Below, in pieces: positions 1 through 64,000 of a stretch of DNA of 64,000 nucleotides. Each line of letters opens with the position of its first letter. The first letter of the stretch is position 1. A program made the translations under genes and the position numbers. Below the pieces are notes generated by a model. That model saw only the letters and a program-made list of their open reading frames with translations. It did not search any database and was not told the origin of the DNA. Origin of the DNA: an uncultured bacterium (GTDB lineage: Bacteria; Krumholzibacteriota; Krumholzibacteriia; LZORAL124-64-63); the NCBI GenBank assembly GCA_963732385.1, contig CAVSZB010000001.1, forward strand, positions 1 to 64,000, given 5' to 3'.

Positions 1-149
1 CCGGTGCAAAACTCCCCAGAAGCGCCGAAGTAAAATTCCCCACCCGAGAGATCAAGTGGTGAGGTCCGGCGCCAAGTCGGTCCTTGCCTGAGGGTCATGA
101 GCCCGCCGACCCTCCGCCAGTTGACCCGGTCACTGGCAGGGAGGTCGCG

Positions 150-1412
150 GTGCTCGAACTCGGGGAGATCGTTGTGATCCAACAACTCAAGGACGAGGGA
201 TTGACGATCGTGGCCATTGCCCAGCGCACCGGCCAGGACCGCAAGACCGTCCGCAAGTATCTCAAGCTGGGTCTGCAGGTGCCGGCCTACGGGCCGCGGG
301 CGCCTCGGCCCAGCCTGCTGGACCCGTTCAAGGACTACGTGAGCAGCAGGCTGACAGAATATCCGGCCCTTCGGGCCAGCCGTCTGCTGCGCGAGATCAG
401 GGAGCTCGGTTATCCCGGCGGCTACACCACCGTCAAGGACTTCGTGCTGACCGTGCGGCCACTCAGGGAGCAAGGTTACGAGCATCGCTTCGAGACGCCG
501 CCGGGCAAGCAGGCGCAGGTGGACTTCGCCTGCTTCGACGTGTGCTTCACTTCGGAGCCCGACCAGTGGCGGCGGATCTGGGTGTTCACCATGGTGCTCG
601 GCTACTGCCGTTACCTGTGGGGGCGGTTCGTTCTGAGGCAGGACCTGCCGACGGTCATCCGCCTGCACCGCGAAGCGTTCGCCGCCCTGGGCGGCGTGCC
701 CAGTCAGATCCTCTACGACCGCATGAAGACCGCCGTGATCGGCGAGCCGGACGATGGCCACATCGTCTACAACGGCCGCCTGCTGGACATGGCCAACCAC
801 TACGGCTTCGTGCCGAAGGCCTGCGCCGCCTATCGGGCCAAGACCAAGGGCAAGGTCGAGCGGCCGAACGGCTACATCCGCGATGACTTCTTCATGGGCC
901 GCCGGTTCAGCGACCTGGCCGACCTGAACGAGCAGTGGTTCCACTGGCTGACCACCGTCGCCAACGTCCGTTGCCACGGCACCACCGGCCGGATCGTCGT
1001 CGAAGCGTTCGCCGAGGAACAGCCGTTCCTGTTGCCGCTACCGGCGGTCGACTACCACGCGGTGCTGCGAGCCGAACGAAGGATCAGCCGCGATGGCATG
1101 GTCTCGGTCGACGGCAACGAGTACAGCGTGCCGGACACGACCCAAGTTCGGATCGTCGAGGTCCAAGTCACCTGCGACCACGTGCACATCTTGGACGAGG
1201 GTCGGCTGGTGGCCGTCCACGAGATCCTGACTGGCCGTGGACAGCGCGTGGTGGCCGAGGGCCATCGCCACAACCCGCCGCCGGGCAACGCCCGCAACCC
1301 CAGGCAGCGCGCCGCTGTGCCGCCGCAGCCGGGCCAGCAGGTCGGCCGCCGCGACCTGGCGGTCTACCAGCAGGTCGGCGCCGCCCTGGCCGCCCGGGGA
1401 GGTGAGCACTGA
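150..1412 (+). CDS. istA: IS21 transposase IstA (HTH + rve/DDE)
   Basis: Motifs RFETPPGKQAQVDF, LYDRMKT and KTKGKVER. GTG at 150 follows GGAGGT; the ORF track starts at 84. Confidence 0.95.
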   Translation: MLELGEIVVIQQLKDEGLTIVAIAQRTGQDRKTVRKYLKLGLQVPAYGPRAPRPSLLDPFKDYVSSRLTEYPALRASRLLREIRELGYPGGYTTVKDFVLTVRPLREQGYEHRFETPPGKQAQVDFACFDVCFTSEPDQWRRIWVFTMVLGYCRYLWGRFVLRQDLPTVIRLHREAFAALGGVPSQILYDRMKTAVIGEPDDGHIVYNGRLLDMANHYGFVPKACAAYRAKTKGKVERPNGYIRDDFFMGRRFSDLADLNEQWFHWLTTVANVRCHGTTGRIVVEAFAEEQPFLLPLPAVDYHAVLRAERRISRDGMVSVDGNEYSVPDTTQVRIVEVQVTCDHVHILDEGRLVAVHEILTGRGQRVVAEGHRHNPPPGNARNPRQRAAVPPQPGQQVGRRDLAVYQQVGAALAARGGEH

Positions 1413-2272
1413 TGGTCACCGCGAAGCTGCCCATGCCGCCGCTGGAGTCGATCAAGCGCCGACTGGTAGGCCTCAAGATGGCGCGTTCACTGGAAGTGAT
1501 CGACCAGCTCGTCGGCCGCATCGAACAGGGTGAGCTGTCGGCGGTCGAGGCGATCGATCTGCTTCTGGCCGAGGAGTACTCCACCCGTGAGACGCGGCGC
1601 ATCCGCATGGCGATGATGACCGCCCGCCTGGGCACGATCAAAACCCTCGAGAGCTTCGACTTCTCGTTCCAGCCGTCGTTGGATCGCAACCAGATCCTGG
1701 CCTTGGCTGGACTCGGGTTCATCGAGCGCAAAGAGGCGGTCCACTTCCTCGGTCCGCCGGGGACGGGGAAGTCACACTTGGCGATCGCCCTGGCCTACGA
1801 AGCGATCAAGGCGGGCAAGAGTGTCTACCTGGCCACGCTGGCCGAGATCATCGCCTCGCTGACCAAGGCGGAGCGCGAAGGCACTCTCCCACAGAGGATC
1901 CGGTTCCTGACCAGGACGGCGCTGCTGATCATCGACGAGGTTGGCTACCTGCCGCTGGACAAGAGCGGAGTCAACCTGTTCTTCCAGCTGGTGAACGCCC
2001 GCTACGAGAAGGGGGCGATGATCCTGACCAGCAATCGCAGCTTCCAGGAGTGGGGCGAGATCTTCGGCGACAACGTCGTGGCCGCCGCGCTACTGGACCG
2101 GCTGTTGCACCACGCGGTGGTCATCCAGATCGAAGGCAACAGCTACCGGCTGAAGACCCATGCGGCGCTGATGCCGGAAAACCTCAAGGCGGCGATCGCC
2201 GCTCGAGGCGATCCCCACAAGCGGCGGCCGGGCAGGCCGCGGAAGGAGGAAGCCGACTTGCCGGACAGGTGA
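1412..2272 (+). CDS. istB: IS21 helper AAA+ ATPase IstB
   Basis: Walker A GPPGTGKS, LLIIDEVGY, LDRLLHH..GNSYR; TGATG overlap with istA. Confidence 0.95.
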   Translation: MVTAKLPMPPLESIKRRLVGLKMARSLEVIDQLVGRIEQGELSAVEAIDLLLAEEYSTRETRRIRMAMMTARLGTIKTLESFDFSFQPSLDRNQILALAGLGFIERKEAVHFLGPPGTGKSHLAIALAYEAIKAGKSVYLATLAEIIASLTKAEREGTLPQRIRFLTRTALLIIDEVGYLPLDKSGVNLFFQLVNARYEKGAMILTSNRSFQEWGEIFGDNVVAAALLDRLLHHAVVIQIEGNSYRLKTHAALMPENLKAAIAARGDPHKRRPGRPRKEEADLPDR

Positions 2273-2362
2273 CCGGACCAGAAATCAAGGGGTGGGGAAT
2301 TTTACTTCGGCGGAAATGGGGAGAATTAAACCGGCGTTGACAGGGACACTGCTTCTGCGTTC

Positions 2363-2460
2363 ACCGAACCAGCGGATGCAGCAGAATCGGCGCCTCGCGA
2401 GGTAGACGCGGGTAGCGCCGGATCGCAGGCGCCTCGCAGCTGAACCGCAACACGTCAGGC
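2363..2460 (+). other. attC site 1 (degenerate)
   Basis: R''-like ACCGAAC followed by CAGCGGATGCAGC...GCAGCTGAACCGCAACAC and R'-like GTCAGGC; imperfect palindrome directly before an RBS and ORF. Confidence 0.7.
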
Positions 2461-2501
2461 AGTGACCGAATCTATTCACGCCCATAAGGAGATGTTCTGC
2501 A

Positions 2502-3248
2502 TTGGATATTCCACGGATCTTCAACATCACCGAAAGTGCTCACCGCATCCATAACCCGTTCACACCCGAAAAGCTCGCCACTCTCGGCGCGGCGCTGCGT
2601 CTGGAAACGGGCACCCGAGTGCTCGACCTCGGCAGCGGTTCGGGCGAGATGCTGTGCACCTGGGCACGCGATTACGGAGTCATCGGCACCGGCATCGACA
2701 TGAGCCAGTTGTTCACCGAGCAAGCGAAACTCCGCGCTGAAAAACTCGGTGTCGCCGATCAAGTCAAGTTCATCCATGGCGATGCTGCCGGCTTCGTTTC
2801 TGACGAGAAGGCCGGTGTGGCAGCCTGTCTCGGTGCCTCGTGGATCGCTGGGGGAGTCGTCGGTACCATCGAGCTTCTGGCGCAGAGCCTCCGCCCCGGA
2901 GGGATCATTCTCATCGGCGAGCCATACTGGCGGCAGTTACCGCCGACGGAAGATGTTGCCAGGGAGTGTCATGCCGGCTCAATCTCCGACTTTCTCCTGC
3001 TTCCGGAACTTCTCGCGTCTTTCGGCCACCTCGGCTACGACGTCGTGGAAATGATTTTGGCGGACCAAGACAGCTGGGACAGATACGAGGCGGCCAAGTG
3101 GCTCACCATGCGCCGATGGCTTGAAGACAATCCTGACGACGAGTTCGCGAAAGATGTTCGAGCCAAACTAACCTCGGAACCCGAGCGCTACGCCGCTTAC
3201 GCGCGTGAACACCTGGGCTGGGGCGTGTTCGCGCTGATGACGCGGTGA
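2502..3248 (+). CDS. Class I SAM-dependent methyltransferase, YjhP-like (gene cassette)
   Basis: VLDLGSGSGEM SAM motif; N-terminus MDIPRIFNITESAHRIHNP resembles YjhP; flanked by attC sites. Confidence 0.85.
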   Translation: MDIPRIFNITESAHRIHNPFTPEKLATLGAALRLETGTRVLDLGSGSGEMLCTWARDYGVIGTGIDMSQLFTEQAKLRAEKLGVADQVKFIHGDAAGFVSDEKAGVAACLGASWIAGGVVGTIELLAQSLRPGGIILIGEPYWRQLPPTEDVARECHAGSISDFLLLPELLASFGHLGYDVVEMILADQDSWDRYEAAKWLTMRRWLEDNPDDEFAKDVRAKLTSEPERYAAYAREHLGWGVFALMTR

Positions 3249-3294
3249 TGAGGGGATTACCGGGCGACTCAGAAAGTGGGGAAAATCCAATCAT

Positions 3295-3354
3295 GCCTAG
3301 CAACTCATTTAAGCCGACGCCGCTTCGCGGCGCGGCATAATTCAGGCGTCAGGC
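3295..3354 (+). other. attC site 2 (60-bp, aadA/Xanthomonas-type)
   Basis: GCCTAGC AACTCATTTAAGCCGACGCCGCTTCGCGGCGCGGCATAATTCAGGC GTCAGGC closely resembles classic 59-base elements. Confidence 0.92.
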
Positions 3355-3379
3355 ATCACCCGCCGGAGGACCTCAAGAG

Positions 3380-3631
3380 ATGTCCCAAATCACCGCAACC
3401 AGCGTCTCGGTAGGGGTATGTCGCGTAGTCCACATGCCGTCAGGTGCGGAAATCCAAACAAGCACTCCGACTGAATTCGGTGGTGCTGGAGATTCGTTTT
3501 CAGCGACCGATCTTCTGGCTGCGGCACTTGGTGTATGCATTGCTACCAACGTAGAGGTAATTGCTGAGCGACATGGCGTCCCTGACCTGACTTTGCCACA
3601 GTTTGGGAGTGGCGGGGAAGGGATTGGGTAG
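3380..3631 (+). pseudogene. OsmC-family protein, 3'-truncated cassette
   Basis: FGGAGDSFSATDLLAAALGVC motif; the family resemblance ends abruptly near 3580; no second Cys region and no attC follow. Confidence 0.65.
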
Positions 3632-3720
3632 AGGGGGGTGAGTCTATTCATCCCGGGCGCCTTCCGCTATAATTCCCCTCGCCTTCGAACGACGAACCTT
3701 CCACAAAGGACGGTCCGGCC

Positions 3721-4875
3721 GTGTCCACAAAAGCGGTTCTGTACATAATCCTGATGGTCAACGCGGTGTGTCTGGCCGTCCTGTCCGGCTGCGGCGACGA
3801 AGCCGGGCCGGGGACCGGGACGCTTGCGATCGACATCGAACCGGACGACTGTCCGCTCAACTGGGCCCTTTCCGGCGCCGGCACCCTCATCGAGGGGACG
3901 GGCGACCGGAGCCTCGGCGGGATGCCGGCCGGCCTGGAATACACGCTCACCGTCGTTCATGAGCCCGGCTGGGCCGCGAGCGATCCCCTCACCCAGAGCG
4001 CCTGGGTGCGGGCGAATGAGGTCAGCGAAATCCAGGTCGGGTTCCAGCCCCTTGAGCTGGGCGCCTTCGTCGAGGTCCCGGCCGGCACCTTCACCATGGG
4101 CTCGCCCGAAGAGCAGGCGGAATCCTACTGGGACGAGCGCCCGCAGCACCAGGTGACCTTCACGCGCCCCCTGCTGGTGAAGGCCACCGCGGTAACGCAG
4201 CACGAGTACTACGCCATTACCAACCAACGGCCGAGCCGGCACCACGACTGCGACGAATGCCCCGTCGAAGGCCTCGACTTGCGGGAGGCGCTCACCTTCT
4301 GCAACCTGCTGTCGGTCTGGGACGGTCTGCAGCCGCCCTACACCCTCGAAAACGACGCTGTCATCTGCGACTGGACCGCCAGCGGCTACCGTCTTCCCAC
4401 TGAGTCGGAATGGGAATATTTCTGCCGTGCCGGAACCACCACCCGGTTCAGCTTCGGGGACGACAGCATCGATCTGAACGACTACGCCTGGTATGGGGAC
4501 AATTCGGGGGAAATGACGCACCCGGTCGGGACGAGGCAGCCCAATGCCTGGGGGCTGTACGACAATCACGGCAACGTCTACGAGATGACCTGGGACGGGT
4601 ACCAATGGTACCCCGAGGAGCCGGTCACCGACCCCCGGCGCGACCCCAGCAACGAACTGCGGATGGCCCGCGGCGGCGACTTCCACTGGGGGTGGATCTA
4701 CGCCACCTCCTCCTGGCGGGCCACCTACACCAACGTCGATAAACTGCCCAACCTCGGGCTTCGGGTGGTCCGCTATGCCGACGGGGAGGCGGGGGCGAAG
4801 CGGGCGGCCGGCCGCGGCTCCGGGGCCGGATTGTCGATCGACGGCGACAAGGGGATCGGGAGCGCAGCGAGGTGA
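3721..4875 (+). CDS. Lipoprotein with formylglycine-generating enzyme (FGE-sulfatase/SUMF1-like) domain
   Basis: Lipobox LSGC; motifs PAGTFTMGS, YRLPTESEWEY, PNAWGLYDNHGNVYE and GLRVVR. Confidence 0.9.
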   Translation: MSTKAVLYIILMVNAVCLAVLSGCGDEAGPGTGTLAIDIEPDDCPLNWALSGAGTLIEGTGDRSLGGMPAGLEYTLTVVHEPGWAASDPLTQSAWVRANEVSEIQVGFQPLELGAFVEVPAGTFTMGSPEEQAESYWDERPQHQVTFTRPLLVKATAVTQHEYYAITNQRPSRHHDCDECPVEGLDLREALTFCNLLSVWDGLQPPYTLENDAVICDWTASGYRLPTESEWEYFCRAGTTTRFSFGDDSIDLNDYAWYGDNSGEMTHPVGTRQPNAWGLYDNHGNVYEMTWDGYQWYPEEPVTDPRRDPSNELRMARGGDFHWGWIYATSSWRATYTNVDKLPNLGLRVVRYADGEAGAKRAAGRGSGAGLSIDGDKGIGSAAR

Positions 4876-5061
4876 TGGTGCAATTGCCGGCGGCCGGGGA
4901 TCTGCGAAATCTACAGCCGGACCGCGTCCTGACAGCTGCAGCGTGGGTCCCGGGACCGCACGCAGCAGGCTTGGCATGTGTTTGCGGCAGTTGTGGGGAC
5001 CGTCTGGCATGCCATGGCGAATCGTGGACGCTGAAGCCTGGCTGGCACGCGATTGAACTAG

Positions 5062-5108
5062 TCGGGCGCGCCACGCGTCTTTGCAGGTGAAGCCAGCGAT
5101 CGCCAGCC
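5062..5108 (+). other. attC remnant 3 (right half only)
   Basis: GCGCGCCA...TTGCAGGTGAAGCC...GCCAGCC resembles the right arms of the sites at 5606 and 12823. GCCAGCC is two changes from GTTAGCC, the complement of the downstream R'' GGCTAAC. Confidence 0.45.
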
Positions 5109-5168
5109 GAGAGGAATATAAAAATCAAAAACCCAGTAGTTGGTCTAATCCTTTGGATAGTAGTCTCT

Positions 5169-5588
5169 ATGGCTGCAGGCTGGGTCGGATCCAGATTCAT
5201 GCCAGGGGAGTGGTACGCGTCGCTCGCGAAGCCAAGCTGGAATCCTCCGAGTTCAGTGTTCGCTCCCGTGTGGTCGACCCTATACATTCTCATGGGTGTT
5301 GCCGCGTGGCTGGTTTGGCGGAAGGTCGGTTTCACCGGCGCGCCAGTAATTCTGGGGCTGTTCATTGTACAGTTGGGCCTAAACTCGCTGTGGTCATACC
5401 TCTTCTTTGGCGTTCACCAGCCTGGGCTCGCTTTCATCGAAATAGTCATTCTCTGGTTGGTAATCCTGATTATCGCAATAGGGTTCTGGCGCGTTTCAGT
5501 TCTCGCGGGAGTACTGCTGTTGCCGTATCTGTGCTGGGTCGGTTTTGCCAGTGTGCTCAACTTTCAGCTGTGGCGGCTGAACTCGTAA
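5169..5588 (+). CDS. tspO: TspO/MBR tryptophan-rich sensory protein (gene cassette)
   Basis: WYASLAKPSWNPP, VWSTLY, LNSLWSYLFFG and PYLCWVGFA motifs; the frame extends upstream to ATA at 5118. Confidence 0.92.
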   Translation: MAAGWVGSRFMPGEWYASLAKPSWNPPSSVFAPVWSTLYILMGVAAWLVWRKVGFTGAPVILGLFIVQLGLNSLWSYLFFGVHQPGLAFIEIVILWLVILIIAIGFWRVSVLAGVLLLPYLCWVGFASVLNFQLWRLNS

Positions 5589-5605
5589 ATGAATGGTGCG
5601 TGGCA

Positions 5606-5702
5606 GGCTAACAAGTGCTTCCAGCCGAAGAAGCCGCTTGTCACGCTCCGTGCGGGGCACGGGCCGCGCCAACCGACATCGCAGATGAAGCCAACGTAAT
5701 CT
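5606..5702 (+). other. attC site 4
   Basis: GGCTAAC AAGTGCTTCCAGCCGA...TCGCAGATGAAGCCAAC GTAATCT. Confidence 0.8.
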
Positions 5703-5717
5703 AGATGAGGACTGGCA

Positions 5718-6251
5718 GTGATGCGGCCGTTGTTGATACTCGATTTGGATGAAACGTTGATCCATGCGGTAGAGGTTCCGTTGGCCCACGACGCATCGTT
5801 CCGCTGTGGCCAATATTTCGTCTACGAGCGCCCCTTCGTGCGCGAGTTCTGCAATTCTTGTTCGCGCTACTACGACTTGGCTGTGTGGACGAGTTCTACA
5901 GCAGATTATGCGCAGTGCGTGGTGGAGCACATCATGGACGGCGGCCAAACGGCGTTTCTGTGGGTTCGAGACCAATGCACTCGGCGTTATGATCCTGAAG
6001 CGAAAGAGCACTACTGGGTCAAGGATCTAAGGAAGGTGAAGCGCTCCGGCTACGACTTGAAACGAGTTCTTGTTGTCGATGACACAAGACAGAAGCTGGA
6101 GAGAAACTACGGCAATCTAATTCTTGTGAGCGAATTCAATGGCGACCCACAAGACCGAGAACTCGATCAGTTGTCAGGGTACCTGGGGGGCATCGTCGGG
6201 GTAGAAGACTTGCGCGCCATCGAGAAGCAGGGGTGGCGAGCGACCAGATAA
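5718..6251 (+). CDS. HAD-superfamily NIF/FCP1-like phosphatase (gene cassette)
   Basis: DLDETL motif I, VYERP, WTSS, VKDL and VVDD motifs. Confidence 0.9.
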   Translation: MMRPLLILDLDETLIHAVEVPLAHDASFRCGQYFVYERPFVREFCNSCSRYYDLAVWTSSTADYAQCVVEHIMDGGQTAFLWVRDQCTRRYDPEAKEHYWVKDLRKVKRSGYDLKRVLVVDDTRQKLERNYGNLILVSEFNGDPQDRELDQLSGYLGGIVGVEDLRAIEKQGWRATR

Positions 6252-6345
6252 CAGAGCGTTGGAGCAGGCGGATCGGCCTTTTCGCGCCCCTGGCTTGCGC
6301 CAGGGTCGCGCCAAGTTCTCCCGCTGCTCAACGCTGGCGGTATCC
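6246..6345 (+). other. attC site 5
   Basis: AGATAAC AGAGCGTTGGAGCAGGCGG...CCGCTGCTCAACGCTGGC GGTATCC; strong stem; the ORF stop codon lies in R''. Confidence 0.85.
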
Positions 6346-6451
6346 GCGGGCAGCGATATGAACTGCCTTTGAAGCAGGTCGCGACCTGGGAATGGGCGAG
6401 AAAGGAGGATTGCATTTCGCATCATCACACCAAAAAGGAAGGAGTACTGTC

Positions 6452-8014
6452 ATGACCAGACCGGCTGCCAATCGAGTATCCCTTGCTCTGTGTATTCTAA
6501 TCGGATTGTGGGCCCAGGTCGCCTGGGGGCAAACCACCGTGGAAGGCTATTGCGACACGGTCGACGAGGAGGGGAACCTCGTCAGCAACATGTTCACCGT
6601 GACATCAACCGCCATGGACGGTCGGGCGCTGATCGAAGCTCCCTGGACGACCGTGATCGACAACGGACCCTACGCCAATCGGATCGACATCGTAAGCCTG
6701 AGCGAGGGTTATGCGGTCGGTGATTTGGAGATGTATGCCGCGCACGTGGATTCGCTGTTCGGATTTATTTTCGATTTCGAGCCGTTCAGGACGTATCGGC
6801 ATTTCTTCAATTTGCACCGTGTCGATGTGGTGTCCAACGAATCAGGGGTCGACAACGATCCCCTGGGCGTCGAGAAGGACACGGCCCTGGACATGGATGT
6901 CGCGTGCAACTGGCTTTACGGCGAGACCTGCTTCAACATCAACAATGCCTATGGGTATGCCGCCAACGTCGATTATTGGGACAAGATAATGATCTTGGTG
7001 AATACGAACGACCAGACGGGCGTGGGCTTAGGCGATTTAATCGTGTTGCCCATGGCCAGTGTATATAATGATGATCACGCAACGCTCGCCATACATGAAC
7101 TGGGTCATAGTGTGGGGGGGCTTAGCGATGAGACCGCCCTGGCCGGCAGAACGTTCGTGGGCAACTGGCCCGTTGAGGCGGTGAACATTTCCATTTGGGA
7201 CGCCGTGGAAATGGCTGAAAGCGGGGAGAAATGGGCGCGCTGGTTGGGCGTGGACGATCCCGACTTCTGTGGGCTGGTGGACGCCTACGAAGGCGCTCTA
7301 TGGTATCAGTACGGAGTCTACCGCCCCACCGAATATTCGATGATGCGGAGGCCGACCTACCCCTTCAATCATCCTTCGGTCGAAGGCCTGATCAATCGTT
7401 TCTATACGACGGTCAGGCCCATCGATTTCGCCACCCCGGATGACACGGATCTGACCGGTGGCGAGACCGTCTTCGTGGAACCGGTGCCACTGGTCGGCCA
7501 CGCCATGGATGTGCAATGGTTTCTCGACGACGAGCCCCTGCCCGGGGCTACGGCGGGCACGCTGGACCTGAGCACGTTGGCGCTGGCGGACGGGGTATAT
7601 GGCCTGTCGGTCGAGGTGGTCGACAACACGCCCTGGGTGCGCGATCCCGACATTCGCGAAACGGCTCTGACCGATAGTCGCAAGTGGCAGGTCCATGTCA
7701 AGAACGACAAACTGGCCAAGGACGCTCTCGCCGGTGGCGATCGCTTGCAGGCGGCCAACTACCCCAATCCCTTCAACCCCCGTACGATTATCCGCTTCTA
7801 CCTGCCGCAGGCCGGGCGTGTGGACGTGCGGATTTTCGACCTGAGCGGCAAGGCCGTGCGCAAGCTGGCGACCGACGCGATGGAGGCTGGCTACCACGAG
7901 CTTCTCTGGGACGGCCGCGACGACCAGGGCCGGTCCGTGGTCTCGGGCCACTACTGCTACCGTCTGAGCGACGGTAAGCAGGTCATCACTGAACGGATGG
8001 TTCTGCTGCGGTAG
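6452..8014 (+). CDS. Secreted M64-family (IgA peptidase-like) metallopeptidase with C-terminal FlgD-Ig/T9SS-like domain
   Basis: Signal peptide; HELGHSVGGLSDE; YRPTEYSMMR; C-terminal NYPNPFNP...WDGRDDQGRSVVSG. Confidence 0.85.
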   Translation: MTRPAANRVSLALCILIGLWAQVAWGQTTVEGYCDTVDEEGNLVSNMFTVTSTAMDGRALIEAPWTTVIDNGPYANRIDIVSLSEGYAVGDLEMYAAHVDSLFGFIFDFEPFRTYRHFFNLHRVDVVSNESGVDNDPLGVEKDTALDMDVACNWLYGETCFNINNAYGYAANVDYWDKIMILVNTNDQTGVGLGDLIVLPMASVYNDDHATLAIHELGHSVGGLSDETALAGRTFVGNWPVEAVNISIWDAVEMAESGEKWARWLGVDDPDFCGLVDAYEGALWYQYGVYRPTEYSMMRRPTYPFNHPSVEGLINRFYTTVRPIDFATPDDTDLTGGETVFVEPVPLVGHAMDVQWFLDDEPLPGATAGTLDLSTLALADGVYGLSVEVVDNTPWVRDPDIRETALTDSRKWQVHVKNDKLAKDALAGGDRLQAANYPNPFNPRTIIRFYLPQAGRVDVRIFDLSGKAVRKLATDAMEAGYHELLWDGRDDQGRSVVSGHYCYRLSDGKQVITERMVLLR

Positions 8015-8420
8015 AATTCGAAGCAGGCGCTGGGGTCGGCCAGTCGGGATTGGCCATTTGCGGCATTGCCTGTCGCGGCCGACCTCCATGCCGTTCAGAC
8101 CAGGAGACATCGCCGCGACCGCCGGCTGACGGGATGTCATGTGATCGCGTGAGGAGCATCCTCGGTAGAGGGCTAGGTTGCTGAAAGCCGGCATTTCGGG
8201 CCCTTTCCCAGGGCTTCCGCGACATTGCCGGCAGGGAGTTTGGAGCAACGGCGACTTTACATATTGCCACCACGCCGCGAGCCACATCACAAGGAAACAC
8301 ACAATGTTCTCGTCTTGGCTACTTGATGCAGGCCATTTTGTTTGCTAAGCCATAGCAAATTAGTATCCTATACGCCCTACAGGATATCTATCACAGACAT
8401 GCCCCACAGGAGTCACCCTC

Positions 8421-11027
8421 ATGCCCGGCTTAAAACAAGCGCGCCTGTTTCTCCTATATTGGGCTCTTTGGGCCAGTTCCTCGGCGGTCGCCGCCGAGCC
8501 GGCGGCGGTAGTGCCCCCCCAGCTGGCGGGTGCACTGGCGGCCGATGGCACATTGCTGCCCGGGATCTCGGGCAGCTTCGACGCCAGCGGCTGGAGCCTG
8601 GACACGACGGCCCAGGGACCGCCGCGATTCGTGCCGGCGCAGCCCATCGACAAGGCCGGCTGCGGTGACGGCTGGGACGACCGGTTCACGATGCGCGGCA
8701 CGATCGGCAGCGTGAAGGCGGTTGCTGTCGTGGGAGATACTGTATATCTCGGCGGTCAATTCACGGTCGCCGGCGGCCCCATCAGCTATCTCGCGCGCTG
8801 GGACGGCACGGGGTTTTCAGCCGTTGGTACTGGCGTGAACAACGGCGTACTGGCGTTCGCCGTCGACGGCGCGGACCTCTACGCCGCGGGGTACCTCACG
8901 GAGGCCGGCGGCTTGCCGGCTCGTGGAATCGCGCGCTGGGACGGGACGAACTGGTCGGCGCTCGGCACAGGCATGAACGCCGGCACCATCAACGCGCTCG
9001 CCGTGTGGAACGGCGACTTGTATGCCGCCGGAACATTCACGACCGCTGGAGGCGTGGCCGCCGCCCGGGTCGCGCGCTGGGACGGGACCAGCTGGTGGCC
9101 CGTCGGAGACGGCCTGAACAATTCGGTCTGGGCATTGGCCGCGGATGCGACGGGACTTTACGCCGGCGGCTCATTCACGGCCTCGGGTGCCGTGGCGATC
9201 AATCGTATCGCGCGCTGGGACGGCGTGGCCTGGGCTCCCCTGGGCGCCGGAGTGGACAACATCGTCAGCGCACTGGCCGCGCAGGGCGGCAATCTGTACG
9301 CCACGGGCGGGTTCACCACGGCCGGAGGTGCCCCGGCCAGTCGCATCGCGCGCTGGGATGGCAGCACCTGGTCGGCGCTGGGCGCGGGCCTGAACAACGG
9401 CGGGCGTGGGCTGGCCTTTCTCGGCGGCGATCTTTATGTGGGGGGCGCCTTCACCAGCGCCGGCGGCGTGTCCGCGCCGCTGATCGCGCGCTGGGACGGT
9501 GTGGCCTGGTCCGACGTCGACGGCGGCATGAGTGGTACGGGTGCGCCCACAGTTGACGCGCTGACCCTGTTGCCGGATGGCCTGGGCGGCGGCAGCATCT
9601 TCGCCGGCGGCACGTTCAGGCGCGGCGGTTCGGTCAGCGCCCTGAACGTCGCCCGCTGGGATGGGACCGCCTGGTTTCCGCTGGGCGACGGCCAGGCACC
9701 GGATGACCGAGTCTTGTCACTGGCCCTGGGCACCGACGCCGAGGGTGGCAAGGTCGTGTACGCGGGCGGGAGCTTCCTGCAGGCCGGAAGTGAGCAGGCC
9801 AAGTACGTCGCCGCCTGGGATGTCGATGCCGGCACCTGGCGGACGTTGGGCACCGGTGTCAACGGCGCCGTGCGCACCGTCGCCGCCAACGGCACCGACC
9901 TCTATGTGGGCGGGACCTTCACCATTGCCGGGATCTACCAGGCCTACTATGTCGCGCGTTGGGACGGCACGGCCTGGACGCGCCTGGGAATCGGTACCAA
10001 TGGCCAGGTGGAAGTCCTTCAACTGTGCCCGAACGGCGCGGGCGGCTACGACCTGTATGCCGGCGGCAACTTCACCCGCGCCGGCGGCGTCACCGTCAAT
10101 CGCCTCGCGAAGTGGGACGGCACGGCATGGTCCGCGCTCGGCACTGGCTTCAATAATTGGGTTGAGGCGATCGCCTTCGCCGACAACGGCGCCGGCGGCT
10201 ACGACGTGTACGCCGGCGGCCAGTTCACCACCGCCGGAGACGTACCGGCCAACCGCATCGCGAAATGGGACGGCACAGCCTGGTCCCCCCTGGGCAGTGG
10301 CCTCGCCGAAGTGACGGGCACCGGCTTCCCTGCCGTGGTGGAGGAGTTGCTCGTCTCGAACGACGGTGCCGGCGGGTTGGTGCTCTATGCCGGCGGCCTG
10401 TTCACCGAAGCGGGCGGCCTGCGCGTCGGCCATATCGCGAAATGGGACGGGACGAGTTGGTCGGCCCTCGGCAGCGGCCTCGACTGGAGCGTCCACGCCA
10501 TGGATATGCGGGACGGTGCCCTGCACGTCGGCGGGGCCTTCCTGAACGCAGGCGGCATGCCGGCGGCGGGCATCGCCACGTGGGACGGAACCACCTGGTC
10601 GCCTCTCGGCGACGGACTCACCCCCGGCATCGACATGCTCATTTTCGACGGCGACGACATGTACGTCGGCGGCATCAACACCCGAGCCGGCTGCACGCCT
10701 TCGTACTTCTTTGGTCGCCAGAGGCGCGGGATGATCTCCGGAATCGGTTCCGACCTGCCCGCCGCGGACGTCGCACTGGCCCAGAACGCGCCCAATCCGT
10801 TCAATCCGCTGACCGAGATCTCTTTCCGGTTGGAACGCAGTTCGCACGCCACATTGCGTGTGTACGATACGCGGGGCCGCGTAGTGGCCACGCTGGTCGA
10901 CGGTGCGTTGGCGGCCGGTGATCACCGCGTGAGCTTCAGCGCGCGCGGGCTGGCCAGCGGACTCTACATGTACCGGCTGGAAGCCGGCGGAGTCGTTGAG
11001 TCGCGTAAAATGATGCTGGTGCGGTGA
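8421..11027 (+). CDS. Secreted repeat protein, probable double beta-propeller, with C-terminal T9SS-like domain
   Basis: 13 repeats of [IVL]A[RK]WDG..W..LG.G....V.A....LY.GG.F; C-terminal QNAPNPFNP...KMMLVR. Confidence 0.85.
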   Translation: MPGLKQARLFLLYWALWASSSAVAAEPAAVVPPQLAGALAADGTLLPGISGSFDASGWSLDTTAQGPPRFVPAQPIDKAGCGDGWDDRFTMRGTIGSVKAVAVVGDTVYLGGQFTVAGGPISYLARWDGTGFSAVGTGVNNGVLAFAVDGADLYAAGYLTEAGGLPARGIARWDGTNWSALGTGMNAGTINALAVWNGDLYAAGTFTTAGGVAAARVARWDGTSWWPVGDGLNNSVWALAADATGLYAGGSFTASGAVAINRIARWDGVAWAPLGAGVDNIVSALAAQGGNLYATGGFTTAGGAPASRIARWDGSTWSALGAGLNNGGRGLAFLGGDLYVGGAFTSAGGVSAPLIARWDGVAWSDVDGGMSGTGAPTVDALTLLPDGLGGGSIFAGGTFRRGGSVSALNVARWDGTAWFPLGDGQAPDDRVLSLALGTDAEGGKVVYAGGSFLQAGSEQAKYVAAWDVDAGTWRTLGTGVNGAVRTVAANGTDLYVGGTFTIAGIYQAYYVARWDGTAWTRLGIGTNGQVEVLQLCPNGAGGYDLYAGGNFTRAGGVTVNRLAKWDGTAWSALGTGFNNWVEAIAFADNGAGGYDVYAGGQFTTAGDVPANRIAKWDGTAWSPLGSGLAEVTGTGFPAVVEELLVSNDGAGGLVLYAGGLFTEAGGLRVGHIAKWDGTSWSALGSGLDWSVHAMDMRDGALHVGGAFLNAGGMPAAGIATWDGTTWSPLGDGLTPGIDMLIFDGDDMYVGGINTRAGCTPSYFFGRQRRGMISGIGSDLPAADVALAQNAPNPFNPLTEISFRLERSSHATLRVYDTRGRVVATLVDGALAAGDHRVSFSARGLASGLYMYRLEAGGVVESRKMMLVR

Positions 11028-11832
11028 GGATCGGGCAGCTGGCGGCGCGGCTGCTGCTCGATGGCTGCGCCAGGTCTGGTCGCGTCCGCGGAGGAGGGGG
11101 TGACGCCCCCCCTTGTCCGCTTCGCCCCTGCCCGCCCGCGCGGACGATCCCGGTTCCCATCCGATCCTGAGGTTCGAGCCGGTCGGCGACGACACGTTGA
11201 CAGCCGATCTTCATGAACCAGTTCCAAGCCCGGGGGGCTATACGGTTCCCGCAGGCAGCCTGCAGCCGGCCATCGACGTCGAGACCATTTCCCAGGGACA
11301 GATCGAGGACGGTTACCGGCCGTCGGCGACAGCAGGGGCTGCCGGCGGCCGCTAGATCGCCCGTGTAGGATCCTGCAATGGGGCCGGAGAGATTGCAGTG
11401 GCAAGACTCGAGTGCTACGCTCGAATCTTCCACGGGAACGAGCGATCCCGCATGGCTAACCGCGCACTCCCGTGCCTGCGGCTTTGGCCCAGATCATCCC
11501 GGGAAACGCCCGGCCCGGAGTCGCCGGTTCTCGTGGGGAGCGGTGCAAGGCCATGTCGGAGGGCGGGGAATTGCGCCAGCTGTTCTCCGCAGCATATACT
11601 AGTACGCAGGCCAGCGTATCTGGATACGAAGGCCGTGATAATTGGAGTTACAAGGGCCGCGGCGGTGGTCAGGCAGTTCGAAAAAGGCTTTGACCCTGTT
11701 TTGGTTTGGATTTGTTGTTCAGGGCGAGGTGACTCGGCGGCACGCGACACGGTGACAAGCCGCCTATCGCTCACGCGCTAGGCGGACGCCCGGCAGGCCT
11801 TGTTGGCCGAGTCAGAGGCGCGGAGGTTGTCC

Positions 11833-11925
11833 TCGTAACAGGCTGCTGCAGCGGACATGCCCGCGTCACTCCGCTTGCAGGGCAAGCGTCGCTCCGCGAG
11901 CCTGCCGCTGAGCCGCGCGTTAGAT
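11833..11925 (+). other. attC site 6
   Basis: TCGTAAC AGGCTGCTGCAGCGGAC...CCGCTGAGCCGCGC GTTAGAT; the only site with an intact GTTRRRY. Confidence 0.85.
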
Positions 11926-11941
11926 ACACAGAGGAGCAGGT

Positions 11942-12817
11942 ATGTCCAAGTTACTACATCCACTATTGGGCGCAGTCCTCGTGCTGTTTTGGGGCTGCTC
12001 TTCATCGGATGGGCCTACAGAACCTCAGGATCCAGGTCAGGGCGCCGTTTCAATCGTAGTGGAGCCGAGTTTTTTGTCGCCGTCCTGGACTCTGACGGGT
12101 CGAGACAGCGTCCTGGCAACAGGAGTCGGAGCTGCGACTATCCAAGGTATCCCAGTTCAGACTTGCACCCTCACCTGGGAGCCGGTAAGCGGTTGGGCTC
12201 CACAGGGTGATAACCCAATTGTGTTCGGCGTAGTCAAAGATGATACCGTTAGCGTCGAGGCTGTCTATGGTGCGCCGTTTGCGGATTCCCCAGACCAGGC
12301 CGTGGAGAATCTGCGCACAGCGTATGTCTTTATGCGTATCGAGTTTCTCCAGAGTGTCGTCGCACCAGGCTATCTGTCGTTTCTGCAGGTATGTACCCAA
12401 GATCAATTTGTATACGTAGGAGCCACGCTTGATGCCGATGAAGAATTGATGTCGGCGGAACACATTTTTGGTGGCCAGCCAATCACAAACTCGAACGGGA
12501 CTTTGGTGCCGGGAGTATCGAGCATACAATTCCCGGTGCTAAATCGCGTTAGTGACTGGGAAGTTGCTGGCCCGGGGGAACGCCTGCCAGGTGCTTTCGC
12601 ATCGACCTACGAGGTCGCAATCGATCTAAACCGCCCAGGCGATAGTACTCTTACGTCTGCGGGCGAGATTCGATTCTTCGCGGTCTCTAGTGATAGTCTC
12701 GTCGCGGGCGAGGTATGGCAACACTGGAAGTTGATTGGGCAGGACGACATGACTGATATTACCAAGCGGGCGATAGAATCCGTCGCCTGGGGTTCTTTGC
12801 GGGCACTCTTTCTGTAG
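11942..12817 (+). CDS. Hypothetical lipoprotein (gene cassette) with WGSLRALF C-terminal tail
   Basis: GAGGAG RBS; FWGC lipobox; lower GC than the host genes; flanked by attC sites. Confidence 0.8.
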   Translation: MSKLLHPLLGAVLVLFWGCSSSDGPTEPQDPGQGAVSIVVEPSFLSPSWTLTGRDSVLATGVGAATIQGIPVQTCTLTWEPVSGWAPQGDNPIVFGVVKDDTVSVEAVYGAPFADSPDQAVENLRTAYVFMRIEFLQSVVAPGYLSFLQVCTQDQFVYVGATLDADEELMSAEHIFGGQPITNSNGTLVPGVSSIQFPVLNRVSDWEVAGPGERLPGAFASTYEVAIDLNRPGDSTLTSAGEIRFFAVSSDSLVAGEVWQHWKLIGQDDMTDITKRAIESVAWGSLRALFL

Positions 12818-12822
12818 GCGGC

Positions 12823-12931
12823 ATCCAAGAAGCGCCTGAACCTGAATATTCGCTTTGTAACTCGCCGCGCAGAGCACGGCTCGCGCCAATCAGCTTCGCC
12901 CAGCGCTTTGCGGGTGATGCCATCGTGAGGC
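12823..12931 (+). other. attC site 7 (degenerate)
   Basis: ATCCAAG AAGCGCCTGAACCTGA...GCTCGCGCCAA...GCGGGTGATGCCATC GTGAGGC. Confidence 0.65.
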
Positions 12932-13491
12932 TCAGACAACTCGGAGCGCGCACGTCACTCCGCCGACGGGATCTTCTAGCGTTCGTTTTGGCGCAGGCCT
13001 GGTTAACTGCGGCCAGCCCCAGCTTGGCTGCCGCCGAACCTCCCTGCAGTAGGGACCTAAGTCGATCGCATGTGGTGGTAACCGTGAGGTTCTTCGACGG
13101 CTGGACGCGGCCCGTCTTTGGAGCGTTGGATGGCCGCGGCAATCTGAAGATCGTCGGAGCGTACTCGGACACAACAAGTATATTCGCATCGATCGATCCG
13201 GACTCGGCGGTGGCGGCGGTCGATAGGCTGTTGGCGCTGGACTTCTATGGGCAACCCGAGGTATTCGAAACGGGACGCCTCCGTGTGGGGACTTATGGTC
13301 CCGATTCAGTGATGGTCACGCAGGAAACCACGCTCGACGGAGGTTCCGCGACAATTGAACTCATTCTCGGCCCCCGTCGTCACCGCGTAGAACTTCGTTA
13401 CCCGGCCTACGGTGCGCCGCAAGCACTTAGGGATTGGGTGCACGAATTTCGCGGATTGGTGAAGAAGTATGCAGGCTGGGCACTGCACTAG
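12925..13491 (+). CDS. Hypothetical secreted protein (gene cassette)
   Basis: Hydrophobic signal-like N-terminus; stop abuts R'' GCCTAAC; start codon uncertain. Confidence 0.6.
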   Translation: MRLRQLGARTSLRRRDLLAFVLAQAWLTAASPSLAAAEPPCSRDLSRSHVVVTVRFFDGWTRPVFGALDGRGNLKIVGAYSDTTSIFASIDPDSAVAAVDRLLALDFYGQPEVFETGRLRVGTYGPDSVMVTQETTLDGGSATIELILGPRRHRVELRYPAYGAPQALRDWVHEFRGLVKKYAGWALH

Positions 13492-13589
13492 CCTAACCAG
13501 TGCTTGAAGCAGACGGTCGCGCCCGTCATGTCGCTTGCTGGCGCAAGCGCTGTGCCGGCCGCGCCCGCTGCTGAAGCGCGGCGTCCGGC
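13491..13589 (+). other. attC site 8
   Basis: GCCTAAC CAGTGCTTGAAGCAGACGG...CCGCTGCTGAAGCGCGGC GTCCGGC. Confidence 0.88.
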
Positions 13590-13625
13590 CAAGAGGTGAA
13601 TCCTGGACTTGGCTGGAGGTGAAGC

Positions 13626-13998
13626 ATGTCAAGATATATGCTCGTTGTAGTGGGTATGGCAATGCTTGCCTGCGGTGGCTGCAGCCGTCGCCAGCTGGTT
13701 GACGTAACGGCCGAGGCCTATCGTCGGGCGGGATGAGATTCGAAAGTGGTTTGAAATGGCTCTCCAGGCACCCAACTTAATCTACTCATTTATACCTGCG
13801 GTGATCGAGGTAGCGGTGAGTGGCGACTTGGCGTACGACCGTGGCACATATGAACTCAGCATGGACACGCCGCAAGGCCGAATCAGCGATCATGGCAAGT
13901 ACATGGCGGTGTGGAAGAAGACAGCCGAGGGATGGAAGGTGGTCGCAGACATCATGAACAGCGACCTCCCAGCGCCAGCCACTGAGCCTGGAACGTAA
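13626..13998 (+). pseudogene. DUF4440/SnoaL-like (NTF2 fold) lipoprotein with internal deletion and frameshift
   Basis: GGAGGT RBS, then MSRYMLVVVGMAMLACGGC; frame changes near 13718 into PIVGRDEIRKWF...GKYMAVWKK...WKVVADIMNSD. Confidence 0.75.
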
Positions 13999-13999
13999 G

Positions 14000-14473
14000 A
14001 CGGCATCGATTTTCTCGTCATTCTGGTCGCTGCGGCCGGCTGTAGCCGGTCGCCGAGTCGTCCGGTTGTCGCCGATGGGCCTGATGCGCAGGCGGTGACG
14101 AATCTCGTGGCCGAGTTCGACCGGTGCGCCAGGGAACAGGATCTGGAGACGTTTCTGACGTATTGCGCAGACGATGTCGTTTCGCTGGCCCCGAATGAGC
14201 CTGCCATCGTCGGCAAGGACGCCATGCGGGAGTTCTACCGCGGTCTCTACGATGTCTTCGAAATGCGAATGACGCACCACCCCGGAGAGCCCCACGTGTA
14301 TGGGAACCTTCTCATTGCATCGTGGCAATGCCACGGGGACGATGACGCCGAAGGCGGGCGGGGATCCCATGAGCTTCGACAACAAGTACGTGTTCATCCT
14401 GCTGCGCGCAGATGATGGTTCACTGAGCGTTTGGCGGGCTGCTTTCAACGCTGGCGCCCTGCCGCCTACGTAG
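14000..14473 (+). pseudogene. Second DUF4440/SnoaL-like lipoprotein; start lost, frameshift near 14320
   Basis: LVAAAGC lipobox with no start codon; PNEPAIVGKDAMREFY; continues in another frame as GNATGTMTPKAGG...NKYVFIL...WRAAFN. Confidence 0.7.
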
Positions 14474-14495
14474 GCGGCAACTCCAGGGAGGCCCC

Positions 14496-14813
14496 ATGCA
14501 CTATCTGCTCTTCTATGATGTCACGGCCGACTATCTGACGCGGCGGGCTGAATTCCGGGAGGAGCATCTCGGGCTGGCCTGGCAGGCGCAGGCCCGGGGC
14601 GAGCTCATCCTGGGCGGGGCCCTGGCCGATCCGGTCGACACCGCGATCCTGCTGTTCGAGGGCGAGTCGCCGGCGGTCGTGGAGCAGTTCGTGGCGGCCG
14701 ATCCGTACGTGAAGAACGGACTGATCGCGCGCTGGCGCATCCGACCGTGGACCACGGTTGTCGGCGAGGCGGCGACGGCGCCGGTCAGGCCGGGGCAGTC
14801 CGGCCGTCAATAG
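14496..14813 (+). CDS. YciI-like protein
   Basis: RRAEFREEHL, GGALADP and FVAADPYVKNGL motifs. Confidence 0.9.
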   Translation: MHYLLFYDVTADYLTRRAEFREEHLGLAWQAQARGELILGGALADPVDTAILLFEGESPAVVEQFVAADPYVKNGLIARWRIRPWTTVVGEAATAPVRPGQSGRQ

Positions 14814-14885
14814 CGGCGGCCAGGGCGCGCAGCCGTCCGGGCGATGTCCGCGCTGGAGTTGGCGCGGGCCGTCTTGTCGCTCCGC

Positions 14886-15515
14886 TCACTTCCCGCCCGT
14901 TACCGGCGCCTTGTCCGCCAGACCAAGTTTCTTCAGTTTCGGCGCGATCACGTACTGGCAGTACCCCGCGTTCCTGTTCCGCTCGTAGTACTGCCGGTGG
15001 TAGTCCTCCGCCGGGTAGAACTTCGTCAACGGGACGATCTCGGTGACGATCGGCTTGTCGAACGCGGCCTGGGCCGCCGCGCGCGACATTTCGGCGGCCT
15101 GTTTCTGGGCGTCGTCGATGCAGAAGATGGCCGAGCGGTACTGCGTGCCGCTGTCGGCGCCCTGGCGGTTGAGCGTGGTCGGGTCGTGGCTGCGCCAGAA
15201 GGTTTCGAGGATCTGCGCGAACGACACGCGGGCGGGGTCGAACTCGATGCGCGCCACCTCGGCGTGGCCGGTCTCGCCGGTGCAGACCTGCTTGTAGGCG
15301 GGATTGGCGGTATGTCCACCGGTGTAGCCTGGCTGGACTGAGATCACGCCGTCGAGGCGCAGGAAAATCGCCTCCACGCACCAGAAGCAGCCGGCGCCGA
15401 GCACGGCGGTTTCGCTCCTTTGATCCTGCGGGGTGTCCATGGTGCGGCCCTCTTCCGTTATGAATGCCGTCGCCAGCGCCAGGGCGGTGATCGCGGCGAT
15501 TACCGGTTTTTGCAT
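14886..15515 (-). CDS. msrA: Peptide-methionine (S)-S-oxide reductase
   Basis: GCFWC, HDPTTLNRQG, QYRS and AEDYH motifs. Confidence 0.95.
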   Translation of the reverse strand: MQKPVIAAITALALATAFITEEGRTMDTPQDQRSETAVLGAGCFWCVEAIFLRLDGVISVQPGYTGGHTANPAYKQVCTGETGHAEVARIEFDPARVSFAQILETFWRSHDPTTLNRQGADSGTQYRSAIFCIDDAQKQAAEMSRAAAQAAFDKPIVTEIVPLTKFYPAEDYHRQYYERNRNAGYCQYVIAPKLKKLGLADKAPVTGGK

Positions 15516-15771
15516 GTCGTGCCTCCAGGTCAAGGGGGGCGGCTGGATGTCGACAAGATAGACCCCGTTTCCGCGGCCGCCCGCGGCGCCATCGATTCCG
15601 CTGGTGGATGGCGCGCGCGGCGGCTACGATCGTCAGGCGACAGGCCTCGGATCTGAGGCCGCACATTCGCCTGATCCCTCTCGCCTGGGACTGTTGCGAC
15701 CCCCGCAGAGTCCGTACGCGGTTTTCAACGCGTGCGGCGCGGGGCAGTCATTTGCGCGGGGGGACCGACGC

Positions 15772-16296
15772 GTGGCGAAAGTGAGCCTGATCAGCCTCGA
15801 CCTCGAGACCTGTGATCTGCTGCTGTCCGCGGAGCCGGAACCCCTGGCGGAGCGGCACGGCGCCACGATCGGGCGCGAACGTCAGATGTTGCGCACGATC
15901 GCCGGCGCCACCCGCGAGCCGTTGGCGAAGGGGCTGGCCACGCCTCGCTGGTGGGGATACCTGACCCTGGATGCGAAGAGCCGGAATGTCGTGGGGGCGT
16001 GCGGCTTCAAGGGGGCGCCGAACGCGCGCGGAGAGGTCGAGATCGTCTGCCTGACCCTGCCGAGCCGCCAGAGGAAGGGTTATGCCACCGCCATGACCGA
16101 GTCGCTGCTCGGCCTGGCCTGGGCGGACCCGGTCGTGCGCCGGGTCGTCGCCTGCACGCGGCCTGAGCGTGATGCCACGACGCACCTGCTGGAGAAGAAC
16201 GGTTTCGCGTTCGACGAGCAGGGGGTCGATCCGCAGGGGGCGGAGTACTGGCGCTGGGCGGCGATGCGGCCGGGGGTGAAGCCCGCGCAGATCTGA
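15772..16296 (+). CDS. GNAT (RimJ/RimL-like) acetyltransferase
   Basis: GACGFKGAP..GEVEI, RQRKGYAT and LLEKNGF motifs. Confidence 0.8.
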   Translation: MAKVSLISLDLETCDLLLSAEPEPLAERHGATIGRERQMLRTIAGATREPLAKGLATPRWWGYLTLDAKSRNVVGACGFKGAPNARGEVEIVCLTLPSRQRKGYATAMTESLLGLAWADPVVRRVVACTRPERDATTHLLEKNGFAFDEQGVDPQGAEYWRWAAMRPGVKPAQI

Positions 16297-16345
16297 CCCC
16301 GGGACGGGACACCGCAGGAGCGCGCGGCGCGCGCCGTAAAAAACG

Positions 16346-16376
16346 CACGCGCCGGGCGATCATCGCCCGGCGCGTG
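16346..16376 (-). terminator. Intrinsic terminator
   Basis: 13-bp GC stem CACGCGCCGGGCG/CGCCCGGCGCGTG, followed by a T-run on the minus strand. Confidence 0.75.
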
Positions 16377-16401
16377 TTCAGGAAACACCTTACAAAACTG
16401 C

Positions 16402-16893
16402 TCAGGAGCGGCCCGGCCCCTTGCCGACGCCGACCTTCGGATCGGCTGCGCTCCAGATGACGGTGCGCGCTCCCTCGCCCCGCGGGGCGTTCGGTGGCGA
16501 CGGCCGCAGCGCCACGCCGGACTGGGCCAGGAAGCCCCGCGCGGTCCGGATGCCGCTCAGCAGCACGCGCTGTCCGGCGACCGGCCCGCCCGGGCGGCTT
16601 TTCTCGCCCGCCCCGACTACCTGAAAGCCCTCTCGGAACAGCAGGCGTTGGCGGTCGAGTTTCCAGCCGGTGGCGTCGCGCGAGAGCGTGCCGATGAGGA
16701 ACTCCATCCGCGGGGCGTGACGCAGCGGCATCGCCTTCTCGGCGCCGCGCTTCACCCGAGGTGTCTTCGACTTCCGCCCGGCTTGCGCCTCGCCGGGCAG
16801 GCTGATCAGCAGCGTCAGCAGCGCGACCATCAGGCCGGTCGACATCTGCAGGCCCGGCCACCGGCGGCACGGCCCTTCCCTGAATCGTTTCAT
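16402..16893 (-). CDS. Hypothetical secreted protein downstream of pilY1
   Basis: GGAGG RBS; hydrophobic segment ending in AQA. Confidence 0.55.
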   Translation of the reverse strand: MKRFREGPCRRWPGLQMSTGLMVALLTLLISLPGEAQAGRKSKTPRVKRGAEKAMPLRHAPRMEFLIGTLSRDATGWKLDRQRLLFREGFQVVGAGEKSRPGGPVAGQRVLLSGIRTARGFLAQSGVALRPSPPNAPRGEGARTVIWSAADPKVGVGKGPGRS

Positions 16894-16942
16894 ATTTCCT
16901 CCTGCACGACGCGCGCGGTGCACGGCGGTGCGGGTCAAGGTT

Positions 16943-19744
16943 CTAGTCATCGTCGTCCTCCTCCTCGCCGTCCTCCTCGCGGTCATTCTCCACGGTCGGG
17001 CTCGAGGTGTCCTCGAAGTTTTCCCGCCAGGAGCGCACGGTGATGCGGGAGAGCGGGACGCCGATTTCGGCGGTCGTGATGGTGGCGTCGCTCGACTGGA
17101 CGATCAGCTGTTCGTTGGCCAGATCGACGACCGGGCGCGAGGCGATGCCCTCGCCCAGGTCCTCGTCCCGGTCGAGGGTTTCGCCGTCTTCGTTCTCGGG
17201 GGCGCCGCCGTCGAGCAGGTCGAGGCGGTAGAGCCAGGACTGGCCGCCGTAGGTGCACGGAACGTTGGCGGGGCAGAAGGAGGTGAAGTAGACCGCGCCG
17301 GCCAGGACCACTGCCCGCTCCGTAACCCGTTCGCCGGCAGCGTGCCAGAGGTCCACGTACCAGCCGTCGGATGTCGGCGCCGTGTCGGTGCCGGCGGTAC
17401 GGTCCTCAAGGTCGGAGCGCGTGAGCGTGGCGCCGTCTCGCGCGTCCCGCACGCAGTAGAAACTGTGCTGCTCGAAATCGAAGACGTCCTGGTCGTCGAG
17501 ATAGAGGCCGGTGCCGAAACAGAGGCTCAGGTAGCCGTCTTCTCCGTAGGCCACCGCCGGCTGGACCGTGATGGGACGCGGGCTGGTGAACAGCGCGCTG
17601 AGGCCCCAGGTCGCCGGGTCGGGATCGTCGCCCGGCACGAGTCGCCAGAGGGTTCCGAACAGGTCGCCGCAGTAGACGACGTCGGCATCTCCGTCGAAAT
17701 CGAGGTCGGCCGCCTGCGGGGCGGTGATCTTGTTCCACTCGCCGTTCTGCTCCGAAAGGAGCACGGAACCCTCTACGGCGCCGGTCTGCAGGTTGATGGC
17801 GTGCAGGTAGCCGCGGCCGGTGGTCTCGTCCAGACCGGAGCCGACGAGCACTAGTGGCTCGCCATTGACGCGCGCGTAGAGCGGATCGGAGGCGAAGCTG
17901 ACGCTGTCGGGCAGGGAGGCCTGCCAGAGCAGGCTCGGCACCGCAGGATCGGTCACGTCCATCGCGAAGTATTCGTGACTGCCCTGGCGTCCGCCGCCGA
18001 TCAGGACCGTGCGCCAGCCGCTGTCGAGCTCGGCGTCGACAACGGTCGGCGAGAGGTCGCAGCTGTAGGTGTGGCAGTAGTCCTCGTCGGCTATGACCGG
18101 CAGCTTGGGCAGGGCGAATGTGGGAATGAAGGCCCACGCCTCCACGCCGGATTCGGCATTGAACGAGTGCAGCATGCCGTCGTTCGCCGCCACGTAGACC
18201 ATGCGTGCGCGGTCGCGGGTGGCGGCCAGGTAGGCCTGGAAATCCTCGTCCACCAGATAGCGACGCGGCGGCCCCACCACGACGGGGGCGGCGTGGACAA
18301 TGTCGCCCAGGACATACCCCTCGCGGTCGCGCAGGCCGGTTACCGACTCGCCGCGCGTCCAGTTGATCACGGCCGCCGCCACCGCATCGCTGGCCACGCC
18401 GAGGGTGGCGCGCAGGGCGGCGGCCTGCGTGTCCACGAATGGGATGACGCTGCCGCCGACGGCGGTGGTGATGGTCCGGTCGTCCGGATCACGGTTCGCC
18501 AACAGTCGTCCCGCCTCCCAGACCGGATCGCTGGACACCGTGACGGGCATGCGGAATTTCTCGAGATAGCCGGTCCATTTCACCGGCAGGAACTTGGCGC
18601 GGAAGAGGTAGTCCTCGTCGCTGCGCTCGCTCGATACCACCGCCACCGCGGCGCCGGCCGAGATCCGCTCGATGATGTCGAGCATGACCCGCTCCATGCT
18701 CATCCACAACTGGGTGGCCGTCTCGGCCAGCAGATAGAGACCGTCGCCGTTGTCGGCGGTCTGGCCGAGGATGTCGATGTCGAGCCCATACCCGATGACG
18801 TAGGTGATGACGTTCTGGCCTTCGAGCCCCGATTCCCCGACCGTGCCCATGTCGGGGCGCAGGTCGGTGTGGCGCATCCAGTAGGCGACATCGTCCATGT
18901 GGTCGCTGCAGGCGAAGTAGAGCGCGTTCCAGGAGGGCGCGCCGAGAGATTCACAACTGCCGGGGTCGACACCGTCGCCGTCGGCATCCCACAGGTAGCG
19001 GCTGACGTCGAGATCATGCGTGGGGAAGCCGTCGGTGAGGACGATGAGGAAGTTGTACTGGCACTCGGCCTGGATCGGCGCGTCGGCGCCGGTGCTCGAG
19101 TAATAGTTGAGGATGTCCTCCATGGTCTCGGCGATCGGCGTGTTCGTGTAACAGGCGATGCTGTCGAGGGCCGCCAGGATCGTGGGCAGGTCGCTGCCGC
19201 ACGGGGCGATGATCTGCCCGCCGGGGTCGTTCTCGTTGTAGTTGAAGCGGGAGAGCCCGAAGCGGACGTTCGTCTGGTTCAGCACGACGCCCGCCACGAC
19301 CGACTTGGCGACCTGCACGCGCGTCAGGCGCGGCAGAGTGAGGCGCTGGGCGTCGGAGGCGGAGAAGTAGATCCAGTTCAGGTAGTTGCCCTGGTAGCGG
19401 CCGGGCTGTCCATGAACGGAATTGATGAGCCAGGCGGAGGGCGTGGCCGGCCAGGCGTTGCTGAAGTTTTTGGGCGAATACATGCCCGCGACCGCGACAT
19501 AGTAGGTGTCGAGCTCGTTGAAGCGGCCCGGATATCTGATGTCGGGGTCGTAGTCGTCGTGGAATACCGGCTCGTTCATCGACTCCGAGTTGTCGAACAT
19601 GAGCATCACGTTCGGTGGCAGGTTCGTCTGCTTCACGAACGTCGGCACCTGGCACTCCTGGGCGGTCGCCGTCATGGGCGCGGCGATCGCGGCCGCGATA
19701 AACAGCGCGACGACCATCGCGCGCACCGTCAGGTTCCTGGCCAT
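16943..19744 (-). CDS. pilY1: Type IV pilus tip adhesin PilY1/PilC (vWA + beta-propeller)
   Basis: MIDAS DNSESM and IVLTDG; LGDIVHAAP; AANDGMLHSF..GVEAWAFIP; DLDFDGDADVVY; GWYVDL...GERVT. RBS GAGGAGG before ATG 19744. Confidence 0.92.
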   Translation of the reverse strand: MARNLTVRAMVVALFIAAAIAAPMTATAQECQVPTFVKQTNLPPNVMLMFDNSESMNEPVFHDDYDPDIRYPGRFNELDTYYVAVAGMYSPKNFSNAWPATPSAWLINSVHGQPGRYQGNYLNWIYFSASDAQRLTLPRLTRVQVAKSVVAGVVLNQTNVRFGLSRFNYNENDPGGQIIAPCGSDLPTILAALDSIACYTNTPIAETMEDILNYYSSTGADAPIQAECQYNFLIVLTDGFPTHDLDVSRYLWDADGDGVDPGSCESLGAPSWNALYFACSDHMDDVAYWMRHTDLRPDMGTVGESGLEGQNVITYVIGYGLDIDILGQTADNGDGLYLLAETATQLWMSMERVMLDIIERISAGAAVAVVSSERSDEDYLFRAKFLPVKWTGYLEKFRMPVTVSSDPVWEAGRLLANRDPDDRTITTAVGGSVIPFVDTQAAALRATLGVASDAVAAAVINWTRGESVTGLRDREGYVLGDIVHAAPVVVGPPRRYLVDEDFQAYLAATRDRARMVYVAANDGMLHSFNAESGVEAWAFIPTFALPKLPVIADEDYCHTYSCDLSPTVVDAELDSGWRTVLIGGGRQGSHEYFAMDVTDPAVPSLLWQASLPDSVSFASDPLYARVNGEPLVLVGSGLDETTGRGYLHAINLQTGAVEGSVLLSEQNGEWNKITAPQAADLDFDGDADVVYCGDLFGTLWRLVPGDDPDPATWGLSALFTSPRPITVQPAVAYGEDGYLSLCFGTGLYLDDQDVFDFEQHSFYCVRDARDGATLTRSDLEDRTAGTDTAPTSDGWYVDLWHAAGERVTERAVVLAGAVYFTSFCPANVPCTYGGQSWLYRLDLLDGGAPENEDGETLDRDEDLGEGIASRPVVDLANEQLIVQSSDATITTAEIGVPLSRITVRSWRENFEDTSSPTVENDREEDGEEEDDDD

Positions 19745-19839
19745 CTGGATCTCCCTCCTCGTCATCCCCCACTCTTTCCGGCCTGACACGGACGAACGGC
19801 ACCTGGATGCGACTGATTTCGCGATGCCGCGCTCCGGTT

Positions 19840-20307
19840 TCAGTACCCCTCCTGATAGAACAGTCGGCTGATCACGAGCGCCACATCGCTGCGCCCCTGG
19901 CGCGACGACGCGCCGGTGGCGTCCACGGAGTAATCGTAGTCGAGGTATTCGATTCCCCAGCCCGGCTTGGGCCGCTGCCCGATGTACCGGCAGGAGTAGG
20001 AGTACTGCTGGCTGCCCTCGAGGGCGGTCGGGGCCACGGAGTTGACGACCTGGGTCTCGGTGTCGATCATCAGCGGCGGGTCCTCGGACAGTCGCAGGAA
20101 GTTGATGGCGCACTCCCCGCCGGCGTCGGCGGAGCAAAGGGCGCGCGCGTGGACGGATTCCGCGAAGGTGCAGCGCTTCTCGCTCTTGGCGAGCAGCCCG
20201 GCCCCGAGACCGATGATGGTCAGGACCAGGATGATCAACAGGGCCGAGACGAGAGCAAAACCTTCCCGGTGGCCTTCCGCCGGCTGGGGGCGAGGTGCAT
20301 GTGACAT
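19840..20307 (-). CDS. pilX: PilX-like minor pilin
   Basis: EG|FALVSALLIILVLTIIG prepilin-like N-terminus without Glu5; ALCSADAG motif; lies upstream of pilY1. Confidence 0.8.
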   Translation of the reverse strand: MSHAPRPQPAEGHREGFALVSALLIILVLTIIGLGAGLLAKSEKRCTFAESVHARALCSADAGGECAINFLRLSEDPPLMIDTETQVVNSVAPTALEGSQQYSYSCRYIGQRPKPGWGIEYLDYDYSVDATGASSRQGRSDVALVISRLFYQEGY

Positions 20308-20452
20308 AAGACCTCCAGCCACTCCGGAGGGAACGGGATTCCCCGGTCCCGGAAGCAGCAAAGCGCCCGGCGCGCCGATCGGCAAGCCGACCGGCGATCA
20401 GGGGCGAGAGGCTGATCAACGGCGAGGATCCTGACGAGGTTGCCGTGTGTCC

Positions 20453-20468
20453 AGCAAAGCGCGTGCCG
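20453..20468 (-). promoter_or_regulatory. sigma54 (-24/-12) promoter for pilX-pilY1
   Basis: Minus strand CGGCACG-CGCT-TTGCT with exact GG-N10-GC spacing. Confidence 0.65.
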
Positions 20469-20602
20469 CAGCCCCCGAGGCCCGGGGGGGCCCAGGAACG
20501 GCCCCAGGGGGGGGTGTGAGATGTCCTGGCAGGCGACCGGCGGGCAAACTACGATGGTGGATGCGTTCCGTGCAATTTCACAGGCAGTTCGTGGGATATT
20601 TT

Positions 20603-20618
20603 CGGCACGTCCTCTGCT
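20603..20618 (+). promoter_or_regulatory. Possible sigma54 promoter for the rightward operon
   Basis: CGGCACG-TCCT-CTGCT with GG-N10-GC spacing. Confidence 0.45.
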
Positions 20619-20677
20619 AAAATTATGAAGAATGTCCGTTATTCGACCTCGCACCATAAATCACCAAGGAGCGCGGC

Positions 20678-21130
20678 ATGACCTCGCGAGCCGCCATCGA
20701 TGAATTCCTGGCCCTGGAAACGCTGGCCCTTGTCGGGGTGTCGCGCAAAGGGAAGAGCTTCGGCAATACCGTCCTGAAGACGCTGCGGCGCCGGGGGCGC
20801 GAAGTGCTGCTGGTGCATCCGGTGGCGCGGGACATCGACGGGGTGCCATGCTTCCGCGCCGTGGCCGACCTGCCGGCGCGCGTGGGAGGTCTCGTCCTCG
20901 TGGTGCCGCCGGCTCAGACGGAGAAGCTGGTCATCGAGGCTGCCGCGGCGGGGATCCGCAGGATCTGGATGCAGCAGGGGGCCGACTCGCCTACGGCGCT
21001 GGCTTTCTGCGTCGCGCACGGCGTGTCGACCATCCGCGGCGAGTGCATCCTGATGTTCGCCGAACCGGTCGGCCGCATTCACCGGTTGCACCGCACGATC
21101 AGAGGGCTGCTGGGGAGGATGCCGAAGTGA
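20678..21130 (+). CDS. CoA-binding protein (YccU-like)
   Basis: ALVGVSR, IWMQQGA and GECILMF motifs. Confidence 0.88.
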   Translation: MTSRAAIDEFLALETLALVGVSRKGKSFGNTVLKTLRRRGREVLLVHPVARDIDGVPCFRAVADLPARVGGLVLVVPPAQTEKLVIEAAAAGIRRIWMQQGADSPTALAFCVAHGVSTIRGECILMFAEPVGRIHRLHRTIRGLLGRMPK

Positions 21131-22062
21131 CAGGCGGGCCCACTCCGCCGCCGCGCGACCGCTGCCGCGGCGCTCTGCTCGGCCTGGCGTGCGGTGACGC
21201 GGTCGGCACGGCGGTGGAGTTCAGGCCGCGCGGGTCGTTTCCGCCGGTGACCGACCTGGCCGGCGGTGGTCCTTTCCGGCTCGCGCCGGGCCAGTGGACC
21301 GACGATACCGCCATGGCGCTCTGTCTCGCCGCGAGCCTGGTCGAGACCGGCGGCAACGATCCGGTCGACCAGTTGCGCCGCTATTTGCGCTGGTACCGCG
21401 ACGGCGAAATGAGCTGTACGGGGACCTGCTTCGACTGCGGCAGCACCGTGAAGCAGTCGCTGGATCGTTTCGCCCTGACCGGTGAGCCGTTCTGCGGTTC
21501 CAGCGATCCGCATTCGGCCGGCAACGGCTCGCTCATGCGCCTGGCTCCGGTCCCGCTTTTCTTCGCGCGTGATCCGCGGCGCGCGATCGAGGCGGCCGCG
21601 GACAGCTCCCGCACGACCCACGCCGCCGCCACCGCCGTGGATGCCTGCCGTTTCTTTGCCGGGCTGATCCTGGGCGCGCTGGGGGGCGCTTCCCGCGAGG
21701 ATCTGCTCGCGTCCGACTTCGCGCCATATTCCGGCTGTTGGGCCGAGGCGCCACTGCATCCGGAGATCGCGGAGATCGCGGCCGGCTCCTACAAGCGCCG
21801 CGAGCCGCCGGAGATCAGGGGTTCCGGTTTCGTGGTGCGCTCGCTCGAGGCGGCGCTCTGGGCGTTCGCCCGGGCCGACTCGTTCCGCGACGGCTGTCTG
21901 CTGGCCGTGAACCTGGGCGACGACGCCGACACGACGGCGGCCGTTTACGGCCAGCTGGCCGGCGCGTTCTTCGGGGAGGCGGGCCTGCCCGAGACGTGGC
22001 TGGCGCGCCTGGCGTGGCGCGACCGGATCACGGATCTGGCCGATCGTCTGTGCGCGGGGTAG
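21127..22062 (+). CDS. ADP-ribosylglycohydrolase (DraG/ARH family)
   Basis: GLACGDAVG, WTDDT, AGNGSLMR and GDDADTT motifs. Confidence 0.93.
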   Translation: MTGGPTPPPRDRCRGALLGLACGDAVGTAVEFRPRGSFPPVTDLAGGGPFRLAPGQWTDDTAMALCLAASLVETGGNDPVDQLRRYLRWYRDGEMSCTGTCFDCGSTVKQSLDRFALTGEPFCGSSDPHSAGNGSLMRLAPVPLFFARDPRRAIEAAADSSRTTHAAATAVDACRFFAGLILGALGGASREDLLASDFAPYSGCWAEAPLHPEIAEIAAGSYKRREPPEIRGSGFVVRSLEAALWAFARADSFRDGCLLAVNLGDDADTTAAVYGQLAGAFFGEAGLPETWLARLAWRDRITDLADRLCAG

Positions 22063-22100
22063 GATGCGGGCCCAGCCCCGCCACCCGAAGGCAGGTGCCG

Positions 22101-22820
22101 ATGATTCTCCGCGCCGACGTCCACCGCATCCGCAGCGAGCGCGCCGCGCGTTTCCGCTTCGCGTGGCCGCTCCTGCTGTCGGGACTCCTGTGCTGCGGCG
22201 GCTGCCTGACGTTCTCTTCCTTCCAGACCGCGCGGATCCCCGAAGCGGACCGGCCGGAAGTGACCGCCGCCGTCACGCGCAGCGATTTCCGCGATGACGA
22301 CGACAGATCGGGGTGGTCGATGCTGGAGTTCCGGCGCCGGTCTCAGCTGGGCCGGTCGGACCGTCTGGAGGGGCACATCAAGCTGTCCTTCCTGCGCCCC
22401 GATGACGGGGGTCTCGGCGGCGTGCTCGGCGGTGGCTTCAAGGCCGCGATCCTGCGCGACCGCCTGGCCGTCGGGCTGCCGGTGAGCTGGTACATCGGCG
22501 ACACCGGCTTCCGGTTCCTGCAGCTCCACCCCGGCGTGATCGCCACGCTGCCCATCGTCCCGGGGCTCGACCTCAACGGGGACTTCGAGGTGTACGTCCT
22601 TGCCGGCGGCGGGATGCGGCCGCTGCACGCGCATCATCTGAGCCTGGCCATCGGCCCGGCCGACCACCGCTGGGCCGTGCGGCCCGAGATCGGCTGGCTG
22701 GGTTGGGATGATGGCTACGGCCGCGAGACTTCGGTCCAGTTCGGCCTGGCCGTGGAATTCCACGAGCGGCGCGGGGCGGCGTCCGGCCGCACGGGGGGCG
22801 GGGCGCGGGGGGTGTTCTAG
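22101..22820 (+). CDS. Hypothetical lipoprotein / outer-membrane protein
   Basis: CGGC lipobox-like motif; beta-strand-like pattern ending VQFGLAVEF. Confidence 0.55.
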   Translation: MILRADVHRIRSERAARFRFAWPLLLSGLLCCGGCLTFSSFQTARIPEADRPEVTAAVTRSDFRDDDDRSGWSMLEFRRRSQLGRSDRLEGHIKLSFLRPDDGGLGGVLGGGFKAAILRDRLAVGLPVSWYIGDTGFRFLQLHPGVIATLPIVPGLDLNGDFEVYVLAGGGMRPLHAHHLSLAIGPADHRWAVRPEIGWLGWDDGYGRETSVQFGLAVEFHERRGAASGRTGGGARGVF

Positions 22821-23008
22821 GGCGGATCGCGGAGAGGTGCGGTTCCTGCTCCGGGCGTCTCCTGCCGGCAACGCGGGGATCCGCGCTCGATCAGGATTCC
22901 GCCCTTTCCGGCCAAGGGGGTCGGTTCCGGTGGTGTGGTCCCATTGTTGCATGCTGTTGAGTCCTGCGATCCGCGGCGTTGCCTGATTGCACCTCCTCGC
23001 GCCGCCCA

Positions 23009-23037
23009 TTGACTTCCGTTACCTCCCAAGGTAGCAT
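23009..23037 (+). promoter_or_regulatory. sigma70 promoter with overlapping palindromic operator
   Basis: TTGACT-N17-TAGCAT; TACCT-CCCA-AGGTA at 23020-23033. Confidence 0.65.
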
Positions 23038-23041
23038 TTCA

Positions 23042-23236
23042 TTGGTCAGGATCCGTCGCGCGGGTTTCGTCTTCGTGGCCTGGCGGGGGGACCACACCCC
23101 CCGACACGTTCACGTGTATCGCGAAGGGAAGCTCGTGTTGAAATGGGATCTCGAAGAGGAGAAGGCGATGCGAGGCACGGCCTCGCGGGAAATCATGACG
23201 ATCATCGCCATGCTCGAGTCCGAGGGACGGCCATGA
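23042..23236 (+). CDS. DUF4160-like small protein (putative toxin)
   Basis: DHTPRHVHVY motif; 64 aa; ATGA overlap with the next gene. Confidence 0.7.
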   Translation: MVRIRRAGFVFVAWRGDHTPRHVHVYREGKLVLKWDLEEEKAMRGTASREIMTIIAMLESEGRP

Positions 23237-23700
23237 AGATCAGGCGCGTCGTTCCAAACAACCGGCGGAAGGCTTTCGAAGTGCGGACCTTCCGGTGCGC
23301 CTACTGGTACCCCTACGCCCGGCTCGACATCGGGCCATCGGAGGGTGACCCGGTCGTGGTCGCGACGGTGGATGCCGAGCTCGGGAACGAGGGATTTACC
23401 TATGCGCTCGCGTCTGGACGCGGTGACACCGTGCACATCGAACAGGTCCTGGACTACAATCGGGACCCCGGCTACCTGCGCGACATGCTGCTGTACGGGT
23501 TGACGATCGAGGCGCAGAGGCGGCTCGCCGACAGTGCGCTGAGCCGGCGCGAACTGATCCGTCGCATGCGAACCTCGGCAACGCAGTTCTATCGCCTGCT
23601 CGACCAGACCAACTACCGCAAGTCGGTCGACCAGATGCTTGCGCTGCTGCAGGCGCTCGACTGCGAGGTGGATCTCGTGGTGAGGGACAGGACGGCATGA
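23233..23700 (+). CDS. Putative antitoxin with C-terminal XRE-type HTH
   Basis: LSRRELIRRMRTSATQFYRLLD HTH; translationally coupled to the upstream gene. Confidence 0.7.
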   Translation: MKIRRVVPNNRRKAFEVRTFRCAYWYPYARLDIGPSEGDPVVVATVDAELGNEGFTYALASGRGDTVHIEQVLDYNRDPGYLRDMLLYGLTIEAQRRLADSALSRRELIRRMRTSATQFYRLLDQTNYRKSVDQMLALLQALDCEVDLVVRDRTA

Positions 23701-23812
23701 TTGTCTGCTGCCGGGTCCGGCCGGCCGCCGCCGCGTGTCTGCGCGCGGCCGCTCTGGCGCCGAGCCGGGAGTTGTTGGCGGAAGCCATCCTGGTGTTCAG
23801 GAGGACCGACTG

Positions 23813-24439
23813 ATGCGCGCGATTTTCGTGTTGTCGATGGTCCTGGCAGTCGTTCTTGTGGGATCGGCGCGAGCCATCGATCCCGATCCGCGTCATGTTC
23901 GCCCCTACCGAGTGCTGCGCGAGGAATCGGTGGGGCAGGTCGATGGGCGAAGCGCGAGACGGTGGATCATCGCGTCCGACGCGGGCACTCGCGACGAATT
24001 CGCGCACACCGCCATGCAGGCGTTGCTTGATTTGCATCGGCAATTCGGAGCCGACCACACAGGCGTCAGGCTCGTGGCGAGCGAGGCCCTGGAGCGCGCG
24101 GGCATCAACTACGCCAGCGCGTCGTATGCGGCCGACTCTTTGGGCAGCAAGGGTTTCCACAACGGGGTCGACACCCGCTTTCGCTATGTCTGGTTCGTGC
24201 GGGCCGCAGAGTACCCCCTTTCACCGCGCGAGGTTCGGATCGCCGAATTGTGGCCCGTCCTCCGGCCCAGATTTCCTTCGAAGCAACCCTGGAGTTCGCT
24301 CGGCTATGATCGCGAAGGGCTGATCCGGGCCGTTGCGGATTCACTGGGAATCGAGCGGGAAGTGATCAAGGCACCATATCTTTTCACGCCGCTCTACTAC
24401 GACGACATCCGCGAAGGCAGACCCCTCGACATTCGCTAG
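23813..24439 (+). CDS. Hypothetical secreted protein
   Basis: AGGAGG RBS; signal peptide ending in ARA. Confidence 0.7.
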   Translation: MRAIFVLSMVLAVVLVGSARAIDPDPRHVRPYRVLREESVGQVDGRSARRWIIASDAGTRDEFAHTAMQALLDLHRQFGADHTGVRLVASEALERAGINYASASYAADSLGSKGFHNGVDTRFRYVWFVRAAEYPLSPREVRIAELWPVLRPRFPSKQPWSSLGYDREGLIRAVADSLGIEREVIKAPYLFTPLYYDDIREGRPLDIR

Positions 24440-24493
24440 CGGGTTGGCCGGCGCGGTCGCGGCGTCGGGCCGTGTCCGTGCACCGGGACAAGA

Positions 24494-24521
24494 CAACCGG
24501 GCCCCTCGTGGGGCCCGGTTG
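24494..24521. terminator. Hairpin between convergent genes
   Basis: CAACCGGGCCCC-TCGT-GGGGCCCGGTTG. Confidence 0.6.
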
Positions 24522-24554
24522 CCCTTCGCCTCTCACTTCGGTGTGCGACAGCCG

Positions 24555-25673
24555 CTACAGCTTGTCCGCCACCGCCTTCGCCATGTCCATGGTGCCGGCG
24601 GTGCCGCCCATGTCGTAGGTGCGGACCTTGCCCTCCTTCAGCACGGAGGCGACGGCGGCTTCGAGGCGCTCGCCCAGCGCCTTCTCGCCGAGGAAGTCGA
24701 ACATCATCTTGACCGACAGGATCGTGGCCAGCGGGTTGGCGCGGTACTGGCCGGCGTACTTCGGGGCCGAGCCGTGCGTAGGCTCGAAGACGGCCACCTT
24801 CTCGCCGATGTTGCCCGAGCAGCCGAAGCCGAGGCCGCCGACCATCTGTGCGCAGAGGTCGGAGATGACGTCGCCGTAGAGGTTCGGGGCGACGAGGACG
24901 TCGTAGTTGAACGGGTTCTTGAGCAGCCACATCGTCATGGCGTCGATGTTGGCGTCGTCGACCTGGATGCCGGGAAACTCCTTCGCCACGGCCTTGCCGA
25001 TCTCCAGGAACATGCCGTCGGTGGCGCGCACGACGTTCGCCTTGTGGACGATCGTGACCTTCTTGCGGCCGTGCTGCTTCGCGAACTCGAATGCGGCGCG
25101 GATGATCCGTTCACTGCCCTTGCGGGTGTTGATTTTGCACGAGATCGCATAGGCGTCGCCGGGCAGCCTGGCGAACGGCGCGAAGTTTTTCGACAGGCTG
25201 TTGAGCGTGTCGCGCAGCGCGTCGGGCACCGGGCTGAACTCGACGCCGGCGTACAGGTCCTCGGTGTTCTCGCGGAAGACGACCAGATCGAGGCCTTCCT
25301 TGAAGTTGAGCGGGTTGCCGGGGTAGCCCTTGCAGGGGCGGTGGCAGACGTACAGGTCGAACTGCTGGCGCATGCGGACGATCGGCGAGCGGTAGACCAG
25401 GCCCTTGCCGCGCAACTCCGGCGCGAGCTCTGCCTCGGCGGCCTTGACCGGCTTCGAGGTGATGGCGCCGAAGACCGCGGCGTCGACTTTACCGAGCATT
25501 TCTACGGTGCGGACGGGGAAGGCGTCGCCCTCCCTGCACCAGAACTCCCAGCCGATGTCCCCGTGCACGTACTCCGCGTCGAAGCGCATCCTGTCGAGGA
25601 CGAGGCGCGCGGCCTCCATCACGTCGATGCCGATGCCGTCGCCCGGCATCCATCCGATCCGATACTTCGCCAT
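24555..25673 (-). CDS. Isocitrate/isopropylmalate dehydrogenase family protein
   Basis: GDGIG, FRENTEDLY, HKANV, NLYGDVISD and FEPTHGSAP motifs; substrate not determinable. Confidence 0.93.
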   Translation of the reverse strand: MAKYRIGWMPGDGIGIDVMEAARLVLDRMRFDAEYVHGDIGWEFWCREGDAFPVRTVEMLGKVDAAVFGAITSKPVKAAEAELAPELRGKGLVYRSPIVRMRQQFDLYVCHRPCKGYPGNPLNFKEGLDLVVFRENTEDLYAGVEFSPVPDALRDTLNSLSKNFAPFARLPGDAYAISCKINTRKGSERIIRAAFEFAKQHGRKKVTIVHKANVVRATDGMFLEIGKAVAKEFPGIQVDDANIDAMTMWLLKNPFNYDVLVAPNLYGDVISDLCAQMVGGLGFGCSGNIGEKVAVFEPTHGSAPKYAGQYRANPLATILSVKMMFDFLGEKALGERLEAAVASVLKEGKVRTYDMGGTAGTMDMAKAVADKL

Positions 25674-25846
25674 GGTCGCCATCCTCCTCGAGCGGTGGTC
25701 AACAATACGGCGCGGTCGCTCTGTGACCGAAATCGCCGTGAATCGTGCAGGCCGGGATCGATGCTCCAGCAGGGGTCATGAGGGTCAAAGATAGGGGGCG
25801 CCGACCGGAAATCCAACCGCAAGGGGGGGCGGCGAGCAATTGCAGC

Positions 25847-27133
25847 TCACCGCGTCGACAACGCACCCGCGTCCGGAGAGGCGATCGCTTCCTCCAGGGC
25901 CCGGAGCATCTCCCGGGTAGCCGGCGCGCGCGCCTGGCGGCGGTTCTGCTGGTCGAGCTGGAAGGTCACCGACAGGGCTCCGATCACGAACGCGAGGGGC
26001 ACCAGGAAGGGGACAAACCGCCTGATGCGGTGACGCGCCAGCAGATCGGAGCAGCCGACGGCGCCTGCGGCGAGGACGACGCAGAATCCGAGCGCCACCA
26101 GGTAGAGGTCGCGCAGGTTGAGCCACTGGCCGCGGACATCGATGCCGGTGAACGGCAGCAGCGTGATGCAGGTCCAGGTGATGAAGAAGCGGATCGACGG
26201 GCTGCCGAACACCAAGCCGAAAAAGCCGAACGAGACGATGGCGATGGCGAGGAAAAAACGGACCACAACGCGCGCCTCGTACAGCGCGTACACGAAGGAG
26301 TCCGTGCGTTGAAGCAGGGGGCTGTGCTGCAGAGGGAACAGCATCAGCGTCAGGTAACGGAAGAAGTTCTTGATTGAAATCCAGGTGAAGTGCAGGGGTC
26401 CGCCGCCGGAGGAGAAGTCGATCTGCGGCGGTCGGCCGAAGCGATGTTGCGCGGCGAAGAACAGCGCGCTGATCGCGATCAGGATCAGCAGGTCTGGCGA
26501 CAGGACCGAGCGCAGCCCGCGCGCCCGGCGGAAGAAATACTTGTAGGCGAATAGGCACCCCAGCAGCGAGAGCGTGGCCTGGGCGGTCAGGCCGGCCACG
26601 GCGTACAGGCCGAGCGCGCCCCAGAACCAGCGCGAGCGCACGCAGCCGCCGTGACGGAAGTCATTGCGGATCATGCAGTAGAGAACCAGCAGGTACAGAT
26701 GCGCCAGAACCAGCGCCTCGTGGCTCGACAGCGACAGCAGCACCTTGCCATAGCTGCCCACCGTGAAGGCGAACAGGAGCGAAGCCAGCACTGCCAGCCG
26801 TCGGCGCGGAAATAGCAGGTTCACGAGCAGGTAGACGAGGAAGCTGTTGAGCGCGTGCACCAGCAGGCTGACCAGGTGATAGCCGAACGAATCAAGCCCG
26901 AACAGGCGATACTGGGCCAGAAACAGGAGCTGCAGCAGCGGCTGGCTGACCAGATTGCCCCCGTGCCGGAACATTACGCCGGGATCGCGGGACAGCAGAT
27001 CCGCATCGTGCAGGATCTCGAACGAGAGCGGATCCCAGAGGGGCGCCGAGAGGATGCCGCCGAACGCCACGTAGACCACGGCCATCAGCAGTATCAGGAT
27101 CGGCAGGTGTGCTTGGAGACTCTTGTTGCTCAC
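25847..27133 (-). CDS. Multi-pass membrane protein, GT-C/PMT-like
   Basis: YRLFGL..GYHLVSLLVHALN motif; many TM helices; RDLYL. Confidence 0.65.
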   Translation of the reverse strand: MSNKSLQAHLPILILLMAVVYVAFGGILSAPLWDPLSFEILHDADLLSRDPGVMFRHGGNLVSQPLLQLLFLAQYRLFGLDSFGYHLVSLLVHALNSFLVYLLVNLLFPRRRLAVLASLLFAFTVGSYGKVLLSLSSHEALVLAHLYLLVLYCMIRNDFRHGGCVRSRWFWGALGLYAVAGLTAQATLSLLGCLFAYKYFFRRARGLRSVLSPDLLILIAISALFFAAQHRFGRPPQIDFSSGGGPLHFTWISIKNFFRYLTLMLFPLQHSPLLQRTDSFVYALYEARVVVRFFLAIAIVSFGFFGLVFGSPSIRFFITWTCITLLPFTGIDVRGQWLNLRDLYLVALGFCVVLAAGAVGCSDLLARHRIRRFVPFLVPLAFVIGALSVTFQLDQQNRRQARAPATREMLRALEEAIASPDAGALSTR

Positions 27134-27329
27134 GGCTCTCCTGCCGAGCGGGGCGAGGGGGTGGGCGTGACTTCGCGCAAGCTGCATCACGGCCCCGAGT
27201 GCACCAGGAATGAGAATAGCAGATATTCCATATTCACGGCAAGTTGACGTCCCGAGAGCGCGGCGCCTCTCCTGATCGCCGGGGGCGACGGAGGCGTCCG
27301 GCAATGCTATGTTGTGGCGCGAGGTGGCG

Positions 27330-27938
27330 ATGACCGACCAGGCGACACGCAGGGAATCGGCGGACCCCGGGTGGGCTTCGCGGGGCGCCTTGAAGCTGGA
27401 CGCGGCACTCGCCCGCTTCGGGATCGACCCGGCGGGGCGGATCTGCGCCGATCTCGGCTGCAGCACCGGTGGCTTCACTGACGTGCTGTTGCGCCGCGGC
27501 GCGGCACGGGTGCACGCCGTGGACACCGGCTATGGGGTGCTCGCCTGGCGGTTGCGGTCCGATCCGCGCGTGGTCGTGCATGAACGGACGAACGCGCTGT
27601 ATGCGGCGCTGCCGGAGCCGTGCGGTCTCGTCGTGGTGGACGTCGGCTGGACGCGACAGGAGCGGATCGTACCGCGGGCGCTGGGGTTGCTCGGGCCGGG
27701 CGGTGAGGTCGTTTCGCTGCTCAAACCGCACTACGAGGCGCCGCCCGACTGGCTGGAGGGGGGGGTATTGCCGGCCTCCCGGGTAGCCGAGGTGCTGGCC
27801 GCCGTGTTGGAGCAGTTGGGCAGTCTGGCGCCTCCGTGCCGGGTCTTGGCGACCATGCCTTCACCGGTTCCGGGAGGCAAGGGGGGTAACGTCGAGGTGT
27901 TGCTGCACCTGCGGGCGGAGGGGGATGAAGGCCGCTAA
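27330..27938 (+). CDS. tlyA: TlyA-family RNA methyltransferase lacking the S4 domain
   Basis: SRGALKL, DLGCSTGGFTD, LLKPHYE and GGKGGNVE motifs. Confidence 0.85.
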   Translation: MTDQATRRESADPGWASRGALKLDAALARFGIDPAGRICADLGCSTGGFTDVLLRRGAARVHAVDTGYGVLAWRLRSDPRVVVHERTNALYAALPEPCGLVVVDVGWTRQERIVPRALGLLGPGGEVVSLLKPHYEAPPDWLEGGVLPASRVAEVLAAVLEQLGSLAPPCRVLATMPSPVPGGKGGNVEVLLHLRAEGDEGR

Positions 27939-28108
27939 TTGGGCTCCCCTGGCGGGGTGCGACGGAGGCTGGAGACGGGGGGGGCGCGGGGGAGCCGCGG
28001 ACCGAATTCTGGAGATTGCTACGGCGGCAATGGATCCACGCACAAATCGCAATATCATGTGTCGGGCGCTCCGGCGCCGCATCCCATCTTCAGCCCGCGG
28101 AGTTTGAC

Positions 28109-29692
28109 ATGTCGTTCAAGGGTCGCTGCGGCTTTGCCGCCGCCGGACTGTGGCTGATCGTTGCGGTCGGTATCGCCTTCGCCCAGGAAGCTCCCGTCAG
28201 GGGTCCCGGCCCGTACAGCATCACCATTTTCCACACCAACGACACGCACGGCGGTTTCGTGCCGGAACCGGCTCAGTGGCGCGACGACAAGGCGCCGGTG
28301 GGGGGCATTGTGGCGCTCGCGGCCCACCTCGCGCGCGAGCGGCAGGTGGGGCCGCCGTCGCTGCTGCTCGACGCCGGCGACTTCATGACCGGCAATATCC
28401 TGTGCGACCTCGCCGAAAACGGGGTCATGGGGGCGGCCTGGCAGGATCTGCGCAATCTCGTCGGCTACGATGTCGGTGTCGTCGGCAACCACGAGTTCGA
28501 CCAGGGGTGCGACAATGCGCTCGCGCTCGTGGCGCTCGCCGCCGGCGCGAACTATCGCATCATCGCGGCGGATATCCTCGACGAGCGGGGCCAGCCACTG
28601 TTCGCCACCGGACCGGTGGTGATCACGCGTGGCGATCTGCGCGTCGGTGTCATCGGGGTGTCGTGCAAGACGCTGTTCGACGTGACCTCGCCGGTGCGGA
28701 CCGGCGGACTGTCACTGCGCGACCAGGAGATGGTCGTGCGCGAACAGCTGACCGACCTGCTGCCGCGCACCGACCTGCAGGTGCTGATCAGCCACTCCGG
28801 CCTGCCGTCCGACGAGGCGCTGGCGGAACGGCTGGCCGGATCCGGGCTCGACGTGATCGTAGGCGGCCACTCGCACACCCGATTGAAGGAGCCGAAGCTC
28901 GCGGGGGGCATCCTCATCGTGCAGGCCGGGTCGGGCCTGAAAAACCTCGGCCGGCTCGACCTTCTGGTGAAGGGCGGCCGGGTCGTGCAGTACGATGGCC
29001 GCCTGATCGAATTGACGACCGACGATTCCGCCGGCGCGCCGCCGGAGCTGGTCGCACTGACCGAGCGCCACGCGCGACGCATCGACGCGGAGTTCGGGCG
29101 GACGATCGCCACGCTCGTCACCCCGTGGTCGCGGCGGGGCGCAGGCGGCAGCAACATCGGCAACTGGATCACCGACGCGCTGCGTGCGCGCGCCGGCGCG
29201 GAAGTGGCGTTCCTCAACTCCGGCAGCATCCGCAAGGACCTGCCCGCCGGTCCGATCCGCCTGCTCGACGTGAAGGAGATCCTGCCGTTCGCCAACACGC
29301 TGGTCACCTGGGACCTGACCGGCCGGGAGTTGCTGGGCATCGCCGAATACAACGCGAAGTCGGCCGGCGGCCGCGACGGCGGCCTGCAGATGTCGGGACT
29401 CACCTACGGCTGGCGCCGGGTGGGCGACCATATCGAGGTGGAGGATGTGCGCGTGGGGGGCAGGCCGGTGCGGGCGGATCGGGTCTACAAGGCCGCGGCC
29501 GCGGATTATGTCTGCCTGCAGGCGAAGGAGTACTTCGGCTTCGCGCCGCCGCAGACGACCTACGTCGGCGTCGGCGTGACTGACGCCGTTGTCGAGGCGA
29601 TCCGCCAGGCGGGGCGGATCGACACGCGCCCGGAGGCGCGGGTTCGCCAACTGGATCGCCCCGCGCCGCGGCCACGCGACCGGTCGCGGTGA
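28109..29692 (+). CDS. Bifunctional metallophosphatase / 5'-nucleotidase
   Basis: HTNDTHG, DAGD, GNHEFD, GGHSHT and NSGSIR..ILPFAN motifs. Confidence 0.93.
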   Translation: MSFKGRCGFAAAGLWLIVAVGIAFAQEAPVRGPGPYSITIFHTNDTHGGFVPEPAQWRDDKAPVGGIVALAAHLARERQVGPPSLLLDAGDFMTGNILCDLAENGVMGAAWQDLRNLVGYDVGVVGNHEFDQGCDNALALVALAAGANYRIIAADILDERGQPLFATGPVVITRGDLRVGVIGVSCKTLFDVTSPVRTGGLSLRDQEMVVREQLTDLLPRTDLQVLISHSGLPSDEALAERLAGSGLDVIVGGHSHTRLKEPKLAGGILIVQAGSGLKNLGRLDLLVKGGRVVQYDGRLIELTTDDSAGAPPELVALTERHARRIDAEFGRTIATLVTPWSRRGAGGSNIGNWITDALRARAGAEVAFLNSGSIRKDLPAGPIRLLDVKEILPFANTLVTWDLTGRELLGIAEYNAKSAGGRDGGLQMSGLTYGWRRVGDHIEVEDVRVGGRPVRADRVYKAAAADYVCLQAKEYFGFAPPQTTYVGVGVTDAVVEAIRQAGRIDTRPEARVRQLDRPAPRPRDRSR

Positions 29693-29801
29693 TCGGGGAG
29701 CTGCAACCGGGTTTTTACGGCCCGTCCTTCACGGTGGGGATCGTGCTAGAATGACCATGCACGCGCGCCCGCTCCGGACGCCGCGCTCCCTGGAGGGAAC
29801 C

Positions 29802-30473
29802 ATGACGATGGATGCCGTTCAACCCCAGCCCCTGCCCCCGCCGATTCCCGGCCCGTGCGGCGAGGGGGCGTTGCCCCTGCTGCTCCGTTTCGTCGATCGC
29901 GTCAGGCCCGGCGGCCGCGTGCTGGAAATCGGCGCCGACCACGGCGAGCGGGCGCTGCTCCTGGCACGCCGCGGCTGGCTGGTGACGGCTATCGAGGCGG
30001 CCCCCGAGGCGCTGGAGCGTTTGCGCGAGACCGCCGCACGCGAGAAGCTGACGCTCGAACTTCCGGACGGCGACGTCTTCAACTGCGCACTCGAGGGACC
30101 GTTCGACGCGGTGCTCGCCTTCGATCGCCTGCAGAGTCTCTCCCGCCGCGAAGGCGCCAGCCTGCTCTACCTCGCGATGGGGTGGCTTCCGCCGGGCGGC
30201 CTGCTGTTCCTCAGTTCGATCCATGTGGACGATCCTGCCTACGACACCTGCCGCGATCAATGGGAGCGGATCGGGCTGCACTCGTATCGTAGCCCGGGCG
30301 GGTTGGTGCGCACGTTCCTGGCGCGGCACGAAATCCTCGACCTGCTGATCGGCTGGGACGTGCTGCACCACTGCGAGGCTGCGGGCCCCAGGCACGTGCA
30401 CGGCGCCGCAGCGCCGGAAAGGCACGGCGTGGTCGAGGTGGTGGCGCGCAAGACGGACGAGATCGCGCGCTGA
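29802..30473 (+). CDS. Class I SAM-dependent methyltransferase
   Basis: RVLEIGADHGE, VTAIE and FDAVL motifs. Confidence 0.75.
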   Translation: MTMDAVQPQPLPPPIPGPCGEGALPLLLRFVDRVRPGGRVLEIGADHGERALLLARRGWLVTAIEAAPEALERLRETAAREKLTLELPDGDVFNCALEGPFDAVLAFDRLQSLSRREGASLLYLAMGWLPPGGLLFLSSIHVDDPAYDTCRDQWERIGLHSYRSPGGLVRTFLARHEILDLLIGWDVLHHCEAAGPRHVHGAAAPERHGVVEVVARKTDEIAR

Positions 30474-30477
30474 GCGC

Positions 30478-31695
30478 TCACGCCAGCCCCGTTTCCACCC
30501 GCAGGATCCCCGCCAGACGCCGGTACTGCTCCAGTGTGTTGTAGGCCTGCGCAGCCACGCGCAGCACGCGCCGCGGCGGCTGCGGCCACGAGTAGACCGG
30601 ACAGACGATGCCGTGGACATCCTCGAGCCGGACGGAGAATGGGTCGTGGAACATGGGGGGGGGCGGCGGCGCGTCGATGTCGGGCAGAGACACGGCGGCG
30701 AGGGTGCCGATCATCCCGTCCGGGGATGGCGTCGGCATGCCCAGCGCCTCACACAGGGCGCGGCGCGCGGCTAGCGCGAGTGCGCGATTGCGCGCCATCA
30801 GGTCGGGCCAGCCGCCCGGCAGCAGCGCGCCCAGGCAGCGGATCGCCGCCGGCACGCACAGGTACGGGGTCGGATCGTCGGTGCCGACCCAGTCGAACTC
30901 GATCCGGAAGCGAGAGCGGTCGGTGCGGGGCGAGTTGGCCCCATGGCTGATGACCGGCGGGCGGATCGCCTCCTGGCGGTCACGCCGCACATAAAGGAAC
31001 CCGGCTCCCTTCGGTGCGCAGAGCCACTTGTGGCAGTTGCCCGCATAGTACGGCGCCCCCAGCCGGTGCAGATCGAGCGGCAGCATGCCCGGCCCATGCG
31101 CGCCGTCGACCAGCAGGTCGACCCCGCGCGCCCCCAGCTCCGCGGCGAGGCGCGCGATCGGCAGCACGAGTCCGGTCTGGCTGGTGACATGGTCGATCAA
31201 AGCCAGCCGCGTCCTTGCGGTGACGCGGGCGAGCACTGCGCGCACGACAGTCTCCGGATCGTCGATGGGGAATGGTATCGGCACGACCACCGTCACTGCA
31301 CCGTCGCGCATCGCTGCGAAGTCGAGCACGTTGCGCGAGGCGTTGTACTCGTGGTCTGTGACCAGCAGCTCGTCACCCGCCGCGAAGCGCAGCGAACCGA
31401 GCACCGCGTTGATGCCGGTGGTGGCGTTGTTGACGAAGACGAGGTCCTCGGAATCCGCGCCGACGAACGCCGCGAGCTCCGCACGTGCCGCGTCGAGTCG
31501 CGCCTCGAGGGTCCGCCACAGGAAGCGCACCGGCTGACGTTCCATCTCCGCGCGCAGTCGCGCCTGTTCCTCGAGCACCGCCGCGGGACAGGCGCCGAAC
31601 GACCCGTGGTTGAGGAAGTCGAGCCCGGGATCGAGGGTCCAGTGCCGGGACCACTCCTGCGAAAGATCGTAGCCGTGGGTGAGGTCGCGATGCAT
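30478..31695 (-). CDS. PLP-dependent aminotransferase class V (isopenicillin N epimerase/cysteine lyase-like)
   Basis: LNHGSFGACP, VDGAH and GNCHKWLCAPKG motifs. Confidence 0.92.
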   Translation of the reverse strand: MHRDLTHGYDLSQEWSRHWTLDPGLDFLNHGSFGACPAAVLEEQARLRAEMERQPVRFLWRTLEARLDAARAELAAFVGADSEDLVFVNNATTGINAVLGSLRFAAGDELLVTDHEYNASRNVLDFAAMRDGAVTVVVPIPFPIDDPETVVRAVLARVTARTRLALIDHVTSQTGLVLPIARLAAELGARGVDLLVDGAHGPGMLPLDLHRLGAPYYAGNCHKWLCAPKGAGFLYVRRDRQEAIRPPVISHGANSPRTDRSRFRIEFDWVGTDDPTPYLCVPAAIRCLGALLPGGWPDLMARNRALALAARRALCEALGMPTPSPDGMIGTLAAVSLPDIDAPPPPPMFHDPFSVRLEDVHGIVCPVYSWPQPPRRVLRVAAQAYNTLEQYRRLAGILRVETGLA

Positions 31696-31775
31696 GGGGC
31701 TCTGCTCCTTTGGGAGATCATCGATATCAAAGGACGGCAGGCGCCGCCAGCACGATCCGCCGCGGCGGCGCGCCG

Positions 31776-31980
31776 GGCACGCGGGGTCGACCAGGTGCTC
31801 CGGCGCCCATCCTGACAGCCATTGCTACGGTAGCAATGAGTGCGCGCCTGGCACGCGGGGTCGACCAGGCTCTCCGGCGCCCATCCTTACAGCCGTTGCT
31901 ACAGTAGCAATGAGTGCGCGGGCCAGGGGGGGCGGAACGAGCCCGCAAACTCGTTGCTACCGTAGCAATGGCTGTTCGGA
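31776..31980. repeat. Cluster of palindromic repeats: two direct copies with 74-bp period plus one inverted copy
   Basis: Units 31776-31846 and 31850-31920; cores TTGCTAC-N-GTAGCAA at 31822, 31896 and 31954. Confidence 0.9.
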
Positions 31981-32166
31981 AGGACCGCCGCATTCCCGTG
32001 CACGCACGTGAACCTCGCTGCGGCGGCTGCGGCGGCCGCGCCGGCAGGCCCGTATTGCCGCTCTCCGGGCCGTCTGCTAACTTGGTCGCGCCCGAATGGT
32101 ACGGGCTGTGCGCATGGGCATGCCGCGCCCAGGCCGTTCACTCGCTGCACGCGACAGGAATTTCCC

Positions 32167-33711
32167 ATGGCCGCGAGCCTTCCCAACCGTGATCTGCGCT
32201 CCTTCTGCCGGTTTCTCGAGGAGCGCGGCGAACTGATCCGCGTGACGGAGCCGGTCGATCCGTATCTCGAAGTGACGGAAATCGCCGACCGCTTCGTGAA
32301 GGCCGGCGAATCGCCTGCCCTCCTGTTCGAGAATCCCCTGCCCGGACCGCTCGGTCAGGCGGCCGGGCGCGCGACCGCGGCCCGCACCGCCGACGGCCGA
32401 CCGGTTCCGCTCGTGATCAATCTGTTCGCGTCGCGGCAGCGGCTGGCGTGGGCCCTCGGCTGTGCGACGGTGGACGAGGCCGTGGCGAAAATCGAGGCGC
32501 CGTTGCATGCCGGGGCTCCGGGCGGGCTGTGGGACAAGCTGCGCCTGCTTGGCAGGCTCAGGGAGTGGAGCAGCGCGTTGCCGAAGTCGGTCGCGCGGGG
32601 AGCGTGCCAGGAGGTTGTTGTGCGGGGGGACGAGTTGGAGAGCCGCGGCCTGCTCGACCTGATCCCCGTGCTCACCACCTGGCCGGAGGACGGCGGGCCG
32701 TACATCACCTTCCCGCTGGTGATCACGCGCCACCCGGAGACCGGGAAGCGCAATCTTGGCATGTACCGGCTTCAGGTCCACGACGGCCGCACGACCGGCA
32801 TGCACTGGCAGGTGCACAAGACCGGCGCGGCGCACTACGATCTCCACGAGCGGCGCGGCGAGCGGATGCCGGTCTGCGTGGCGATCGGTGGTCCGCCGGC
32901 GCTCACCTACGCCGCGACGGCACCGCTGCCGGACGATCTTGACGAGGCGCTGCTGGCCGGCTTCCTGACCGGCGCGCCGATCGCCTTCACGAAGGCGGTC
33001 ACCTGCGACCTCGAGGTTCCGGCCGACGCCGACTTCGTTATCGAAGGCTATGTCGACCCGGGCGAGCGCCGCGTGGAGGGGCCGTTCGGCGACCATACCG
33101 GCTTCTACTCGCTGGCTGAGCCGTTCCCGGTCTTCCACGTGACCGCGATCACCTCGCGCCGCGATCCGATCTACCTCACGACGATCGTCGGCCGGCCGCC
33201 GATGGAAGACGGCGTTTTGGGGTGGGCCACCGAGCGTCTGTTCCTGCCAATGCTGCGCACCGCCCTGCCCGAGCTCATCGACCTGCACCTGCCGGTGGCG
33301 GCCTGCTTCCACAACCTCGCACTGGTGTCGATCCGCAAGCGCTTCCCGGGCCACGCCCGCAAGGTCTGCCACGCCCTGTGGGGCATGGGTCAGATGATGT
33401 TCTGCAAGACGATCGTCGTCGTGGACGACGACGTGAACGTGCAGGACCCTTACGAGACGCTCTGGCGCGTCAGCAACGCCGTCGATCCGCAGCGCGACAC
33501 CTTCTTCGCCACCGGCCCCGTCGACCAGCTCGATCACACCACGAATGTCGCACTCATCGGCGGCAAGATGGGCATCGACGCGACCCGCAAGTGGTCCGGC
33601 GAAGAGGGCTACGGCCGCGATTGGCCGCCGGTGATCGCGATGCGCGAAGACGTGAAGCGCCAGGTGGACGAGCGGTGGGCGAATCTGCTGGAGCGCTTGC
33701 GCCGGCCCTGA
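32167..33711 (+). CDS. ubiD: UbiD-family menaquinone biosynthesis decarboxylase (MqnL-like)
   Basis: RNLGMYR, EGPFGDHTGFY, GRPPMED and KMGIDAT motifs. Confidence 0.93.
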   Translation: MAASLPNRDLRSFCRFLEERGELIRVTEPVDPYLEVTEIADRFVKAGESPALLFENPLPGPLGQAAGRATAARTADGRPVPLVINLFASRQRLAWALGCATVDEAVAKIEAPLHAGAPGGLWDKLRLLGRLREWSSALPKSVARGACQEVVVRGDELESRGLLDLIPVLTTWPEDGGPYITFPLVITRHPETGKRNLGMYRLQVHDGRTTGMHWQVHKTGAAHYDLHERRGERMPVCVAIGGPPALTYAATAPLPDDLDEALLAGFLTGAPIAFTKAVTCDLEVPADADFVIEGYVDPGERRVEGPFGDHTGFYSLAEPFPVFHVTAITSRRDPIYLTTIVGRPPMEDGVLGWATERLFLPMLRTALPELIDLHLPVAACFHNLALVSIRKRFPGHARKVCHALWGMGQMMFCKTIVVVDDDVNVQDPYETLWRVSNAVDPQRDTFFATGPVDQLDHTTNVALIGGKMGIDATRKWSGEEGYGRDWPPVIAMREDVKRQVDERWANLLERLRRP

Positions 33712-33739
33712 ACGCCCGTCCCGGGACGCGAGACACAAA

Positions 33740-33769
33740 GGGAAAGCCATCCCCGCGGATGGCTTTCCC
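33740..33769 (-). terminator. Terminator hairpin between convergent genes
   Basis: GGGAAAGCCATCC-CCGC-GGATGGCTTTCCC. Confidence 0.7.
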
Positions 33770-33794
33770 CGAATCCAGGAGCGGAACTCCCGTA

Positions 33795-34979
33795 CTAGTT
33801 GTCGCCGGTGGTCGTCCCGAGCGCAGCCTTCTCCGCATCGACCAGGCCGTAGCCCTGGTACTCGAACGGCAGGCCGATGTTCTCGCCGCTGTCGCGCATC
33901 AATTGCCGGATCTCATCGCGGGTGTAGGTGGGGTGCGCCGCCCAGGCGACCGCCGCCGCGCCCGCCACCATCGGGCAGGACATGGAGGTGCCGCTCAGCG
34001 AGCGGTACTTGGCGTTCTTGTAGGTCGAGTAGATCAGGCGACCGGGCGCCATGAGCTCGGCCTCGGGGCCGAAATTCGTGAACCAGGCGGCGATATCGGC
34101 CGAGGTCGAGGCGGTGATGGCCATCACGATCGGCAGCTTGGCGGGATAGATGATGTCGCCTTCCTCGTTGCCGGCGGCAGCCACCAGGAGCATGCCGTGG
34201 TCGTAGCAGGCCTGCAGGGCCGCCTCTTCCGCGGCCGAGGAATAGGTTCCGCCCCAGCTCATCGAGACGATCTGGATGTCGTTGTCGGGATCGGCGTCGA
34301 GATGCGTGTTGATGACCCAGTCCAGGCCGGGGAGGATGGTGTCATCGCCGAACGGGCCGGACTTGCTGATCCTGACCATGTACAGGTTGCAGTCCGGGGC
34401 CACGCCGATCACGCCGATCTCATTGTCGTTGGCGGAGACGATGCCGGAGCAGTGGGTGCCGTGGCCGTTGATATCGTCCCAGTCGGTCGGATCATCGGTC
34501 GCGGTCGAATAACCGCCGGAGAAGTTGAGATCAGGATGATCCTTGTCGCCGCCGGTATCGAGGATGGCCACGTTCACGCCGACGCCCTTGTTGCCGGCGG
34601 CATGGACAACCTCGGAGTCGATGCGGTCGATGCCCCAGTCCATCACTTGCGCCACTTCTTCATCGACGCAGAAGTGCCGGGAAACGTTGTTCTCCACGTA
34701 CAGGATGTTGGCGTTCTGGCCGAGCCCCTGCCGGGCCGAAACGGGGATCGTGGCGAACACGACCGGGAAATTCTTGTACTCGCGCAGGATGGCGCCACCC
34801 GCGGCGGTGATCGCGGCGCCAGGGTGCGCGCCCTGGTAGCCGATGAACACATCAACCGTCGCCAGATCCTTGTCCGCGATTGACGGGGTTGTCGGGTTCG
34901 ACACGTTGTCAGATGAACAGCCCCAGACGAGGGCCAGGATGGCGGTCATGCCAACCAAAACGAGCGCGGTTTTCTTCAT
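33795..34979 (-). CDS. S8 subtilisin-like serine peptidase (lipoprotein)
   Basis: Catalytic motifs ILDTG, HGTHCSG, AAAGN and GTSMSCP; VWGC lipobox. Confidence 0.95.
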   Translation of the reverse strand: MKKTALVLVGMTAILALVWGCSSDNVSNPTTPSIADKDLATVDVFIGYQGAHPGAAITAAGGAILREYKNFPVVFATIPVSARQGLGQNANILYVENNVSRHFCVDEEVAQVMDWGIDRIDSEVVHAAGNKGVGVNVAILDTGGDKDHPDLNFSGGYSTATDDPTDWDDINGHGTHCSGIVSANDNEIGVIGVAPDCNLYMVRISKSGPFGDDTILPGLDWVINTHLDADPDNDIQIVSMSWGGTYSSAAEEAALQACYDHGMLLVAAAGNEEGDIIYPAKLPIVMAITASTSADIAAWFTNFGPEAELMAPGRLIYSTYKNAKYRSLSGTSMSCPMVAGAAAVAWAAHPTYTRDEIRQLMRDSGENIGLPFEYQGYGLVDAEKAALGTTTGDN

Positions 34980-35338
34980 GGGAGACTCCCGTTCGGTTCC
35001 AATGGCGAAAGATTTTCGGCGAGGATCCGAATGGTCATGTCGCAGCGAGTGACACCAGCAGGCTCTTCCCGGACTTTCCTGAGCCATCCCCCCTCAGTGG
35101 CCCCTGGCGAGTGATCGAATTCAACCGCCCCGCCCCCCGCGGGTCGCCCCTCCCACGGATCTTCCGGCGGTCAATGCTTGCCCAAGAGTATACCGCAGAT
35201 GAAATCACACTTCCAGTGTTTGGGCCGGCCCGCTGCGGCCATTCGGGTCCCCGCCCCGTGATCCAGCAATGGGCTGCCAGGCTGGAAATACCCTATACTG
35301 CGCGCTCGGAGTCCGGAAGGACCTGCCGGAAAGGGACC

Positions 35339-36214
35339 ATGTTGCCAGACAAGCCCCAGCAGACGGGCGCCCGGCCCGGCATCCACGACCGCTGCCGCGA
35401 CACCTGGAGGGTGCGCGATCCGGAGGCGCACGCCCGATCGGTGCGGGCGATGTTCGCGCGCATCGCGGGCGCCTACGACTTCATGAACCATCTGCTGAGC
35501 CTCAACCTCGACCGACGCTGGCGGCGCCGGCTCGTGGCGCGGATCGACGCCGATGCGTGGGAGGTTCTCGACCTGTGCGCCGGCACCGGGGATCTGGCCG
35601 TCGAATGCCTGCGGGCGGGCCGAGGGCGGCTGCTGCTGGTTGCGGACTTCTGCCCCGAAATGCTCGGCCGCGGTCGGGGCAAGGGGCTCGGATTGCCGCT
35701 GCCGGGTCGCGACGGTATCGCGCGCCCCAGCCTGCTGTTGACGGCCGACGCGCAGGTCCTGCCGCTGCGCGATGCGTCGTGCGACGCCGTGATGGTGGCG
35801 TTCGGCGTCCGCAACCTGGCCGATGTCCGCGGCGGGCTGCGCGAGATGGCGCGCGTGCTGCGGCCCGGAGGCCAGCTCCTCGTGCTGGAATTCTTCCGCG
35901 ACGATCCTGCCGCCAGGAACGAACGGCGCGGTCCGTTGCTCCTGCTGCGCTGGTGGCTCGCCGCCACCGTTCCGCTGTTCGGCCGCCTCTTCGCCGGCGA
36001 TGGCTCCGCCTACGGCTACCTCCCCGCAAGCATGGGCCGCTTCCTGTCGGTGTCGGAATTCGCAGCACTGCTCGCCGAGTGCGGGTTCGCCGATGTCGAA
36101 GTGGAACGGCAGTCGCTCGGCGTGGCGCACCTGGTGACAGCGCGGACGATCGGCCCGGCTCGCGAGGGGGAGGGGGGCCGCGGCAGCCCGTCCGCACAGC
36201 CATTGCTACGGTAG
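35339..36214 (+). CDS. ubiE: UbiE/MenG demethylmenaquinone methyltransferase
   Basis: MFARIAGAYDFMNHLLS, LDLCAGTGD, AFGVRN and AYGYLPAS motifs. Confidence 0.9.
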   Translation: MLPDKPQQTGARPGIHDRCRDTWRVRDPEAHARSVRAMFARIAGAYDFMNHLLSLNLDRRWRRRLVARIDADAWEVLDLCAGTGDLAVECLRAGRGRLLLVADFCPEMLGRGRGKGLGLPLPGRDGIARPSLLLTADAQVLPLRDASCDAVMVAFGVRNLADVRGGLREMARVLRPGGQLLVLEFFRDDPAARNERRGPLLLLRWWLAATVPLFGRLFAGDGSAYGYLPASMGRFLSVSEFAALLAECGFADVEVERQSLGVAHLVTARTIGPAREGEGGRGSPSAQPLLR

Positions 36215-36230
36215 CAACGAGTTTGCGGGC
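36191..36230. repeat. Palindromic repeat copy, inverted relative to 31941-31980
   Basis: 39/40 identical to the reverse complement of 31941-31980. Confidence 0.9.
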
Positions 36231-36435
36231 CTGCCGGGTCCGTCGTGATGTTGTCACTTCGGGTCCCGGCCTCGCGGACGGAGATTTCTCGTGACCGCGC
36301 GCGCCGCCCGCCAGCGGCCAGCGCCGGAACCGGGCGGAGTCGGGTCGCGCTCCCAGCCATTCGCTGCTATCCTCGCCGGCGCGGCGCGGGGCGACTGCCC
36401 TCGCCGCCCCACCCACGATGCGAAAGGGCGTTTCG

Positions 36436-36924
36436 ATGAGCAGGGACGATTCTCCCGTGGTGCAGGACCACTACCCCGACGACGTTGCCCACTGCTATGG
36501 CTGCGGGCGGCTCAACCCTCAGGGGCTGCGGCTGCAGACGCGCTGGGACGGCGACGAGACCGTGGCGCTGTTCACGCCGCGCGCATACCACACCGCCATG
36601 CCCGGCTTCGTGTACGGCGGGCTGATCGCATCGCTGGTCGACTGCCACGCGATGGGGACGGCGGCTGCGGCGGCGGAGCGGGCCGCCGGGCGCGACATCG
36701 GCGAGGCGCCGGCGCCGCGTTTCGTCACCGGCATGCTGCGGGTCGACTACCTGCGGCCGACGCCGCTCGGCCCCGAGCTGGAGGTCCGCGGACGGGTGCG
36801 GGAGGCGGGCGGGCGGAAGTACGTCGTGGAGGTGACCGTGGCGGCGCAGGGGACGATCACCGCACGCGGCGAAGTGGTGGCCGTGCGTCTGCCCGATACG
36901 ATGACCGGCGGCTCGCCGGCGTGA
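36436..36924 (+). CDS. PaaI-family thioesterase
   Basis: [22 protein letters not shown] and VDYLRPTP motifs. Confidence 0.88.
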
Positions 36925-37730
36925 TCCCTCCGGGCGGCACCGACCTGCTGATCGCCGCCCTCGCGGGGGCGGCGGCTGGCGTGGTCAACGCGCTGGCGGG
37001 GGGTGGTACGCTCATCACGTTTCCCACGCTCACTGCGCTCGGAATGCCGGCGCTTGCCGCCAACGTGACCAACACGGTGGCGCTCTGCCCCGGCTACCTC
37101 GGCGCCACCATGGCGCAGCGCGGCGATTTGCGGGGGCAGGGGCGGCGACTCTGGCTGCTCGTGCCGGCCGGCGTGCTGGGCGGGCTGGCGGGCGGCTTCC
37201 TGCTGCTGCGGTCGGGCGAGCGGACGTTCCGCGCGCTGGTGCCGTTTCTGATCCTGCTCGCCTCGGCTCTGCTGGCGGCCCAGGAGCCGCTGCGGGCCTG
37301 GCTGAAACGGCGGAGCGCGAGGGTGGAGGGCGCCACGGACGACGCGGCGTCGTGCCCCGCCGGCGTTGGCGCGGATTCCGGCGTCGCCCGGGTCGCCCCG
37401 GCCGCCGGTCTGGCGGCCGTGTACGGCGGCTACTTCGGCGCCGGCCTGAGCGTGATCGTTCTGGCGGTGCTCGGTCTGTTGCTGGATGATTCGCTCACGC
37501 GGCTGAACGCGCTGAAGCAGGCGATCGCGTTCGGTGTGAACGTGGCGGCAGCGGTACTGTTCGCACTGGCGGGACCGGTCGTCTGGCCGGCGGCGCTGGC
37601 CATGGCGGCCGGCGCGCTGCTGGGCGGGACGGCGGGGGGGCGGCTGGCCGGGCGCGTACGGCCGGCGACGCTGCGTCGGATCGTCGTGATCATCGGTGTC
37701 GCGGTGGCCGTGGTCTATTTCGTGCGGTGA
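36921..37730 (+). CDS. TauE/SafE sulfite exporter family protein
   Basis: [21 protein letters not shown] and LNALK motifs. Confidence 0.88.
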
Positions 37731-37750
37731 AACGCCGATCTGGAGGACCC

Positions 37751-38116
37751 ATGCCGAAGCTGATCAACGCTCCGTCCGTTATCGAGGCAGCCGGCAACCG
37801 GCCGAAGCGGATCGAGGAGTACGTCGGACGGGTGAACTCCGGCCACCACGACATCAGCGTGGCGCGCATGGTGGCGCCGGCGGGCTGGGTGGAGCCGGGG
37901 CAGACGCCCGGATTCGCGGAGATCACGGTCGTGCTAAAAGGACTGCTGCGCGTGGAGCACGCCGGCGGAACGCTCGAGGTGCGCGCCGGTCAGGCGGTCG
38001 TGACGAGCCCGGGCGAATGGGTGCGCTACGCTACGCCGGAGCCGGATGGCGCGGAGTACGTGGCCGTCTGTCTGCCGGCCTTCTCGCCGGATTCGGTGCG
38101 CCGGGACCCGGACTGA
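37751..38116 (+). CDS. Cupin domain protein
   Basis: IEEYVGRVNSG, EPGQTP and VCLPAFSP motifs. Confidence 0.85.
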   Translation: MPKLINAPSVIEAAGNRPKRIEEYVGRVNSGHHDISVARMVAPAGWVEPGQTPGFAEITVVLKGLLRVEHAGGTLEVRAGQAVVTSPGEWVRYATPEPDGAEYVAVCLPAFSPDSVRRDPD

Positions 38117-38173
38117 GGCGCGCGCGCGGCGCGCTGATCGAGACCCCCATCTTTAGCCGAGGATGTACGCAGC

Positions 38174-38992
38174 ATGGACCCGTTCTACCTGCTCAAGGCC
38201 GCGATCCTGGGTCTCGTCGAAGGGATTACCGAGTTCATTCCGGTCTCCTCCACCGGACACCTGATCGTGGTGCAGAACTGGCTCGCGCTGGCCGGCCGGA
38301 AGGAGAACGCGTTCGCGATCTTCATCCAGCTCGGGGCGATCCTCGCGGTGGTGTGGCTCTACCGGCGGAAGCTGCTGTCGGTGGCGCTGAACTGGCGTCA
38401 CGATCCGCTGGCGCGAAGGCTGATCGTCAACCTGATCCTCGGCACCATCCCGGCAGTCGTGATCGGGCTGCCGACCTCCGACTGGATCGAGGCGCACCTT
38501 TTCCGGCCGTTCCCGGTCGCGCTGGCGTTCGTGCTTGGCGGGGTGGCTATCCTGCTGGTCGAGCGATTCGCCCGCCGCCCGAGCGTGGCGGGTGTGGACG
38601 ACATCCCGGTGCGCAAGGCCATCGGCGTCGGTCTGATCCAGGTGCTGGCGATCATCTTTCCCGGCGTTTCCCGCTCCGGCGCGACCATCATGGGGGGCAT
38701 GACGCTCGGCCTGTCGCGCCGCGCGGCCACGGAGTTCTCTTTCTTTCTCGCCATCCCCGCGATGATCGGAGCCTCGGTGGTCAAGCTGGCGGGCGTTCGC
38801 CACGAGCTGGCCGCGTCCGACGCTCCATTCTTCGCCGTCGGCTTCGTGGTCGCGTTCGTGGCCGCGTTGTTCGTCGTGCGCGCGCTGGTGACCTTCGTGT
38901 CGCACCGCTCGTTCGTCCCGTTCGCCTGGTACCGGATCGCGTTCGGGATCGCTCTGGTGGCGCTGTATTGGAACTCGCGGGCCGGGTTCTGA
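38174..38992 (+). CDS. uppP: Undecaprenyl-diphosphate phosphatase
   Basis: EGITEFIPVSSTGH and PGVSRSGATI motifs. Confidence 0.96.
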   Translation: MDPFYLLKAAILGLVEGITEFIPVSSTGHLIVVQNWLALAGRKENAFAIFIQLGAILAVVWLYRRKLLSVALNWRHDPLARRLIVNLILGTIPAVVIGLPTSDWIEAHLFRPFPVALAFVLGGVAILLVERFARRPSVAGVDDIPVRKAIGVGLIQVLAIIFPGVSRSGATIMGGMTLGLSRRAATEFSFFLAIPAMIGASVVKLAGVRHELAASDAPFFAVGFVVAFVAALFVVRALVTFVSHRSFVPFAWYRIAFGIALVALYWNSRAGF

Positions 38993-39144
38993 TGCGCGCG
39001 CGGGCGGCGGAGCCGGCTCCATCGCCCGCCCCGGGCTTCTGAAAAGTCGCTTCCGGGGCCGAAACGGGCTACAATGTGAGTGATCCGTCTTCGGACGCGC
39101 GCCGGTTAGCGGCGCCCGCCGCACCTGCACGACAGGGGTTGCCC

Positions 39145-40470
<1,326 letters not shown>

Positions 40471-40513
40471 ACAGGGCGACCGGGCCGGACGCAGTCATGA
40501 GGGAGGCCGCGTA

Positions 40514-40795
40514 ATGACCATCGAACGGGCCACCAGGACCTGCCAGTCCTGCGACATGCCGCTCAAACGCGACCCCCAAGGCGGAGGCACACGCGCCGAC
40601 GGCTCCCGGAGCCCGATGTACTGTTCGCATTGTTATCACAACGGCCGCTTCACGCAGCCGGACATCACCGTCGGACAGATGAAGGCGCTCGTGAAGGGGA
40701 AGCTGCGGGAGATGGGCTTCCCCGGACCGGTCGCCGGCCTGTTCACCTGGGGAATCCCGCGGCTCGAACGCTGGCGGAGCGCCCCGACGCGCTAG
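40514..40795 (+). CDS. Zinc ribbon domain protein
   Basis: CQSCDMP...YCSHCY...LERW. Confidence 0.85.
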   Translation: MTIERATRTCQSCDMPLKRDPQGGGTRADGSRSPMYCSHCYHNGRFTQPDITVGQMKALVKGKLREMGFPGPVAGLFTWGIPRLERWRSAPTR

Positions 40796-40867
40796 GAAGT
40801 CTCGCGTCTGCCGTGGTTGCGGCCGCGTTTGCCCGCCGCGCGCGTCGCGATGCAACGGGAGGCCCCC

Positions 40868-41662
40868 ATGCTCTCCGGCGACGGCTCGTTCACCGCCCTG
40901 GTTCGGGACGTCAGCCCCGCCATCGCGCGCTGTGAGCTGACCCACCTGCCTCGCATCGACATCGATGTCACGCGTGCGCGCGCCCAACACCAGGCGTATG
41001 TGGAGACGCTGACCGGGCTCGGCTGCCGGATGATCGCGCTGCAGGCCGAGCCGGACCTGCCCGATTCGGTGTTCGTGGAAGATACCGCCGTCGTTCTGGA
41101 TGAGATCGCGGTGATCGCACGACCGGGGGCGGCTTCGCGCCGGCCGGAGTGCCTCTCGATCGCGATCGTGCTCAGCGACCACCGCCCCCTGGTCACGCTG
41201 GAGAAACCGGCCACGCTCGACGGTGGCGATGTTCTGCTCATGGGCCGGACCGTGTGGGTGGGGCTGTCGGGCCGCAGCAACTGGTCGGCGATCGGCCAGC
41301 TGCGCGCCATCGTCGGGCGACATGGGTACGAGGTGCGTCCGGTCGAGCTGGACGGCTGCCTGCACCTGAAGTCAGCGGTGACGCTGGTGGCGCCCGACAC
41401 CGTCCTGCTCAACCCGGCCTGGGTGGACGCGCGGATTTTCAGCGGGCTCGATGTTGTCACCATCGATCCCGACGAACCGCACGCCGCCAACGCCCTGCGG
41501 ATCGGCTCCGGCCTGATCCACGCCGCGAACTTCCCCCGCACGCGCGCGCGGCTCGAGGCGCGCGGACTCGCGGTCCACCCGGTCGACGTGTCGGAACTGC
41601 AGAAGGCGGAGGGGGCGGTCACCTGCTGCAGTCTGGTGTTCCGGTCGACGGCAGAGACCTAG
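40868..41662 (+). CDS. Dimethylarginine dimethylaminohydrolase
   Basis: DSVFVEDTA, LDGGDV, LHLKS and GAVTCCS motifs. Confidence 0.92.
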   Translation: MLSGDGSFTALVRDVSPAIARCELTHLPRIDIDVTRARAQHQAYVETLTGLGCRMIALQAEPDLPDSVFVEDTAVVLDEIAVIARPGAASRRPECLSIAIVLSDHRPLVTLEKPATLDGGDVLLMGRTVWVGLSGRSNWSAIGQLRAIVGRHGYEVRPVELDGCLHLKSAVTLVAPDTVLLNPAWVDARIFSGLDVVTIDPDEPHAANALRIGSGLIHAANFPRTRARLEARGLAVHPVDVSELQKAEGAVTCCSLVFRSTAET

Positions 41663-41677
41663 GAGGAGCGCAGGACC

Positions 41678-42067
41678 ATGACCGACATGCCCGCGACCCC
41701 CGCGCCCGATCCCCGGCCCCGCCCGAAGAGCGTGGCGCTCGATCCGGCGGCCGGCCGGTACCAGCGGCTGCTTGGCGGACCGCCCGAAACCGTCACCATG
41801 CGCTCAGGCCTGGTGACGCTCTCGCCGGGTCGGGCCGTGGGCTTGCACAACACCGGGGATCGGGAGGAGGCGCTCGTTGTGCTGGAAGGGGCGGGACGCC
41901 TGACGCTGGCCGGCGGGGGCATGCTCGACCTTCTCCCCGGCTGTCTCGCCTACTGTCCGCCGGGGAGCGAGCACGACGTGCTCAACGTCGGTCCTGGCCC
42001 GCTTCGCTATGTGTACATCACGGCGCAGGCTCCGCAAGACCCCATAATGCATGAAGAGACTTCGTGA
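41678..42067 (+). CDS. Cupin domain protein
   Basis: H.T...EE...LEG.G and YCPP..EHDV.N motifs. Confidence 0.85.
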   Translation: MTDMPATPAPDPRPRPKSVALDPAAGRYQRLLGGPPETVTMRSGLVTLSPGRAVGLHNTGDREEALVVLEGAGRLTLAGGGMLDLLPGCLAYCPPGSEHDVLNVGPGPLRYVYITAQAPQDPIMHEETS

Positions 42068-42759
42068 GCGAGAATCCGCTTCGTCAGCCGGGGCCTGCCG
42101 CCCCGTGCCCTGTCGCGGTCGGCTGGACCGGCGCCAGCGGCATCGCTTACGGCGTACGTCTGGTGGAAGTGCTGCTGGCGGCGGGACGCGACGTGCACCT
42201 CGTCGTGTCGGCGGCGGTCGGGCAGACGGCGCCGGTGGAGATGGGCCGGACGCCGGACGAGCTGGTAGCCGCCCTCGCGGGGGGCGATCCGGTCGCGGTC
42301 GTGCCGGGCGAGCCGCCGCGCCCCGTGACGTTCGCTCCCGGTAACGTGCCGTCGGCGGTCCGCGGCGCTTTGCACCGCTGGGGGGAGCGTGAATTCACCG
42401 CCCCTCTGGCAAGCGGGTCGTCGTTGCGGGGAGGCCTCGTGATCTGCCCCTGCTCGATGGGCACGGCTGCCCGCGTGGCGCACGGCACGAGCGAAACCCT
42501 GCTGCTGCGCGCGGCGGATGTCTGCCTGAAGGAGCGGCGCCGGCTCATTCTCGTGCCGCGCGAGACGCCTCTGGCCACACACCACCTGGAGAATCTCGCG
42601 AAACTGAGCGTGCACGGCGCGCTCATCGTGCCGGCCGCCCCCGGCTTCTACCACCGACCGCGTTCGGTGGGCGACCTGGTCGACTTCATCGTGCAACGGG
42701 TCTGCGACCATCTCGATGTCGCCGTGGCTCTGACGGCTCGCTGGGGGGATGACGCGTGA
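42064..42759 (+). CDS. ubiX: UbiX flavin prenyltransferase
   Basis: TGASG, ASGS, PCSMGT, RETPL and PGFYH motifs. Confidence 0.95.
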   Translation: MSENPLRQPGPAAPCPVAVGWTGASGIAYGVRLVEVLLAAGRDVHLVVSAAVGQTAPVEMGRTPDELVAALAGGDPVAVVPGEPPRPVTFAPGNVPSAVRGALHRWGEREFTAPLASGSSLRGGLVICPCSMGTAARVAHGTSETLLLRAADVCLKERRRLILVPRETPLATHHLENLAKLSVHGALIVPAAPGFYHRPRSVGDLVDFIVQRVCDHLDVAVALTARWGDDA

Positions 42760-43610
42760 GCGCGGTCGGCCGCTATCTCGGCCTCGTGAAATTCGAGCAC
42801 ACGCTGTTCGCGCTGCCGTTCGCGCTCATCGGCCTGCTCGTGGCGACGGCCGGGCGGCCGCCGGGACGCGTGCTGCTGTGGGTGGTCGTGGCGATGGTCG
42901 GGGCGCGCAGCGCCGCCATGGCCTTCAACCGCCTGGTCGATCGCGAGTACGACCGGCGCAATCCGCGCACCGCGGACCGGCATCTGCCGACCGGCGCGGT
43001 CACGCCGCGCGAGGCGGCGCTCTTCACGGCGCTCGCGGCTGCCGTGTTCGTGCTTGCGGCGGAGCGTCTCAACCCGCTCTGCCTGGCGCTCTCGCCGGTC
43101 GCGCTGGCGGTCATCCTGCTCTACTCGTACACGAAGCGGTTCACCGAGGCTTCGCATCTGGTGCTCGGCCTGTCGCTGGCGATCGCGCCGGTCGGCGCGT
43201 GGCTCGCCGCAACCGGCCGGTTCGCCCCGTTCCCGCTCTGGACCGCCGCCGGCGTGCTCTGCTGGGTGGCCGGGTTCGACACGATCTACGCCTGCCAGGA
43301 CGTGGATTTTGACCGTCGGGCCGGCCTGCGCTCGCTCGCGGCGCGTCTGGGGGTGCGGCGGGCTCTGCTGGCGGCGAGGGGGCTGCATGTCGTCGCGGTG
43401 GTCTGCCTGGCGATCGCGTTCGGACGCGCGCCGGAACTCGGCGCGTCGGCGCGCGTCGGCGTGGCGATCATGGTGGCGCTGCTGGTCATCGAGCACCGCC
43501 TCGTGCGCGTCGGCGATCTGGCGCACATCGACCGGGCCTTTTTCACGCTCAACTCGTGGATCGGCGTGATGCTGCTCGCCGCGGTGGCGCTGGACCTCTA
43601 TCTGTTCTGA
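42756..43610 (+). CDS. ubiA: UbiA-like polyprenyltransferase (MqnP-type)
   Basis: VKFEHTLFALPF, AMAFNRLVD..D..NPRT and GFDTIYACQD motifs. Confidence 0.93.
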   Translation: MSAVGRYLGLVKFEHTLFALPFALIGLLVATAGRPPGRVLLWVVVAMVGARSAAMAFNRLVDREYDRRNPRTADRHLPTGAVTPREAALFTALAAAVFVLAAERLNPLCLALSPVALAVILLYSYTKRFTEASHLVLGLSLAIAPVGAWLAATGRFAPFPLWTAAGVLCWVAGFDTIYACQDVDFDRRAGLRSLAARLGVRRALLAARGLHVVAVVCLAIAFGRAPELGASARVGVAIMVALLVIEHRLVRVGDLAHIDRAFFTLNSWIGVMLLAAVALDLYLF

Positions 43611-43719
43611 CCGCCGGTGCTGCCTCAGCAATGACGGTTCGAGGGGGGCGGCCGCGGACCTCGCCGGATCGCCCAATTCACGCCTGGATGGGGGGCGATT
43701 TACCCGAGGAGGTCTCGTG

Positions 43720-44313
43720 ATGAAATGGCTGCTGGTCGGCGTCCTGCTGCTCGCGGCCCAAGCCGTCTCTGCCCAGCCTTGCGATCCGCAGTCCAACGGC
43801 ATCGGCATCTACTTCGACCAGCAGGGCTGCGACTACTGCGCGATGCCGGCCCCTTACACAACGGTTACCGGCTACGTCTTGGCTACGAACGTGGATCCGA
43901 GCCTGGGCGGCATCTCCGGCTTCGAATTCAAGCTGTTGTGCGATCCGCTTCCACCAGCGCTTCTCGTCACCGTCCCGGGATATGTGATCCTGGACGACAC
44001 GTTCCCGTTTTATCGGGTGCCACTGTGCGCGGAAAGTGCGCCGGCCATCAAGCTCGCGACCATCAGCATGCTGTGGATCGGCATCACCCCGATCCGGTTC
44101 GGTCTTGGTCCTCATGTGCCGTCCTCCGGCGATGGCACCAGCCCAATGATCGCCGCCGGAAACGACCCGACCCTGTTTGTTCCCCTGCGTTACTTCAGCC
44201 AGAACGTCCCCTGGCCGGGCGAGAACTACGGCTACACGGTGGCCTGGGTCGGCAACTGCCCGGTCGCCGTCGCGGATGCGAGTTGGGGGGGGATCAAGAG
44301 TCTCTTCCGGTGA
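43720..44313 (+). CDS. Hypothetical secreted protein with SWGGIKSLFR C-terminal tail
   Basis: GAGGAGG RBS; signal peptide; IGIYFD motif. Confidence 0.8.
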   Translation: MKWLLVGVLLLAAQAVSAQPCDPQSNGIGIYFDQQGCDYCAMPAPYTTVTGYVLATNVDPSLGGISGFEFKLLCDPLPPALLVTVPGYVILDDTFPFYRVPLCAESAPAIKLATISMLWIGITPIRFGLGPHVPSSGDGTSPMIAAGNDPTLFVPLRYFSQNVPWPGENYGYTVAWVGNCPVAVADASWGGIKSLFR

Positions 44314-44472
44314 TCGCTCAGCGCCGGGGCAGACGACCGAGCAGGGAGAGGCCGGGACCGTTGTTTCTGTCAGGCCGGGCTTGCAGTTGCCGATAGAACT
44401 ATGGGTCCGAATGCGATGGCACAGCCAGGGCAGCGTGTCCGGCAGGCCGTGATCGTTCCGGCCGTCGGCAAA

Positions 44473-44506
44473 GCGGAGGGGGGCGACGACCGTCGCCCCC
44501 TTCCGC
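44473..44506 (-). terminator. Terminator hairpin
   Basis: GCGGAGGGGGGCGACG/CGTCGCCCCCTTCCGC between convergent genes. Confidence 0.6.
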
Positions 44507-44508
44507 GT

Positions 44509-45372
44509 TCAGGGCTCGCGCCAGAGGATGTGGAAGCCGTACGGACTCTCCAGCATCTCCGAAACCTGTCCCGGCCGCAGCCGGAACAGCGCCTCATCAA
44601 GCGGTTGAGGCAGGTCGCCGGGCGCGAGCACGCCCAGATCGCCGCACCCGGTCGCGTTGCCCGCATCGTCGGAGAAGCGACGCGCCAGCCGGCAGAGATC
44701 GGCCCGGGGCGCGATCGCCTGCAGGCGCACCTCCGCCGCGAGCGCGAGCGCCTGCTCCTTCGTGCGGGTGACCGCGGAGGTGGCGAGGTCGGCTCCGCGC
44801 CAGGCGATCAGGATGTGATGGGCGTGGATCCGGACCACCGGCAGGCGTTTGATCACGTGCCAGCCGTAGACCGTCTCCACCACTCCGCACGCTTCGCCTG
44901 GACGCAGGCGGAAAAGCACTGCCTCGAAGCCGAGGTCCATCTGGCCGTGTTCGATGATGCCGAGATAGCCTCCGGTGCGTGCCGCCGCAGGGTCGTCCGA
45001 CCAGCGGAGAGCCAGCTCGGTAAAGTCCCCGCCCGGTTCGGAAGCCAGGCCGGCCGCACGCAGGGCGAGATCCTCCGCCTCGTCCCGGGTGCGGGTCACT
45101 CCGGGGCCCGCCCCCAGACAGCCGCGGTACTGGATGAGGATGTGCGCCGCCGCGGCCTCGCGGCCGCCCATGGTGTCGAACCGCGAAATCCCGGGAGCCC
45201 CCTCCGAAGCGGTTCCGGACGGCGCCGCGGCAGGCGGAGCCGGCGCCTTCCGTTCGCCCCCGCAACCGGCCGCCAGGAGCAGCAGGAGGGCCAGAACGGT
45301 CGCGGTGGCCGACGGAGCGGGTCGGGCGGGCCGGCAGTGCCGGATCGGAGCCGCGGCAGATGGGTGGATCAC
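44509..45372 (-). CDS. Parvulin-type peptidylprolyl isomerase lipoprotein (two PPIase domains)
   Basis: HILI...SDD..GGYLG...GWHVI occurs twice. Confidence 0.9.
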   Translation of the reverse strand: MIHPSAAAPIRHCRPARPAPSATATVLALLLLLAAGCGGERKAPAPPAAAPSGTASEGAPGISRFDTMGGREAAAAHILIQYRGCLGAGPGVTRTRDEAEDLALRAAGLASEPGGDFTELALRWSDDPAAARTGGYLGIIEHGQMDLGFEAVLFRLRPGEACGVVETVYGWHVIKRLPVVRIHAHHILIAWRGADLATSAVTRTKEQALALAAEVRLQAIAPRADLCRLARRFSDDAGNATGCGDLGVLAPGDLPQPLDEALFRLRPGQVSEMLESPYGFHILWREP

Positions 45373-45475
45373 GGGCGAAACTCCTGGTTCAAGGATCTTG
45401 GTTCGGGGTCGATATAGCACAGGAACCGCGTACATGGCCACCACGGACCGGCATACCAGGCGCGAGGAGTGTCCC

Positions 45476-45850
45476 GTGATCCCCGATATTCTAATGGTCG
45501 GAACCGATGTGCCCGTGCTGGATCAGAGCCGTCTGATGGATCAGTTCAGCGACGAGCCGGAAATCATTGACGAGCTGCGCGACCTGTTCCTCGATGACTT
45601 CCCGCAGCAGCTCGCGAAAATCCGCGCCGGCCTCGACTCCAACGATGCCAACCAGGTTGCGCGGGCCGCCCACAGCCTCAAGGGCGCCAGCGGTACGTTC
45701 GGCGCCGAGCGTGTCTACCAGGTATCCCTCTCGATGGAGCAGCTGGCCCGCGAAGGCAAGCTCGAGGGCGTAACCATGGGCTACGATCTCCTTAAGGACG
45801 AGCTGGACAAGGTCGTCTGCGCCATCCAGGAGTTGAATTCCGGCAGCTGA
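45476..45850 (+). CDS. Stand-alone Hpt domain protein
   Basis: AHSLKGASGTFGA motif. Confidence 0.9.
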   Translation: MIPDILMVGTDVPVLDQSRLMDQFSDEPEIIDELRDLFLDDFPQQLAKIRAGLDSNDANQVARAAHSLKGASGTFGAERVYQVSLSMEQLAREGKLEGVTMGYDLLKDELDKVVCAIQELNSGS

Positions 45851-45916
45851 AACGTCTTTCCCGACCCTGCGCGCCGGTTCGGCGATCCCATCCGCCGGGC
45901 CGGCGCTACTGTTTTG

Positions 45917-46789
45917 TCAGGCCTCATCGCCGCCGTCGGGCGGCAGACCGTGGAAGCGCGGCCGCCCCAGCGCATCGAGAATACGTCGCGACAGCAGGTG
46001 GTAGATCTGCACCTCCCAGTTGACGATGCCGGCCCGCTGGTGCATCTGGCGCAGATAGGTAAGGAATTTCCGCCGCTCCGCGTCGCTGTAGCCGACCGCC
46101 GCCATCACCGCCGCGAAGTGCGCGTAGACCGTTTCCAGCTCCGCCTGGGACGGCAGCCGGGTGCCGCGGTGCGGATGGCTGACGGCGTGGGCGATGGCGG
46201 GGGGCACGGGGCGCGAGGCCTGTGCGGTGCGCGGAGCCGCCGCCGCGGCCAGGCACGCCCGACGGAGCTCCCACGCGTACAGCATGACGGCCTGCGCCAG
46301 GTTGAGCGACGGTTGGTGCTGCGCCATCGGCACGGTCGACTGGTAGCGGCAGAGGTTCAGCTCGTCGTTGGTCAGGCCGGTGCGTTCGGCCCCGAACAGC
46401 AGCGCCACCGGGCCGGCGGCGGCGTGGTCCGCCAGTCGCACGGCCAGCGCCTCCGGTGGCAGCAGGGCGCCTTTCCGGAGCTGGCGCGAGCGGCAGGTCG
46501 TGCCGGCCACGACGACCGCGTCGGCCACTGCATCGCGCACGTCGTCGAAGAGAACCGCCTGCTCGAGCAACTCCTCCGCGCCGTGCGCCAAAGCCAGCGC
46601 CTCGCGGCCGAGGTGGTCGTGGGGGCGCACCAGGCGCAGGCGGCGCAGCCCCATTGTCTTGAGCGCGCGGGCCGCGGCGCCGAGGTTCCCAGGTTCGGTC
46701 GTGTGGCTGAGGACGACAACGATGTTGTCCAGCGCGGAAGGTTCCGCGGGACGACCGGCGCGGCGCGTGGTGGAGGAGCTGTCGTTCAC
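45917..46789 (-). CDS. trmJ: TrmJ/LasT SPOUT RNA methyltransferase
   Basis: GNLGAAARALKTMG, FGAERTGLTN and SLNLAQAV motifs. Confidence 0.9.
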   Translation of the reverse strand: MNDSSSTTRRAGRPAEPSALDNIVVVLSHTTEPGNLGAAARALKTMGLRRLRLVRPHDHLGREALALAHGAEELLEQAVLFDDVRDAVADAVVVAGTTCRSRQLRKGALLPPEALAVRLADHAAAGPVALLFGAERTGLTNDELNLCRYQSTVPMAQHQPSLNLAQAVMLYAWELRRACLAAAAAPRTAQASRPVPPAIAHAVSHPHRGTRLPSQAELETVYAHFAAVMAAVGYSDAERRKFLTYLRQMHQRAGIVNWEVQIYHLLSRRILDALGRPRFHGLPPDGGDEA

Positions 46790-46803
46790 GTTGCACCCAG
46801 ACG

Positions 46804-47050
46804 AGGACCCGCCCCCGGGCGAAGGCGGGTCCTGTTATCCGCCGGATGGCGGGAGGCTCGCCTGACGGTCGGCTGGCCCGGTTCCGAAGAGTCGGTTCGG
46901 TCCGGCGGCCGAAGGCCGCTCCGCCAAGCTGCCGGATGATTGAAGGAGCGACCTTGGAGGCGCGTGTCCGCCGCCCCAGGGTCCCGCCTGTCTTGATGCG
47001 GGAACTGCGGCGTCACGAGGGATCTCCGCCTTCGCTCCTCCGGCTTCAAG
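46804..47050 (-). ncRNA. Candidate structured ncRNA or 5' leader (family not recognised)
   Basis: Nested helices across 46931-47044 plus a second multibranch domain; minus-strand TTGTGC-N18-TAACTT promoter-like motif just upstream. Confidence 0.4.
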
Positions 47051-47111
47051 TTACGGGAGACGGCCCCCCCGGCACAAGGGGGGCCGTCAATATATCCGAT
47101 CGACGCGCGCG

Positions 47112-49208
47112 CTACTTCGTCAACGCGATCTTCGCGAACTCCAGCAGCCCGGCGCCCGTGGCGCGCACCAGGTAGACGCTGCTCGCCACGCTCCGGCCGT
47201 CGTCGCCGCGGCCGTCCCAGGTTACGCGCTGCGGGCCGGCCTCGCGGCGGCCGCTGAGCAGCGTGCGCACGTGCTGGCCGCGCAGGTCGAAGATCTCCAC
47301 GGCGATCTCCCCGGCCGACGGCAGGGTGAAGGCGATCGTGGTGGCCGGATTGAACGGGTTGGGCGCGACGCGCAGGCCAAGGCCGGGGGCCGCCGGCGTT
47401 TCGTCGTCGACAGGGGTCAGGTCGTCCGCCAGCAGCCACATCGTCGCATTCAGGAAGAACTCGCGGTTGTTGCTGCCGGCCTCGGTCCAGTTGTTGACGT
47501 GCGGATCGCTGTCGGTGCCGTCGGCCGTGCTGGAGGAGTCGCCGTAGCCCATCACCTTGCCCGCGCCGTAGCGCGACCAGGCGGCGATGTTCACGTCGGG
47601 ATTGCCGGTGTCGCCGTCCTTCCAGATGTGGCCGCCCACGCCGGTCAGGTACGGGTTTGCGGTCGGCCAGAGCGACATCACGTTGCCCACGTGGTAGATC
47701 GTGGCGCTGACGTGCCCGTATTCGCCGTTGATGACCGGGTTGGCAGGGTTCGTGTCGACGTTGGAGAAGGTCCCAGTGATGGCGTTGTTCCCCTCGTCCT
47801 TCACGTGGAAGTGCAGGCCGAACAGCGCGCCGCAGAAGGTCTCCACGTCGGCGCCAACCGGCACCGAGATGTGCGGGATAGAGTAGCCGCCGAAGATGCT
47901 CGGCGAATCCCAGCCGTCGCTGTCACGGTCGCTGCCATTGTGGTTGGCCACGACGAAAAGCGAGCCGCCGTTGTACACGAAGGTCCCCACCGCGGCGATC
48001 TCCGCCGCCGTGAACGGGTTCTGCGGCTCCACGATCACCAGCAGGTCGACCCCCGCCAGCACCGACGCGTCGAGCGGCGCGTTGCTGCTCTTGAGCGTGT
48101 GGCCCCGCAGGTAGAGCTCGTAGCCCCAGCTCGACAGCTGCCCGCTCCAGTCGGCCTCGCTCGTCGGGTTGGCCGGAAGTGGCAGCGGCGCGTTGTCGTC
48201 GATGCGCCAGTTTCCCTCGGTGCCGGCGTCCTGGCCGTGCGCGTGGTCGAACAGGACGACCTTTGCCGGTCCGGTCGTTCCCTGCACCCAGACGCTGTAC
48301 ACGCTCGTGGGGGCGTTGGCCGGGTCGCGCGTCTGCGCCGCCTCGTCGTCTTCGGCCAGGAGGTAGAACTCCAGCGTCGCGTTGCCGGTGAGCGGGTAGA
48401 CGACGCCGCGCCAGCCGCTGCCGCCGGTGGCGGTCATGGCCTGCGCGGTGTACGTGCCGGCGCCGAAGCGCCAGTACATCTGCACCGAGGCCACCGTGCC
48501 GTCGCTGTCGGTGACACTGGTCGTCACGACGACGCTGTCGGTGAGCGTCGGCGCGGCCGGCGTGAAGGCAGTGCCGCTGATGACCGGCGCCAGGTTCGTC
48601 GTCCCGCCGCCGGCGACGTCGTAGTACAGCTCGACGAACTCATAGTAGTAGGCGTTGGTGCCGACCGTGGAGTCGTTCACCTCGCTGATGACGACGCCGC
48701 TGGCGGTGCCGTCGGCCGCCTCGACGCCGGAGCCGGGCGTGGGGGCGCTGTCGATCGACGTCCAGGGCGCCGCCTCGGGATCGTCGCGGTGGAACGCCAG
48801 CGCCGGCGTGGTCGCTGGCAGCGCCGGGGTCGGACCGTCCTCGCTGACGCTTGCCGCGTTGACCAGCTCGAAGGTCTCCGCGCCGTTGATCTGCGGCACG
48901 CCGGTCGCCGAGGCGGCGTGCGTCCGGTAGGTGACGTTCGATCCGAGCGTCACGCCGTAGTAGGCCTCGAACTGCCCCTGCGTGGCGTAGCGCGCCAGGA
49001 TCAGGTAGCCGCCCGGCTGGATCAGGGTGCCGGCCGGGAAGGTCTCGGTCTGGGTCGAGTTCAGCTGTCGCAGCTGCCAGCCGCCGATGTCGATGGCGGT
49101 CTGGGCGGAGAGCGGCAGGCCGGCGGTCAGAACGGCGAGGGCGGCGCAGGCAGCCACGGAGGCAGCGCGGGCGCGCACCGACAGGCAGGCGGAAACGCAG
49201 TGCTTCAT
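47112..49208 (-). CDS. Secreted multidomain protein: lamin-tail-like, Ig-like, GATase-like (DUF4350-type) and FlgD-Ig C-terminal domains
   Basis: DIGGWQL..FPAGT.I.PGGYL; VLFDHAHGQ; APNPFNP..WDGRGDDGRSVAS. Confidence 0.75.
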   Translation of the reverse strand: MKHCVSACLSVRARAASVAACAALAVLTAGLPLSAQTAIDIGGWQLRQLNSTQTETFPAGTLIQPGGYLILARYATQGQFEAYYGVTLGSNVTYRTHAASATGVPQINGAETFELVNAASVSEDGPTPALPATTPALAFHRDDPEAAPWTSIDSAPTPGSGVEAADGTASGVVISEVNDSTVGTNAYYYEFVELYYDVAGGGTTNLAPVISGTAFTPAAPTLTDSVVVTTSVTDSDGTVASVQMYWRFGAGTYTAQAMTATGGSGWRGVVYPLTGNATLEFYLLAEDDEAAQTRDPANAPTSVYSVWVQGTTGPAKVVLFDHAHGQDAGTEGNWRIDDNAPLPLPANPTSEADWSGQLSSWGYELYLRGHTLKSSNAPLDASVLAGVDLLVIVEPQNPFTAAEIAAVGTFVYNGGSLFVVANHNGSDRDSDGWDSPSIFGGYSIPHISVPVGADVETFCGALFGLHFHVKDEGNNAITGTFSNVDTNPANPVINGEYGHVSATIYHVGNVMSLWPTANPYLTGVGGHIWKDGDTGNPDVNIAAWSRYGAGKVMGYGDSSSTADGTDSDPHVNNWTEAGSNNREFFLNATMWLLADDLTPVDDETPAAPGLGLRVAPNPFNPATTIAFTLPSAGEIAVEIFDLRGQHVRTLLSGRREAGPQRVTWDGRGDDGRSVASSVYLVRATGAGLLEFAKIALTK

Positions 49209-49301
49209 GAGGGGGCGTCCTTCATGGAAGAGGGTGTCGCGCGGGGGGTGTCAACTTGACCAATGATAACACGGGCGGGGAAGTTTTTCCCGAATCCCGG
49301 C

Positions 49302-50669
49302 TCAGGCGCGGGACAGGTAGGCCAGGGCCTCCACGTGCGCGGTCTGCGGGAACATGTCGAACAGCCGCAGACGGCGCAGGGCGTAGCCGCCCTTCGCCAG
49401 CGCCGCGACATCGCGCGCCAGGGTTGCCGGATCGCAGCTCAAATAGAGTACTTCGCGCGGGGCAAGCCGCTCGATCGCCGCGGTGACCGCCTCGCCGATG
49501 CCGGCGCGCGGCGGATCGACGAAAACGCACGCCCCGGCCCAGTCTTTGCGTGAGGGGTTCGCGGCCGTGGTCTGGGCCGCGGCTGTGGCAGAGTCCTCGT
49601 CTGCGCCCTCGGCCGCGCCGGCCCAGCCGGAAAGGGCCGTGGCTGCCGCGGCCTCGTGCACTTCCAGGGTCGCCTCCAGCCCTTTCGCGTGGACGGCGTT
49701 GATGCGCGCGTCGCGCACGGCGCCCCCTTCGGCCTCCACCATGAGCACGTGGTCGAAGCGATCGGCCAGGGCGAGCCCGAACAGTCCGACGCCGCAGAAG
49801 ACGTCAGCCAGCAGCCCGCCCGCCGGGCGCGCCTCGTGCAGCCAGGCCCGGGCTGTAGCGACGACCGCTTCGGTCTCGGCGGGGTTGCTCTGGAAAAAGC
49901 TGTTGGCGCCGACCCGGTAGGTCTGGCCCGCCAGGCGCACCAGCAGGTAATCGCGCCCCCACGCCGGCAGGTTGTTGAACAGGATTCCGGCGCAGCCCGG
50001 CAGCGGCGCTTCGCCTTCCGGCAGCCGCTTGAGGATCGCGCGCAGCAGGCGCAGCCGGTTGGGCAGGCCGAACATCGACACCAGGAAGCCACCGGCACCG
50101 TCGAGCCGCACGAGGACGTGCTGCACGGGCGGTATCGTGCGCAGCCACGGCAGGATCGTCTCGTTGAAGAGCGCCGGCATCTGCGGGCAGGTGTCGATCG
50201 GCACGACCTCCTGGCTGCCGCGGCGCAGCAGGCCGTGGCGACCGGTGTGGTCGGTGGAGAGCCGGATGCGGTCGCGATAGCCCAGTTCCGGCCCTGTCGG
50301 CGCCGGAGTCTCGAGCAGCCCGGTCACGTCGATTTTTCCCTGGCGGCGGAAACAGTCGACCACGATCTCGGCCTTGGCGGCCCGCTGTGTGACGCCGTCG
50401 AGGTGCTGCAGGTCGCAGCCGCCACAGGCGCCGAAATGCGGACAGGCCGGCGCCGCGACCCGGCCGGGAGCGGGAGTGAGCACCTCGACGAGCTCCGCCT
50501 CGATGAAGCCGCGCTTGCGCCGCGTGATCCTGGCCCGCACGTGGTCGCCGGGGGCGGTCAGCGGGATGAACGCGGCCATCCCTGCGCAGCGGCCGAGACC
50601 GGCGCCGCCGGTGATCAGCTTCTCGATGGTCGTTTCAAAGAGGTCGGGAACGGGCAATTGTTCAGGCAT
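49302..50669 (-). CDS. rlmD: TRAM-domain RNA (uracil-C5) methyltransferase, RlmD/TrmA family
   Basis: CPHFGACGGC, SFFQSN, VDPPRAG, YLSCDPATLARD and DMFPQTAHVE motifs. Confidence 0.92.
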   Translation of the reverse strand: MPEQLPVPDLFETTIEKLITGGAGLGRCAGMAAFIPLTAPGDHVRARITRRKRGFIEAELVEVLTPAPGRVAAPACPHFGACGGCDLQHLDGVTQRAAKAEIVVDCFRRQGKIDVTGLLETPAPTGPELGYRDRIRLSTDHTGRHGLLRRGSQEVVPIDTCPQMPALFNETILPWLRTIPPVQHVLVRLDGAGGFLVSMFGLPNRLRLLRAILKRLPEGEAPLPGCAGILFNNLPAWGRDYLLVRLAGQTYRVGANSFFQSNPAETEAVVATARAWLHEARPAGGLLADVFCGVGLFGLALADRFDHVLMVEAEGGAVRDARINAVHAKGLEATLEVHEAAAATALSGWAGAAEGADEDSATAAAQTTAANPSRKDWAGACVFVDPPRAGIGEAVTAAIERLAPREVLYLSCDPATLARDVAALAKGGYALRRLRLFDMFPQTAHVEALAYLSRA

Positions 50670-50890
50670 GATGCCGGCAAGGTAGCACGCTGGGAGGCGT
50701 GGGGCCAGAGTGAGGAGCGGTGGTCGGGGGACGGAGCCCTATCTGTACGGAGGATGCTACGGGAGCAAAAAGTGCGCGGGCCGTTCCGGCGGGCCTCCAG
50801 GAATCCGGTTATCCGCGCCGCGCTTGTATCGATTGCATGGAGCGGCCTATTCTCAAATACGTCCGCCCTGTCGCCCGGGAAGGGGAGCCC

Positions 50891-51469
50891 GTGCCCGGAA
50901 TATTCGCAGCCGCCCTGGCGCGGGTTGTCGCCTTCACCCGGGCCGCCCTGGCCCTGCTGGCCCTGCTGGCGCTGGCGGCCGTACTGGCCCAGGGCTGCGC
51001 ACCCAAACGGGTATTCGGACCGGTTTCGACCGAAATCGGAAGCGTACCCGGTGCCGATCCGCGGGCGGCCGGACTCGGGCATGCTTCCGGCGACGAGGCG
51101 GCGCGAGGCGAGGCCGTGGCCCGGGAGGCGAGGGCGCTCGTCGGAGTTGCCTACCGGGTTGGCGGCGACACCCCCGAGGGTGGGTTCGACTGCAGCGGAT
51201 TCGTTCGTCACGTCTGCCTCGGGCAGGGGGTGCGACTGCCTCGCCAGACCCGCGACCAGGCCGGCGCCGGGCGGCCGGTTGCGCCGGGCGGGCTCTCTCC
51301 GGGCGACCTCGTTTTCTTCAGTGTGCGCGGACAGGGGGTTTCTCACGTCGGCATCTGGATTGGCGACGGATGTTTCGTGCATGCCCCGAAGGAGGGCCAG
51401 TCCGTGCGGGTGGAGCGGCTCGACGATCCCTATTGGTCGACGCGGTTCGCGGGCGGGCGCCGACCGTAA
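50891..51469 (+). CDS. NlpC/P60 (C40) lipoprotein peptidase
   Basis: GFDCSGFV, PGDLVFF and SHVGIWIG..FVHAP motifs. Confidence 0.92.
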   Translation: MPGIFAAALARVVAFTRAALALLALLALAAVLAQGCAPKRVFGPVSTEIGSVPGADPRAAGLGHASGDEAARGEAVAREARALVGVAYRVGGDTPEGGFDCSGFVRHVCLGQGVRLPRQTRDQAGAGRPVAPGGLSPGDLVFFSVRGQGVSHVGIWIGDGCFVHAPKEGQSVRVERLDDPYWSTRFAGGRRP

Positions 51470-51845
51470 GGGACGTCAGGACGAGCGCGGGACAGCCACC
51501 AGAACACACGGACATAGTTTATTATTCATATCATAATGCTTTATAATAAAGCCAAAAACATAAATAAATTGTTTATTTACGGGGCAATAAGGAAAAGGGC
51601 GCTGCCGGCCGCGGTTCCGGCGGTTTTCGCGCCGGAATCCCAAGGAAAAATCCCGCGACCGCAGCGCTGTGGCGCGGGTCGCGGGATTCTTCGGAAGATC
51701 GGCGGCGACGTGTCGCAAGGCTGTGCGAGCCGACTGTGTCGGCGCCGCCGCCGGATGACCGGGCGGCACGATCGCAGGCCGACAGGCGCTTGTCAAGTCT
51801 GGCGCCCGCCGCGACCTGGCGGCGGGCGTACCGGTGCCTGGGGCG

Positions 51846-52274
51846 TCAGGCCGCCGGCAGGGCCGGTATCGGTGAGGCGCAGTGGGCGCACTTGCGCGCC
51901 TTGATCGGGATCGCCGAGAGGCACTCGGGGCAGTCCCGCGTCGTTGGCGCGGCGGCTGGCGCCGGCTTCGCCGCGAACTTGTTCACCTGCCGGATGAGCA
52001 GGAAAATTGCGAAGGCGACAATGAGAAAATCGACAATCGTGTTCATGAACAGGCCATAACGAATCGTCACCGGCGCGGCGTCGCCGACCGGCGTCCGGAG
52101 CGTCAGGGCGAGCTTCGAAAAGTCGACGTTGCCGGCTACGGCGCCGATCGGTGGCATGAGCACGTCGCTCACCAGCGACGAGATGATCTTGCCGAACGCG
52201 CCGCCGATGATGATGCCGACCGCCATGTCGAGCACATTGCCGCGCATGGCGAAGGCTTTGAACTCTTTCAGCAT
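51846..52274 (-). CDS. mscL: Large-conductance mechanosensitive channel with C-terminal CxxC-CxxC tail
   Basis: [24 protein letters not shown] motif. Confidence 0.96.
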
Positions 52275-52428
52275 GGCATCCTCCTTTTTCGGACTCTCAT
52301 GGAGATGACGTGGGCGGGGAAAGCCGATCAGCCCCCACCTTAGGCCACTCATATCGGCAAGGCAAGACGGGTTAAGGAATCGGGATGGACGGGTCCGGGA
52401 GCCGGAGCCCTGGGTCCGGCCGGGCGGC

Positions 52429-54948
<2,520 letters not shown>

Positions 54949-55169
54949 GCGATCATCCCTATGCTGGCGCAGTCCTGCCGCGGTCGGACCGGCACGCAGG
55001 ACCGCATGGAACTGGCTTCCGGTGATGATGATCGGCAGATTGGCGGGGAGTTTAGCGAAATAGTGCAGGCGCCGGTCCCGCCGGCGGTCCGGTTGCCCGA
55101 CCGCGCCGTGGGTGTTAGGCTTCAGGTTCCCGGCGCGCGTCCGACGCGCACGGTCCCGAGGAGGAAAGT

Positions 55170-55547
55170 GTGATGAAAAAGCAGGTCTGTCCGGTCCTGG
55201 CTGCGGCCCTGGTCGCCCTGACCCTCTGGGCCCCGGTCGTTCCGGCCCCGCGGGTCGTGCTGGCCGCCGCCGGCGAGGCGCTCGCGCCCGGCACGCCGCT
55301 GGAAATCGTCGCCGGGCAGGTCGACCTGCTCGCCATGCCGCCGGGCTACGTCCGCAGCGTGAAGGCGAAGACGCAGAACCGGATCGGAACGGCGCGCCGG
55401 GGCGCGCGCGTGGCGCTGGTGCAGGAAACAGATAACTTCTACCAGATCGCGCTCGAATGTCAGGACGGGAAGGTCCGGATCGAAGCGTGGATCGACAAGA
55501 TCGCCGCGCGGCCCGCGCTCGAGCGGGGGCCGGAACTGCCGCGATGA
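55170..55547 (+). CDS. Hypothetical secreted protein (SH3-like)
   Basis: GAGGA RBS; signal peptide; YQI...EAWI. Confidence 0.55.
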
Positions 55548-55573
55548 CCCTCGTTCACAACTGAAAGGACCCC

Positions 55574-57253
<1,680 letters not shown>

Positions 57254-57428
57254 AGAATCGGGGCCGGTCCGGCGGGGGCAGGCAGCTGGGCGAAAGTTGT
57301 GCCCCGACGGTGGTCCGGCCCCGAAAACGACTCGATGGTCAGGCGGGGCACGCACACCATAAGTCCGCCCGGCGGTCCGTCAAGGGGCGCGCCGAACTTA
57401 ATCGGATTAATTTCGTCCTGACAAAAGA

Positions 57429-58628
57429 TCAAGCGCCGGGCTCTGTAATCACCATTTTTTCAATAGCTTCCAAAGCTTCCGCGATGGCGCCATCCATGTC
57501 CATCCGCTCGGACAGTGCCAGCACCTCGCGCGCGCGGCCCCGCAGGATGGGGTGCGGCGAGCGGAGGGAGCAGCAGTCACGGTACGGCTCGATCGAGGTT
57601 TCGAAGGTGCCGATCCGGCGCGCGAGGGCCGAGATTTCGACCTTGTCCGTGCCGATCAGCGGCCGGAAGACCGGCAGCCGCACATCGGGCCCGATGGCCC
57701 CGAGGTTGTAGAGTGTCTGGCTGGCGACCTGGCCGAGGCTGTCGCCCGTGACGAGCGCGTGGCAGTCGGTGCGCCGGGCGAGCTGTTCCGCCACCTTCAG
57801 CATGTAGCGACGGAACAGCACCATGTCGTGCGATTCGGCGATCACGCCGATCGCGCGCGACTCGTACGGGTAGGTCGGCGCGAGGTAGAGGTGCAGGTCG
57901 GTCGGCGTGTGCTCGCGCAGGATGGCGGCGAGGCGCAGAATCTTCGCGGCGTCGGCTTCCGCGGCGGTGCGGCCGGTGTAGAAGTGGATGAAGTCCGAGC
58001 GGCAGCCGCGCCGCATGAGCATCCAGGCCGCCACCGGCGAGTCGATCCCGCCCGACAGCAGCGTCATCACACGGCCGCCCGAGCTGGCCGGCAGGCCGCC
58101 GGGGCCGGGGAGGCGCTGCGTGAAGATCAGCGCCTCGTTGCGCAGCATCAGCACGTGCACGGTGAAGTCGGCGCCGTGCAGCCGCACCGGCAGCTGGATC
58201 GCCTCGCCCACCGCGTTGCCCACCAGGCGGTTGATCTCGGGCGAGACGAGGGGGAAGTTGCGGTCCGAGCGGCGGGTTTCCACGCGGAAGGTGCGGGCGT
58301 TGCCGACATCGCGCCGGGCGAGCGCCGCGGCGACCTCGCCCAGGCCGGCCAGGTCGTCGCCCAGGCTCGCCCGCGGTACCGCCGTGGCCACCGACAGCCA
58401 CTGCACGCCGAACACCCGCTGCAGCTTCGCGGCCACCGCGTCGGCGCGCGTGGCATCGTCCAGCCGCACCAGCAGCCGGCTCTCGATGTGGTTCACGTGG
58501 CTGACCGGCTCGCCCTTGAGCGCGACGAGGATGTTGTTGCGCAGCCGCCGCAGGAAGGCGTGCCGGTTGCGGCCCTTCAGGGCGATCTCCGCGTAGTGGA
58601 CGGCCAGCACGGGGGTGTCGAAGGTCAC
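57429..58628 (-). CDS. thiI: tRNA 4-thiouridine synthase (THUMP + PP-loop)
   Basis: EIALKGRNR, LLSGGIDSPVA, GDSLGQVASQT and DCC motifs. Confidence 0.93.
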   Translation of the reverse strand: MTFDTPVLAVHYAEIALKGRNRHAFLRRLRNNILVALKGEPVSHVNHIESRLLVRLDDATRADAVAAKLQRVFGVQWLSVATAVPRASLGDDLAGLGEVAAALARRDVGNARTFRVETRRSDRNFPLVSPEINRLVGNAVGEAIQLPVRLHGADFTVHVLMLRNEALIFTQRLPGPGGLPASSGGRVMTLLSGGIDSPVAAWMLMRRGCRSDFIHFYTGRTAAEADAAKILRLAAILREHTPTDLHLYLAPTYPYESRAIGVIAESHDMVLFRRYMLKVAEQLARRTDCHALVTGDSLGQVASQTLYNLGAIGPDVRLPVFRPLIGTDKVEISALARRIGTFETSIEPYRDCCSLRSPHPILRGRAREVLALSERMDMDGAIAEALEAIEKMVITEPGA

Positions 58629-58813
58629 GGCGTGCTCCAAGTTCGGGGTGGCGCAGCCCAATGACACCCTGCGCCGCGCGGATGTCAACTCGCGACGGAG
58701 CGGTCCGGGGCGATTCCCGCCGCGAATCGGGGCTGCAGGCGCGCATTGCATCTCCGCTGAGGGCGTGTATGCTCTGCCGCCACGCCACCTCATCCACAAC
58801 ATAGGACGCCGCC

Positions 58814-60112
58814 ATGACGCCCCTGAACGGTTTCGACTTCGCGACCGTCGATGATTTCAGCCTCCTGCCGGCGGAGGCGATCGATGCGCTCGCGCCTGCC
58901 GTAAACCAAATCGCCGGCGACCTTGAGCGGGGGCAGGGGCCCGGCGCCGCCTGGCTTGGCTGGCGCGATCCAGAGGCCGCCTGTCCGGCGGCGACCCGCC
59001 GGGCGATCGCCGCCGCTGCCGCCACAGCCCGCCAGAAGTGCGACGCCTACGTGGTGATCGGGATCGGCGGTTCCTACCTGGGGACCCGCGCAGTCCTGGC
59101 CTCCCTGCCCGACCGCACCTCGGGACCGGAGATCCTGTTCGCCGGCATCGACCTGAGCGGCGTCGGCCTCGCCCGGCTGCTGGCGGCGTTGCAGGGGCGG
59201 GACTTCCGCCTCTGCATGATCTCGAAGTCCGGCACCACGCTCGAGCCGGCGCTCGCCTTCCGTCTGCTGCGCACGGAGCTGGAGCGGCGCTACGATCGCG
59301 CGGAGGCGGTCCGGCGGATCACCGCCGTCACCGATGGGTCGCGCGGCGCCCTGCGCGCTTTGGCGCAGGCACAGGGATGGGAGACTTTCGTCGTCCCCGA
59401 CGACATCGGCGGTCGCTTCTCGGTGCTTACGCCGGTCGGCCTGCTGCCCCTGGCCGTGGCCGGACTCGACATCGACGCCCTCGTCGATGGCGCCTCTGCC
59501 ATGCGCGATGCCTGCCGGGTCCCGGCGCTGCGCGACAACCCGGCCCACCTCTACGCCGCCACCCGCCACGCCCTCCAGACGCGCGGCTTCCGCACCGAGA
59601 TCCTCAGCGCCTTCCACCCCGACCTGCACTGGCTGCAGGAGTGGTGGAAGCAGCTGTTCGGCGAGAGCGAGGGGAAGCAGGGACGCGGCCTCTTCCCGGC
59701 CGCCGCCATGATGACCGCCGACCTGCACAGCCTCGGCCAGTACCTCCAGGACGGCCCCCGCGACCTGTTCGAAACTTTCCTGTGCGTGCGCCGCACCGCC
59801 CCCGACCTGCGCGTGCCGGCGGCCGCCGCCGCCGCGGGGGAGGGCGACGGCCTCGGCTATCTGGAGGGCCGCCCGCTCGACGAGATCAACGCCCTGGCCT
59901 GGCAGGGGGTCCGCCGCGCTCACACCGCCGGCAAAGTGCCGTGCCTGTCGCTCACACTCGACGCCCTCGACGAACGCCGCGTGGGCGCCCTGATCCACTT
60001 CTTCGAGGAGGCGGTCGCCGTGAGCGGCCGATTGCTTGGCGTCAATCCGTTCGACCAGCCCGGCGTGGAAGCCTACAAGCAGGAGATGTTCAGGCTGCTC
60101 GGAAGGGCGTGA
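58814..60112 (+). CDS. pgi: Glucose-6-phosphate isomerase
   Basis: GIGGSYLG, SKSGTTLE, GGRFSV, QLFGESEGK and NPFDQPGVEAYK motifs. Confidence 0.96.
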   Translation: MTPLNGFDFATVDDFSLLPAEAIDALAPAVNQIAGDLERGQGPGAAWLGWRDPEAACPAATRRAIAAAAATARQKCDAYVVIGIGGSYLGTRAVLASLPDRTSGPEILFAGIDLSGVGLARLLAALQGRDFRLCMISKSGTTLEPALAFRLLRTELERRYDRAEAVRRITAVTDGSRGALRALAQAQGWETFVVPDDIGGRFSVLTPVGLLPLAVAGLDIDALVDGASAMRDACRVPALRDNPAHLYAATRHALQTRGFRTEILSAFHPDLHWLQEWWKQLFGESEGKQGRGLFPAAAMMTADLHSLGQYLQDGPRDLFETFLCVRRTAPDLRVPAAAAAAGEGDGLGYLEGRPLDEINALAWQGVRRAHTAGKVPCLSLTLDALDERRVGALIHFFEEAVAVSGRLLGVNPFDQPGVEAYKQEMFRLLGRA

Positions 60113-60152
60113 GCGGAGGGCGCGCGATGTCGGTTACGAACGGAGAGTCTTC

Positions 60153-60509
60153 ATGGACCGCAAATCCCTGAGCCGCGAATACAAGGAGGCCGCCCGTCCG
60201 ATGGGCGTCTTCCGCGTGCACAACACCGTCAACGGCAGGTCGTTTGTCGGGACGAGCGTGGATCTGCCGTCGATGTTGAACCGGCAGCGGGCGCAGCTCG
60301 GTTTCGGGGGGCATCCCAATCGCGAACTGCAGCGGGAGTGGCGGGAGATGGGGGCGCAGGCCTTTGCGTTCGAGGTCCTCGACACTCTGAAGCCGCGAGA
60401 GGAGCCAGGCTACGATCCGGACGCCGATCTGCGGGCGCTTGAGGCGCTCTGGCTCGAGAAGCTGTCGCCCTACGGGGAGCTGGGGTACAACGTGCGGCCC
60501 CATGAGTAG
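60153..60509 (+). CDS. Small GIY-YIG-like domain protein
   Basis: MGVFRVHNTVNGRSFVG, HPNRELQREW and GYN motifs. Confidence 0.8.
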   Translation: MDRKSLSREYKEAARPMGVFRVHNTVNGRSFVGTSVDLPSMLNRQRAQLGFGGHPNRELQREWREMGAQAFAFEVLDTLKPREEPGYDPDADLRALEALWLEKLSPYGELGYNVRPHE

Positions 60510-60757
60510 CTGAAAGCGTTGCGGCACAACACGATCGTGGCACGCTCCGATCTCCCTGCGAGACGGCGGGATATTCTGCACCTACGGGATTTCCGGAATA
60601 TTCGAACCTTCCCATTCAAGCACGACTGAATTCCTGTCGAATTACTGGGTGAAATGTGCAGCCGCACGGCTGCGGTGTCGGCCCTATGCGGACGCAGATT
60701 CGGGGATCGCGATGACCTTTGCCCGCTCCGGATCTGCCCCCTTCCCAAAGGAATGAA

Positions 60758-61327
60758 ATGGTAGGACTCATCTGCAAAGTCCTCATCGACTTCGTCAGGG
60801 CCACAGGTGGCGACGCTGCGGTGAACAAGGTCAAGCTGCAGGCTCAGGTTCCGCCGGCCCAGGAATACAAGCTCAACGGCGTGTATGATGACGCCGAATG
60901 GCGTCGTCTGGTCGGCGCCGCCTGCGCGGTCCTGGGAATCACCGCGGATCAGGCCGAGGCGGACTTCGCGGATTTCTTCTTCAAGGACTCCCTCGGCCGG
61001 TGGCCCATGTGGTTCAAGATGTCCAGGAACTCACGGGAATTCCTCCTGCGTCAGCCGGCCATCCATAACAGTCTGGCGGCCGGCGTAAGCGAGGAGGCCC
61101 AGCGTACCGCCATCGCCGACAAGTTCCGCATCGAGGCGACCGACGATGGCCTCGTGACCCACTACCGTTCGGCCAACGGTCACTGCGGCCTGTACAGGGC
61201 CCTGGCCCGCTGCATCATCAACCATTACGGCGATGAGGCGACCGTCGAGGAGCCCCGGTGCGCGCTACGGGGCGACGACGAATGCGAGATCCATGTCCAC
61301 TGGACGAAGGGCGGAGTGAAGCCGTGA
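60758..61327 (+). CDS. Heme-NO-binding (H-NOX/HNOB)-like protein with Cys-rich C-terminus
   Basis: M.G.I start; YDDAE; FL....IH; YRS; HYG; C..RGDDEC. Confidence 0.8.
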   Translation: MVGLICKVLIDFVRATGGDAAVNKVKLQAQVPPAQEYKLNGVYDDAEWRRLVGAACAVLGITADQAEADFADFFFKDSLGRWPMWFKMSRNSREFLLRQPAIHNSLAAGVSEEAQRTAIADKFRIEATDDGLVTHYRSANGHCGLYRALARCIINHYGDEATVEEPRCALRGDDECEIHVHWTKGGVKP

Positions 61328-63111
61328 ACGTGGCCTGCCCTCCGGATGCATCGCTGACGGCGCTGCAGGGCGATATCGACAAACTCGCCGACCAGTTGTG
61401 CTGCGCGGTCGATGGCGACGTATCCTTCATCGTCGAGACCGAATCTCCCGACGAATGCCTCCAGCGGCTGACCATGCTGATGAACTTCGTCATGGACACG
61501 GCCCGCCGCGCCATCGAGCAGGTCAGGCACCAGACCGAGGAGATCCGCCTGAAGGAGACCCGCTTCCGCGAGTTGTTCGAGAACATGAACGACGGCGTGG
61601 CGGTTGTCGAGGCCGTGGAGGAGGGGAAAGACTTTGTCATCCTGGACATCAACAGCGCCTCGCTGCGGATCGAGCGCATAGTTCGCGAGGCTGTGGTTGG
61701 GCGCCGGATCACGGAGGTGTTTCCCGGCGCCGAGCAGATTGGCCTGCTGGACGTTTTCCGGCGGGTGTCCGCCACGGGGAATCCCGAGCACCTGCCGGCG
61801 CGGTTCTACGGGGACGAACGCATTTCCGGCTGGCGCGAGAACTTCGTCTACCGTCTGCCCACGGGGGAAGTCGTCACGGTGTACCGCGACGTGTCGGCGC
61901 AGAAATCCGCCGAGGAGGCGCTGCGGGAGACGCTCAGGTCCACCGAGATGCTCATCGAGGCGGCTCCCATCGCGCTGGTGGTCGTAGGGAATGACCAGGT
62001 CATCCGTCGGGCCAACGAAGTAGCCGGCAGGATCCTGGGCGCCAGCCCTCGCGAGATGGTGGGCCGGAACTGGCGTGCATTTCTCGGCGACGGGTCGGAA
62101 GAAGTCACCCGGAAGGCCGCCGAGGAGGGCACGCTGAAAGATGCCGGCGGCAATCCCGTCCCGGTTCTGATGTCTGTCATCCCAGCCGTCGTCAGCGGCG
62201 GGGAGGTAGTCCATATCGCGGCATTCCTGGATCTCACGGAGCGGAACCAGCTGGAGGGCCAGCTGCGGCACTCGCAGAAGCTAGAGGCTGTCGGCCAGCT
62301 CGCCGCGGGAATCGCCCACGAGATCAACACGCCGACCCAGTACGTCGGCGACAACACCCGCTTCCTGCAGCAGTCCCTGCAGACCATCCGGAACACCTGC
62401 TCGCTGTACGCCGAACTGCTCCAGGCGGCAAAGACCGATTCGCTGACACCGGAACTGCTGGTGCGCACCGAGCAGGCCGTCGAAGTCGGCGATCTCGACT
62501 ATCTGTTCACGGAAATCCCCACGGCCATCAGTCAGACTCTGGAGGGCGTCGAACGCATCACCAGAATCGTGCGCGCCATGAAGGACTTCTCGCATCCGGG
62601 CGGCAAGGAGAAGGAGGCCGCCAACCTCAACAAGGCCATTGAAAGCACGATGACCGTGGCCGGCAGTGCGTGGAGGCACGTCGCCGACGTGAAGCTGGAT
62701 CTCGATCCGGACCTGCCGCCCGTGGTCTGTTATCTGGGCGACATCAACCAGGCGGTCCTCAATCTGATCGTCAACGCCGCGCATGCCATCGGCGACGCAA
62801 AGATACAGACGCCCGGTTCCCTGGGCGAAATTGTCATCAGCAGCCGTCGTGACGGCGACCAGGTCGAGGTGCGGGTGAGCGACACAGGTTCCGGGATACC
62901 GGAAGCGATCAGGCCGCGACTCTTTGAACCGTTCTTCACCACCAAGGGCGTGGGCAGGGGGACGGGGCAGGGTCTGTCCGTGGTTTACGGCGTCATCGTC
63001 AAGCGGCATGGCGGCACGGTGACGTTCGAAAGTGAAGTGGGCAGGGGCACCACCTTCATCATCCGGTTGCCGATCGAGCCGGGCCCGGTAGCGCCGGGGT
63101 TGGAAGCTTAG
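61324..63111 (+). CDS. PAS-domain sensor histidine kinase (NtrB-like)
   Basis: [13 protein letters not shown] and [16 protein letters not shown] motifs; GTGA overlap with the H-NOX gene. Confidence 0.93.
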
Positions 63112-63314
63112 CCGGCCGCCAGGCCTCAGGCAGCTCCGCCGCTCATTCCGATGGTTTTCCGGCCCGCCCTATTCGCCTCGGCTACAATATTCCTGCGACT
63201 TGTGAAGGGTTCTCCGGTGTCTCACCAGGGAGCCAGGACCGGAAGCGGGCCGGCGCCGCGGGCAGACGTGCCTGGGGCCACGGCCAGGGAAAGCGGAACA
63301 CGAGGTCACGACGG

Positions 63315-63968
63315 ATGCGCTCGAGAAACGGACCTGCCACGGATCGCCCCGCCGACTGGGCGCGACTGCTCGAGCTCCTGGCGCCGATCCACGCGCGCGC
63401 GGCGGGGATGGCCAGGCGGCTCGCGGGGTCGGCCCACGACGGCGACGATCTGTTCCAGGAAGCGGTTCTGCGCGCCCTGGCCGCGTTGCCCGCGTTGCGC
63501 GACCCGGAGCGCTTCGGTCCCTGGTTCACCACGATCCTCCTGAACGTGCACCGCAACCGCAGCCGCCGGGGCTTCTGGCGGCGTCTCGTGCCGATCGAGC
63601 GGGGCGAGGCGCCGGCGGCCGAGCCGGTCGGCGAGGACGGGCACGCGTGGGAGGAGGAGCGGCTGCGCGCGGCGAGGGCGTCCCGGGCGCTCGCGACGTT
63701 GCCGGCCGTGCAGCGGGAGGCGGTGGCACTTTTCGAGCTCGAGGGGTACTCGATCGAGGAGATCGCCGCGCTCCAACAAGTTTCGCCATCCGCGGTGAAA
63801 TCGCGGCTCGCCCGCGGGCGGGCCCGGTTGCGCCGCACCTACGAGCGCTGGGGATTCGGTCGCCAGCGCGAGCACAACGGTGTCGGACGGTCCGGCGGTA
63901 CGCCGCTGCCCGTATTGGCGCCGCTGGCGCCGGAGGGTGAGTCCCATGGTCGTGCATCCGGAGAATGA
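63315..63968 (+). CDS. ECF RNA polymerase sigma factor
   Basis: DDLFQE, FGPWF and GYSIEEIA..VKSRLARGR motifs. Confidence 0.9.
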   Translation: MRSRNGPATDRPADWARLLELLAPIHARAAGMARRLAGSAHDGDDLFQEAVLRALAALPALRDPERFGPWFTTILLNVHRNRSRRGFWRRLVPIERGEAPAAEPVGEDGHAWEEERLRAARASRALATLPAVQREAVALFELEGYSIEEIAALQQVSPSAVKSRLARGRARLRRTYERWGFGRQREHNGVGRSGGTPLPVLAPLAPEGESHGRASGE

Positions 63969-64000
63969 TGGGGAGCGCGCTTTCGAGCGCGACCTGCAGG
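63946..64000 (+). CDS. Probable anti-sigma or downstream gene, partial
   Basis: ATG after GGAGGG overlapping the sigma stop; runs off the window. Confidence 0.35.
   Translation, partial: MVVHPENDGERAFERDLQ

Follow-up and report, generated by a model that had tools for sequence, protein, structure and literature searches.

A possible relic integron cassette array with altered crossover triplets in an uncultured Krumholzibacteriota bacterium

Introduction

Integron cassettes can lose their mobility and become ordinary chromosomal genes, a process for which there is little documentation beyond clinical class 1 integrons. A 64,000-nucleotide stretch of DNA from an uncultured bacterium of the Krumholzibacteriota (the window) raises the question of how this might happen. 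Between positions 2363 and 13589, its plus strand carries eight attC sites (A to H), and in seven of them the R' box lacks the GTT crossover triplet. A preliminary description of the sequence proposed that the damage is concentrated on the recombination core, as expected if only excision-proof cassettes survive an integrase acting in trans. Is the array locked in this way, has it simply decayed, or do the altered sites still work? We put the probability that the region is a relic, immobilized cassette array that was filtered by a trans-acting integrase at roughly 0.45.

Results

Anatomy of the array

Using 30 canonical attC sites from the genome's other array and from relatives, we constructed a covariance model (26 base pairs) and ran it on the whole window with no filters. 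Of the 34 matches at E ≤ 10, six are clear attC sites (B, D, E, F, G, and H); beyond sites A to H, this search found no further convincing attC in the window, as the other matches were opposite-strand echoes or had E > 0.8. The hairpin-type structure (R''-L''...L'-R', with covarying L stems) is present in D, E, F, and H at 66–71 bits and in B and G at 27–28 bits. A and C match the model only marginally and are barely recognizable as attC. The stems that had been described as well paired can still fold on the bottom strand (-18.2 kcal/mol for B, -34.2 for E, and -38.6 for H). As in a cassette array, the ORFs of cassettes 1, 3, 4, 6, and 7 lie on the same strand, and each is followed by an attC site (Table 1).

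Table 1. Features of the array and its flanks, by position in the window.
Feature	Positions	Strand	Description
IS21-family insertion sequence	1–2340	+	istA 84–1412, istB 1412–2272; Pfam rve/Mu-transposase C-terminal and IstB_IS21
attC A	2363–2460	+	R'' ACCGAAC, R' GTCAGGC (2454); 9.5 bits, E 7.9; heavily decayed
Cassette 1, SAM-dependent methyltransferase	2502–3248	+	Intact, TTG start; Pfam Methyltransf_31/25/11
attC B	3295–3354	+	60-base type; R'' GCCTAGC, R' GTCAGGC (3348); 28.1 bits, E 1e-5
Truncated OsmC-like gene	3380–3631	+	83 aa; Pfam OsmC positions 1–34 of 100 only; end cut by next insert
Non-cassette insert	3600–5039	+	Higher GC; FGE-sulfatase-domain gene 3721–4875; replaces end of OsmC cassette and part of attC C
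attC C	5040–5108	+	R'' GGCTGGC; 12.3 bits, E 1.1
Cassette 3, TspO/MBR gene	5169–5588	+	Pfam TspO_MBR positions 2–145 of 145, read from 5118
attC D	5606–5702	+	R'' GGCTAAC, R' GTAATCT (5696); 70.5 bits; body well kept
Cassette 4, NIF-type phosphatase	5718–6251	+	Full length; Pfam NIF positions 2–160 of 160
attC E	6246–6345	+	R'' AGATAAC, R' GGTATCC (6339); 68.3 bits; body well kept
Two large host-like secreted-protein genes	6392–11027	+	Pfam; GC 0.62–0.71
ORF-less 272-base cassette	11647–11925	+	Orphan R' GTTACAA (11647–11653) to attC F; sole fully canonical unit of the array
attC F	11833–11925	+	R'' TCGTAAC, R' GTTAGAT (11919); 70.7 bits
Cassette 6, 291-aa ORF	11942–12817	+	Without a Pfam family
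attC G	12823–12931	+	R'' ATCCAAG, R' GTGAGGC (12925); 27.2 bits, E 2e-5; moderately decayed, with an inserted stretch (family alignments)
Cassette 7, 188-aa ORF	12925–13491	+	First start codon is GTG of the attC G R' box
attC H, last site	13491–13589	+	R'' GCCTAAC, R' GTCCGGC (13583); 66.1 bits; body well kept
Tail	13590–14813	+	DUF4440 fragment 13756–13998, SnoaL-like gene 14095–14415, YCII gene 14496–14813

The eight R' heptamers that were originally listed are all present at the coordinates given for them, and the triplet changes are indeed different substitutions rather than indels. For site C, homology and spacing place the R' box at 5098–5104 (GATCGCC) instead of 5102–5108 (GCCAGCC), and alignment to its family in the genome's other array shows that about 33 central bases are gone. 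Because neither reading contains GTT, the count of seven altered sites holds in either case. The first base of the triplet (G1) is retained in all eight sites. The AAC of the R'' box is kept in five of the eight (A, D, E, F, and H), with TAAC unaltered in D, E, F, and H; as reported, the cassette that begins at the intact GTT of site F has a broken AAC, in the R'' box of site G. A ninth R' box, GTTACAA at 11647–11653, had been overlooked and has no attC body upstream.

Several sites closely resemble canonical homologues. Site D is 85% identical to canonical sites of genome G007, with 4 of 68 body columns altered as well as T3 (to A); H is 79% identical to a canonical site, with 4 of 50 body columns altered as well as T3 (to C); E is 84% identical to G008:C12:3956–4055 and has a change of T2 to G; F is 95% identical to a canonical site; and B shares 87% identity with a canonical site of G037 (TCCTAAC...GTTGGGC). 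Site A differs from its family at 19 of 47 conserved body columns.

Cassette genes and inserts

Several cassette genes are intact, as had been noted, and rates of substitution support purifying selection on them. The methyltransferase is 87% identical to G008:C12:10511–11362 (dN/dS of 0.20), and the 188-amino acid ORF of cassette 7 is 74% identical in DNA to a paralogue in the genome's other array (dN/dS of 0.08–0.13). The TspO_MBR profile match starts 12 bases upstream of the gene's first ATG, and the ORF-less cassette has two tandem counterparts at C3:2030–2585, with identities of 96% and 93%.

There is also ordinary decay: the IS21 insertion, the truncated OsmC and DUF4440 genes, two non-cassette inserts, the deleted center of attC C, and the lost attC body before 11647. 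The window and its contig begin about 8 bases within the left end of the IS21 element, which has one copy in the assembly and whose right end is 22 bases upstream of attC A; one public contig stops exactly at 2340. The two host-like genes encode an M64 peptidase (6392–8014) and a beta-propeller protein (8421–11027), both with a FlgD-Ig/T9SS-type C-terminal tail; the covariance model found no attC 3' of them, and the tail of the array (13590–14813) has no recognizable attC.

The integrase and the history of the locus

Searching the genome with TIGR02249 identified one intact intI, on another contig (C3:7232–8173; 328 amino acids; 469 bits versus a cut-off of 265); the proteins retrieved share no more than about 70% identity with its product. 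With its GTTGGGC box and the array downstream, the locus on C3, and not the window, is a complete integron. The window's own contig (C1) has no TIGR02249 match, but it starts only 2.3 kb upstream of the first attC. Having six clear sites and no intI close by, the window array falls among the CALINs (at least two clustered attC).

About 10 attC sites lie downstream of the intI on C3, and they belong to the same families as the window's sites. All eight that are complete have GTT, as counted by a GTT-anchored scan; the other two are a decayed site and one that is cut by the end of the contig. Since sites of the same families are canonical beside intI, the resident IntI presumably recognizes the window's sites in trans, and the altered integrase specificity that had been raised as an alternative is not needed.

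In two congeners, the region corresponding to C3:66.4–66.8 kb lies 1.4–1.9 kb from that corresponding to C1:14.5–14.8 kb. Synteny with the congeners begins at about 14486–14790, within the tail, and C3:66509–66640 encodes an IntI-like fragment (19 of 39 residues identical). By synteny, the window array is what is left of an old second integron; of its integrase gene, only a fragment of about 40 codons persists, and C1 and C3 may be linked physically. In the congeners, nearly all of the attC at this locus are gone. The same genome holds a second relic array (C3:103.4–107.4 kb) with badly decayed bodies and GTT in two of its four sites. No excision joints in the window array were seen in the assembled public contigs, which are of low depth.

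Changes at the crossover triplet

Relatives' arrays have GTT in 129 of 145 sites, and intI-adjacent sites from 80 other genomes have it in 141 of 142, as compared to one of eight in the window. The excess of altered triplets in the window is significant against either set (7/8 versus 16/145, Fisher p = 5e-6; 7/8 versus 1/142, p = 2e-10). Five of the seven triplet changes are at T3, a position that is changed in 7 of 145 relatives' sites (p = 6e-5).

We then asked how the TT compares to the rest of each site. For seven of the window's sites, each aligned to its eight nearest canonical homologues (the check that the preliminary description had suggested), 6 of 14 TT positions are altered. In the other conserved columns the count is 42 of 361 (p = 0.004); in conserved A/T columns outside TT it is 15 of 103 (p = 0.019), and in the AAC box 2 of 21 (p = 0.039). 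So the claim that damage is concentrated on the core is upheld for TT but not for the AAC box, which is not preferentially altered. Among D, E, F, and H, at columns that are at least 90% conserved across 117 reference sites, TT differs at 3 of 8 positions versus 1 of 76 elsewhere (p = 0.002). For a single named pair of columns to be altered in all six sites, the probability is 1.6e-4; it becomes 0.008 if we allow for 50 possible pairs. The R' box is altered in seven of eight sites and the AAC of R'' in three of eight, but a direct comparison of intact boxes (5/8 versus 1/8) is not significant (p = 0.12). Overall, the p-values for enrichment at TT are modest (0.002–0.04); they come from just eight attC sites of a single genome assembled from a metagenome, and the pattern had been seen before the hypothesis was framed.

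Apart from the triplet, D, E, and H have kept their sequence as well as working sites have: of 31 other conserved columns, 1, 2, and 4 are mismatched, respectively, while working sites have a median of 1 and a mean of 2.5.

Discussion

How a trans-acting integrase might have shaped the array

We infer the filter, the activity of IntI in trans, and the loss of excision from these patterns. An old second integron would have been stranded, with the IS21 insertion and the contig break severing the array on the left. Cassettes between cleavable sites would have been excised and lost, or else ectopic recombination with the active array would have been selected against, and the survivors would be those bounded by sites with one substitution at T2 or T3 of the R' box. 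These bases correspond to the AA beside the cut on the cleaved bottom strand; a substitution there would break pairing with the unaltered AAC of R'', and cleavage should drop strongly. Once locked, the array would have undergone ordinary decay, with some cassette genes remaining under purifying selection.

Cleavage-site mutants of attC tested with IntI1 show why the effect may be strong and also why it may not be. In those results of Frumerie et al. (2010; PMC2811028) on which we draw, a non-complementary change in R' only reduced recombination about 370-fold, GTC in both partners reduced it about 150-fold, and GTC was not cleaved in vitro. G1 must be identical between partners, but position 2 is tolerant and a change at position 3 is tolerated if confined to one partner, so the original statement that GTT is required was too strong.

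Several observations count against a trans-acting filter. Under a simple filter, there is no evident reason for R' to be altered more often than the AAC of R''. Among 117 strong attC sites from relatives, 10 pair an intact body with a triplet other than GTT (mostly GCT), so that such triplets may be tolerated rather than lethal; the tolerance of IntI1 would point the same way. The second relic array keeps GTT in half of its sites despite their decayed bodies; an eroded array in G001 retains GTTGGGC boxes; and in G008, which has no detectable intI, one copy of the methyltransferase cassette nevertheless starts with a non-GTT box (GTAAGTC). The proposal that the integrase retained only excision-proof cassettes is favored in part by the intact intI, the same-family GTT sites, the excess of changes at TT, and the intact cassette genes, and weakened by the plain decay of the array and the relatives' variant sites.

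Alternative explanations

Plain neutral decay is a serious rival, although on balance we think it rather unlikely. The array's own integrase would have been lost long ago, the constraint on attC would have lapsed, and the changes at TT would be due to chance, helped by AT-to-GC pressure. The genome is about 68% GC, and no other conserved part of attC is as rich in AT as the core; five of the seven TT changes are to G or C, and conserved A/T columns are altered somewhat more often than G/C columns (13/80 versus 25/238). The ordinary decay described above, the scores of just 9.5–28 bits for A, C, G, and B, the near-total loss of attC from this locus in congeners, and the nonsignificant contrast between R' and R'' all fit with decay. 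Yet TT is altered more often than other A/T columns are, TAAC is intact in the R'' boxes of D, E, F, and H, three of these sites (D, E, and H) are elsewhere as intact as working sites, and the second relic array, which is more decayed, has kept GTT twice.

It is improbable, in our view, that the resident integrase is relaxed at positions 2 and 3, with the array still mobile at a reduced rate and its sites selected for function. This would account for the retention of G1, for the intact bodies of D, E, and H, for the variant sites in relatives, and for the GTCAGGC shared by A and B, and it accords with the demands of IntI1 (G1 identity only) noted above (PMC2811028). But where the system works, the triplet is constrained, as shown by the intI-adjacent sites (141/142) and the complete sites on C3 (8/8). 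Furthermore, the R' changes are unmatched in R'', and therefore the folded cleavage site is mismatched, which is the state that reduced IntI1 recombination about 370-fold; and excision needs two neighboring sites, so with nearly all neighbors mutated, the relevant state is that of double-mutant partners, which were 17- to 150-fold down in the same experiments (PMC2811028).

The odd R' boxes could also be junctions with secondary (attG-type) sites or products of rearrangements without integrase, in which the bases after G were never TT. Site C, read as GAT, fits the GWT consensus given for secondary sites of IntI1 (in the portion of bioRxiv 10.1101/2022.09.11.507474 that concerns them), and two junctions, after E and before 11647, adjoin foreign inserts. 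We consider this very improbable: five of the seven changes are at T3, which GWT keeps, and the R' boxes of D, A, and B are cognate boxes with point changes (GTAATCT of D matches the next cassette's AGATAAC at six of seven positions; A and B match GCCTAGC-type partners). Errors of assembly or consensus at R' boxes are a natural concern for a metagenome assembly but can hardly be the explanation. The same assembly has GTT in the CGTTA context at all eight complete C3 sites, the changes are differing substitutions without indels, and a public contig covering 6342 has G in place of A at that base, its sole difference from the window, which does not restore GTT.

Relation to known systems

Distal parts of sedentary chromosomal integrons are similarly long, same-strand arrays of mostly unknown-function cassettes far from the integrase. 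They retain homogeneous, canonical attC sites, in contrast to the heterogeneous families and mutated cores of the window array.

The array resembles the CALINs of Cury et al. (2016; PMC4889954), whose account of them includes CALINs next to an IS in an IntI-encoding genome: it has at least two tandem attC sites, same-strand cassettes, no nearby intI, an adjoining IS, and an intact IntI elsewhere. It differs from those in the sections we cite in that nearly all triplets are mutated while several bodies are intact, and in that synteny makes it an old integron tail with a fragmentary intI and not a secondary-site insertion. The GTC, GTA, and GAT-type changes, non-complementary to R'' and with G1 conserved, recall the attC mutants tested with IntI1 in PMC2811028, which were engineered in a class 1 system; the window's sites are natural and come from an uncultured lineage. 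The stabilized veb1/IS1999 cassettes (PMC3518468) and fused class 1 cassettes (PMC4670013) are likewise held by poor or missing attC and IS insertion. As presented in the parts of these papers used here, they involve weak attC structure or attC loss, as opposed to single triplet substitutions repeated array-wide.

If a trans-acting integrase did filter the array, this would give a sequence signature by which "locked" cassettes could be sought across thousands of genomes, predict single bases that switch attC off in vivo, and show a cost of keeping orphan sites that can still recombine close to an active integron. If there was only decay, then the locus is an ordinary relic CALIN. A broader proposition, which we regard as doubtful, is that either such a filter or direct selection on orphan arrays lets only cassettes with cleavage-dead sites persist. 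The off switch would be T3, or less often T2, of R' on the cleaved strand, with the hairpin intact, and this would be a general route to fixed chromosomal genes.

Two minor observations concern cassette 7. The GTG of attC G seems to be a case of a dead core that has been reused as a start codon, and the N-terminus of the predicted protein, judged by eye, resembles a Tat signal (RRRDLLAF).

Delineation of the attC-like sites

We delineated the sites with R1, a covariance model of attC built from 30 canonical sites (97 positions, 26 pairs). Eight of these seeds came from the array on C3, another contig of the same genome, and 22 from five relatives (G007, G008, G016, G019, and G037). They were picked by a pairing scan anchored on the outer boxes, AAC (R'') and GTT (R'); an unanchored pairing scan was too noisy. 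R1 was applied to the window unfiltered, and the remaining 26 of the 34 matches listed were opposite-strand echoes of sites A–H or had E > 0.8. A search of Rfam matched no attC family, and its sole match was a sub-threshold riboswitch on the reverse strand of site E.

Sites and other features of the window array (R1 scores in bits)
Feature	Position in window	Strand	R1 score	R1 E-value	Remarks
IS21-family element	1-2340				istA, istB, terminal repeats
attC A	2363-2460	+	9.5	7.9	
attC B	3295-3354	+	28.1	1e-5	
Non-cassette insert 1	3600-5039				higher GC
attC C	5040-5108	+	12.3	1.1	
attC D	5606-5702	+	70.5		
attC E	6246-6345	+	68.3		
Non-cassette insert 2	6392 to ~11646				higher GC; two large genes, T9SS-type tails
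attC F	11833-11925	+	70.7		
attC G	from 12823	+	27.2	2e-5	
attC H	13491-13589	+	66.1		
OsmC gene, truncated					profile positions 1-34 of 100 only
DUF4440 gene					fragment only

All eight heptamers that a preliminary description had read as R' boxes are present exactly where it placed them. Its list was incomplete in that it overlooked a ninth box, GTTACAA at 11647-11653, which opens a 272-base cassette without an ORF and has no attC body upstream. Family alignments place the R' box of site G (GTGAGGC) at 12925. In site C about 33 central bases are lost, and by spacing in these alignments its R' box is GATCGCC at 5098. The octamer GCGATCGC (5096-5103) covers this homologous position, and a 4-base insertion there would make both candidate registers agree. 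A compensatory R''/R' change in site C was rejected, as it needs the earlier register, which homology disfavours. Five sites (A, D, E, F, and H) have AAC as their R'' triplet; B has AGC, C has GGC, and G has AAG. Overall, sites A, B, C, and G are weakened, and the attC body before 11647 is missing.

The array and its genes

The genome comprises 3.8 Mb in 9 contigs, and the window is the start of one of them, C1. The IS21-family element has one copy in the assembly and ends 22 bases upstream of attC A. Short ORFs between the sites have a GC content of 0.56–0.62, versus about 0.68 past 15 kb. The preliminary description held that several cassette ORFs are intact, and this is borne out: the methyltransferase gene has a dN/dS of 0.20 (versus its homologue in G008), a 188-aa ORF has a dN/dS of 0.08–0.13 (versus a paralogue on C3), the NIF phosphatase gene is full length, and the TspO profile is covered essentially in full.

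For the 188-aa ORF, the earliest potential start codon is the GTG in the mutated R' box of attC G (12925-12927), a predicted start generated by a T-to-G substitution in that box; the N-terminus is unlike that of the C3 paralogue and, by its sequence, may be a Tat signal. The stretch 6392-11027 encodes an M64 peptidase and a repeated beta-propeller protein with FlgD-Ig/T9SS-type C-terminal tails and has no attC sites; it appears to be host-like DNA that entered by a route other than the integrase. The 272-base cassette (11647-11918) has three copies in the genome that are 93–96% identical, two of them in tandem in the active array (C3:2030-2585); the window copy had no match in Rfam.

An integron with an intact intI in the same genome

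The single true integron integrase of the genome is encoded at C3:7232-8173 (328 aa, both integrase domains) and scores 469 bits, versus a cut-off of 265 for TIGR02249. Downstream of the gene, on the minus strand and in the same direction, are a GTTGGGC box and then about 10 attC sites, which run to the contig end; this end falls within a site. In a GTT-anchored scan, all eight complete sites had both GTT and AAC. Two others are decayed (C3:4768-4857) or cut at the contig end. The window sites belong to the same families: attC F is 95% identical to C3:2308-2400, attC G and C align with the family of C3:3237-3334, and the cassette of H has 74% DNA identity to a C3 cassette. attC D and E have their best matches outside this genome. 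Judging from these sequences, the resident system works on canonical GTT sites of the window's own attC families.

Two other ideas were discarded. Gene conversion from the active array might have renewed the site bodies, but D, E, and H are only 73–85% identical to any site found. Avoidance of the AACGTT palindrome, which forms at canonical junctions, is contradicted by the C3 array, where the palindrome is kept.

Changes are concentrated at two bases of the triplet

We refer to the bases of the R' triplet as G1, T2, and T3, and to the last two as TT. The preliminary description had suggested that damage is concentrated on the recombination core; in three tests, which included comparison with the closest intact homologues, TT was enriched, modestly. 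These tests concern eight sites, a post hoc hypothesis, and related sequences that are not independent. In the first, we used the columns with a conservation of 90% or more across 117 reference sites. Within D, E, F, and H, TT deviates in 3/8 cases versus 1/76 elsewhere (p = 0.002); at thresholds of 85% and 80%, the rate elsewhere is 9/124 and 12/136 (p = 0.025 and 0.038). Among the reference sites, deviation is equally frequent at TT (12/234) and elsewhere (113/2223).

In the second test, we compared seven sites (site C was too damaged) each with its 8 nearest canonical homologues, using the columns on which 7 or all 8 of these agree. TT was changed in 6 of 14 cases, G1 in 0 of 7, AAC in 2 of 21, and all other conserved columns in 42 of 361 (p = 0.004 for TT versus all other conserved columns). 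The excess persists against other A/T columns (15/103, p = 0.019) and if site A is left out (5/12 versus 22/309, p = 0.0015). The third test gave the probability that one named pair of columns is changed in all six mutated sites, given the load of each site: 1.6e-4, or 0.008 once corrected for a choice among 50 pairs. D, E, and H mismatch at just 1, 2, and 4 of 31 other conserved columns, and the median for working sites is 1. By these tests the TT excess is real, and it is not accounted for by base composition on its own. T3 carries five of the seven changes (three GTC, one GTA, and one GTG), and G1 is retained at every window site.

We also compared the window with other arrays, using R1 matches; note that R1 contains GTT and is biased towards canonical sites. 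For 28 array stretches from relatives and C3, there were 205 matches with E ≤ 0.01. After removal of 60 (opposite-strand echoes of stronger matches, one match truncated at a contig end, and one to part of the model), GTT was found in 129 of 145 and AAC in 122 of 145, where 29 of the 145 were seeds of R1. For an independent set of 80 loci, chosen solely because they encode a relative of IntI, there were 143 matches with E ≤ 0.001, or 142 without one echo, and 141 of these had GTT. The non-GTT triplets at 7 of the 8 window sites differ from both baselines (p = 5e-6 and p = 2e-10, respectively). Despite their triplet changes and the bias of R1, D, E, and H score level with canonical sites.

PMC2811028 indicates what such changes mean for IntI1: G1 must match between partners, T2 is tolerant, and T3 changes in one partner are tolerated. 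A T3 change in both partners costs 17-fold (GTA) to 150-fold (GTC), GTC is uncleaved in vitro, and an R'-side change that is unpaired in the hairpin costs about 370-fold. The R' changes in the window lack a matching R'' change, and nearly all neighbouring pairs of sites are mutated. By analogy with IntI1, excision from the window array should be strongly reduced.

Probable remains of an older integron

In two congeners, the orthologues of C3:58.6-66.8 kb and C1:14.5-15.5 kb are only 1.4–1.9 kb apart, with other genes and no more than half an attC (GCTATGT in G002) between them. C3:66509-66640 contains a fragment of about 40 codons that is 19/39 (49%) identical to IntI residues 71–109 (22.7 bits for TIGR02249). 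It is followed by two low-GC ORFs and a 3' attC remnant ending in GTTGGAC. From its sequence, the whole locus (C3:66450-68700, L212:2450-4700) resembles the leading part of another, now dead integron. Given the synteny and the IntI fragment, the best placement of the window array is at the distal end of this old second integron, whose own integrase would be gone. In the congeners, some 58 kb separate the locus, which is in inverted orientation, from the active integron; in this genome, its two flanks fall on different contigs, parted by a rearrangement or merely by the IS21 element and an assembly gap. A direct connection between the end of the C3 array and the beginning of C1 was rejected: it finds no support in any contig end, and synteny points to the second-integron locus instead.

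Explanations for the altered triplets

It is secure that the array is an immobile relic. The simplest cause of the TT excess is survivorship or selection under an integrase acting in trans, to which we tentatively assign a probability of about 0.45. Cleavable cassettes may have been excised and then lost, or recombination-proficient orphan sites close to an active array may have been harmful. Neutral decay plus chance is less probable, but a serious rival, which we retain because the sample is tiny and because of contrary observations. An intact body is combined with a variant triplet in 10 of the 117 reference sites, the same methyltransferase cassette opens with GTAAGTC in a genome without detectable intI, and the contrast between R' and R'' is not significant. 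Decay is also evident around the sites: the IS21 element, the truncated OsmC gene, the DUF4440 fragment, the two inserts, the deleted centre of site C, and the lost attC body. The genome has a third relic cluster (C3:103.4-107.4 kb, + strand, GC 0.52–0.62, four sites at 12–54 bits). Its bodies are badly decayed and GTT is kept in 2 of 4, so decay in this genome need not start at TT.

That variant triplets are tolerated is improbable; an altered integrase specificity, which the preliminary description had raised in the form of a relaxed one, is not required, because GTT sites on C3 are of the same families. It is quite improbable that the R' boxes are secondary-site junctions. For the NIF cassette, we kept 80 metagenome relatives (at most 51% identical); R1 found no attC, and hence no ancestor of junction D or E, in the best 33 of these 80 loci. 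Assembly error is very improbable; in public data, one study has part of the stretch, as low-depth assembled contigs.

CALINs, the role of IS in creating them, and their co-occurrence with IntI are already described in PMC4889954, and PMC3518468 describes, for veb1, that an IS or a poor attC can stabilise cassettes. In the main text of openly accessible articles, we found no natural array with single crossover-T substitutions recurring at successive sites.

Relatives

Among 41 genomes searched in the class, 34 (including this one) have attC sites that match R1 and 18 have intI above the cut-off. The methyltransferase cassette (window 2452-3303) is 87% identical to one from another genus (L017, G008:C12 10511-11362). 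The homology ends exactly at R'', and another attC follows in G008, whose copy also has a non-GTT start (GTAAGTC). In one public sediment run, the contig with this cassette has a depth of about 55, versus about 3 in its surroundings, so the cassette circulates in other contexts. Finally, at C3:6860-8173 and at seven other loci (L020, L025, L042, L044, L129, L151, and L161), intI is co-directional with the cassettes, with attI and the array 3' of the gene. Several lineages besides this one share the layout, which is opposite to the classical divergent arrangement; the latter was found at other loci of the same search.
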